Assembly (NCBI RefSeq): GCF_009914755.1
Contig: NC_060933.1
DNA: 64,000 nucleotides
Strand: one strand, 5' to 3'
DNA from: the human T2T-CHM13v2.0 reference genome, Homo sapiens
The notes under the pieces were generated by a model. The model saw nothing but the letters and a program-made list of their open reading frames with translations. It did no database searches and was not told the DNA's origin. Of the stretch, positions 1 through 64,000 are shown in pieces. Position 1 is the first letter of the stretch, and each line of letters begins with the position of its first letter. The position numbers were made by a program, and so were the translations under genes.

Positions 1-322
1 GTGGACCATAAGGAGTTCTGACCTGGGATGGCTTTTCTGACTGCCCCCCAATGAAAAGAACATGACTTGAGTGAGGCAGCGTCTTTCTGCTGAGGGCAGT
101 TCCCGAGGAGGGAGCCATTAGCAACCGATACTCCCAGCAGCCAGAAAATGAGGGCCTTCGCCCTGAGGGGAGATCCACCATTTATTTTATATTGTTTTTG
201 GAATATGGATATGAGAAAAGAAAAGGCAAGACTGGAAGCCCCACCAGACAGAATGAAAGCAGTAGGGCCCAAGGCACAATCCAGTGGGTTCTGTGGATGC
301 CTGTCTCCCCAGTGAGGACTGG

Positions 323-787
323 AGAAGGGTCTCTTGCAACTGCCCCACCCCATAAACAGAATTCTTCTGTGTTATACTCATCTGCTTTCACCTAGCAGAT
401 ACTTTTCCATATTTTTAAAAAGAAAGTTGTCATTTTATTCCTTCACTCATTGAACCTCTGTTATGTGTCAAGCGCTGTTCTAAACACTGGAGATCCAGTA
501 GTGAACAAAACAAAAATTCTTGTCCTCCTGAGGCGCTAGAGATTTATTTCAAGGAAAAGAAGGGTCTCTTGCAACTGCCCCACCCCATAAACAGAATTCT
601 TCTGTGTTATACTCATCTGCTTTCACCTAGCAGATACTTTTCCATATTTTTAAAAAGAAAGTTGTCATTTTATTCCTTCACTCATTGAACCTCTGTTGTC
701 AAGCGCTGTTCTAAACACTGGAGATCCAGTAGTGAACAAAACAAAAATTCTTGTCCTCCTGAGGCGCTAGAGATTTATTTCAAGGAA
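323..787. repeat. Near-perfect ~234-bp tandem duplication (323-556, 558-787)
   Basis: identical text repeated; copy 2 lacks 4 bp (ATGT). Confidence 0.95.
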
Positions 788-900
788 TTGATTCATGCAA
801 TTGTGAGGACTGACAAGTCCAAAGTCTGTAGGGTAGGTAAGTTTGAAATTGTAGGGCAGACTAGGAGGCTGGAAACTCAAGCAGGAGTTGATGCTACAGA
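770..900. mobile_element. MLT2-like (ERVL) LTR fragment
   Basis: gagatttatttcaaggaattgattcatgcaattgtgaggactgacaagtcc motif. Confidence 0.55.
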
Positions 901-1048
901 ATTTATTCCCTTTTCTACATTTTTTTAAATGACAGTTTTATTTATGGTCTTGCTGAGTACAGAATAAGAAACTATTATTTTAGCAATTTACTAAAACTTT
1001 GTTCTGATGTGCTCTTGAAGTTACTTGAGTGCATATTTTTTTCTCTAG

Positions 1049-1531
<483 letters not shown>

Positions 1532-1827
1532 TAGGGGTTATTTTGAAGAAAAAAAAATTTAATTAACAACATAACAGAATTAGTTTAATAAGTGAATTGT
1601 TATTAACATCTGTCTTCTCTTTTTAGTTAAACAAGAACACATATTGATCTTTCAAAACTTTTAATGTGATGAATAAGACCTATAAAATAATATAATTCAA
1701 TCAATGCATTTAATACCTCCTCTAACAATAACCATTTGTATTTCTTTGCACATAAGGAATACTTTTAATCTGGAAGTATCAAAATATTCAAGTCAGTTGC
1801 TCAACAAAAGAATATTTCATAAGAAAC

Positions 1828-2421
1828 TATAGGGAAGGGAAAACTGTTATTTTTTTCCTCTGCTCATCTTAGGTTCATTGAATGGGGTCCTGCAAATTAG
1901 ACTGATAAAAGACAGATTAGCAAGAGGAAAACGAAGAGAAGTTTGTTAACATATGCACCATGTATTCACATGGGAGCACTCAGAGATGAGTAACTCAAAG
2001 GAGTGGTTCCATCGTGGGTTTATGTGGCATCTTCATAAAGAACAATACATTTGCAGAGAAGTAATAAGACAAAGGAAAAAAACCTTTGAGTTTCTAGGGA
2101 TGGCCAATCACGAGGGGGTAAATCTACAGGGAAGCTAATGGACAGTAAGTGCTAGTTAGCGGGGTTTGTTTGTCTAGGCTCTTTCTGGGTGCCATCTCAT
2201 CTCCAGTGATAAGGTCATTATTCCCTTCTTGACACAGGAATGGGGAGGGACTTCTTTTCAAGGGGAATTTGTATTTTACTTTTCAGGCATAGAGAGGGAG
2301 GGCAAAGGGCTCATCCTGTGTCTGCTTTTTCTCAACTGCCTTTAGCTCAGAATAAATCCAATGCTACAGTGGCATGTTTTGGAGCATCATACTCTGAACC
2401 CCCAAACTCTGAACCCCTTCA
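1828..2421 (-). mobile_element. ERV1 LTR (MER34/MER39-like)
   Basis: minus-strand start tgaaggggttcaga...aaacatgccac...attctgagctaaaggcagttgag typical of MER4-group LTRs. Confidence 0.55.
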
Positions 2422-2511
2422 AAAGCATACATTTTTTACTTTCTGCTAATGCTTATAGCTGAAGTAGTGTCAGCAATTAAACTCTTAGATCTAAGTATGC
2501 AATCTCCATCA

Positions 2512-2840
<329 letters not shown>

Positions 2841-3434
2841 GAAATTGATGTCTATTATCCAAGACAGCATGAATCCAAACTCAGTGTTTTTTTTTTTAGA
2901 AAAATCAGAATCTATTTTTAGTATGAACCTTCTCAGTTTTTACATGTTGACAATTATTTGCCTTTTTTCAAAAGCACAGTGCATGACAAAACTAAATGAG
3001 GCTCAATATGCAGTGTTCCCTTTATCTCTTCTCACTGCAGCTGAAGTGGGACAGAAAGATGAGCGACTGCTGCCCAGAAGCCTCACCTATCCATGGAGTC
3101 CCAGGAAGCTTAGAGGAAGGGCCCCTGACCATGGCTTATCTGGGAAGCTGATGACATAGCTGGAGATTCTCCGGTTATCCTTCTGGCCAGCCTCATAACA
3201 GGATAGATTTTCTTCATATAATTTTAGGAACTTCATGTAATTTTAGGTCATCAGCTTAAACCTGAGCTTGATGAAAGCTTTCTGAAGTGGTTCATAAAAT
3301 ACCTGTAAAAATATAAAGTATATAAAGCACCATGGTGCTGCTCAGAGAATCTGCATCCTGGATACACTTAGATGCTGGTTGGGGCAGGCAGCTCCACATA
3401 GACAGCACAGCACTGACAGCTGCATGCTCCGTGA

Positions 3435-3931
<497 letters not shown>

Positions 3932-4319
3932 TCATAATACACAGTGTTTTTGAGATTTATCAGTGTTGTTGTATGTATCATAGTTAATGATTTTTATTGC
4001 TCAGTGGTATTTTATTGTATCAACACACTCTAGTCAGTTTATCCATTTCAGTAGATATTTGGGTTGGTAGATATTTGAGTTGTTTCTGACATTGGTGTTT
4101 TTCAGTGCATAGTATGGAAAAGACTGATGTAGCAGAATTTTACAGAAACACGCACATGCACACACAGAAACCGCAGTAGTTTGTAACATGGTTCCCAATG
4201 GAAACTGATGAGAAGGATGGTTTTTTCAGTATTCTCCATATAGATACACAACAAGAGAGATCTGTAGTCATCTTTGCAGTGGTCTGTTACCCAGGGAGAT
4301 ATTTTATGCGGAAGAGTAG

Positions 4320-5385
<1,066 letters not shown>

Positions 5386-5389
5386 AAGT

Positions 5390-6465
<1,076 letters not shown>

Positions 6466-8856
6466 AATGTACCCATTATTAAGTGAGACTATAGGGTACA
6501 GAAAATACATTTTGCCTGTGTCGATATATTTCTGTAGTGTCTGAAAAAAAAGTGCCTGACGCTTAGTATATGCCGGACCAATTACTTTAATGAGAGGATG
6601 GCTTTCTCTTTCCCATCTTTTACCACACTGGGCGTGGACTAAGCAAACGGGGGAAAATGCAGTAGTCAGAGGCAGCAGCAGATGGCACTGTAAAGAAAGG
6701 TGAGCATTAGATTTTGGACAAAATTGAGTAGTCTGTAGAAACCACGTGTAAAAAGCAAATGAGGCTTGCTGTAAGACATCACCATTCCCCTAGCCAGTCT
6801 CTCACCCTTAAACTGCAGGAAATCCTGGTGTGAAAGGTTAGTGCCAGTGACCAGGAAAGCTGAGCCGCTCAATTTCCCATAACCACATCAAAGCAGGGGC
6901 ATGGTTAATAATATTATCAACCTTTCTTACCTTGATGCTCTATAAGGAAATAGCTAACACATGTTAATAAGAGTTGCCTTGAAAAGATCTTGTCCTAAGA
7001 ATGCTGCAAAGCCCCTGTGAATGTGGAAATGGAGCGAGAGGATGGTGCAGGCATTTTGGCAGCATAGGTACCTTAGAGTCCTTCTTAAAAATGAAGGTGT
7101 TGACATCTTGATTCAGTTTTGAAAACTTTTTATGGTTAGTCTCCTTTGGGGATAAGTGAAAAGAGTGTGTTTTTGGGATAAGACTCTTTTCCTTTGTAAA
7201 GCCATTGTTTTAGAGTATCTGGAAACAATTCTGTGTGCTTTTTCCAGGTGGGAAACAATGGGGTGAGGGGTGGGGGTCATGCACAAACACTTATTTTTTA
7301 AAAGACTCCCCTCGCATGCAACACTTCTTGGGAAGCCACTGCATAGTTTTCTCCAAAAAAAGTGAATGTGTAAAGCAACAAAAAGAAATACACTGGAGCT
7401 AAGAAAAAAGGATTTGGAAAGAGAGTCAAATCCTCATTTTCATACTAAAACACAGTAAATGATATCTGAGATAGAATAATCAAGAAATAGCAATATAAGT
7501 ATGTTATTTAGCAATATGGAGACTAAGACCAAGAGAACCAGCTAAGAGAGCTAAAATTACTACTTTGCTGTGGTGGCCAAGTGTCCAGGCTTGCTCAGGA
7601 CTGTCAGTCCCACACTCTGGAAAAGTCCTCAGTCCTAGGATACAAGACATCTCAGTTTTTCATGATGGATGAGGAAAGTTGAGGGAAAAGTACAAAACTC
7701 ATAGAGCATCCTAAAAAATAGGGGCTGAGTACAGCACAGATCCCCTGCTACCATGGCCATTGCCCACTGATGTTGGCACCCACGACTTGGGGTTCCCTGC
7801 AATGGGGCATTAAGTGAGGAGCGAGTGAGGTGACTGATGTGACTTAAGGGTACAGCAGTTCAGGGAAGTATTAAGAAAAATGAAACAGAAAGAGTAAAAA
7901 TATCCCACTGTCTCATGGTACAGAAAAAAGATGTCATTGTTGTTTTCAACTAAATATAGGTAGTCTCTCTTTAGTTAGTCCTATTGTACATTCTCCTTGT
8001 TAAAACATTCACATGTATCTTGAGAATACACAATTATATGACCTACAAAATTTATTAAATGTAATAAAGAGTAAAATAAGTTGTCAGAGAATAAAAAAAT
8101 TATGAAAATATTGTTATATTTTCCTCACACATATTTTTTGTTTAATCAGCCCTACTACTAATTGCCACTGTTAACTAGTTCTATTGTTTTTGTTTAAATA
8201 ATAAATTCATCATTTCACTTTGTTTAAATGATAGCATTTATGTAACAGAAAAGTAAATAATATGTATCATTTCAAATAAACACCAATTTTTCTCATCTTA
8301 CATAACATAAAGTTTAAGTAACCCAGGTTAGCACTCTAATAATCTGGTTGCCCTCATCTGGGGAGGGAACAGAGGGACAGGAGAAATGGGAGATAACTTG
8401 TTTTCCTTTTCTAGTATGTATATAAATTATTTCATTTAAACTTAAAAATTTTAAGTGTACCATGGTTTAAGAAGGAAAATCTCTAGAACTGTTGTCACTA
8501 AAAGTACTGTATACTTCAAAATATGAAAAACGCAGACAAAGTGAGTTAAAATGAATTTGCTGAAAGACTAAGATGAAGGTAGTAGTCAAAGCTAGAAAAT
8601 AAAAATAGAGTCTGCTGAAATAAGGAGAGGAAAGGATTAGTAAATATAAGAACAGAAATCAGAGAAAGAGAAACCAACAAACCAAGCGGACAAACCAAAA
8701 TGAAAGACGATTCTTTAAAATGACTGATTAACTCATGGGAAAATCTGACATGAAAATTAATTAGCTGATAAACTAAAAATTGATACATTTGACTTAAAGT
8801 TAAAAAATTGAGTACTACAGAAGACATGCTAGACAAACTAAATATAGGAGACATAT

Positions 8857-9308
8857 TGAGAGGTGAAGGGAGCAGGACTTCCTGGGTTGAGTGGGGACTT
8901 GGAGAACTTTTCTGTAGCTAGCTAGAAGTTTGTAAAATGCACCAATCAGTGCTCCGTAAAAATGCACCAATCAGTGCTCAGTAGCTAGCTAGAGGTTTGT
9001 AAACTGGACCAATCATCACCCTGTAAAATGGACCAATCAGCACTCTGTAAAATGGACCAATCAGCAGGACATGGGCGTGGAAAATAAGGGAATAAAAGCT
9101 CGGCCACCCCAGCCAGTAGTTGTAATCCAGTCCCCTTCCACCCTCTGGACTGTTTGTTCTTTTGCTCCTCACAATAAATTTTGCTGCTGCTCTCTCTTTG
9201 GGTCAGTGCCACCTTTAAGAGTTGTAACACTCACCATGAAGGTCCACGGCTTCATTCTTGAAGTCAGTGAGATCACGAACCCACCCAAAGGAACCAACTC
9301 CGGATGCA
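8857..9308 (+). mobile_element. Solo LTR12-family (ERV9; LTR12F-like) LTR with ATAT target-site duplication
   Basis: TG...CA termini; ATAT at 8853-8856 and 9309-9312; five CCAATCA repeats; GAATAAAA TATA-like box; AATAAA. Confidence 0.85.
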
Positions 9309-10262
9309 ATATCGAGAAATAGATTTGCAACAGCAACAATAAGCAAAAGCTTGGTATAAAAAGATCTGAAGAATTCTTACACATCAATTGGACAAAAGCA
9401 GTCCAACGGACAAAACAGACATTTTAATCTTAAAAGAAGAAAACTCATGGCTCAATAATTGAATAGACATTAAACCTCACTAATAATTGGGGAAATACAA
9501 AATGAAACAAAAGGAGATCCATTCAAACTCATAAGACTAGCAAAGTATTTTAAAGGAATTTAGTATATCAAATGATGTCTGGAATATGAAAAAGCAGAAA
9601 TTCTCATTTTGCTAGTGGAAGAACCACTCAAAAGAGTAGTTTGGCAACATATAGAGGAGTTAGAAACATCTTTTCCTTATGACCAAGAAAACACCTGAAA
9701 AAAAACTTGCACATGTGTACCAAAAGATGTGCACAAAAATGTGTTCATAGCAGCAGTGCTATTCATAAGAGGGAAAAGCCCCAGGGACATGCAAAAATGT
9801 CTAAAAGAAGAAACAGATGAATAAATTATAGTCATATAGTAGAATATTTCAGTAAATAAGAGAAATGATCCAGAACCATGTGTATCAACATGCATACATT
9901 TTACACAAATAAAATGGATAAAAATGTTTCAAAATGAAACATAAGGTGTGTTCCATTTATGTAAATTTTAAAGTAAATTTTAATTGAAATAATGGTATAA
10001 ATATTAAACCGTGCAAAATAATATTTTGCAAACAGAATAAGGCTAAAAAAATACCAAATTCAGAGTAGTGGCAGCTTCTGGGGATTGATGTAGGGGAATG
10101 AGGCTTAGAAAATTAAAAATAGAGATTTCAACGTTCTCTCCAATGGTTTTATGTTCTTTGATAAATGTGTCCGAAATGAAATGTCTAGATTTGTTTTTCT
10201 GTGTAATAAGTACAAAAGTATTTATGACATTATTCTCTGTATCTTTATTCTCTGTATCTCCC

Positions 10263-10361
10263 TATAATTTTTAATTATAATTTAATTAAAAATTAATTAA
10301 TTATAATATAATTTTTAATTATAATTTAATTAAAAATTAATTATAATTTAATTTTTAATTA
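10263..10361. repeat. 99-bp pure A/T tract with tandem palindromic units
   Basis: TAATTTTTAATTA-TAATT-TAATTAAAAATTA occurs twice. Confidence 0.9.
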
Positions 10362-10980
10362 CAGGTGTGAGCCACCGCACCCAGCCCCAAATTATTTTCA
10401 ATGCCACTTTGGTCATATATAAAATTTCCTTATGATTGTGATTCTGTTCCTTAGCCTCTATTCTCTTCTCTTATACAACCACTATCTTTGCTCTATTATC
10501 ACCTATCAAATTTATTATAAACTTAAATCATGCCCTCTCTGTGCTAATTTTTGCCTTGTTCTCCTTCAAAATTGTCTTGGCTATGTTTGGCCCTCTTATC
10601 TTTCATATAAAATTTAAGATATTTTTGGAATTTCCATAAAAATGTCATTATTTTGACAGAAATTGTATTGCATATATGATCATATTTGAAAACCAAAATC
10701 TTTATGTTACTGTCTTCCCATCCATGATCATCTATCATAACTTTATTGTTTTTCTTTTAATACCTCTGACTAAAGTGTTATATATTTTGAACAGTCTAAA
10801 TTTATCATGCCATGTATATAATAGATTGATCATGTGTTTGTTATTCTAAGTATCTTTTTAAAAATCTACTTAATGTAACTTTTTGCTGGTATATAAAAAT
10901 GCAACTGATTATTCCTGGTATGTTTTCCTCTGACTACTTTTAAGATCCTCATTGTCTTTAGTCCTCCCCATCTTATTATG

Positions 10981-11270
10981 TTTTTTTTGAGACTGAGTCT
11001 TGCTTTGTCACCCAGGCTGGGGTGCGGTGGCGTGATTTTGGGTCACTGCAACCTCTGCCTCCCAGGTTCAAGTGATTCTTGTGCCTCAGCCTCCTGAGTA
11101 GCTGGGATTACAGGTGTGTACCACCATGCCTGGCTAATTTTTGTATTTTTAGTAGAGATGGGGTTTCACCATGTTGGCCAGGCTGGTCTCGAGCTCCTAA
11201 TCTCAAGTAATCAGCCTGCCTTGGCCTCCCAAAGTGTGAGATTATGGGCATGAGCCACCATGCCCGGCCT
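10981..11270 (-). mobile_element. AluS
   Basis: reverse consensus. Confidence 0.93.
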
Positions 11271-11943
11271 AAGATGTGTGCTTTTTATTTCACGTTTTTA
11301 ATATGTTTTTGTGCCCTATGTTCTTAATACACTCTGAAGCACTGTCAGTCTTCATCTCACACCTAGAGTTGCTCTGTTTTCCCAGGCTCCTCGTTTTTTC
11401 CCTCAAAGCTACTCCTTTTCCTTTGCTATCTATCATTTATACAATGTCCAGAGTGAGATTTTTAAAATGCAATTCAGATAATATCATGCCCCTGCTTAAA
11501 AGCCTGGGAACGATTTCCTTTGCATTTAGGGTTCTTAAAAAAATCTTTATAGTAGCTGACGAGGCCCAGCCAATGTCCACACCCTTTCTTTGGCATCCTC
11601 CTTTGTTTTGTGATTTAGTCCCACTGACCTCCTTCAAATTCTTTCCAAAAAATTCCGGTCAGGCCATTCACTCTCTGGTCTGTTTGGGCCACTGCTCCTC
11701 ACTCACCGTACCTGCCTCATTTGTCTTTATTCTTCATGTTGGAGCTAAAGTATAACTTTCTTAGGTGACTTTCTCCATGGAACCTACTATTATAATTCAC
11801 TGTCCTTGTTAAACTCCACATAACACCCTGTTTTTCCTTTATAGAACCTACTGCATATTGTGATTATATGTATATTTGTGATTACTAATTTGTTTCTTTC
11901 TCCTTCCTTACCACAAATCTTAAGACAAAAATTAGCCTTTTAA

Positions 11944-12250
11944 GGCCAGGCATAATGGTTCATGCCCGTAATCCCAGCACTTTGGGAGGCTGAGGCGTGC
12001 CGATTATGAGGCCAGGAGATCGAGACCATCCTGGCTAACGCGGTGAAACCCCGTCTCTACTAAAAATACAAAAACATTGGCCGGGTGTGGTGGCAGGCGC
12101 CTGTAGTCCCAGCTACTCAGGAGGCCGAGGCAGGAAAATGGCGTGAACCCAGGAGGCAGAGCTTCCAGTGAGTCGAGACCGTGCCACTGCACTCCAACCT
12201 GGGCGACAGAGCGAGAGTCCGTCTAAAAAAAATTAAATTAAATTAAAATT
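11944..12250 (+). mobile_element. AluY
   Basis: gagatcgagaccatcctggctaac and ggcgtgaaccc diagnostics. Confidence 0.93.
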
Positions 12251-12387
12251 TTTTAAAAATGAAGAAACAACCAGAGAATGGAAGCAAGTATTTGCAAACT
12301 ATGCATCAGACAATGGGTTCATCCACAAAATATATAAAGAATTCAAACTACTCAAAAGAAAAAATACAAACGATCTTATTAAAAAAA

Positions 12388-13330
12388 TCTACCCAAAACC
12401 TTTGTCCCCCACCATCATTTCCCTACACCTTCTTTTCCCGACCACCTTTGACCCCCTCCCTCTGGCCACCCTTTTTCTTCCTCCATCTGCCCCCAAACTT
12501 CTTCACCATTTTTCTCCACCATCATTTCGCAAAGCCTTCTCTACTCTCCTGCTCAACACCCTTTTCCCCATCCACCGACCCAAACCCTTTCCCCACTGTT
12601 TCTTCCCACCGTCTTTTCCTCTTATCCCTGGCCACCCTCTTTTTACCCTTCCCGCATCACACTCTTTTGCTCCTTCATCTAAGCAAAAACATTTTCCCCC
12701 GCCTTTTCCCAAAACCTTCTCCCCACTCCTGCTGCTCACCACCGTCTTTTCCCCCTTCATCCACCCAAAAACTGTGTTCTTCATCGTCTTTCCCCCCGTT
12801 CCTCCTTGCCATTTCTCTTTCCCTTCTCCATCTACCCAAAAACATTTCCCCCATCTTTTCACAAAGCCTTCTCCCCACTGCTGCTCATCTTCCTCTTTCC
12901 CCCCTCCATCCACCCCCCAAAACTTTCCCCACCATCTTTTCAAAGTCTCCCCCCTTTACCACTCGTGCTCTTCTTTCCCCAATCCTGCTTGCCATCCTCT
13001 TTTTTGTCCTGTATCTACCCCAAACTATTTTCCCGTCGTTTTCCCAACCCTCTAATCCCTGCTCCCTCTCCCCACCCTCTTTCCTCCTCCTCGTCACTCT
13101 CTCCCCCCTCCATCTATCGAAACACTTTTTACCCACCGGCTTTCTGCAAAACCTTCCCTCCCTCCCGCTCCCCACCCTGTTTTTCTGCCTCCATGTACCC
13201 AAAAACTTTTTTCCCCACCATCTTTTCGCCGCCATCTTTTTGCAACCCCTTCTCCTGCTATCCTTTTTTTCCCCTTGGCATTAACTACCCTCTTTACCCC
13301 CCTCCAACTATCCCAAAACTGTTTTCCTTC
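12388..13330. repeat. C/T-rich degenerate tandem array, ~11 units of 70-115 bp anchored on CATCTACCCAAAAAC
   Basis: anchor recurs at ~12388, 12484, 12568, 12676, 12758, 12829, 12907, 13012, 13111, 13192, 13308. Confidence 0.75.
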
Positions 13331-13339
13331 TTCTACCTC

Positions 13340-13940
13340 TCCAGCCGCGCCATCTCCATCGCTGCCAACAACCGCAGCGAGGCAAGCCACGCTCCCGCGT
13401 CTCCAGCCTCCAGCATACGGCCAGTGACTCCCGATTCCTAGTCCTCTACGCCGGGATGCGACCACCTCGACACGTCAGTACGGGAACCTGAAAAGACCAG
13501 ATTTCTTTTCAGCATCATTTATATACTGCCGTTATGCCCACGGAGGATCCTGGACTGCATGTTTTGATTGGATGAGAAAAAAACCTCCAGGCTTACTCTG
13601 ATTGGACTTCATGATCATGTTCTGATTGGATGAGAGCAAGTCTTAACAACCAACCACAGCATGAAAATAAAGTCCAATCAAAGTAGGCCTAGAGGTTTTT
13701 CTCTCGTCCAATCAGAACATGTAGTCCAGGAACCGCTTTTGCATAACCTCAGTAGATAAAGCATGCTGAGGTCATGTCAGATCATTTCAAGCTCTTCTGT
13801 GTCGAGCTGAGGAGCTGCTCTGTGCCCGGCTTACAGAACTGGAAGGGGGAGCCACCTTCCGCCTGATGGAGGCTGGAGAACGGATGGAACCTGGATCCCT
13901 GGAGCCTGGGACACTACCTCGCTGCGGTTGGTGGTGGCCA
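13340..13940. promoter_or_regulatory. Palindromic bidirectional promoter-like element, axis 13639/13640
   Basis: ATTGG at 13567, 13601, 13625 mirrored by CCAAT 13708, CCAAT 13674, CCAAC 13650; TATATAAA (- strand, 13525-13518) mirrored by TAGATAAA (+, 13753-13760); CpG-rich flanks. Confidence 0.7.
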
Positions 13941-14149
13941 CAGACCAGTAGGAGGGCGGCTGGCAGCGGGAGCTTCTTCTGCCGGGCTGGAGGACTAGGA
14001 GAAGGGAGAGGGAACGCCACATGCTGGAGGCTGGAGCCTGTGCCACCGTGGCTCACCTCGATGTGGTTGGTGGCAGCTCGCCTTGCTGTGGTTGGTGGTG
14101 ACGTCGGAGACTGCAGCTCGGCCACAGTGGTAGAAATGTGTTGGGGTAG
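13785..14149 (+). ncRNA. Putative first exon of a + strand lncRNA driven by the palindromic promoter
   Basis: starts ~25-30 bp after the TATA-like box; ends at strong donor TAG|GTGAGT (14150); no convincing ORF. Confidence 0.35.
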
Positions 14150-14154
14150 GTGAG

Positions 14155-14800
14155 TGTTCCGGGGCTGCCCTGTACGTCTCTGGGGGCAAGGGTTGGGTGT
14201 CCTATTGGGGCTCACTGCTAGAGGCTACACTGCCTGTGGTAGTGGTCTGGTTGGGGGCACTCTCCGGGGTTGCATTGCTGGTGGTGGGGCAGGTTGACTG
14301 GCTATCTGGGGCTATGCTGCCCGCGGTGGCAGGAGTGGTGGCGGGAGGCAGGTTGTGTACACTAACGTGTACTGCTGGTGGCTGGGGAAGGGTTAGGGGT
14401 GCTATCTTCTGCTGCACTTCCCGCAGCAGGGGGTGGGTTGGGTGGCGTTACCCAGGGCTACAATGCTGGCAGTGGGGGGTGGTTTAGGGGCGTTGTTGGG
14501 TGCTGTACTGCCTGTGACTGGGGGGTGCGCCATCAGGAGCTGAACTGCTGGGGTGGAGTGGGGGGAGGCGGGTTTGGGATGCTATCCAGTGCAGCAACAC
14601 CTGTGGCTGGGTCAGATTGTGGGCACTATCGGATGGTACACTCCCTGCGGTGTGGGGGGAGTGCTTTGGGGGGGAGTATTGGGGTTACATTGCCTGAAAC
14701 TGTAGGGTGTGTTGGATGTGCTATCTGGGGGCTACACTGCTAGTGGCAGGGGGCAGATTAGGGGTGCTACGGGGGCTACACTGCCAGCGGTGCTGGCGAG
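14155..14800. repeat. G/T-rich degenerate repeat with recurring GGGGCTACACTGC motif
   Basis: about 9 variants of ggggctacactgc visible. Confidence 0.6.
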
Positions 14801-15812
14801 CTGAGGAGGTGGCAAAGGCAGCAACAGTAATGGCCTCCTTCTTCCTTCTGGTGGCTTCCAAGTAAGGGATCGTTCTCTTCTTGCCGGACTCCAGACTCTA
14901 GAAGGAGATCTTCTCCTGCTTGAGCTAGATTGCACCGCAGGGCCCCCACACCCACTGTGATTTCCCGTCCCGCCCTCATGCTCTGTGTTGCAGAGACCAC
15001 CTGGGACTACTGGGCAGGGAGTAGTAGGCACCACGGGGGAAGTGGGGGACAGGGCACTGTGGGTGGAGGCGTCAGGAATGGGAACCAGCCCTTGGGTGGG
15101 GAGGGCTGGCTGGGTCTGAGTTTCTCCTACTCAGGCTCCCCGAGGAAGGCAGCCCTGGTGGGCCCAGTAATTCCTGGCCGGGTGGACCTGGCCAGGGGCT
15201 GGTTTCAGTGAAGGCACTCACTCCCACCCCAGGCCCCAGTTCCTGGCCAGCTCTTGCCAGAAGGAGAGGCTGGACTTTGGAAGGTGGGTGTGAGTGCCTT
15301 CAATGAAACTGATCCTTGCCACCCAGTCACCAGTGTGACAAGGTGAGGCTCTAACGGTTCCACTCCCTGAATCCTGTTTTGGGCTTTTCGGGCTTTGCCT
15401 GCCCAGCTGCTCCAAGCCAGGCTGAAGGAGGAGAAGGAGGAGTTGCCTGTGGTACGGTTTAGCCTGCAGATGACGTGGTTCTGCAGCTTGCCTCATGTGG
15501 TTGGTGGTGGTGATGGAGACTGCAGCTCGATCAGAGCGGTAGGAGGACACCCACGGGGGCCAGGTGGTAGGAGCCTGGTAGGGTGGGCTGGTACATTGAG
15601 GGTGACGGTGGTTGTATTGGCATCGGCGCTAGTGGTGGTAGCAGTAGGAAGTCTGGGGGCCAGGAAGGGGGAGTAGGAGCACTGCAGGGCCCATCCCGTT
15701 CTGGGGTGGGGAGGAACCTGTGGGTGCTGTAACGAAGGCCTCGGTGGCAGTGGTGGTGGTACACCTAGGGTCTTACTCTACTTGATTGTAGTTTGTCTGT
15801 GGTTCACATCAC

Positions 15813-16108
15813 TTTTTTTTTTTTTTTTTTGAGACAGTCTCGCTCTGTTGCCTAGGCTAGAGTACAGTGGCACGATCTCGGCTCACTGCAACCTCCGCCT
15901 CCTGGGTTCAAGTGATTCTCCTGCCTCAGCCTCTTGAGTAGCTGGGACTACAGGTGCCCACCACCACACCTGGCTAATTTTTGTATTTTTACTAGAGATG
16001 GGATTTCACCATATTTGCCAGGCTGGTCTCAATCTCCTGACCTTGTTATCCACCCGCCTCAGCCTCCCAAAGTGCTGGGATTACAGGGGTGAGCCTCCAT
16101 GCCCAGCC
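15813..16108 (-). mobile_element. AluS
   Basis: reverse consensus. Confidence 0.93.
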
Positions 16109-16270
16109 TATACCACTTCTAAAGTTTCTTTGCATCATCTTAACTCTTTCCACCCATAATCACAAGTGAATGACAACCAAACACTTAATGACATGTAGAT
16201 ATTTATTATTTAATAGAATCCAAAATAAGTGCATTTTATGAATTAAATAAACAAAACACTGAAAGGTTCA

Positions 16271-17015
<745 letters not shown>

Positions 17016-17165
17016 AAATTTACTATAAAAAATTTTCTGTAAGTAAATATAAATTTCTTTTTAAGAAAAAATTACTGAAGTAAAAAAATGGATTAAACTT
17101 TTACAAAGGACAGAGTTTTGCTAAGAATTTCAAAGCAATGCATTCATTGCAAAATATGACTTTAA

Positions 17166-17474
<309 letters not shown>

Positions 17475-20454
17475 ATTATTTAACCTTTGTACTAATAAAA
17501 CAACACCTTTCTAAAATTATGTATATCCAATAGACCAATATTATCTATTTTTGTCAGATTACTCTAAACAGCATTGCACAGATACATCCTCTATTATCTA
17601 AACTTAAAATAAGCAGGAATTTTACTTTATTTATGTGATTACTTTTCTTTTTAAGCAAACTTCATGTTACGTCTAGTCCCTAAAAATACTAAAGGCCACA
17701 TTTTGTAAGTGATATATTATTCTCATGATAATGTCTCTTGTTTAACTTAAACATTATTATTTTTTTAATGTATTTTAGATGGAGCCGGACTGTGTAGAAC
17801 AAATAATTACAGAAACAAAGAAAAGTATGTTTCCAAAATTTATTAATTAAATTTAGGTTTATTTTAGTAATAAAGTGTAAATAGCAAATGGCATTCCTTT
17901 TCATTATTGGGTTAGTAGATACTACGTTCAGTATCTTTTCCTTACACACATCTAGTGAAAGATGTGAAAACAAAAACTTTCACAGTGAAGAGTATACTCA
18001 TGTACCATTAATTCATCATGTCCGATAGCTTAAAAAATTCCCAAGAAGTGTATCCATCTCTTTTTTACTGGCTCTACAATTTCTTCACTTTTGCCATCCT
18101 CATGGAACTGTCAGCCAGCACGTTGAAAGGATTCTCTGAAAACAAAGTCATCATCAGGTTCTCTGGGTTTTGGTGGAGTTGAAGACCAACAGACCTCAGA
18201 CTCATTTAGAAATACTTAGTTGAGGAAAAACCCTTCATAAGCAGTGGCTTGACAGGTGACATTTTAAATCTCCTGTCATTTACTGTGCCATTGGCTTACA
18301 TCTGTTCTCAGGAAAAGTTCCAAAATTTTCACCATGAAATAAAAACACCTGTGTCAATGTAATTCTTGTCAGGTTACTCAGCCTTATCTCTCGCCGCTTA
18401 CTGCACTCTGCCCTTTGCTCTAGCACCAAAGTGGGCGGAGTAGAACTCTGTAGGGCTCTTCCTCACCTCAGGCTCTTTGCCTTCGCCTCGTCTCTCTATC
18501 TGGCAAGCTTTTCCTTGTCCTTCAGGTATCAACCTATTTATCTCCTCCACAAAGCCCATGATATTGACACAAAAGTGGGGTAGATGTCCCTTCTGTGTTT
18601 TCCAGTAGTGCCCTGCTTTATACCTGTCATAGTGTCTATGACTCTATACGGACATTGCCTGCCTGTCTGTTGTTTTAGGTTATAGCATATGACTGTTGAG
18701 AGGTGGACCATGCCATCTTCATATTGTAATTCCAGTACTGATTCTAGTGCCTTAGCACGTGGGTGTTGAGTACATGAATAAAGAATGGAAAAGCTGTGAT
18801 ATTTAACCACAATTAGAATTAATGCCATGCGTTAATTATTTAATAGTAATTTTGTATTGTAATTATACGTACATATTTCTCATTCTTTTTAACTCTGATA
18901 ACGTTCTCAACTCTTTAGATTTTAAACTCACACTTAGTTAACTGAAATGTTTTGGGTAAAGAACATAATCCTTTCTTTTTCTTTCCAGCTTTTGCTGTGT
19001 TGGGCACTTGCTCCCATCTGCTTGCTTCTCTAGAATCCACTGGTAAGCCACATCTAATAAAGAGAATATTTAACCATAAAATCTTAAGGAAAAGTTGTGT
19101 GATTTAAAAGATCATAAAACTTTATTACTGGGCTATTGACATGAAATTTTAATTGCTTCTCATAAAATATATAACATCACAATCTTTACTAAAGTAGAAT
19201 ATTTTCATATCATATGTATGATGAACATTTAGTATGGTATTTTAAATGATGTTTTTTAGCCCCCTTAAGTTTTAAGTGGATCTTGCAAATGAACACCAGT
19301 ATTATGGAGTTTGACATACTCAAATTGCCCAAATGTCAGCTGTTTAAAAAGCCAAACAACCAAGTCATCCTTGATACTTTAGTAAAGGTCATCGAAGCCT
19401 TCTTTGCATTTTACAGGTTTTATTACTATATATAGTAGGAGACTTAAAGAGTACCTGCCAGGTTTGTCCATACTAATGTTATGAATTTCTTTTTGTAGTT
19501 CAACCGTATTTTGTGTGGAGATACTTTGAGGCTCTGTAAATATCTGGTTACTCCTAAAAACCCACTAGATTCGGTATTTCATTGATGTCTTGTCTTTGAA
19601 CAAGTATTACTGTGATGGTTGCCAGATGATTATTTTCGTATTCTCTTGTTTGTTCTACATGGAGAAATAAAACCAATAAATAAAGGAGAAGGGAAAGCTC
19701 ATGATTCTGGTGCTCCAATTCCCCAAGATGAGGCCAGTGGTAGACATTTCTTTATGTCTGACTTTATGTCTTTTTGATTTGTCTCTGTTACTCTTGTCAG
19801 CACTTTTTTACTTTCTGGCACAAGATGTTCCAAACTAATCTTGTATTTTCTCTGTTCCAGCCCTAGAATGAGTAATTTTTCTTAGAAGCAGAGTTGGAAC
19901 CACTGAGGAAGCACAGGTGAGCCCTCCCCAGCACACACTCGCTAGTCCCCAACAGAAGAACTGTTGCTGCATCCATTGAGGTACCAAGAAACTAGCAAAG
20001 GGCCTTCTGGCTGTCTGGGGACAGTCCTCATGTGGTCCCTGGCTCAGCCTCAAGGGTTCTGGATTAATTTGTCTGCAGCCTCTGTGCTGTGTCTCTAGAT
20101 CGGGGCTCTGTGGGAAGGGCCCTGGGAGACCCAGCAGCACAGGGTGTCTCGTCTGCCAAATGTCCCTCCCTTCTCCCACTCTGACACTCAGGAATAGGGT
20201 AGATGGCATGTCCAGGCAGTGCCAGGCCACCTCATTGTCTCCTTTGAGATGGGCCCAGAGGGCCTTGGGGGGCGAGTGTGAAGCTGGGTACCTGGAGCCT
20301 GAGGCTGACTGTCCCTTCCTATGTCTTGGAGGAGAGGCCTTGGGGCCCAAGAAACCCCCCCGGGCCTGATCTCTGGGCACACATGCAGGGAGGGAGGGTC
20401 TGTGGGCTGATTGGGGCATTGTAATGAGACGTTGAGCACCACTGCACAGGGGCC

Positions 20455-21050
20455 TCGTCAGTGGATCATGGTCAGAGATGACCTAGCCATCAGGACCTGG
20501 TCAGTTGGGACCAGATCAGCAGGGACCTGGCTAGGGGGTGGCCTCCTCAGTGAAGGCCTCACCAGTAGGGATCTGGTGACCTAGTCATTGGAAGCCTAGT
20601 CAGTGGGGACCTGGTCAGTGGTGGCCTTATTAGTGGGGCCTGATCGGTTGGAACATAAACAATAAAAAACTGGCCGGTGGGGTCTATTCAGTATATTAGG
20701 GGTCTGGTCAGTGTGGGGCCTTAGTGGCTCGGAGCCTGGTCAGTGAGGGCCTGGTCAGAGGGGGCTCGGTCAGCTGGGGACTGATCCATGGAGAATTGTT
20801 CAGTGGGGGTGAGGTGAGGGGCAACCTGGTAAATTGTGGTCTTGTCAGTGGGAACCCAGTCAGTGGGGTCTGGTCCGTGAGGCCTATTAATAGGGACCTC
20901 TTCCTGGTTATGGAGACATGGCCAGTGGGGACTTGGTCAGTGGGACCTGGTCAATGGAGGAGTGGTCATTAGGGGCCTTGTCAGTGGGGACCTGGTTTGG
21001 GGGGCGCCTGGTCAGTAGGAACCTGGCCAGTTGGCCGCTGTGTGACCTTA
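20455..21050. repeat. Degenerate ~15-bp minisatellite, consensus CCTGGTCAGTGGGGA (block 1)
   Basis: dozens of ggtcagtgg variants. Confidence 0.85.
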
Positions 21051-21549
21051 GGCAGGGGGTTTGTGGAGCCTCCTTGCTTCCATGTGTAGGAAGGTGAGTC
21101 AGGGCACCCTGGAGCGTTGCTGGAAAGAGAATGTGAGAAGATGTGTTGAATTCAGCACTGCTTGGCAGACCTCCAACTTTACACACAACCTGGGTTCCAC
21201 CTAGAGAGGGTACCAGCCCGCTCTACTCTGCTCGGCGCCCCTCCTCTGTCTGCATCCCCAGTACCACACTCGGTGGGGAGGGCAGAGATTGGGGAGCACC
21301 TGTGGATTCTCTAATCCTGGTCCTGGGGCCCTGGTGGTGATAGTGATGAGGACCTGGGTGCACCTGTGAGTGGAGCAGCTAGGCCAGGCCAGAGAAGCAA
21401 GACAAATACACCCATATGCACATAGACACATGCATGCATAAACACATTGCATGCACACATGTGAGTTCAGGGGATAGAGGACACTGATTCTGGGCCCTCT
21501 TGACCCAAGCAGGCTCCCGTTGTGGTGTGTTGTGTCACCCCACGATGTC

Positions 21550-21685
21550 ACTGTTGCTGAGCCCCCATTGCCTATGCGTTGTGGAGCAGTTAGAGACACA
21601 CAGCAGTGTCTGTGAGTGGCTCTGCATGAAGGGCCATTTTCTAGGTGAGAGGCACATCTCAGCACAGCTCACTGATCAGACTTAG
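21550..21685 (+). pseudogene. TBC1D3/USP6-family-like non-coding first exon with intact donor; homology appears to extend into promoter (~21300) and intron (~21850)
   Basis: gagcagttagagacacacagcagtgtctgtgagtggctctg...tgagaggcac...gatcagacttag|gtgagtggaacctgctctcttc...gggcagctactgagggtaaaccctgagcactcaccagg resembles TBC1D3 exon 1/intron 1 as I recall it; not search-verified. Confidence 0.55.
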
Positions 21686-22019
21686 GTGAGTGGAACCTGC
21701 TCTCTTCTCTTCCTCCTGGCTTAGGGACAGTCGCTATCAGGTGGATGGTTTTGGCCTCTGGGCAGCTACTGAGGGTAAACCCTGAGCACTCACCAGGTGC
21801 CTGTTCTGTGTTGACAGTCATCTGATTCATCCTGGTAGCAATTCCATTCTGCATCTCTTCTGGACACCCACAGGACCACCAGAACAACCCCATCATGGCC
21901 CTGTCACCAGGCCCAGTTTGGCTCCATGATAACCAAGACGCAGGTCCAGAGACAACCGCCCTGCTTGATGCCTGCATCTGACCTCCCTTGGTGGGTAGTG
22001 ATGAGCACAACATGGAAGA

Positions 22020-25000
22020 AGCCAGGGCAGCTTGTGGCCAGCTGCCCTACAGCCCCAGATGGCTGGGGACTAGGATTCCAAAAGGATGATTTTGGAGCTG
22101 TAGGATTGAATGACTGGCCTGCTGGGTTTTGGATGTTCGTGTATCCTATGAGTCCCATCGGTGTTTGTTTTTCTTTCAGGCAATTTTTCTTCTATTGGCT
22201 GGGAATGCTTACCCATTGCCTGTACAATCATTGTACCTTGGAAGTAGTTAACTTGCTTTATAATTCAGAGGCTCATGGGCAGAAGGGACTGTATCCTTGT
22301 CCCAGATAAAACTTTGGGCTTTGGACATTTGCTGGAATGAGTTAAGATTTGGGGGACTGTAGGGAAGTCATCATTGTATTTTGCAACGTGAGAAAGACAT
22401 ACGAGATTTGCATGGGCAGGGACAGAATAATATGACTTGGCTCTGTGTCCCACTGCTGTGAAATTGTAACGGGAAATGTTAAAGGTGGTGGGGGCTGGTG
22501 GAAGGTGATTTAATCATGGTGGAGAGTGGAGGTTGGAAGGTGGGGGTGGTGGGGAGAATTGGGGGGAATTATGGTGGGGTTGGGGGTGAAAGGCAGGGGT
22601 GGGGGTGATCCTTCACAAGTAATTAAACACCATCTCCTTAATGCTGTCCTTCTGATAGTTCTCTTCATAATTTCGTAGCTGTGAGATTGAATACTGGTCT
22701 GCTGGGTTTTGGATGTGCATTGGGCCTGTGGTCCCATTTGTGTTATTTTTCTGGGAAATTTCTTCCCTTTGGATTAAGAAAGCTTACCCAATGCCTGTAC
22801 CATCATTGTACCTTGAAAGAAAAGAACTCCATTTTAACTTCAGGGACTCATAGGTAGAAGATACTGTATAGCCTTGTCTCGGATGAGACTTTGAACTTCT
22901 TATAGTTGAGTTGATGCTGGAATGAGTTAAGGCTTTTGGAAACTTTTGAAAAGGCATGATTGTGTTTTACCCTGTGAGAAGGACATGAGATTCGGAAGGG
23001 TCAAGGTCGGAATAATATGGTTTGGCTGTGTTTTGCTAGAAAAACTCATGTGGAATTGTAATCCCGAATTTTGGTTGTGAAGCCTGGTGGGAGGTGATTT
23101 AATCATGGATGGGAGGTGGGTGGGGGTGTAAGGAGAAAGGGGTGGGGAGGAGTACGCTGGCTGTAGGGTGGTGGGAGGGTGGTGGGTAGTAGGAAGGGGG
23201 AGTAGCCTGCTGCACAGGTAGAGGCTCATGGAAAACCTCTACTAGGGCAGTGCACCTGTGGCTTTGCTGCTCTCATGGCTGGGCTGGTGTTGAGTGCCTG
23301 TAGCTTTTCCATGCAGAGGGTGGGAGCTGTTGGTGGGTCTATGACTGGGGTCTGGAGGATGATGGTATCCTGTGTGGGAGCTCCAAGCCCATATTTTCCT
23401 TCCGCACTTCCCTAGGAGAGGTTTTCCCAGAGGCTCTGCCTCTGCATCAGGCTTCTGCCTGGAAACAGTGGGAGTTGGGGGTGGGGGGCGAATCCTTCAT
23501 CAATGGTTAAGCACCATCTTTTTGATGCTGAGCTTGTGATAGTGAGTTCCCATGAGATCTGGTTGTATAATAGGGTGTGGCACCTCTTTCCTCTCTCTGT
23601 CTTGCTCCTACTCCTGCCACATGAATCATCTCATTGCCCCTTGACATTCTGATATGACTGGGTGGCTTCCTGAGTCCTCCCAGATTCAGAAGCCACTATG
23701 TTTCCTTACAGCCTGCAGAATCATGAGATTCTTTATGATCATAGAGAAAATTAGTACTGGAAAGTGGATGTATGAAATGTCTTCAAGGCCTTTTCCCTGT
23801 TGTCTTGGCAATCAGCACTCAGCTTCTTTTCATTCAAGTATCTGAAGCCTTGAATTTTCCCCCTGAAAATGGACTTGCCTTCCTTTACCACATTGCCAGG
23901 CTGTGACAAAGATAGGTGATAAAGTAGAAGCAGGTTCAGAAGGGGGTAGCAGACAGAGGTTGGGAGAGTTTGAAGGGCTTTGAAGACAGGAAAATGAGGA
24001 AAAGTTTGGATCTTTGTAGAGAATTGTTAAATACTTGTGATCAGAAGGCTGACAGGAAAATGGTCAGTGAAAGCCAGACTTAGAAGGTCTCAGATAAAAA
24101 TGAGGAACTTATTGGGAACAGAAGCCAAGGTTACCTTTGTTTTGCTGTAGCAAGGAATGTGGTGGCACGGTGACCCTGCCCTGGAGATCTGTGAAACTTT
24201 AAACTTGAGGGTGATGACTTAGTACATATTTGGTGGAATGAACTTCTAGGAAGCAAAGCTCAAGAGGTGTCCTGTCTGCATTGAACAGCCTGTGCTCTGA
24301 TGTGTGACTGAGGAAATGACCTCTGGATGGGACTTCCATTAAACAAGTCCCAACTCTTACATTAAATAAGAAACAGAACTCAGAAGTTTGGAAAATTTGC
24401 AGCCTGGCCAAGTGGTCAAAAAGAAAATCTGATTTTCAGGGAGAAAATTCAGGAAGGCTTCAGAAATTTGCATAAAAAGGAGCCCAGTGCTAATAGCCAA
24501 GACAATAGGGAAGAGGCCTTGAAGGCATTTCATAGAACTTTGCAGCAGCCCTTCCTGTCACAGGCCCTGGGGCCTAGGAGAGAAGAATGGTTTCCTGGGC
24601 CAGTCCCATGACCCCCCTCTATGTGCAGCCTCAGGGCACTGCTGCCTGCATCCCTGCAGCTCCAGCTCCAGCCATGGCTGAAAATGCACAGATGCAGCTT
24701 GGGTCACTGCTTCAGAGAGTGCAGGCTAGAAGCCTTGGTAACTTCCTCATATTGGTAAGCCACTGGGTGGACGGATCTTGAGACTAGAGGCTTGGAAGCC
24801 TCTCTGTAGACTTTGGAAGATGTATGGAAATGCCTGGGTGACCAGAAAAAAGCATCCCAAAAAGGCAGAGCCTCATAAGAAACCTCTACTAGGGCAGTGC
24901 AGAAGGAAAATACGGGGTTGGAGCCCCCACACTGGAGGCCACCATCATGCAGACCCCAGATTCGTAGACCGACCGATAGCTTGTACCATCAGTCGGGAAA

Positions 25001-26700
25001 AACTACAGGCACTCAACACCCGCCCAGCCCATGAGTGCAGCCGTGGGGCATAAACCCTGCAAAACCAAAGGTGCAGAGCAGCCCAGGGCCTTCAGAGCCC
25101 AGCCCTCACGTCCCTGTGCCCTGGATGTGGGACAAGGTTTCAGAAAGGATGATTTCGGAACTGTAGGATTGAATGACTAGCCTTCTGGGTTTGGAGTTTC
25201 ATGGGGCCTGTAAGTCCTGTGTTTTGTTCTTTCTGGCAGAATTCTTCCTTTCGGCTGAGAATGCTTACGTAACATTGCCTGCACAAGCATTGTACCTTGG
25301 AAGTAGTTAACTTGCTTTATTGTTCAGAGGCTCATGCACCTAAGGGACTGTAGCCTTGTGTCAGATGAGACTTTAAGCTTTGGACATTTGTACAAATGCT
25401 GGAATGATATAAGATTTGGAGGGGCTGTAGAGAAGGCATCATTGTATTTTGCAATGTGAGAAGGACATGAGATTTGGGAGCCAGGGACAGAATAATAAAG
25501 TTAAAGGTGGGGCCTGGTGGAGGGTGATTTAATCATGGTGGAGAGGGGGGGTTGGAAGGTGGGGGTAGGGAGAATGAGGGGATTATGGTGGGGGTGAGGG
25601 GTGAAAAGTGGTGGTCGGGGGTGGATCCTTCACAAATGATTAAACACCACCTCCTTATTGCTGTGCTTATGATAGTGAGTTTTCTTCATGATTTTGGAGC
25701 TGTGAGATTGAATGGATACTGGCCTCCTGGGTTTTGGACTTGCATTGGGCCTGTGGTCCTATTTGTGTTTTTTTCCTGGGAAATTTCTTCCCTTTCGATT
25801 GAGAAAGCTTATCCAGTGCCTTTACCATCATTGTACCCTGAAAGAAAAGAACATCCTTTTAAATTCAGGGACTCATAGGCAAAAGGGACTGTAGACTTGT
25901 CTCAGATGAGATGTTGAACTTTTTACTTTTGAGTTAATGCTGGAATGAGTTAAGACATTTGGAAGGAAACTTTTGAAAAGGCATGAATGTATTTTGCTCT
26001 GTGAGAAGGACATGAGATTCTGGGGTATCAGGGTCAGAATAATATGGTTTGGCTGTGTTTATTTACAAAACTCATGTGAATTGTACTTCTTAATGTTGGA
26101 GGTGGGACCTGGTGGGAGGTGATTTAATCATGGCAAGAGGGGGTTGGGGTTGGAAGGAAAAGGGGTGGGTAGGGTGGAGAGTAGGTTGGCAGTAGGGTGG
26201 TGGGAGGGTGGGGGGTAGTAGGAAGAGGGAGTAGTCTGCTGTAGAGGCAGAGGTTTGTGGAAAACCTCTACTAGGACAGTGAACCTGTGGCTTTGCAGGC
26301 TTCAGCCCCCATGGCTGCTCCCATGGGCTGGGCTGGTGTGGAGTGCCTGTAGCCTTTCCATACTGAGGGTGCGAGCTGTTGGTGGGCTTATGAATCTGGG
26401 GTCTGGAGGATGGTGGCCTCCTGTGTGGGAGCTCCAAGCCCATATTTTCCTTCTGCACTGCCATAGTGGAAGTTTCCCAAGAGGCTCTGCCTCTGCAGGA
26501 GGCTTCTGCCTGGCAACAGTGGGTGGTGGTATGGGCGGTGGTTCCTTCACCAATGGTTAATCTTCTTGATGCTGATCTCCTGATAGTGGGTTCTCTTGAG
26601 ATCTGGTTGTATAACAGGATGTAGCACCTCCTTCCTCTCTCTGTCTTGCTCCTACTCCTGCCATATGAAATATCTCATTGTCGCTTGGTCTTCTGGTATA
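22020..26700 (+). mobile_element. Rearranged ERVL-MaLR (MST/THE1-like) internal and LTR pieces with nested duplications and G-rich inserts
   Basis: gagaaggacatgagatt, aataatatggtttggctgtg, gtctcagatgagacttt and aatgaggaacttattgggaac motifs, some repeated up to 4 times. Confidence 0.8.
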
Positions 26701-26709
26701 GTTAGGAGG

Positions 26710-27580
26710 GCCCTGATCAGTGTGGGCCTCGTCAGTGGACCTAGTCAGTTGGGACTTGGTCAGTGAGGCCTGTTTATTGGGGGCATGGTCAGCAGGGGTC
26801 TGCTTAGAGAGGGTCTCATTAGGGGGATCTAGTAGTGGGCGTCTCGGTGAGTGGGGACCTAGTGGCAGCCACTTGTTTGGTGTCTGGTCAGTGTAAAACT
26901 AGGCTGCAGGACTTTGTCAGTGGAGACCTGGTCAGCTGGGGCTTAGTGGTGGCCTTGTCAGCATGAGCTGGGTCACTGGTGACCAGGTCAATGGGTGCTA
27001 TTCAGTGGAGGCCTGGTCACATGGGACCTAGTCAGCAGGACCTGGTGGCCATGTCCTCATCAGTGAGGCCCTTGTCAGTGGGGCCCTGATCAGGGCAGCC
27101 TGGTCAGTGGAACCTAATCAGTGGGGGCCTGTTCAGAGAGAGCGTGGTCAGTGGTGGCTTTTGTAGCACTGGTCTGTGGGTGACCTGGTCAGCAGGGATC
27201 TGAGCAGTGGGTGCCCATTGAGTGGGGCCTACTCACTAGGGTCATAGTCAGAAGTATCTGGTCACCTTGGGCCTGCTTAATAGGGGCCTGGTCAGTGGCA
27301 GCCTGTTCCCCGGAGGCTTAGTCAGTAGAACCTCATCTGTGGGGCCAGGCAATGGGGTCATGATCGGTGGAACCTGATCAATGAGGCCTTGTCAGTGAGG
27401 ACCTGGTCAGTGAGGCCCTGGTGTGTAAGGTCGTGGTCAGTCAGTAGGGTCCTGGTCACTGTGGGCCTGGCAGCAGGGCCTGGTTAGTGGGGCATGGTCA
27501 TGGGGTTCTAATCAGTGAGGGTGTGGTCAGGGAGGACCTGATGTGCGGGATCTGGTCAGCAGGGACCTGGTGCGGGGGCT
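26710..27580. repeat. Degenerate ~15-bp minisatellite CCTGGTCAGTGGGG (block 2)
   Basis: same unit as block 1, ~870 bp. Confidence 0.85.
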
Positions 27581-27829
27581 GCTGAGCACTGCTGGGAGAT
27601 GCCAGGTGCAATGCACGTTATCACAGGCCCTATGGACAGCTCGGATGGGCCAGTGGTGCCCAAAAGCCCAGTCAAAAGTGGACAAAGCAGGTGTTTGGAT
27701 GGACCTGGGAGATCTTGCTCAGAGATTTTGACAGGACAAAGGCAAAGGAAGGGCCAGAGTGGCCGGTGAGATGGTCACAGTCTATGGGCTGCACGGGATG
27801 GAGGAAGCCAGGGAACAGACAGCGTGGGC

Positions 27830-28430
27830 AGCTGGGGTGCAGGGAGAGGCAGGTACATGCTGGGAGGTCAGATCCTGTCAGTGCTGTGGGGGCGTCAGGT
27901 GGGGTGGGCTCCAGTTGCACCCTCAGTGCACTGGGCAGGTCTCAGCCCAGGCTCCCTGCACCCTGGCCGAGTGATGCGGTCACTCCCTGGGGGACTTCCG
28001 TCGGGCCCCAGCCACCCACCCTGGGCAGTGCTGTCCCATCTCAGGACTGGACTTTCTCAGATCCTGCAGAGGGCACAGCCTCCAGCCCAGGAGGGGCAGC
28101 CCCATGGTGCAGCCCGAGATCTCCATGGACCTGGAGCATCCCCTGCCAGCCCTGCGCTCCCTCTTCTTCCAGGTCCCGCGTTTCCAGTGTCAGCCAGCAG
28201 GGAGGCCCCGTCCTCCCTTCCCTATGTGTCTCCTGGGCAGAAATTTGTGGTGGATTGGGACAGGGATGGTGCTTCCCTCAGGCCCGTTTAGGGAGGGGAC
28301 TGACTCCCAGCCTGGCACAGGTCCTCAGCTCTGCCTTGGTTGCCTTAGAGTGAGAAGGATCATTCCTGAAGGTAAAGGTAAGAGACTGTCCGTGCTGTGT
28401 GGGAGGCTGGTCTAGAGATGGAGGACGTAA
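27830..28430 (+). pseudogene. TBC1D3/TBC1D26/TBC1D28-family-like intron with degenerate micro-exon 28351-28377
   Basis: cctcagctctgccttggttgccttagag|TGAGAAGGA...GGTAAAG|gtaagag resembles the recalled cctcagctctgcctgggttgccttacag|TGAGACGGAG...GAAG|gtaagag exon; upstream intron colinear from memory. Confidence 0.55.
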
Positions 28431-28685
28431 CAGTTCCTCCCAGTCTGTCAGGCCTGGGCAGCACCGTCCTGTCTCAGGACTCAGAAAGTCCAGTCCTGCG
28501 ATGGGACGGTGCTGCCCAGGGTGGGTGGCCGGGGCCTGACAGCAGTCCCCCAGGGAGTGACCACATCACCCAGGTGGGGTCCAGAGAGCCTGGCCTGAGA
28601 CCTGCCCAGTGCACTGAGGGTGTACCTGGAGCCCACTCCACCTGATACCCCCACGGCCCTTGCAGGCTCTGACTTCCTAGCAGGG
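27857..28685. repeat. ~215-bp inverted repeat pair (27857-28070 / 28470-28685)
   Basis: + ORF 27691 and - ORF 28481..28693 share TLSALGRSQ...TPWGT...PPTLGS.VPSQDWTF. Confidence 0.9.
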
Positions 28686-29384
28686 TCATTCACTCATCTG
28701 GGGCAGGGGAGTTCACCGCCCTCAGCAGCCTCCATGAAGGCCGTCCCCCCAGCCCCCCGCCCCCCACCTACACATGCACAGAGCTGGAAGGTCTATCCCC
28801 ACCACCACTCCAGAGTGCGAGAAAGGGAGAGGCAGTGGGATGGGGACTCTGTGCTTCACATGTTGGCTGAGCTAAGAGGGCCCATCTCCATCCCAGCCTT
28901 TGTCAGGGAGAGAAGGGGCTTTCCAGGGCAGACATTATCTATTCTTCACCAGGATACCCAGGGTCAAGACTTCTCCCACTTCTGAACTCAGGGTCCAGCA
29001 CTCTCCCACCCAAACTTCCACTATTTTGTGACACATGAAGTTATTCGGCTGTGGCACTTCCTGGAGCCTGCATGGAGATGTTCAGCCCTGTGACATCTCT
29101 GCAAACCTTCTCCCTATAGTTGCATAAAGTTTGAGGTGGACAGTAAGTAGTGGAAAGATGGGTTGAACCTTATTTCAGAGTGGGATCTTCATAGGTTTTT
29201 CTCATCTTGTTTTTAGAATTTTTTGTTGTTTGTGTAAAGATGGTATTACGGAAACATAAGGTTCAGTGAAGGAACTCAGGATGAAGGTGGGCTTACAGCA
29301 CCGCTGTCAGCCTCCCTCCATGTCCTGTTGCTTCTAGAAACCAAGCCCACACCAAGCACAGCACAAATAAAAGCCATCACCCTC

Positions 29385-29410
29385 TTATGAATAAAAAACC
29401 GTATATATTG
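29385..29410 (-). terminator. Candidate SPATA31C2 polyadenylation region with variant signal AATATA (29409-29404)
   Basis: no minus-strand AATAAA near the stop; AATATA followed by U/GU-rich downstream sequence. Confidence 0.45.
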
Positions 29411-29573
29411 TGGAATATTAAATGTTCTGCGTGTACTAACATGAGAGAAAATACTTTTCCTCTACATAGAGTGAATTTTTTCTTGGTGACTTGTTTTTCT
29501 CTAGGGAAGGCTAAAAAGGAATTTGTGACTGACCAAATTAGATACCTCCCTGAAAAAGACAGTGCCTTGGTCA

Positions 29574-32909
<3,336 letters not shown>

Positions 32910-33048
32910 CTACCCCTCGCCCCAGGGCTTTACTCCCATCCTCTGTCCCCCTGGTCTCTCCATCCCAGGTCAGCTCCAGGCTGCCTGTGGCCCTGGGGTC
33001 ACGTCCCAGCCCTGGTAGGAAGGACGCAGGGAAGGGGAAGTGCCTCAC

Positions 33049-33109
33049 CTCTGCAGTTGTGAAAGCAGGTCCCAAGTCTCCTCCAGGCCTCTCGGGCACT
33101 CTCTACAAG
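33049..33109 (-). CDS. SPATA31C2: SPATA31C2 exon 3 (ACRECPRGLEETWDLLSQLQ)
   Basis: acceptor gatttccag|CTT, donor GAG|gtgagg; 61 nt; phases match flanking exons. Confidence 0.9.
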
Positions 33110-33599
33110 CTGGAAATCAGACCGGGTTAGGGCAGTGAGGGAGGGGCTTGGGATCTCACAGGAGGCTGAGTGTATGTTTCTTTAGGGAAGACCATGGGGA
33201 ATTAGACCCTGGAACCCACCCATCTGTGTCCAAAGCCACATGGCCCCGACGGTAATAGCAAGGCATAGAGGACAGGGCTTTGTCATTCACAAAGGGCTTC
33301 CACACACAGACCCTCCACCCCCACGGTCCTCACAACTGCCCTGTGAGGAGAAAGGACTGGGGTGGTCTCAGAGAGGAATCAGCCTTAGCAGAGTTGAACA
33401 GCTGTTCCCAGGGAGCGGGAGGCCCCTCACCCCCCTCCGCATCCAGGCAGGCATTGGTCTCCCCAGGACACACACACTGCCCCCTGCTGGGTAACGCTCA
33501 GTCCCTGGCCCACCATGGCTTCATTCCGGCGGCACAGAATCTGAGAAGGACCCAGGGTTCTGATTTCCTTCCTAGGAGCCCCCACCTCAGGTTTTTTCA

Positions 33600-34240
<641 letters not shown>

Positions 34241-34793
34241 CACACAAACACACACGCACACACACAGGGATTTTCAATATGAGGTCCACCATGGACGCCA
34301 TCAGTCCCTGTTCCTCTGCTCCAGGAACACCCAGGCTCAGGCCCGCAGGCACCACTGAGCTGTCAGGTAGCATTCTGCTTGCCAGGAGACCAGAGGAGAT
34401 GCCAGGCCCCGGTGGGAGGCCCTCGGGGGCCCAGCACAGGCCCCATATCACCCCACACAGAAGAGGCTGGGTCCCGAGCCACCTGCCCCAGGAAGGGACT
34501 GATGAGCCAGGGCTCAGGGCCTGGCCTCGGACAGAGACCTCCCCCGTCTCATGACCAGAGACCTCCCCCGTCTCATGACCGGTCCTGGCCGCTGAGCCCA
34601 CGGGTTTGATTTTGCCTTCATGCCTCCTGCGCTCCCCCACAGATGGACTGAGAGCTTGGGATGGAAATCCCAGTACACGATCTACCCCTACCAACCCCTG
34701 GCTGCCCTGCCTCTCCCTGGAAGCATGCTGTTCTGGTCTCTCCTGAGACTTCCCATCGCAGAAGTCTCCACTGGATTTGGAAAGGTGGAACTA

Positions 34794-35117
<324 letters not shown>

Positions 35118-35555
35118 TCACAGAGCTGGGGCTTCACATCACAAAGGGCTCCTTTGTTGGGGAGGGGCAGTAGGAGGGGGAGGCCGAAGCACAGCCCCTC
35201 CCCACCCTCCAAGCCGGGGATCCCTTCACCCTCCCGCCTTCCAGATCCTTCCTTCGCACTAAGTTTTGTCAGTGATAGAACTCAGCCAGTTTTCTATTCT
35301 TTCTCCCTGGAACACAGATATTACCTGGTTCCTTTTATCTATTGGAGTCGGTGGCTTGAGGTTACCTATTTCATAGCCTTTGAAAATCTGTAGTTGACTC
35401 TGAAATTTTGGCTATGTACCAGGGATTTTTATTTTCAGAATCTCGTTCGTCCTCAACTCCGGCTTTCCCACACAATGTTTTTGTCTTCTGTGAATCCAGG
35501 GACAAAATGTAAATTTCTTTTACTCTTATTTAGTTTTGCAAATTTTGAATAGTAA

Positions 35556-36315
<760 letters not shown>

Positions 36316-36787
36316 TGCTGTCTTATTTTAATGTCTCTCTGGGCTTGATAATTTAAAAGGACTGGCATTCCTCTGATGAAAGTTATTTTATTTTCTCATT
36401 TTCCATCAATCTATCCTGTTCAGTGAAATATCGGTTCGTGCCTTTAGCCCATTTTCTAATTGGCTTGTTTTTTCTTGTTGTCGTTGTTGACTTTTGAAAA
36501 CTTTAAACAATATTCTAGATATGAGCTCCTTGTCAGATATGGTTTATCAGGTGTGGTTTGCACTTTTCTTCCAGTTTTTACCCTGTCTTTATTAACAGGC
36601 TCTTATGCAGGGCAAAAGTTTTAAATTTTGATAACATCCAATTAATAAATTCTTAGAATTGATTGTGCTTTTCTGGTTCATGTCTAATAATTATTCATCA
36701 AGTCCTAGGACCTGAAGAATTTCTCATTAAATTTCATATTTTTACATTGAGATGTGATCTTTTTTTTTTTTTTGAGATGGAGTCTTC

Positions 36788-37125
36788 CTCCATCTTCATA
36801 TCTGACCACCATTGGTATCTAATTGGTTTTCTTATTGTCTACCATCCCCAGGTGATATCTGATCACTCTGGCATGGCTTCAGCAAGAATTCTGTGAGGTC
36901 AGTTTAGCCAGATTCCCTCCTATTAGTAATTTTCCATACACTACCACCCCTCCACCCTGCTCTGTGGCTATAAAATTTCTATTCAGAGGGAAACCTGAAT
37001 ATATGGAAACTGGAGATTACTGCAAGACCCTATTGCAGTAATCTCTATATCTATTGCAATAATCCCTCTGAATAACGTTTGTCTTACTATTTTTTAACAG
37101 GTGTCACGAATAGTTTTTTCTATAA
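36788..37125 (+). mobile_element. MER31-like ERV1 LTR fragment; duplicated at 40282-40620
   Basis: cagcaagaattctgtgaggtcagtttagccaga...ggctataaa...ttaacaggtgtcacgaata. Confidence 0.65.
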
Positions 37126-37388
37126 TACAGCTCAACAAAACAAGTCTGAAATAGAAGAATAAAGTGGGAGGAATTATTCTACCCAATTTTTTAACTTTTT
37201 ACATAGCTACAGAAATCAAGACAGTGTGGTATTGGCAGGGGGACAGACAGTTCAATAAAACAGAATTGAGAACTCAGAAATAGTTCCATACAAGTACAAC
37301 CAACTGACTTTTGAAAAAAGTGCAATATCGGTTCAATAGTACAGTGGTTCTGGAGCAGTTAGATACCATAGACAAAACAATAACCTCA

Positions 37389-37705
<317 letters not shown>

Positions 37706-38283
37706 TAACACACAAACACACACGCACACACACAGGGATTTTCAATATGAGGTCCACCATGGACGCCATCAGTCCCTGTTCCTCTGCTCCAGGAACACCC
37801 AGGCTCAGGCCCGCAGGCACCACTGAGCTGTCAGGTAGCATTCTGCTTGCCAGGAGACCAGAGGAGATGCCAGGCCCCGGTGGGAGGCCCTCGGGGGCCC
37901 AGCACAGGCCCCATATCACCCCACACAGAAGAGGCTGGGTCCCGAGCCACCTGCCCCAGGAAGGGACTGATGAGCCAGGGCTCAGGGCCTGGCCTCGGAC
38001 AGAGACCTCCCATCTCATGACCAGAGACCTCCCCCGTCTCATGACCAGAGACCTCCCCCGTCTCATGACCGGTCCTGGCCGCTGAGCCCACGGGTTTGAT
38101 TTTGCCTTCATGCCTCCTGCGCTCCCCCACAGATGGACTGAGAGCTTGGGATGGAAATCCCAGTACACGATCTACCCCTACCAACCCCTGGCTGCCCTGC
38201 CTCTCCCTGGAAGCATGCTGTTCTGGTCTCTCCTGAGACTTCCCATCGCAGAAGTCTCCACTGGATTTGGAAAGGTGGAACTA

Positions 38284-38607
<324 letters not shown>

Positions 38608-39045
38608 TCACAGAGCTGGGGCTTCACATCACAAAGGGCTCCTTTGTTGGGGAGGGGCAGTAGGAGGGGGAGGCCGAAGCACAGCCCCTCCCCACCCTCC
38701 AAGCCGGGGATCCCTTCACCCTCCCGCCTTCCAGATCCCTCCTTCGCACTAAGTTTTGTCAGTGATAGAACTCAGCCAGTTTTCTATTCTTTCTCCCTGG
38801 AACACAGATATTACCTGGTTCCTTTTATCTGTTGGAGTCGGTGGCTTGAGGTTACCTATTTCATAGCCTTTGAAAATCTGTAGTTGACTCTGAAATTTTG
38901 GCTATGTACCAGGGATTTTTATTTTCAGAATCTCGTTCGTCCTCAACTCCAGCTTTCCCACACAATGTTTTTGTCTTCTGTGAATCCAGGGACAAAATGT
39001 AAATTTCTTTTACTCTTATTTAGTTTTGCAAATTTTGAATAGTAA

Positions 39046-39270
<225 letters not shown>

Positions 39271-39480
39271 TAGTAGAGACGGGGTTTCACCGTGTTAGCC
39301 AGGATGGCCTCGATCTCCGGACCTTGTGATCTGCCCGCCTCTGCCTCCCAAAGTGCTGGGATTACAGGCATGAGCCACTGCGCCCATCCTTCTATCTCAC
39401 TTTCAATCAAAGGGACCTACCCACATACAATTAAGATTTTTTAAAAATTCTATTTATGTACTTATGTAATTTTATTTTAA

Positions 39481-39711
<231 letters not shown>

Positions 39712-40920
39712 TAGCCAGGATGGTCTTGTTCTCCTGACCTTGTGATCCGCCCGCCTTGGCCTCCCAAAGTGCTGGGATTACAGGCGTGAGCCACCGTGCC
39801 GGGCCTGCTGTCTTATTTTAATGTCTCTCTGGGCTTGATAATTTAAAAGGACTGGCATTCCTCTGATGAAAGTTATTTTATTTTCTCATTTTCCATCAAT
39901 ATATCCTGTTCAGTGAAATATCGGTTCATGCCTTTAGCCCATTTTCTAATTGGCTTGTTTTTTCTTGTTGTCGTTGTTGACTTTTGAAAACTTTAAACAA
40001 TATTCTAGATATGAGCTCCTTGTCAGATACGGTTTATCAGGTGTGGTTTGCACTTTTCTTCCAGTTTTTACCCTGTCTTTTTATTAACAGGCTCTTATGC
40101 AGGGCAAAAGTTTTAAATTTTGATAACATCCAATTAATAAATTCTTAGAATTGATTGTGCTTTTCTGGTGTCATGTCTAATAATTATTCATCAAGTCCTA
40201 GGACCTGAAGAATTTCTCATTAAATTTCATATTTTTACATTGAGATGTGATCTTTTTTTTTTTTTTTGAGATGGAGTCTTCCTCCATCTTCATATCTGAC
40301 CACCATTGGTATCTAATTGGTTTTCTTATTGTCTACCATCCCCAGGTGATATCTGATCACTCTGGCATGGCTTCAGCAAGAATTCTGTGAGGTCAGTTTA
40401 GCCAGATTCCCTCCTATTAGTAATTTTCCATACACTACCACCCCTCCACCCTGCTCTGTGGCTATAAAATTTCTATTCAGAGGGAAACCTGAATATATGG
40501 AAACTGGAGATTACTGCAAGACCCTATTGCAGTAATCTCTATATCTATTGCAATAATCCCTCTGAATAACGTTTGTCTTACTATTTTTTAACAGGTGTCA
40601 CGAATAGTTTTTTCTATAATACAGCTCAACAAAACAAGTCTGAAATAGAAGAATAAAGTGGGAGGAATTATTCTACCCAATTTTTTAACTTTTTACATAG
40701 CTACAGAAATCAAGACAGTGTGGTATTGGCAGGGGGACAGACAGTTCAATAAAACAGAATTGAGAACTCAGAAATAGTTCCATACAAGTACAACCAACTG
40801 ACTTTTGAAAAAAGTGCAATATCAGTTCAATAGTACAGTGGTTCTGGAGCAGTTAGATACCATAGACAAAACAATAACCTCAATCTAACCTCATGTCTTT
40901 ATTAAAAAAAAAAAGGATCA

Positions 40921-41254
<334 letters not shown>

Positions 41255-42002
41255 TTAATGAGAAATTCTTCAGGTCCTAGGACTTGATGAATAATTATTA
41301 GACATGACACCAGAAAAGCACAATCACACACCTGTAATCTCAGCATTTTATCAGGACAAGCTTTCTCTCCGGAGTGAAAAGGCGAGTTAATTTATCACAA
41401 ATCAAACAACGTTAAATAACTAGCCTTCAAGAGCTGAGATAAAGAATATGTGCTGATGCTGAGCATATTGGGTTGGGTTCCCCTGAAAAGCAAGGGCTGA
41501 GCCAAAGGAATGCAGGTAATTCCAGAGAACAGAAATGGAGGACTGCAACAGGAAAGGATGGGAAGGTAATACAGGGTGAATTCTCAAGTGACTCGTTTCA
41601 GGCACCTAGTGCCACTGTCTGTGGAATCTTGGTGTTTCCATCAGCTCCTGTTTCCCAATGACCTGTAAGATGGTAACACCCTCACGTTCCATGGGTGCCA
41701 GAGAGCTTCCCGCAGTGTTCTCAAGCCCTGGGAGAGAAGTCTGGTCTACACCCTGCAGTGGAGGCCAAGTACAGTGTACACAGTTGGGTCCTGCCTGCCT
41801 GAGGATCGCTGCTGGAGATGTGTGCAGAGAGGATGGGAGGGGTAGGGCACTATGAATTAGACATCTAATCCAGGAGAGCATTTTCATTTGCACAAGGTGA
41901 TAACCAACCTGAATTGAAAGAGTAAGGATGTAAGCTAGACGTTAGGAAACGCTCCCAAGCTTAGCAGATAGGAGGTACTGACAAGAATTAGTAACAAAGA
42001 AA

Positions 42003-42327
42003 GGTCCAGGTGCAGTGGCTTATGCTTGTAATCCCAGCATTTTGGGAGGCTGAGGCAGGAGGATCACTTGAGGTCAGGAGTTTGAGACCAGCCTGGCCAA
42101 CATGGTGAAACCCTATCTCTACTAAAAATACAAACATTAGCTGGGTGTGGTGGTGGGTGCCTATAATCCCGCCTACTCGGGAGGCTGAGGCAGGAGAATT
42201 GTTGAACCTGGGTGGTGGAGGTTGCAGTGAGTAGAGATTGCCCCACTGCACTCCAGCCTGGGTAACAGAGTAAGACTCTGTCTCAAAAATAAAAAATAAA
42301 ATAAAATAAAAATAAATAAATAAAATA
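42003..42327 (+). mobile_element. AluS with (AAAAT)n tail
   Basis: consensus. Confidence 0.92.
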
Positions 42328-42489
42328 ATGAAGAAAGGATGGGTGACTTCCCTGCAGACTTCACTGACAGTACTCAAGAAAAATCTTTCTGCAATGATAG
42401 GCCCTGGATGGAAGAAGGAGGAGACTGCCCCAGACACTCTTGGCATACCAACGTTCTGAGAGTTTGGTTCTAACTGTTCGAACTATGTA

Positions 42490-42592
42490 TTTCCTCTTTC
42501 TTCCCTCCCTCTCTCCCTTCGCCCCTCCCTCCCTCTCTTCCTTCCTTCCTTCCTTCCTTTTCCTTCCTTCCTTCTTTCCTTCCTTCTTTCTG
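42490..42592. repeat. (CCTT)n-type pyrimidine microsatellite
   Basis: direct reading. Confidence 0.85.
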
Positions 42593-43164
42593 TCCCCACA
42601 CAGCTCTTCAGTCCTGTTACATCAGTTTTCTTTTCTCTGCTAAGTTGTATTCTGAATTCTATTCAATTTAAACTCAAATTCCTAATAGAAAGTAGAGCAA
42701 TACCTGGATATCTGTTCTTAATACATCGTTTGAGGTGGGGAAGGCAGGTATTTAATTTGATTTATTCACCAGTAAGTGGCACTGAAAATAGTCATTGGTG
42801 GAAAAATCAGTTTTTCTTATTTTCAGCATAGAGATTATTTTAATGTGAAATTCATTCCTTTTATAATTATAAACCATTTGATTTAGACCAATTATTGATC
42901 AAAATTAGACATTTTAAATATTGCTGATGTAGTTTTTAGTCCTATATAATTTCATGATATTTTCCACATATTAAACTCTCTCAATTCAAATAATTTGGGT
43001 ACATTTTGGAAATTCCCATGTAATGTAATATGTCACACATGAATTTTATTTATGAATATAATGTTTAAATATCATAATAATCTAGAGAAACAAGTGAGAA
43101 GAATGACAGACAAGAAAAAGCAAAAACAAATCTATGGTCATAAAAGTATAAATATTCACATTCA

Positions 43165-44405
<1,241 letters not shown>

Positions 44406-44642
44406 TCAAACTCATTTTAAAATACATATTCTGCATGGCAAAATAAAACGAAACAACATAACCCCAAACACACACATCTGCTGACTTTCATAGTCAATAC
44501 TAGGGAATTAGCTGAAGCGGGACAAAAGATACATACACATATGCCTTTGGCATCCAGATAGACAAGCTGGGTCTGTTAGGCATTAATAGGGAGCTCTGGA
44601 AACTGCAGTCTACTGCAGAGCACGCGCCACACCCAGATAATC

Positions 44643-46070
44643 TTTTTTAAAAATCTGTAATTAGCTTTATTAACAGTGTAACATTTTCATGAATTCTTAA
44701 ATTTTGTTTTAATTTTCACAATATTACAGTTTAAAATATACAGTTTAATAACAAGCATGTTAATTCAAATCAACAAATATTCAAGCCTACATGAAAGAAG
44801 AATGAAATGAGATTACCTTTTTATATAATCAGCTGAATTCTTTTTAAGGGCAAAAAGTTAATATTGGTATTTAAAAACCTACATTTCCAATGTTTCTGCT
44901 GGCCATCCAATCCAACCATATGTATATTACTTAGGCCACAGGACTGCCCATTAGTCTTTCCTGTCAGAGAGCAATTAGCCTCTGAATCATTTTTGCTCAG
45001 CACCAGCTTTCTCTATAAATAAATTTGGATGGGCCAGGGAATTGTCATCTTGGTATTTGATAGAAGTAGGGATGCTGCTCAGTTGTATTTCGTTTTCAGT
45101 ACTGGGTGGATCAACACCTGCTAATGTTGGTCCTGATGTTGAAGTTGCACGTTTCGCTTCACCAGATTCCACTAACTTTTTGACTTCTTAATTGATCTGA
45201 ATGTCTGCTGAACAAAGGAATCACTTTCAACAGCTTCCATTTCTTTCACTTTTTTCACTTGTTCTACCAGGGTGGCGTGGTCTTCCTCCTTTCTTCTCTT
45301 TGCTTCTTCCTCATTTCTTTCTTTGGATTTCAATGCTTCATCAGCTTTTGCAGCAGCTTCAAGAACCAGCTGTATTCTGGCTTTGGCCTCTTCAGCTGGT
45401 GGCAGATGGTTTAATCCAGCTTTGATGTTTCCAGATTCCAGATTTGATGTTATGTAATCCTTGTCCTTCCCTTAATCCTTCCCCTTTTCTCTTTATCTCT
45501 GACTTTACGTTGTTCTTTATCCCGAGACCAACTATGCATTCTTCTGTGGCTGGACCTTTCACTGCTCCGACTGTGAGAACACAGACAAGGCCTTGACCTA
45601 GATCTTCTTATTCTGCTTTTTGACCTAGACCTCTTAACTCCATAGGATTTCTCTCCATCCCTTGAACGACTTCGAGTTAGTTTCCTTCTAGAGCCATGAG
45701 AGCTACTCCTTGGTTGATGCCTGCATCTTCTATCATAAGAATGCGAATAAGGCTGAAGATCTCTGGACCAAGATTTTGACTTTGATCTTGATTTCCTTCC
45801 TTCTTTCTTTCACCTGTATATTCTACTATCTGAAGAACTCCTCGATGAGGACCATCTACAGTGCTTTTTTTTTTCTATCTCTCTGTCTCTCAGTTCTGCT
45901 TTCTTCTACAGTATTTGATGACTGGCATCCCATTTCTATAAGCTGGGTCCAGAACTTTGGGCTCACACCTTCCTTTGACGTGCAAGTGCCACAGACCCTG
46001 AGATGTTTCTTCAGATCAGGGTGCCGCTGGCATCCACTGAACTTGCTTCAGTTTAAGCTGAGCACCTTCC
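44643..46070 (-). pseudogene. Processed pseudogene of RSRC1 (Arg/Ser-rich coiled-coil 1); CDS remnant 45933-44931
   Basis: intronless; [23 protein letters not shown] and ...MGSPVA* match the recalled RSRC1 C-terminus; RS-rich N-terminus from ATG 45933; premature TGA at 45812-45810 and 44989-44987; AATAAA at 44671-44666 with poly-A remnant 44648-44643. Confidence 0.88.
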
Positions 46071-46809
46071 TGAGAATCATTTCATTTTATCTTTCATTCT
46101 GTAGTGAGAAGAGGCTTCAGCATGAATAGTCTAGGGACATGCAAGATGTATAAAATAGAATGGAGTTGTGAATTAGGTTATATGAGGGAGAAATTTATAA
46201 AAAATATAAAGCATTGTAAAGACAAATGCATGTTACACAAAACCAGGAGACCACTTCATTTTAAGAGGTACCTGCTGGTCTCAGAAGCTTTAAGTGATTT
46301 ATAATCTAGTCAACAATAAGTGGCAGATGAACTGAAAATATATTTGCATGAAGTTCTTAGTTCAGAGGTAAAGCTAGGATGCTATGCATGGCAACACTGG
46401 AAGGGAAAGAGCTTTTGAAATCCAGGTCTGGGCATTTGCTCTAATCAGAGGTCAACATCTTCTCTGCCCTCATAACCCACTCCCCGCCAGGGGTCCTGTC
46501 TCCTAGACCACACATTAGCAGATATAATATCTGTCATTCTGGTTTCTCATTCTCTTTCCAGAAAAATCCAGACATGATTTTATTGCAAGATGGAGAGAAA
46601 AGGAGACAGCATCACATGTCTTATATTAGTCACAAAAACTGGATGGGTTTTATTTCAGGCGCTAATTCTTTTGAGAACACAAGGGAAACTTTGATCTTAA
46701 TCTATTTGATGTGGTTTTAAGTAAAGGAGCATCTTGTGCTTACTTTGAAAGTGTTTTTTTACTTCGGGCTTGGTCAAATATTACATTTTGTTCCAGAGAA
46801 AAACTCATT

Positions 46810-46940
46810 TGGAAGGCAGCATGGAGTATAGAATTAGACATCCCTGGGCTTGAAGCCCATCTCAGCCATGAACTACCTTTATGACTTTCAGCTAGTTACT
46901 TTTCCTCACTCAGCTTCAGTTTCTTCATTTATAAAGCAAG
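46810..46940. mobile_element. MIR fragment
   Basis: agttacttttcctcactcagcttcagtttcttcatttataaa core. Confidence 0.6.
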
Positions 46941-47424
46941 TGCCTCAACATCGCTTTTTGACTTTCTTAATCTTGTCTACGCATCTACAAGTAGCCCTTT
47001 TATTACTGATTTTTAACTACTCCTGGCCATTGGAATGACCGAGAAGCCCATGTCTCATTCTCAGACGGGGGATTTTGATTCTAATGACAGTCATGGTTGA
47101 GAGTCCACTGTGTTAAAGTCTCTTCATTTGAAGCATCTGATGTGAATTCTATTTTCTGCTTAAACCCCAGACATAGATGTTAAGTTTCAAAATTATGTCG
47201 TACATTCACTCCCACTACATACTCATTGAATGCTTACCATGTACAGACTCTGTGATAGACTATGGAAATACATAGAAAGAAATTCCCTGTTTTTAAGAAC
47301 TTTACCTAGTGTTTAGAAATTGCATTTAAAACTGATAATTAAAATACTATAGACCTTGGCTTAAAGGATGCACCTTGTAATCTGTAATCATATTTGTAGT
47401 TATATATTGCTTTGAAAATACACT

Positions 47425-50095
<2,671 letters not shown>

Positions 50096-50710
50096 AATAT
50101 ATGCTGCAGAAGTATCACAGGCTGCATTTGATAAAACTACTTCTCATGAGTATCTAAAACTTTTTAAAAATTACTAATAGAATCTTATTGATTAGAAATA
50201 ATAAAATATAAAAGTAATAGTGGGGCAAGGAAGCATTAGCGGTCCTTTGCTTCCCTTTGGAGTAGGAAGCCATCGTGTGTTCTGGAGGCAACAATGTTCA
50301 GAGGCAAATTGCAACTTGTTTGGGTTGTGCCTTAGCTTTCCTATTGAGTACAAATGTTCCATCCAAATGCATGGGTAGAAATTTTGCCCCGAATTTAGTT
50401 TTTGGAATTACTAGTAAGACTAATTCACACAGGCTTCTTGAAGTTGGAACACACGTAAAACAGGTAAGATGATTTTGGGGAAGGTTTCATGAAAGTCTTT
50501 CCATACAGACTTTATTTTCCTCAGCTGCAGACAAGGGAGACAGAATAGATGATGTGGAAGATTCCTCTTAACTCAAATTATATGAATGATTGATATTCTG
50601 GGCACAGTAGGAAAAATAATGTAAAATATCTTTATGAGATAATGAGTTTTGTACTTGAGTTATCACTCAGGAATGGAATATAAAATTTCTCATTACCCAA
50701 TCCCTGAAAA

Positions 50711-50910
50711 GCAGGGGTTGGCAAAGTTTTTCTGTAGAAGACTTGATAGTAAATATTTTGGGTTTCGTGGACTCTACTGTCCATCACAGCTATTCAACTC
50801 TTCTATTGTATGAACACGCCATAGACAATACATAAATGAATGAACATCACAATGTTTCAATAAAATTTTATTTACAAAAACAGGCAAAGTGGGCTGTAGT
50901 TGGTCAACGT
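50711..50910. mobile_element. MER58A-like hAT-Charlie DNA transposon
   Basis: caggggttggcaaagtttttctgtaga...gtaaatattttgggtttc...aataaaattttatttacaaaaacaggc. Confidence 0.75.
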
Positions 50911-51689
50911 CTTTTAGGCACTGAAACAATATGTTAGACCAAAGTCAAAAGAAAAGGAGAAATGGAGAAAGGGGGAAAAGAAAGAAAAAAGGAAGGAGAG
51001 AAGGAAGGAAGGAAGGAAGAAAAAAGGAAGGAAGGAAAGAAGATAAGTCACAGGTGCCTTATAGTGTTCATTCACTTAATCACTTTTTCCCATGGCAAAT
51101 ATTTTAAACTTATATTTTCAGGCACTGTGCTAAGCACTCGAGATTTTTAAAAGAGAGAGTGATAAAAAGTTGAATAAGAGAGTCCCTGCACTCAAGATGC
51201 ATATGGGCTAGAAGGGGATATATTCATGTAATAATAATCATAATAAGTAGATGCACTGAGACCTCCCCAACAACCCCAAATAAGCATGATCCTTACCTGC
51301 TACCCAGGTATGCCTGAAATCATAAATGGCAGTCATTTAGAAGCTACACGCTTTTGTTTTGCTGAGTAGGGTGTGAAAAGTACAGGCAAGAATTGAGTTC
51401 CCGTGTGTCCATGGGCAATGATGTGGATTTTAGAGGTTATGCTGGGTGGAGGTGAGGAGGAGACAAGAGGTGAGAAAACTGATAGAACCATGGGAAGAAA
51501 CATGGAGCCAATGAGAAGGATTGCGATGAGGCTTCTTAACTGTAGTGTGCAATACGGATTCTCCTGTCCTTCTCGCTGGAAAACATCAGCACACCATTCG
51601 TATGCTGTGAAGTTAGAACTGTCTTGGGGAATTAAAAGAAAGTGCTCATGTGGGCTCAGAGCAGCTAGGGGGAAAAGACATAAGAGGTC

Positions 51690-59135
<7,446 letters not shown>

Positions 59136-59144
59136 ATGGTTCTT

Positions 59145-59674
<530 letters not shown>

Positions 59675-62359
59675 TGAAAGGGGATCTGGAGGCATCAGGT
59701 TCTGCAGGGCAGTGTGCCCCTTGCCTATTTTTCTCTGCGCTGCCAAAGGGACCTCTACCTGTCCCACTGTGGGAGGAAAGCCCCTGTCTGGGCTGCCTCT
59801 GCTCTGGGATGAGGGGACTGTGATTACATGGGCCTGTGTCACCTTCTACCACTGGGTGAAAGAGGTATGAACAGTAAAATTAAAAATATAAAGTCAAGAT
59901 GTGTTTAGAAAATGAAATTTTCTTGTCTCTCTCTCTGCTAAGAGGAATCAATTTTATATTTTAGCTTCATTTTGGTTCTTTAGTCACTTTGAGTTTTAAA
60001 ATGCTGTCTCCTTCAGAGAGCTTTTCTGCCAAACCTAATCACTTTCCCCCCATTCTTGATGCTCCTGAGGGAGTCTTCTCCCACTCTTGGTTCTTCTCCT
60101 CCTTCCTCCTGGTGTATGAAAGGGCCCATTGCTCATTAGCAGAGGGCAGGGAGGGCCTGTGGGCTCCTGCAATCAGGCACGTGTCTGTGGTCCCCTTCCT
60201 TAGCCTGAGATCTCCAGACTCAGCAGCATCCAATGCTGGCTCCTCTGTGTAGGTCACTGGGTGGCCCTGGGACTCCCTCGTTTCTCCTACAGGTTCCATC
60301 CTGCACAGAATTTCCCCAGCCCCAGCTCCCTCCAGCCCCTGCTCCTCTTTGCTTCTGTGTGTGACCTATTGTGGGCTGGCACATGGGCCATGTTCCCAGG
60401 CATTTTCTACCTCAGCCTCTAGTGCATATGATTACGGAAGTCTTTGCCCTGCCATGGGGACCTGCACAGATACCTTCCTTGCCAACTGGTATCCTCAGCT
60501 CTGCTGTTGCTCGTCTCTCTCCTGACTTTCTCCCATGCCCTGACAGAACTTTCTGCCGAATAACTCACATCCAAGAAGCAAACCCTAGCCACTCTTCCCA
60601 TAATCTTGTGTCTCCCTAAACATTATTCTGCCTCCTTTGCAAACACCTCAGATTCACTTTATTTCCTTTCTACTCTTCCAAATTGTTCTTATATCTTCTC
60701 CCTCCCGTCTCTCTCCCTCCCTCCCTCAATGACTAGACATTGTCAGGTAAAGGTCAGGCCTGGTAGACCAGTTGGAGTCACTGCCACATTGCCTCAAAAG
60801 CTGCACCTGGGGCCTCCACCAGTACTGAGTGACCATCCTGCTCCCACAGCCTCTTCACTTTTCCATTTAAAAATGCTTTTCTTGCCACCTCCACTTCCTC
60901 CCTGTTGAGGAAAGATAGCCCTCCTGGGTCTCTCACACCACTGCCGGTTACTCTGATTTCCACAAATGCCAAACCCCGATCACGCTTTATCTGCGTCTTT
61001 TCTCAGGGCTGTTCGCAGCAGGCAACCTTGAGGGATGGGGTAATGTCTCTCTCTGGACAAAGAGGAGGCTTGTTTGCTGCTTGCTATTAAAGCGATGGAT
61101 TTCTCATGTTCATATTCTTCTCGTACAACTTACTTTATGTGCCGGTGTCATCTGGATGCTCCAGACCAGCCCCATAGGAACGTGGGGGACAAGAAAAACG
61201 AACACAAACATGCAAATGCTAAAATGAAGCAGAAATTCGTAGTCATTTGGGTGAGGTTACAGGAATACTTTCCTTCCCCTGAACGATCCATTTTAACATT
61301 TTCCTATACAGTACCAGATGCTTAGGTAATTGCTTGCCCTCTCCCCTAATCCTTTTTGCTTTGACTTTGTATTTTTAGCCTAGAAGTCTCCCGCTGAGCA
61401 GAACAATATGGCACTAGGGAGATTAAAGCTTTGACGTGATAAATACTTGGGACTTGAGACCTTTTCTCGGAAGGTACATTATCGCCATTCAAATTGCCCA
61501 GGAAGTCTTGTGCAATGATACACATTTTAGCATCTCTTTCAATGCCTGCTCTTATGTCTGATAATATGAAGAAAGCTATACCTAACATAACAAGGTGCTT
61601 CCTCTTCTATCCCTGGCTCCTCCCAAGGGACATGAAGAGATGCTAGAAGAATACAAGGGGGTAAAGAACCTTGGATCTGAGTCAGAACAGAAAAAAAAAC
61701 AACATGGAGAGGAAGAAACCCTGAAAACAAGCCTAAGGACCTCAGCACCCACTACAAAAAAAAAAAAGAGTCTGGAGAGGGGACTGGACTGCAGCTTTCT
61801 TAACACTAGGCCCCAAATAGCACAATCACTTCTGCTACTAAGTCACTACTGGCCACCTATCTGCATTGGCAGGGGGTGGGGGAGGTTGTGGGGGGGTAGG
61901 AATGTTGAGCTATGTGCCCAGGAAGCAGAGAAAATGGGGTTTTGTTGGACAGCTGGCAGGCTCTGCCATGGTGGAGGAGGAGATATCGGAATCAAGTCTT
62001 ATTATTTTTCTCTTTCTGAGTCACTTGATCTTTTTTAGAAGATGCCCAAATTATCTTCTCTTTATTTTTGAAGTCTAATTGCTTTACCAGGGTATGGCTG
62101 AGTGATGACTTTTCTATATCATTTTCCTCCATAACATGGTGCACTTTTTAAATCTGCAGATTTGATTCTTCTCTCATTTCAAAAAAATTATTTTGAATCA
62201 TCATCCTAAATACTTACATGTTACATTTGTTTAGTCCTCTTCTATAGGCACATAAATCCATTTTTTTAAACAAATACACTTATAAGATTTACTGTTATCA
62301 CAAGGTCACATTCCTGTAGAATATAGAAATATGTGTAGCTTTCAGTTTACTGTCTGCAT

Positions 62360-62668
62360 TTTTTGTTTTTAAAGAGAAGAGGTCTTGCTCTGTCACCCAG
62401 CCTGGAGAGCAGTAGTGTGATCATAGCTCGCTACAGTCTCTTAACTCCTGGGCTCAAGCAGTCCTCCCATCTCAGCCTCCTGAGTAGCTGGAACTATAGG
62501 GGCATAACACCATGCTCAGCTAATATTTTTTAATTAAAAAAAAAATTTGTAGAGATGAAGTCTCATTTTGTTGCCCAGGCTGGTCTCAAGCTCCTGGCTT
62601 CAAGCAATTCTTCTGCCTTGACCTCCCAAGGTGCTGGGATTACAGGTGTGACACAATACACCAAGCCA
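62360..62668 (-). mobile_element. AluJ
   Basis: gggctcaagcagtcctccc and gatcatagctc diagnostics. Confidence 0.85.
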
Positions 62669-62744
62669 AGTCTGTGTTTTTCAAATTGCAGCCTGCAACT
62701 CATGATGGGGTCATGAAATCTATTTAGTGGATTGTAATCTGCTG

Positions 62745-63332
62745 GATTGGTTTCCTACTGTTGCATAACAAATTATGACAAAGTGAGCAGCTTATAACAA
62801 CACATATTTATCATCTCACAGTTTCTGTAGGTCAGGAATCTGCAAACAGCTTTGCTGGGTCTTTTGTTCAGGGTTTCATAGGGCTGCAATCAAGATGCCA
62901 TCTGGGCTCCATTCTTATCTGGAGGCTCAACTGGGGAAGAATCCACTTCTAAGCTCATTCAGGCCTTTGACAGAATTTATTTCCTTGTGGCTGTATAGCT
63001 GAGGACTCCTGCCTTTTGTTGGTTGTTGGTGGGAGCCCACCCTTGGTCCTAGAGGCTGCCCACAGTTGCTGGAGGCCATCCATAGCTCCTTACCACATGG
63101 GCTTCCTCAACGTGGCACTCCATTTACTGAGCCAGCAAGGATGCTCTCTTACTCCAGTCTGATGACATAATATAGTCCTGGGAGTGGCACATGATCACCT
63201 TTGTCATGTCCTATTAACCCATAGGAGCATAAGTCACAGGTCCTGCCCAGAGTTGAGGGGAGGGGAGTATCCAAAGGTGTCAACACCAGCAGGTACAGTT
63301 CACTGGGGATCATCTTAGGGTCTTATCACCAC
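62745..63332. mobile_element. MLT1 (MaLR) LTR
   Basis: tttcctactgttgcataacaaattatgacaaa...tctcacagtttctgtaggtcaggaatc...ggggaagaatccacttctaagctcattcagg. Confidence 0.8.
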
Positions 63333-63436
63333 ATCTATATTTAGAAAATCGAATAGGATTATATAGAAGATACCAGAATGTATCACATGTAATAGGAGTA
63401 TGTACTTCTAAATAAAAATTGTATTTAGTAATGTAA

Positions 63437-63438
<2 letters not shown>

Positions 63439-63468
<30 letters not shown>
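63439..63468. repeat. (TG)n microsatellite
   Basis: direct reading. Confidence 0.95.
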
Positions 63469-63469
<1 letters not shown>

Positions 63470-64000
63470 TGAAAATGTATTTCTTACCAATGGTCTAGAG
63501 CAAAACAGTCTGAAAGCCCCTGACCTGGGAGGTTTTCTTGCAAACACTGAAGATAAGACTGCTTTTGAATTGTACATGCCCTGGTGCTGCCTGGCTTGCT
63601 GTCTCTGTTGAGTGTGCTTTCATGGCAACCAAGACGCGAACATTCTCCAGCCTGCTCTACTGTATTTCTGCTGGTAGTTGCAGTAGCCATCACAGTTCTT
63701 GAATTCTCAAAAGACTTAAATCAATGTCATATTACTTCCTCTAAAGTTTTCTCACCAGCTCCTCCCGTGATCTCCCATGCCATGCTGGATCTGCACACTG
63801 TAGGGAGTGCCTTCTCACTTGTGCCTTTTCCCTGCTCCCCAGCTGTGTACAAGGTCTGGTCCTGTTGTGTGCTCAGGTTTACGAGTTTCCCCTGCCCTTG
63901 GCAGCCCTGCTTCGAGCATATTGAAGTTGGGCATTAGAGATGTTCTCTTATTAACACCAAGATTGCCATTTCTGTTCTTAGTCTCCTTGTCATTTTCTTA

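What the first reader, a model, noticed from the sequence alone, without database searches (positions are those of the whole stretch)
13340..13940. Mirror-symmetric bidirectional promoter built by an inverted duplication
Seen: a ~600-bp imperfect palindrome about 13639/13640. CCAAT boxes pair exactly (13567/13712, 13601/13678, 13625/13654). TATATAAA on the - strand (13525-13518) mirrors TAGATAAA on the + strand (13753-13760). Symmetry extends into both putative 5' exons (gtgtcgag, cccggc.ta.ag.act, tggaggctggaga and cctcgctgcggttg on both arms). Established: multiple CCAAT boxes ~33 bp apart are NF-Y promoter architecture, and NF-Y sites are enriched at bidirectional promoters. Inference: a whole promoter plus exon was fold-back duplicated, giving two divergent lncRNAs with homologous 5' ends that travel with the SPATA31 duplicon. 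The + transcript heads antisense toward SPATA31C2.
Basis: partly seen in the sequence, partly recalled or inferred. Interest (0 to 1): 0.8.

Follow-up and report, generated by a model that had tools for sequence, protein, structure and literature searches.

The report
Old palindromic BAGE/REP522-type promoter repeat
The mirror-image promoter is real, but it is one diverged copy of an old repeat found at 50 or more places in the genome (the BAGE cancer-testis loci, almost certainly the catalogued repeat REP522), so it was not built within the SPATA31 duplication.

Summary
The ~600-bp imperfect palindrome centred at 13639/13640 is real (arm-to-arm score 140 against 22±2.5 for shuffles). It was not made locally. 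The window's genome holds at least 51 related places on 13 chromosomes, and all 40 places scored match on both strands. In a tree of 27 left and 27 right arms, one branch (100/98) separates left from right, so there was a single ancient fold-back.

The ancestral core had 3+3 CCAAT boxes and two TATA boxes. This copy has lost one CCAAT (CCAAC at 13650) and one TATA (TAGATAAA). The core is more conserved than its flanks (0.926 against 0.778).

Published BAGE primers match two family members exactly. Papers describe a large REP522 stretch at the BAGE locus, and describe REP522 as "~1.8 kb, largely palindromic" and enriched among cancer-activated promoters.

The window holds a ~3.5-3.8 kb fragment of this unit (11956/12258-15770). 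Of 8 close SPATA31 copies, only C1 and C2 have the element nearby.

Verdict: a member of a known repeat family. The NF-Y/TATA mirror layout is a modest added detail.

The parts
11956..12257 (.). Alu at the left edge of the transposed fragment, shared with the chr17-type copies
   Evidence: Window 11956-13144 aligns as one piece to the chr17 copy at 88.8%. The chr2 copy starts only at 12258. Sequence read.
12258..12384 (.). Short LINE-1-like fragment. This is the left limit of homology for most family members.
   Evidence: Alignments of L015-L023, L026, L029, L024 and L030 all begin at L001 position 419, which is window 12258. The chr17 and chr2 copies continue the same sequence further left. 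The 'L1' label is my recall from reading.
12385..13336 (+). C/T-rich, loosely ~150-bp periodic repeat block on the left of the palindrome. It is not the mirror image of the right flank.
   Evidence: Read. Internal repeats appear (823-927 against 976-1076 of L001). Comparing the family consensus outer flanks as a palindrome scores 14, against 14.6+-1.5 for shuffles.
13340..13639 (-). Left arm of the palindrome: three CCAAT boxes, a TATA box and the start of the exon
   Evidence: CpG observed/expected is 1.13 over 13340-13544.
13337..13549 (-). First exon of the predicted lncRNA LOC124902202, with a GT donor just beyond 13337
   Evidence: Hub annotation. The donor was read.
13518..13525 (-). TATA box (TATATAAA on the - strand), intact here
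   Evidence: The exact 8-mer is kept in 18 of 40 aligned copies.
13567..13629 (-). Three CCAAT boxes read on the - strand (ATTGG at 13567, 13601 and 13625), each preceded by CTG or TTG to give (C/T)TGATTGG
   Evidence: They are intact in 34, 33 and 32 of 40 copies.
13650..13654 (+). Degenerate inner right box: CCAAC here, CCAAT in the family consensus
   Evidence: CCAAT is intact in 29 of 40 copies.
13674..13712 (+). Two intact CCAAT boxes on the + strand (13674 and 13708)
   Evidence: They are intact in 38 and 37 of 40 copies.
13753..13760 (+). Decayed TATA box: TAGATAAA here, TATATAAA in the family consensus
   Evidence: The consensus 8-mer is kept in 22 of 40 copies.
13640..13940 (+). Right arm of the palindrome
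   Evidence: CpG observed/expected is 0.37 over 13735-13940.
13731..14149 (+). First exon of the predicted lncRNA LOC124902203. It holds an internal tandem duplication of the exon motif.
   Evidence: Hub annotation.. TRF finds 14051-14098 with period 25.
14200..14800 (+). G-rich degenerate repeats to the right of exon 1, colinear with the BAGE-type locus
   Evidence: Window 13948-14784 aligns in pieces to the chr18 BAGE-type locus.
15370..15470 (+). Stretch homologous to the BAGE-type peptide-coding region. There is no ATG here, and the sequence is diverged.
   Evidence: The translations share AQLLQARL between the window and the chr18 locus. Window 14933-15770 aligns to the chr18 locus at 71%. 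Recognising the chr18 frame as the BAGE peptide is my recall.
15770..15770 (.). Right breakpoint of the transposed fragment, about 40 bp before an Alu (15812-16109)
   Evidence: Both the chr17 and the chr2 alignments end at 15770. The sequences diverge there while chr17 and chr2 continue together.

Best explanation
Window 13340-13940 is the centre of a diverged, truncated copy (about 11956/12258 to 15770) of an old dispersed repeat unit. The BAGE cancer-testis loci belong to this family, and it is very probably what RepeatMasker calls REP522.

The unit's founding feature is a single ancient fold-back. That event put two copies of a CCAAT/TATA promoter and its first exon head to head. The ancestral core was about 190 bp long and free of CpG. 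It carried three CCAAT boxes on each arm in NF-Y-type context (CCAATCAG / CTGATTGG). A TATA box lay about 40 bp outside the outermost box on each side.

Inferred mechanism: NF-Y holds the core open. TFIID at the two TATA boxes starts divergent transcripts near 13490 (-) and 13785-13800 (+). Methylation of the CpG-rich flanks keeps the unit silent in somatic tissue and lets it fire in germ line, early embryo and cancer, as reported for BAGE loci and REP522.

A ~3.5-3.8 kb piece of the unit was dropped, with breakpoints at or near Alus, into the segment later duplicated as the SPATA31C1/C2 pair. There its first exons splice to local sequence to give LOC124902202 and LOC124902203.

In this copy the + side has decayed: one CCAAT and the TATA box are lost, and CpG observed/expected is 0.37. 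The - side is better kept: TATA is intact and CpG observed/expected is 1.13.
For: Shown here:
- The palindrome is real and far above chance.
- All 40 of 40 places scored match the query on both strands. together give 51 distinct places (my hand count), a lower bound because only 40 of 67 and 40 of 87 candidates were scored.
- A majority consensus of 30 loci has arms of ~300 nt at 80% identity, scoring 149 against 15.2+-1.3 for shuffles.
- In the arm tree, 27 left and 27 right arms are split by one branch with 100/98 support, and the two halves have congruent subfamilies.
- CCAAT pentamers are intact in 203 of 240 box-by-copy cells. All six are intact in 20 of 38 loci.
- Over 31 non-redundant copies, mean identity to consensus is 0.926 in the core against 0.778 in non-CpG outer columns. 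CCAAT columns score 0.970 against 0.917 for the rest of the core.
- The de-converted BAGE COBRA primers BS+32f and BS99f (printed in PMC3757347) match L043 and L044 with 0 mismatches, 67 nt apart as their names imply.
- The window is colinear with the chr18 BAGE-type locus from 13120 to 15770.
- The fragment limits are shared with the chr17 and chr2 copies, which themselves share at least 11.7 kb.

From papers (passages only):
- The BAGE locus holds a large REP522 region (PMC3560060).
- REP522 is enriched more than 2-fold in lncRNA exons (10.1101/189753).
- REP522 is up-regulated at the 8-cell stage (PMC6545021).
- BAGE loci are methylated in normal tissue and hypomethylated in cancers (PMC3757347).

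From annotation: the hub table gives divergent predicted lncRNAs starting at 13549 (-) and 13731 (+).
Against: - Identity with REP522 is indirect. No Repbase/Dfam consensus or RepeatMasker track was available, and the Kaczkowski 2016 paper is not held.
- The palindrome is ~630 bp in this subfamily and ~4.8 kb in the chr22q12 copies. Neither figure is the quoted 1.8 kb.
- NF-Y and TBP binding, the start sites and methylation gating were not tested for this copy.
- The RefSeq 5' ends (13549 and 13731) lie inside the TATA boxes rather than ~30 bp beyond them. This does not fit TATA-directed initiation. They are exact mirror images at the ends of the core arms, which may be a model-building artefact.
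- Higher conservation of the core could partly reflect its lack of CpG and its base composition. Alignment columns are also not phylogenetically independent.
- This copy has lost two of its eight motifs.
- The BAGE primers do not match the window copy within 4 mismatches. It is only ~72% identical to BAGE-type copies.
Confidence: 0.8

Rival explanations
1. One reading: the palindrome was made by a local fold-back inside the SPATA31 duplicon and travels with SPATA31 genes.
For: The two copies that are nearly identical to each other (99.7% over 3601 bp) sit 17-19 kb from the long coding exons of SPATA31C2 and SPATA31C1.
Against: All 40 of 40 other places are themselves palindromic. Left and right arms form two congruent halves of one tree. 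The nearest relatives, 84-87% identical over the 601-base query, are on chr17, 7, 20, 15 and acrocentric short arms. Only 2 of 8 close SPATA31 loci have the element nearby. The element's side of the chr9:94.2 Mb paralogue has no colinear homology to window 1-30000.
Confidence: 0.03
2. This particular copy is an inert relic. The motifs are decaying, and the predicted lncRNAs reflect noise or rare transcription with no role for the palindrome.
For: The inner right CCAAT and the right TATA box are lost, and the right arm has lost its CpGs (observed/expected 0.37). Both lncRNAs are 'predicted' models only. Their 5' ends do not sit where TATA-directed starts would.
Against: Five of six CCAAT boxes and the left TATA box are intact. 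The left arm keeps CpG observed/expected 1.13, which suggests it has stayed unmethylated in the germ line. Both models splice from the arms into unique local exons, which argues for real transcripts from this locus (hub annotation). The copy is 12-14% diverged from its nearest non-SPATA31C relatives, so reads should place on the C1/C2 pair.
Confidence: 0.2
3. The palindrome acts as an RNA hairpin or small-RNA source (as with the annotated miR-5701 in a REP522 copy), or as a cruciform or fragile site, rather than as a promoter.
For: The 190-nt core folds into a near-perfect hairpin: -116.3 kcal/mol against -44.2+-4.5 for shuffles, z = -16. A preprint states that hsa-miR-5701 overlaps a Rep522 repeat (10.1101/2021.12.09.471935).
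Against: The annotated transcripts start outside the core and run away from it, so the core is not in them (hub annotation). The conserved features are CCAAT and TATA motifs in mirror positions. CCAAT columns are more conserved than the rest of the stem. The Rfam hits to the core are non-specific hairpin models far below their thresholds. I could not obtain the miR-5701 sequence from any tool, so I did not test the link.
Confidence: 0.06
4. It is a palindromic DNA transposon or MITE that inserted here on its own.
For: It is a multi-copy, palindromic, dispersed sequence.
Against: Copies share colinear flanks of 3.5 kb to more than 11 kb. The number of places is tens, not thousands. The fragment ends lie at or near Alus, and I did not identify a target-site duplication. 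The palindrome's content is a promoter plus an exon.
Confidence: 0.02

Closest known systems
REP522 (RepeatMasker class Satellite/telo; 'unclassified interspersed repeat')
   Same: It is described as largely palindromic, dispersed, enriched in lncRNA exons and among cancer-activated CAGE promoters, up at the 8-cell stage, and present as a large block at the BAGE locus. The family found here is palindromic, dispersed in pericentromeric, acrocentric and other duplicated regions, includes the BAGE loci and supplies lncRNA first exons.
   Different: There was no direct comparison with the REP522 consensus. The quoted size is 1.8 kb, whereas the palindrome measured here is ~630 bp (window, chr17 and BAGE types) or ~4.8 kb (chr22q12 copies). 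In the searchable library, no paper mentions REP522 together with NF-Y (0 papers) or with CCAAT (0 papers).
BAGE (B melanoma antigen) loci
   Same: Published BAGE primers at +32 and +99 hit the right arm of family members L043 and L044 exactly. The window unit is colinear with the chr18 BAGE-type locus from the C/T-rich block through the palindrome to the peptide-homologous region. Ten loci at >=87% identity to the chr18 copy lie on chr9, 13, 15, 18, 21 and 22. The literature gives 12 loci on chr9, 13, 18 and 21 (PMC3084872).
   Different: The window copy is only ~72% identical to BAGE-type copies and belongs to another subfamily. It has no BAGE-like ORF start. It lies in a 9q22 duplication rather than next to a centromere. 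BAGE-type copies lack the right-hand TATA box because of a 6-bp deletion.
LTR12 (HERV-9 LTR) promoters
   Same: This is a repeat-borne promoter with multiple NF-Y-type CCAAT boxes, active in testis and cancer (my recall). An LTR12-like CCAAT array lies 4.5 kb away at 8914-9066.
   Different: In LTR12 the boxes are in tandem, it acts in one direction, and it is retroviral in origin. Here the boxes are in mirror symmetry and there is no LTR structure.
Generic NF-Y-rich bidirectional promoters of human gene pairs
   Same: Two divergent starts lie less than 1 kb apart with CCAAT boxes between them.
   Different: Typical ones are TATA-less CpG islands with unrelated flanking genes (established knowledge). 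Here the core is CpG-free, has TATA boxes, and the two sides are homologous because of a fold-back.

Membership tests
REP522 | Significant match to the Repbase/Dfam REP522 consensus | not testable with these tools
   No Repbase, Dfam or RepeatMasker track is available. The hub's mask list gives no family names.
REP522 | Largely palindromic unit of about 1.8 kb | tested here: inconclusive
   It is palindromic, but the arms are ~300 nt in the 30-locus consensus and ~2.3-2.4 kb in the chr22q12 copies. The 1.8 kb figure comes from PMC4896275.
REP522 | A REP522 block is present at the BAGE locus | tested here: met
   The literature statement is in PMC3560060. BAGE primers map with 0 mismatches onto family members L043 and L044.
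REP522 | Carries CAGE-defined promoters activated in cancer | not testable with these tools
   Only the abstract passage was seen. No CAGE data are available here.
BAGE loci | Homology to the BAGE promoter, exon 1 and downstream region | tested here: met
   Window 13120-15770 is colinear with the chr18 BAGE-type locus at 67-75% identity. It is ~72% identical over the palindrome.
BAGE loci | Amplifiable with the published BAGE primers, meaning close BAGE-type sequence | tested here: not met
   No match within 4 mismatches in the window. The window copy sits in a different subfamily.
BAGE loci | Short BAGE open reading frame | tested here: not met
   The homologous stretch at ~15370-15470 has no ATG and is diverged.
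BAGE loci | Juxtacentromeric location | tested here: not met
   The window is chr9:100.25-100.32 Mb beside SPATA31C2 (hub annotation), not next to a centromere.
NF-Y-type bidirectional promoter | Two divergent start sites within 1 kb | tested here: met
   Predicted RefSeq models start at 13549 (-) and 13731 (+) (hub annotation). These are prediction-level evidence only.
NF-Y-type bidirectional promoter | CCAAT boxes in NF-Y sequence context | tested here: met
   There are five intact boxes, four of them as CTGATTGG/CCAATCAG or one base from it. There are six in the family consensus. The NF-Y consensus itself is recalled.
NF-Y-type bidirectional promoter | NF-Y occupancy and CCAAT-dependent activity | not testable with these tools
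   No ChIP or reporter data are available.
MITE / DNA transposon | Discrete element bounded by terminal inverted repeats and a target-site duplication | tested here: not met
   Copies share 3.5 kb to more than 11 kb of colinear flanks. I did not identify a target-site duplication at 11956/12258 or 15770.

The most novel reading that the evidence does not exclude
The REP522/BAGE core is not just a repeat that happens to be transcribed. It is a selectively maintained, methylation-gated, NF-Y-dependent bidirectional promoter cassette. It has kept six CCAAT boxes in mirror symmetry in about half of the copies examined (20 of 38), with no arm-to-arm gene conversion, and it seeds new germline, embryo and cancer lncRNA or peptide genes wherever segmental duplication drops it. 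At this locus the cassette would drive antisense transcription across SPATA31C2 (and C1), coupling a testis gene to the cassette's epigenetic switch.
Probability: 0.2. Interest if true: 0.5.

Novelty: already known. Interest (0 to 1): 0.3.

Why it matters
The result shows that a striking "designed-looking" promoter is a copy of a known repeat family, so it should not be counted as a SPATA31-specific invention.

There is some residual value:
- It gives an explicit motif-level anatomy for the BAGE/REP522 promoter: 3+3 CCAAT boxes, two TATA boxes and a CpG-free core between CpG-rich arms.
- The core is conserved across dozens of paralogues.
- The fold-back was a single ancient event with no later arm-to-arm conversion.
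- Some copies (chr22q12) keep a ~4.8 kb palindrome.

If the NF-Y dependence were confirmed, it would explain why REP522 promoters fire together in early embryo and in cancer.

Tried and rejected
One request failed on the server and was repeated once.
- A Pfam scan of 80 of the 145 ORFs of at least 75 aa in the 40 kb around the chr17 and chr2 copies found no gene to which the promoter belongs. There were only three sub-threshold hits: EF-Tu domain 2, Med15_C and Raf1_HTH.
- A full-text search for four 22-25-nt strings of the core found 0 papers.
- A search for SPATA31 plus 'bidirectional promoter' gave 1 irrelevant paper. The four-term search gave nothing relevant.
- An Rfam scan of four loci gave only below-threshold hits of the hairpin-like core to unrelated miRNA models, plus Alu/SRP hits. 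There is no miR-5701 family in the library.
- I tried to test the miR-5701/REP522 link by finding the miRNA sequence in print. The link is untested.
- Kaczkowski et al. 2016 is not held. It and Horie et al. 2017 may already describe bidirectional REP522 promoters or their motifs.
- I looked for an 'empty site' at the SPATA31 paralogue at chr9:94.2 Mb, but the homology does not reach that far, so no empty site could be shown.
- I tested whether the window-type flanks are a larger, decayed palindrome. They are not.
- The MITE and local fold-back readings were rejected, as set out under rival explanations.
- The listing for BAGE plus CCAAT (13 papers, titles and abstract starts only) showed nothing on BAGE promoter anatomy.

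Full report
**1. The observation**

The sequence at 13340-13940 is an imperfect palindrome about 13639/13640. The repeat finder reports core arms 13545-13632 and 13647-13734 (88 nt, 83% complementary, 14 nt apart), plus further arm pieces out to 13365 and 13934. I aligned the reverse complement of the left 700 bp to the right 700 bp. The alignment has 231 aligned columns at 74% identity and scores 140, against 22.5+-2.5 (maximum 33) for 100 shuffles.

The CCAAT boxes at 13567/13708 and 13601/13674 are exact mirror partners. Five boxes in the 190-bp core compares with 0.40 expected, and 5e-05 of 20000 shuffles reach 5. The spacings are 34 and 24 bp.

**2. The palindrome is not private to this locus**

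I searched the window's own genome with the 601 bases. The search gave 91 matches at 40 scored places out of 67 candidates, on chr2, 5, 7, 9, 10, 13, 14, 15, 17, 18, 20, 21 and 22, at 72-87% identity. It also found the SPATA31C1-side twin. Every one of the 40 places matches on both strands, so each is itself palindromic. A second search, using a BAGE-type member as query, added 11 places. The total is 51 by my hand count, and it is a lower bound.

The twin at chr9:100,093,141 is inverted relative to the window copy and 99.7% identical over 3601 bp.

**3. What the window actually holds**

Homology to the chr17 (28.03 Mb) and chr2 (131.64 Mb) copies runs from window 11956 (chr17, including a shared Alu) or 12258 (chr2) to 15770, at 79-89% identity. 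It stops there in both. The chr17 and chr2 copies go on together for at least 11.7 kb.

So the window has a ~3.5-3.8 kb fragment of a larger duplicated unit. The left junction is in or next to an Alu, and the right junction lies ~40 bp before another Alu. From left to right the fragment contains:
- a short LINE-like piece;
- a C/T-rich loosely periodic block;
- the palindrome;
- G-rich repeats;
- a stretch at ~15370-15470 whose translation is recognisably related to that of the chr18 BAGE-type locus.

**4. Family anatomy**

In a MAFFT alignment of 40 copies, the ancestral core reads as three ATTGG boxes on the left and three CCAAT boxes on the right, with a TATA box on each side. The boxes are intact in 34, 33, 32, 29, 38 and 37 of 40 copies, which is 203 of 240 cells. 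All six are intact in 20 of 38 loci where the centre could be anchored. L001 and L002 failed the anchor because of a 2-bp deletion and were measured instead.

I dropped 9 near-duplicate rows (L002, 009, 010, 013, 016, 018, 019, 029, 042). Over the remaining 31 copies:
- Mean identity to consensus is 0.926 in the core (191 columns, none of them CpG).
- It is 0.843 in the TATA zones.
- It is 0.778 in the non-CpG outer columns.
- CCAAT columns score 0.970, against 0.917 for the other core columns (Mann-Whitney p = 0.0013).

These columns are not phylogenetically independent, so the p-values overstate the case. The direction still fits constraint on the promoter core.

**5. One ancient fold-back**

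A majority consensus of 30 loci has arms of ~300 nt at 80% identity. That is more alike than in the window copy, and it scores 149 against 15.2+-1.3 for shuffles. Beyond ~300 nt the window-type flanks are not mirror images (score 14 against 14.6+-1.5).

In a maximum-likelihood tree of 27 left and 27 right arms, one branch (100/98) separates all left arms from all right arms. The two halves show the same subfamilies. For this tree I used one representative per near-duplicate group and left out five loci whose left arms are deleted or truncated (L014, L027, L036, L040, L042). The tree means the inversion happened once before the family spread, and the arms have not homogenised each other since.

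The chr22q12 copies keep a much longer palindrome, with arms of ~2.3-2.4 kb at ~75% identity. Their left arm mirrors sequence that, in the window, exists only on the right (window 14937-15410). The simplest reading is that the ancestor was a long palindrome and the window/BAGE lineage lost the outer left arm. This is an inference. The reverse order of events is not excluded.

**6. Identity**

A paper on BAGE methylation prints nested bisulphite primers named BS+32f and BS99f (PMC3757347, passages). After de-converting them, both match L043 (chr15 short arm) and L044 (chr18:15.03 Mb) with 0 mismatches, on the right arm and 67 nt apart. Ten loci at >=87% identity to the chr18 copy lie on chr9, 13, 15, 18, 21 and 22. 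The literature counts twelve BAGE loci on chr9, 13, 18 and 21 (PMC3084872, passages).

Statements in the papers about REP522:
[quoted passage not shown] - REP522 is enriched in lncRNA exons, up at the 8-cell stage, and filed by RepeatMasker as Satellite/telo.

I could not compare the sequence with the REP522 consensus, so this identification is indirect. I put it at about 85%.

**7. Relation to SPATA31**

The long SPATA31C2 coding exon has 8 close copies (>=92% identity), all on chr9 (14 of 14 candidates scored). Family members lie 17-19 kb from the C2 and C1 exons only. The other chr9 members (43.09, 44.20, 44.38 and 106.72 Mb) are 0.46 Mb or more from any SPATA31 copy. The 20 kb on the corresponding side of the chr9:94.2 Mb paralogue has no colinear homology to window 1-30000. 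The element therefore belongs to the C1/C2-specific duplication and not to the SPATA31 core duplicon.

**8. Mechanism**

What is shown is the motif architecture, its conservation and its single origin.

What is inferred is as follows. NF-Y binds the CCAAT boxes, whose contexts CTGATTGG/CCAATCAG fit the NF-Y consensus as I recall it. TFIID at the flanking TATA boxes directs divergent starts. CpG methylation of the arms gates activity, as published for BAGE and REP522. The BAGE primer numbering puts the BAGE start 82 nt beyond the outer CCAAT, which is equivalent to window ~13790-13800 once the 6-bp gap of BAGE-type copies in the alignment is allowed for.

The RefSeq 5' ends (13549 and 13731) go against a simple TATA model. 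They lie inside the TATA boxes and are exact mirror images at the ends of the core arms, so they may be artefacts of model building.

In this copy the + side is decayed (CCAAC, TAGATAAA, CpG observed/expected 0.37). The - side is better kept (TATA intact, CpG observed/expected 1.13).

**9. Rivals**

The core folds as a strong hairpin (z = -16), and a preprint says miR-5701 overlaps a Rep522 repeat. However, the annotated transcripts do not include the core, and I could not obtain the miRNA sequence to test the link. The transposon reading and the local fold-back reading are contradicted by the shared long flanks and by the tree.

**10. Novelty**

The family is catalogued, its palindromic nature and promoter activity are in print, and BAGE is a textbook cancer-testis gene. 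In the searchable library, no paper pairs REP522 with NF-Y or with CCAAT (0 and 0 papers). The key papers (Kaczkowski 2016, Horie 2017) and all supplements were out of reach, so I cannot say the motif anatomy is unpublished.

Noticed in passing
window 8914-9066 (to about 9300): A tandem array of five CCAAT boxes (units of 24-25 and 67 bp) is followed by a TATA-like AATAAAAG and an AATAAA signal. It looks like an LTR12/HERV-9 LTR fragment (my recall). Exon 2 of LOC124902202 (9235-9297, - strand) lies just beyond it. It is the only other 190-bp stretch of the window with five CCAAT/ATTGG motifs.
   Followed up: partly
L045 / L046 (chr22:32.67 and 32.59 Mb), with L047 and L048: These copies of the family are ~4.8 kb palindromes, with arms of ~2.3-2.4 kb at ~75% identity. 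That is far longer than in the window, chr17 or BAGE types. There are three copies within ~230 kb.
   Followed up: partly
window 13549 and 13731: The 5' ends of the two predicted lncRNAs are exact mirror images about 13640 and coincide with the outer ends of the core arms (13545/13734). This may be an artefact of read alignment or model building at a hairpin-forming palindrome, rather than true start sites.
   Followed up: no
window 13340-13544 against 13735-13940: The two arms differ strongly in CpG content: observed/expected is 1.13 with 18 CpGs on the left, against 0.37 with 6 CpGs on the right. This hints that only the - strand side has stayed unmethylated in the germ line.
   Followed up: partly
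window 14076-14140 and 15478-15545; 13866-13940 and 14026-14100: There are direct repeats of the exon motif (the GGTTGGTGG...GGAGACTGCAGCTCG type) inside the right half of the unit. The motif therefore occurs several times on the + strand and once on the - strand.
   Followed up: no
chr9:100,093,141-100,093,741 (L002) against the window copy: The SPATA31C1-side twin is inverted relative to the window copy and lies 174 kb away. It is 99.7% identical over 3601 bp. The two elements lie on the inner side of the two SPATA31C genes, so the C1/C2 pair is itself a large inverted duplication.
   Followed up: partly
L031:3547-4023 (-) and L033:1812-2228 (-): There are sub-threshold Pfam hits in the flanks of the chr17 and chr2 copies: EF-Tu domain 2 (E = 1.3e-5) and Med15_C (E = 0.004). 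These are probably pseudogene fragments carried in the larger duplicon.
   Followed up: no
L020, L024, L026, L029 and L038: The BAGE forward primers also hit the opposite arm on the opposite strand with 3-4 mismatches. PCR assays on BAGE loci may therefore prime on both arms of some family members.
   Followed up: no

What the first reader, a model, noticed from the sequence alone, without database searches (positions are those of the whole stretch)
19870..28430. Apparent fossil TBC1D3/USP6-family gene inside the SPATA31 duplicon, convergent with SPATA31C2
Two separate blocks in the right order and strand resemble my recollection of TBC1D3 genomic sequence: promoter, non-coding exon 1 with intact GTGAGT donor and intron start (~21300-21850), and a ~550-bp intron ending in a shortened micro-exon (28351-28377, GTAAGA donor). 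I cannot find the intervening coding exons; a MaLR element and minisatellite lie there. Established: TBC1D3 (chr17) and SPATA31 (chr9) are each regarded as separate primate core duplicons. Inference: the two cores share ancestral sequence, and the retained promoter/exon 1 may drive an antisense-oriented lncRNA. This rests on memory and needs a search.
Basis: partly seen in the sequence, partly recalled or inferred. Interest (0 to 1): 0.85.

Follow-up and report, generated by a model that had tools for sequence, protein, structure and literature searches.

The report
Dead TBC1D3-like gene stub beside SPATA31C2
Two short stretches next to SPATA31C2 are the decayed front end of an old TBC1D3-like gene, carried along in a neighbouring, widely copied block of DNA rather than in the SPATA31 block, and it looks like an ordinary gene relic.

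Summary
Window 21257-21807 and 27820-28359 align colinearly, on the same strand, to a chr17 TBC1D3 copy (70% and 73.6% identity, E 9e-69 and 9e-88). The first block is the region 1.3-1.9 kb upstream of the ATG exon and keeps a conserved GT donor at 21685/21686. The second is the last ~550 bp of the intron before the 40-nt micro-exon, which survives here as 27 nt (28351-28377).

No TBC1D3 coding exon is present in the window.

- **Not in the SPATA31 duplicon.** SPATA31 homology starts at 28679. The relic-bearing duplicon ends at 28682.
- **Host duplicon.** It has at least 36 copies on chr9 and on pericentromeric and acrocentric regions. In 28 of the 35 other copies the relic lies 17-27 kb downstream of a CCDC144C-domain (ANKRD26-like) exon.
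- **Separate lineage.** In a tree the relic clade sits across a 100/99 branch from TBC1D3/USP6.
- **Promoter use untested.** The annotated lncRNA starts at 13731, in a third duplicon.

Verdict: an unannotated, non-coding pseudogene relic of low to moderate interest.

The parts
20450..21040 (.). Minisatellite A, unit about 15 nt (CCTGGTCAGTGGGGA-like), upstream of block 1
   Evidence: TRF rows 20574-21031. The same array type lies upstream of block 1 in the C19:16.15 Mb relative. It is absent from the chr17 TBC1D3 and C17:31.5 Mb loci fetched.
20929..21815 (+). Block 1: upstream region, putative non-coding exon 1 and the start of intron 1 of a TBC1D3-like gene. TBC1D3 proper aligns from 21257; C19 and C6 align from 20929 and 21007.
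   Evidence: In TBC1D3 the matching stretch lies 1.3-1.9 kb upstream of the ATG exon. That TBC1D3 exon 2 holds the ATG comes from a passage in PMC12871316. The exon-1 label itself is inferred.
21684..21691 (+). Putative exon-1 splice donor, AG|GTGAGT, with the cut between 21685 and 21686
   Evidence: GT kept in TBC1D3, the C17:31.5 Mb locus, C1 and C6, and lost in C19; of 9 duplicon copies, 8 keep GT, 1 (L008) has lost it, and 2 (L002, L003) have changed the -1 base.
21816..21817 (+). AG acceptor used by predicted LOC124902203 isoforms whose exon starts at 21818; it lies in relic intron-1 sequence
   Evidence: Hub gene table (exons 21818-22947 and 21818-23093), and the alignment, where similarity to C19 runs to about 21850.
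22063..22064 (.). Breakpoint. All 8 non-SPATA31C copies of block 1 that were fetched stop matching the window here.
   Evidence: L003-L010 all end at 22063/22064 although each has 1500 more bases.
22066..26625 (.). High-copy interspersed repeat with an internal duplication: 22066-23581 resembles 25129-26625 at about 79-80%
   Evidence: 10,726 first-look candidates, 2 scored. No Pfam domain. The MaLR name is recalled, not tested.
26690..27590 (.). Minisatellite B, the same unit, abutting block 2. This junction is peculiar to the duplicon.
   Evidence: No such array precedes block 2 in the C19, C17:15.64, C16 or C7 relatives.
27665..28350 (+). Block 2: the 3' part of the intron before the micro-exon (TBC1D3 intron 3 if the ATG exon is exon 2). 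TBC1D3 aligns from 27820; C19, C17:15.64, C16 and C7 align from 27665.
28351..28377 (+). Micro-exon relic of 27 nt, with AG acceptor and GTAAGA donor kept. Relatives have 40 nt, encoding ETELPPLTAREAK in TBC1D3.
   Evidence: A 7-nt gap is shared by all 10 duplicon copies aligned, and a further 6 nt are missing in the window only.
28378..28445 (+). Start of the following intron, still alignable to C19 and C1
28480..28682 (-). Inverted copy of 27858-28060 (203 nt, 85% complementary, 419 nt between the arms)
   Evidence: It lies next to block 2 in 38 of the 40 scored places that match block 2, the window included, and is absent from C19, C1 and TBC1D3.
28679..28682 (.). Junction between the relic-bearing duplicon (ends at 28682) and the SPATA31 duplicon (starts at 28679)

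Best explanation
The two blocks are the non-functional remains of the 5' end of an old TBC1D3/TBC1D26-like gene. What survives is the upstream region, a putative non-coding exon 1 with the start of intron 1, the last ~690 bp of the intron before the micro-exon, the micro-exon itself and ~70 bp of the next intron. The ATG exon, the following exon and every TBC-domain exon are gone.

The loss happened before the relic's host segment was copied, because all copies share it. That host is a duplicon linked to CCDC144C-domain (ANKRD26-like) exons, with at least 36 copies on chr9 and on pericentromeric and acrocentric regions.

In the SPATA31C lineage two further events occurred. An internal rearrangement at 22064 brought the blocks to about 5.5 kb apart, against 17.6 kb or more elsewhere. 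A breakpoint at 28679-28682 joined this duplicon tail-to-tail to the 3' end of SPATA31.

Shown: the homology, the anatomy, the copy distribution, the boundaries and the tree position. Inferred: the exon-1/promoter label, the order of events, the ages and the lack of function.
For: **Homology.** Colinear same-strand matches to TBC1D3 (E 9e-69 and 9e-88) and to the C17:31.5 Mb, C19 and C1 relatives; C6 matched colinearly for block 1 only. The splice boundaries are aligned.

**It is gene-locus DNA, not a repeat.** In relatives the blocks are contiguous with coding exons over many kb: TBC1D3 against C1 at 78-88%, C19 at 66-68%, C6 at 65-71%.

**Missing exons.** The TBC1D3 stretch between the blocks (ATG exon plus the next exon) found no place on chr9 or in any duplicon copy, with 32 of 32 candidates scored. 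A tblastx of TBC1D3 locus 7300-15000 and a word-7 blastn of locus 6050-8405 against the whole window gave only block 2, its inverted arm and noise. Of 66 ORFs of 60 aa or more, none has a Pfam domain over cut-off.

**Decay.**
- A 7-nt gap in the micro-exon is shared by 10 of 10 copies, with 6 more nt lost here.
- The micro-exon donor is lost in 5 of the 10 copies.
- The exon-1 GT is lost in 1 of 9 copies (all).

**Host duplicon.** 36 places match block 1 at 83-100% (40 of 70 candidates scored). In 28 of the 35 others a CCDC144C exon lies 17-27 kb upstream on the same strand (81 of 847 candidates scored).

**Boundaries.** 22064 and 28682; SPATA31 homology starts at 28679.

**Tree.** The window plus 9 copies form one clade (100/100), separated from TBC1D3/USP6/C17:31.5/C1/C17:42.18 by a 100/99 branch. 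K80 distances are given.
Against: - No transcript, chromatin or cross-species data could be consulted, so 'non-functional' rests on sequence decay only.
- The window copy keeps both donors and the micro-exon acceptor.
- Predicted lncRNA isoforms use an acceptor at 21818 inside relic sequence.
- The exon-1 assignment in TBC1D3 was not checked against an annotation.
- No repeat library (Dfam/RepeatMasker) was available, so parts of the blocks could still be ancient repeats.
- The genome searches scored only the best candidates: 40 of 70, 40 of 95 and 81 of 847.
- 7 of the 35 other block-1 copies had no CCDC144C exon listed nearby.
- The tree is unrooted and uses about 840 columns of one block.
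Confidence: 0.85

Rival explanations
1. One reading: the relic is part of the SPATA31 core duplicon, so the SPATA31 (chr9) and TBC1D3 (chr17) cores share ancestral sequence.
For: The relic lies about 1 kb from the SPATA31C2 3' end. The same holds at SPATA31C1 (C9:100.08 Mb) and at C9:94.2 Mb.
Against: - 2 of 2 SPATA31A-type flanks inspected match the window only from 28679 onward.
- Four SPATA31 3' places at 93% identity (C9:39.37, 41.24, 43.74 and 78.76 Mb) have no block-2 hit within about 0.7 Mb.
- At least 24 block-1 copies lie on other chromosomes, whereas all 9 matches to the SPATA31 3' query, with every candidate scored, lie on chr9.
- The relic clade is not nested in the chr17 core clade.
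Confidence: 0.04
2. The relic has been put to use. Its old promoter and exon 1, or its splice sites, contribute to the lncRNA LOC124902203 that runs convergent to SPATA31C2, or it acts as a regulatory element.
For: The hub table lists predicted isoform exons starting at 21818 and 21874. The acceptor at 21816-21817 lies in relic intron-1 sequence. The window copy keeps GTGAGT at 21686 and AG...GTAAGA around the micro-exon.
Against: - The lncRNA model starts at 13731, in a third, unrelated duplicon.
- No annotated exon ends at 21685 or matches 28351-28377.
- Splice sites vary among copies as expected for neutral decay.
- No Rfam family was found in 19500-29400.
- Bona fide TBC1D3 paralogs showed no accessible proximal promoter in neurospheres, according to a passage in PMC12871316.
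Confidence: 0.1
3. The resemblance is due to chance or to a shared interspersed repeat, not to gene ancestry.
For: No repeat library could be run. Identity is only 65-76%.
Against: - E-values run from 1e-46 to 1e-114 in small search spaces.
- Two blocks are colinear in 4 independent loci.
- Copy numbers are low: 70, 95 and 32 candidates, against 10,726 for the true repeat between the blocks.
- In relatives the blocks are contiguous with coding exons.
Confidence: 0.01

Closest known systems
TBC1D3 gene copies in the two chr17q12 clusters (for example C17:37266001-37286000), and USP6's TBC1D3-derived 5' part (C17:5.02-5.03 Mb; the name is assigned by position and recall)
   Same: The upstream/exon-1 region and the intron plus micro-exon align colinearly at 70-74% locally. 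The exon-1 donor and the micro-exon acceptor and donor sit at homologous positions.
   Different: There is no ATG exon, no following exon and no TBC domain, and the micro-exon is 27 nt rather than 40 nt. The relic is on the other side of a 100/99 branch, with K80 0.486-0.492. It keeps 27665-27820, which aligns to C19, C1, C17:15.64, C16 and C7 but not to TBC1D3.
chr17p TBC-like locus at C17:15.64 Mb, with sisters at 16.88 and 18.59 Mb (these positions fit TBC1D26/27/28 by recall; not tested)
   Same: It is the nearest relative outside the duplicon: 76% identity and K80 0.295 over 586 sites of block 2. It is on the same side of the tree.
   Different: That locus keeps the inter-block sequence and later gene parts. 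Only block 2 of it was fetched here.
Old TBC1D3-like pseudogene loci at C19:16.15 Mb, C1:245.94 Mb and C6:29.39 Mb
   Same: C19 and C1 carry both blocks in order, about 2.6-3.1 kb apart; C6 has a colinear match to block 1 only. C19 also shares the upstream minisatellite.
   Different: They keep the stretch between the blocks, including ATG-exon and micro-exon homologues. These carry in-frame stops in C1 and C19, and they are single loci, not duplicon-borne.
CCDC144C-domain (ANKRD26-like) pericentromeric duplicon; the names ANKRD18A/B, ANKRD19P and ANKRD20A for these places are recalled
   Same: This is the host. The relic sits 17-27 kb downstream, on the same strand, of the CCDC144C exon in 28 of the 35 other copies.
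   Different: The relic is unrelated in sequence to the ankyrin gene. No CCDC144C exon was listed near the two SPATA31C copies, and the expected place lies just outside the window.
SPATA31 core duplicon (SPATA31A/C)
   Same: It is the immediate neighbour, arranged tail-to-tail.
   Different: It is a separate module, with the boundary at 28679-28682.

Membership tests
TBC1D3/USP6-N-terminal/TBC1D26-type gene family (as a relic of a member) | Colinear, same-strand nucleotide homology to two or more separate parts of family loci | tested here: met
   two blocks against TBC1D3, the C17:31.5 Mb locus, C19 and C1 (C6 matches block 1 only); block 2 against USP6-like, C17:15.64, C17:42.18, C19:19.88, C16 and C7.
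TBC1D3/USP6-N-terminal/TBC1D26-type gene family (as a relic of a member) | Homologous exon-intron boundaries | tested here: met
   the exon-1 donor and the micro-exon acceptor and donor align. The exon-1 identity in TBC1D3 is inferred.
TBC1D3/USP6-N-terminal/TBC1D26-type gene family (as a working gene) | RabGAP-TBC domain (PF00566) coding exons | tested here: not met
   no hit in the window; 0 of 66 ORFs; tblastx finds only intron-derived block 2.
TBC1D3/USP6-N-terminal/TBC1D26-type gene family (as a working gene) | ATG exon and the following coding exon | tested here: not met
   (32 of 32 candidates scored, none on chr9 or in duplicon copies).
chr17 TBC1D3 core duplicon clade | Nested within, or sister to, TBC1D3/USP6 copies in a tree | tested here: not met
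   separated by a 100/99 branch. K80 0.486 to TBC1D3 against 0.295 to C17:15.64.
SPATA31 core duplicon | Present in the homologous flank of other SPATA31 copies | tested here: not met
   0 of 2 SPATA31A-type flanks; only 3 of the 8 places matching the SPATA31 3' query over 1 kb or more adjoin block 2.
CCDC144C-domain (ANKRD26-like) pericentromeric duplicon | Constant order, strand and spacing relative to the CCDC144C exon across copies | tested here: met
   28 of the 35 other copies, 17-27 kb, same strand. 7 copies have none listed, and 81 of 847 candidates were scored.
CCDC144C-domain (ANKRD26-like) pericentromeric duplicon | CCDC144C exon upstream of this particular copy | not tested
   The expected place (about 4-5 kb before the window start) was not fetched.
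MaLR retroelement (the inter-block filler) | Match to a MaLR consensus | not testable with these tools
   Only the high copy number is shown. The name is recalled.

The most novel reading that the evidence does not exclude
The TBC1D3/TBC1D26-type gene lineage may be much older and more widely scattered than the 'simian-only, chromosome-17' family described in print.

- Intron-bearing relics at 64-79% identity lie on chromosomes 1, 6, 7, 16 and 19, with a weak hit on 11.
- Two separate relics ride on pericentromeric duplicons: this 5' stub, with at least 36 copies, and a mid-gene piece that includes a TBC exon, with at least 16 copies.

On this reading TBC1D3-like DNA was repeatedly caught up in duplication-prone regions long before the chr17 burst. 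These relics would then be candidates for the ancestral locus that Guitart et al. could not identify.
Probability: 0.3. Interest if true: 0.5.

Novelty: new member of a known kind. Interest (0 to 1): 0.3.

Why it matters
For annotation, it explains two low-copy, non-repeat stretches beside SPATA31C1/C2. It also fixes the duplicon boundary at 28679-28682, which shows the SPATA31C arrangement to be a mosaic of at least three modules.

For TBC1D3 evolution, the relic and its relatives on other chromosomes give dated outgroup sequences. The family's origin is stated in print to be unresolved (passage in PMC11610581). K80 values of 0.3-0.5 suggest splits older than simians, but that is inference from assumed neutral rates.

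It does not support a link between the two core duplicons, so it changes little about how cores are understood.

Tried and rejected
**Requests that failed**
I went on with smaller fetches.
- a term-syntax error, corrected.
- Paulding 2003 and Frittoli 2008 are not held, so their account of TBC1D3's origin is known to me only through the review PMC6920530.

**Searches that found nothing**
- (Pfam on 66 ORFs): only a sub-threshold Extensin_1 match caused by the minisatellite.
- (Rfam): nothing.
- (tblastx and word-7 blastn for hidden coding exons): nothing beyond block 2. A chain of 21-29-bit fragments on the opposite strand was judged to be noise.
- (tblastn of four TBC1D3 exon peptides): no hit in the window at E below 0.1.
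- I looked for the minisatellite upstream of block 2 in relatives and did not find it. The junction of minisatellite B with block 2 is therefore derived, but how it arose (tandem copy plus deletion?) stays open.

**Literature**
- (TBC1D3 with SPATA31, with ANKRD20A, and with TBC1D26 plus USP6NL): listings and passages only. None describes a TBC1D3-like relic on chr9.
- 'Chromosome 9' occurs 0 times in the main text of PMC11610581. Its supplements (Table S6, Fig. S6) were not seen and may list such loci.

Full report
**1. What was checked**

The window's own assembly (G000, 24 contigs; the window is C9:100254001-100318000) could be searched.

A Pfam RabGAP-TBC search of the assembly located TBC-domain exons on C17 at these places:
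- nine places at 37.1-37.4 and 38.9-39.05 Mb;
- 5.03 Mb;
- 18.35 and 20.49 Mb;
- 31.50 Mb;
- 60.9 and 63.1 Mb.

I fetched one clustered copy (L026+L027, C17:37266001-37286000) and the 31.5 Mb locus (L021+L022).

Stop-to-stop frames of L026 show four 5' coding exons:
- an ATG exon (MDVVEVAGSWW...) near 7345-7415;
- a second coding exon near 7586-7670;
- a micro-exon (ETELPPLTAREAK) near 8957-8996;
- a further exon from about 9476.

I recognise these as the TBC1D3 N-terminus from memory. Two printed statements fit this reading:
- TBC1D3 is described as having two clusters (PMC6920530, passage).
- Its ORF is described as beginning at the start of exon 2 (PMC12871316, figure-legend passage).

The gene names I give to the other C17 places (USP6, TBC1D26/27/28, TBC1D29P) are assigned by position and recall only.

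**2.

Blastn of window 19000-30000 against the TBC1D3 copy gave exactly two direct matches and one inverted match:
- 21257-21807 to locus 5464-6049 (70.0%, E 9e-69);
- 27820-28359 to locus 8406-8962 (73.6%, E 9e-88);
- 28480-28682 as an inverted copy of locus 8444-8647.

The same ordered pair was found in the C17:31.5 Mb locus and in loci at C19:16.15 Mb and C1:245.94 Mb. The C6:29.39 Mb locus matched colinearly for block 1 only; its single block-2 match is short and inverted.

Block 1 lies 1.3-1.9 kb upstream of the TBC1D3 ATG exon. Its AG|GTGAGT at 21685/21686 aligns with a GT donor in 4 of the 5 relatives aligned.

Block 2 is the last ~550 bp of the intron before the micro-exon. The window's micro-exon is exactly 28351-28377, with an AG acceptor and a GTAAGA donor. 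It is 27 nt, against 40 nt in relatives.

These stretches are low-copy. First-look candidates numbered 70 for block 1 and 95 for block 2. The sequence between them (22070-25120) had 10,726.

TRF confirms the 15-nt minisatellite on the 5' side of each block.

**3. What is missing**

The TBC1D3 stretch between the blocks holds the rest of intron 1, the ATG exon, the next exon and the first half of the next intron. With 32 of 32 candidates scored, it matched many C17 places and C1, C19 (two places), C6, C7 (two places), C16 and C11. It matched nothing on chr9 or in any copy of the host duplicon.

Three further tests found no hidden coding exon:
- tblastx of TBC1D3 locus 7300-15000 and a word-7 blastn of locus 6050-8405, each against all 64 kb, found only block 2 and its inverted arm;
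- 0 of 66 ORFs of 60 aa or more in 19800-28900 has a Pfam domain over cut-off;
- Rfam found nothing.

**4. The relic is not in the SPATA31 duplicon**

Window 28700-30700 (the SPATA31C2 3' end) has 9 matches, all candidates scored and all on chr9; the weakest is a 169-base match at 69%. Of the 8 that cover 1 kb or more, only three adjoin a block-2 copy: the window, C9:100.08 Mb and C9:94.2 Mb.

I fetched the flanks of two 93%-identical SPATA31A-type copies. In both, homology to the window begins at 28679, with only Alu matches upstream.

Conversely, all 7 non-SPATA31C copies of block 2 that were fetched stop matching at 28682. All 8 such copies of block 1 stop at 22063/22064.

So 28679-28682 is a junction of two modules.

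A third module holds the lncRNA pair's start: window 13600-15700 has a quite different set of paralogous places.

**5. The host duplicon**

Block 1 has 36 places at 83-100% identity, with 40 of 70 candidates scored:
- 12 on chr9;
- 24 on C1, C2, C3, C4, C8, C13, C14, C15, C18, C20, C21 and C22.

A Pfam CCDC144C search (81 of 847 candidates scored) puts a CCDC144C exon 17-27 kb upstream, on the same strand, in 28 of the 35 other copies. Seven copies had none listed, and these include the SPATA31C1 copy.

In the other copies the two blocks are 17.6 to about 82 kb apart. In the two SPATA31C copies they are about 5.5 kb apart (coordinates).

In C9:33.6 Mb and C9:109.3 Mb the TBC1D3-like intron continues beyond the inverted arm, up to TBC1D3 locus 9479, which is the edge of the next exon. 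In the window that part is cut off by the SPATA31 junction.

The inverted arm is 203 nt and 85% complementary. It accompanies block 2 in 38 of the 40 scored places, the window included, and is absent from the C19, C1 and TBC1D3 loci.

**6. Relationship to TBC1D3**

The tree was built on block 2 with 20 rows, 842 columns, IQ-TREE and GTR+F+G4, and is unrooted. All rows that I had extracted were used.
- The window plus 9 duplicon copies form one clade (100/100).
- TBC1D3, the USP6-like copy, C17:31.5, C1 and C17:42.18 lie across a 100/99 branch.
- The window's side also holds C17:15.64, both C19 loci, C16 and C7.

K80 distances from the window:

| Compared with | K80 |
|---|---|
| SPATA31C1 copy | 0.018 |
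| C9:94.2 Mb | 0.058 |
| Seven other duplicon copies | 0.088-0.098 |
| C17:15.64 Mb | 0.295 |
| C19:16.15 Mb | 0.352 |
| C1:245.94 Mb | 0.376 |
| TBC1D3 | 0.486 |

The window also keeps 27665-27820, which aligns to C19, C1, C17:15.64, C16 and C7 but not to TBC1D3.

Hence the relic is an old, separate branch of a wider TBC1D3/TBC1D26-type family. It is not a piece of the chr17 core.

With neutral rates of about 1-2.2e-9 per site per year (my general knowledge), K of 0.3-0.5 would mean splits well before simians. This is inference, and GC-rich sequence may evolve faster.

**7. Decay pattern**

- All 10 duplicon copies aligned share a 7-nt gap in the micro-exon. The window lost 6 more nt, and the SPATA31C1 copy lost 3.
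- The micro-exon donor GT is gone in 5 of the 10 copies.
- The exon-1 GT is gone in 1 of 9 copies, and the -1 base is changed in 2.
- Relatives C1, C19 and C17:31.5 carry in-frame stops in the homologous exons.

This is what neutral decay looks like.

**8. Function**

The most likely reading is that it has none: a relic carried passively.

The hub table starts LOC124902203 at 13731. No annotated exon ends at 21685 or equals the micro-exon. Predicted isoform exons do start at 21818, whose AG lies in relic intron sequence.

**9. Literature**

I saw passages only, in PMC5338094, PMC6920530, PMC11610581 and PMC12871316.
- TBC1D3 and SPATA31 are treated as separate cores.
- PMC11610581 states that no TBC1D3 ortholog was found in mouse lemur and that no consistent ancestral paralog was identified.
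- The phrase 'chromosome 9' does not occur in its main text. Its supplements were not seen.
- Searches gave no paper describing this relic.

**10. Verdict**

Its evolutionary reading overreached. This is an unannotated pseudogene stub in a mosaic of duplicons.

Noticed in passing
Outside the window: C9:40.145, 41.96, 47.83 and 78.01 Mb; C2:132.21; C13:9.38 and 12.75; C14:2.85, 6.66 and 13.53; C15:4.74; C18:15.15; C21:5.64 and 9.76; C22:5.75 and 16.48 Mb: A second TBC1D3-like relic family covers the middle of the gene, including a TBC-domain exon with an 82-98 aa open frame. It is 72-73% identical to TBC1D3 and sits in pericentromeric and acrocentric duplicons. It is not adjacent to the 5' stub: on chr9 it lies about 160 kb upstream of it in two copies.
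   Followed up: partly
Outside the window: C1:245.93-245.95, C19:16.15, C19:19.88, C6:29.39, C7:56.77, C7:25.33, C16:38.97 and C11:0.575 Mb: Intron-bearing TBC1D3-like loci at 64-84% identity lie on other chromosomes. C1 and C19 carry in-frame stops in the 5' exons. No non-chr17 locus came up in the PMC11610581 passages I saw, and 'chromosome 9' is absent from its main text.
   Followed up: partly
window 13600-15700: The start region of the divergent lncRNA pair LOC124902202/LOC124902203 belongs to a third duplicon, with paralogues on C15, C17, C7, C20, C14, C21, C13 and C2. It has a ~280-nt inverted repeat at its own edge.
   Followed up: no
window 22066-23581 and 25129-26625: An old internal duplication at about 79-80% identity lies inside the high-copy repeat filler. 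It is found only in the two SPATA31C copies.
   Followed up: no
window 19500-30000 versus C9:100076369-100093481: The whole stretch has an inverted twin about 200 kb away, at the SPATA31C1 side. It is 98-100% identical (K80 0.018 in block 2), so this is a recent inverted duplication.
   Followed up: partly
C9:105053796-105062797 (outside the window): Another chr9 place has block 1 (90-94%) and a partial SPATA31 3' match (92%) about 7 kb apart on the same strand. No block 2 was listed between them, which suggests a further deletion derivative of the SPATA31C-type junction.
   Followed up: no
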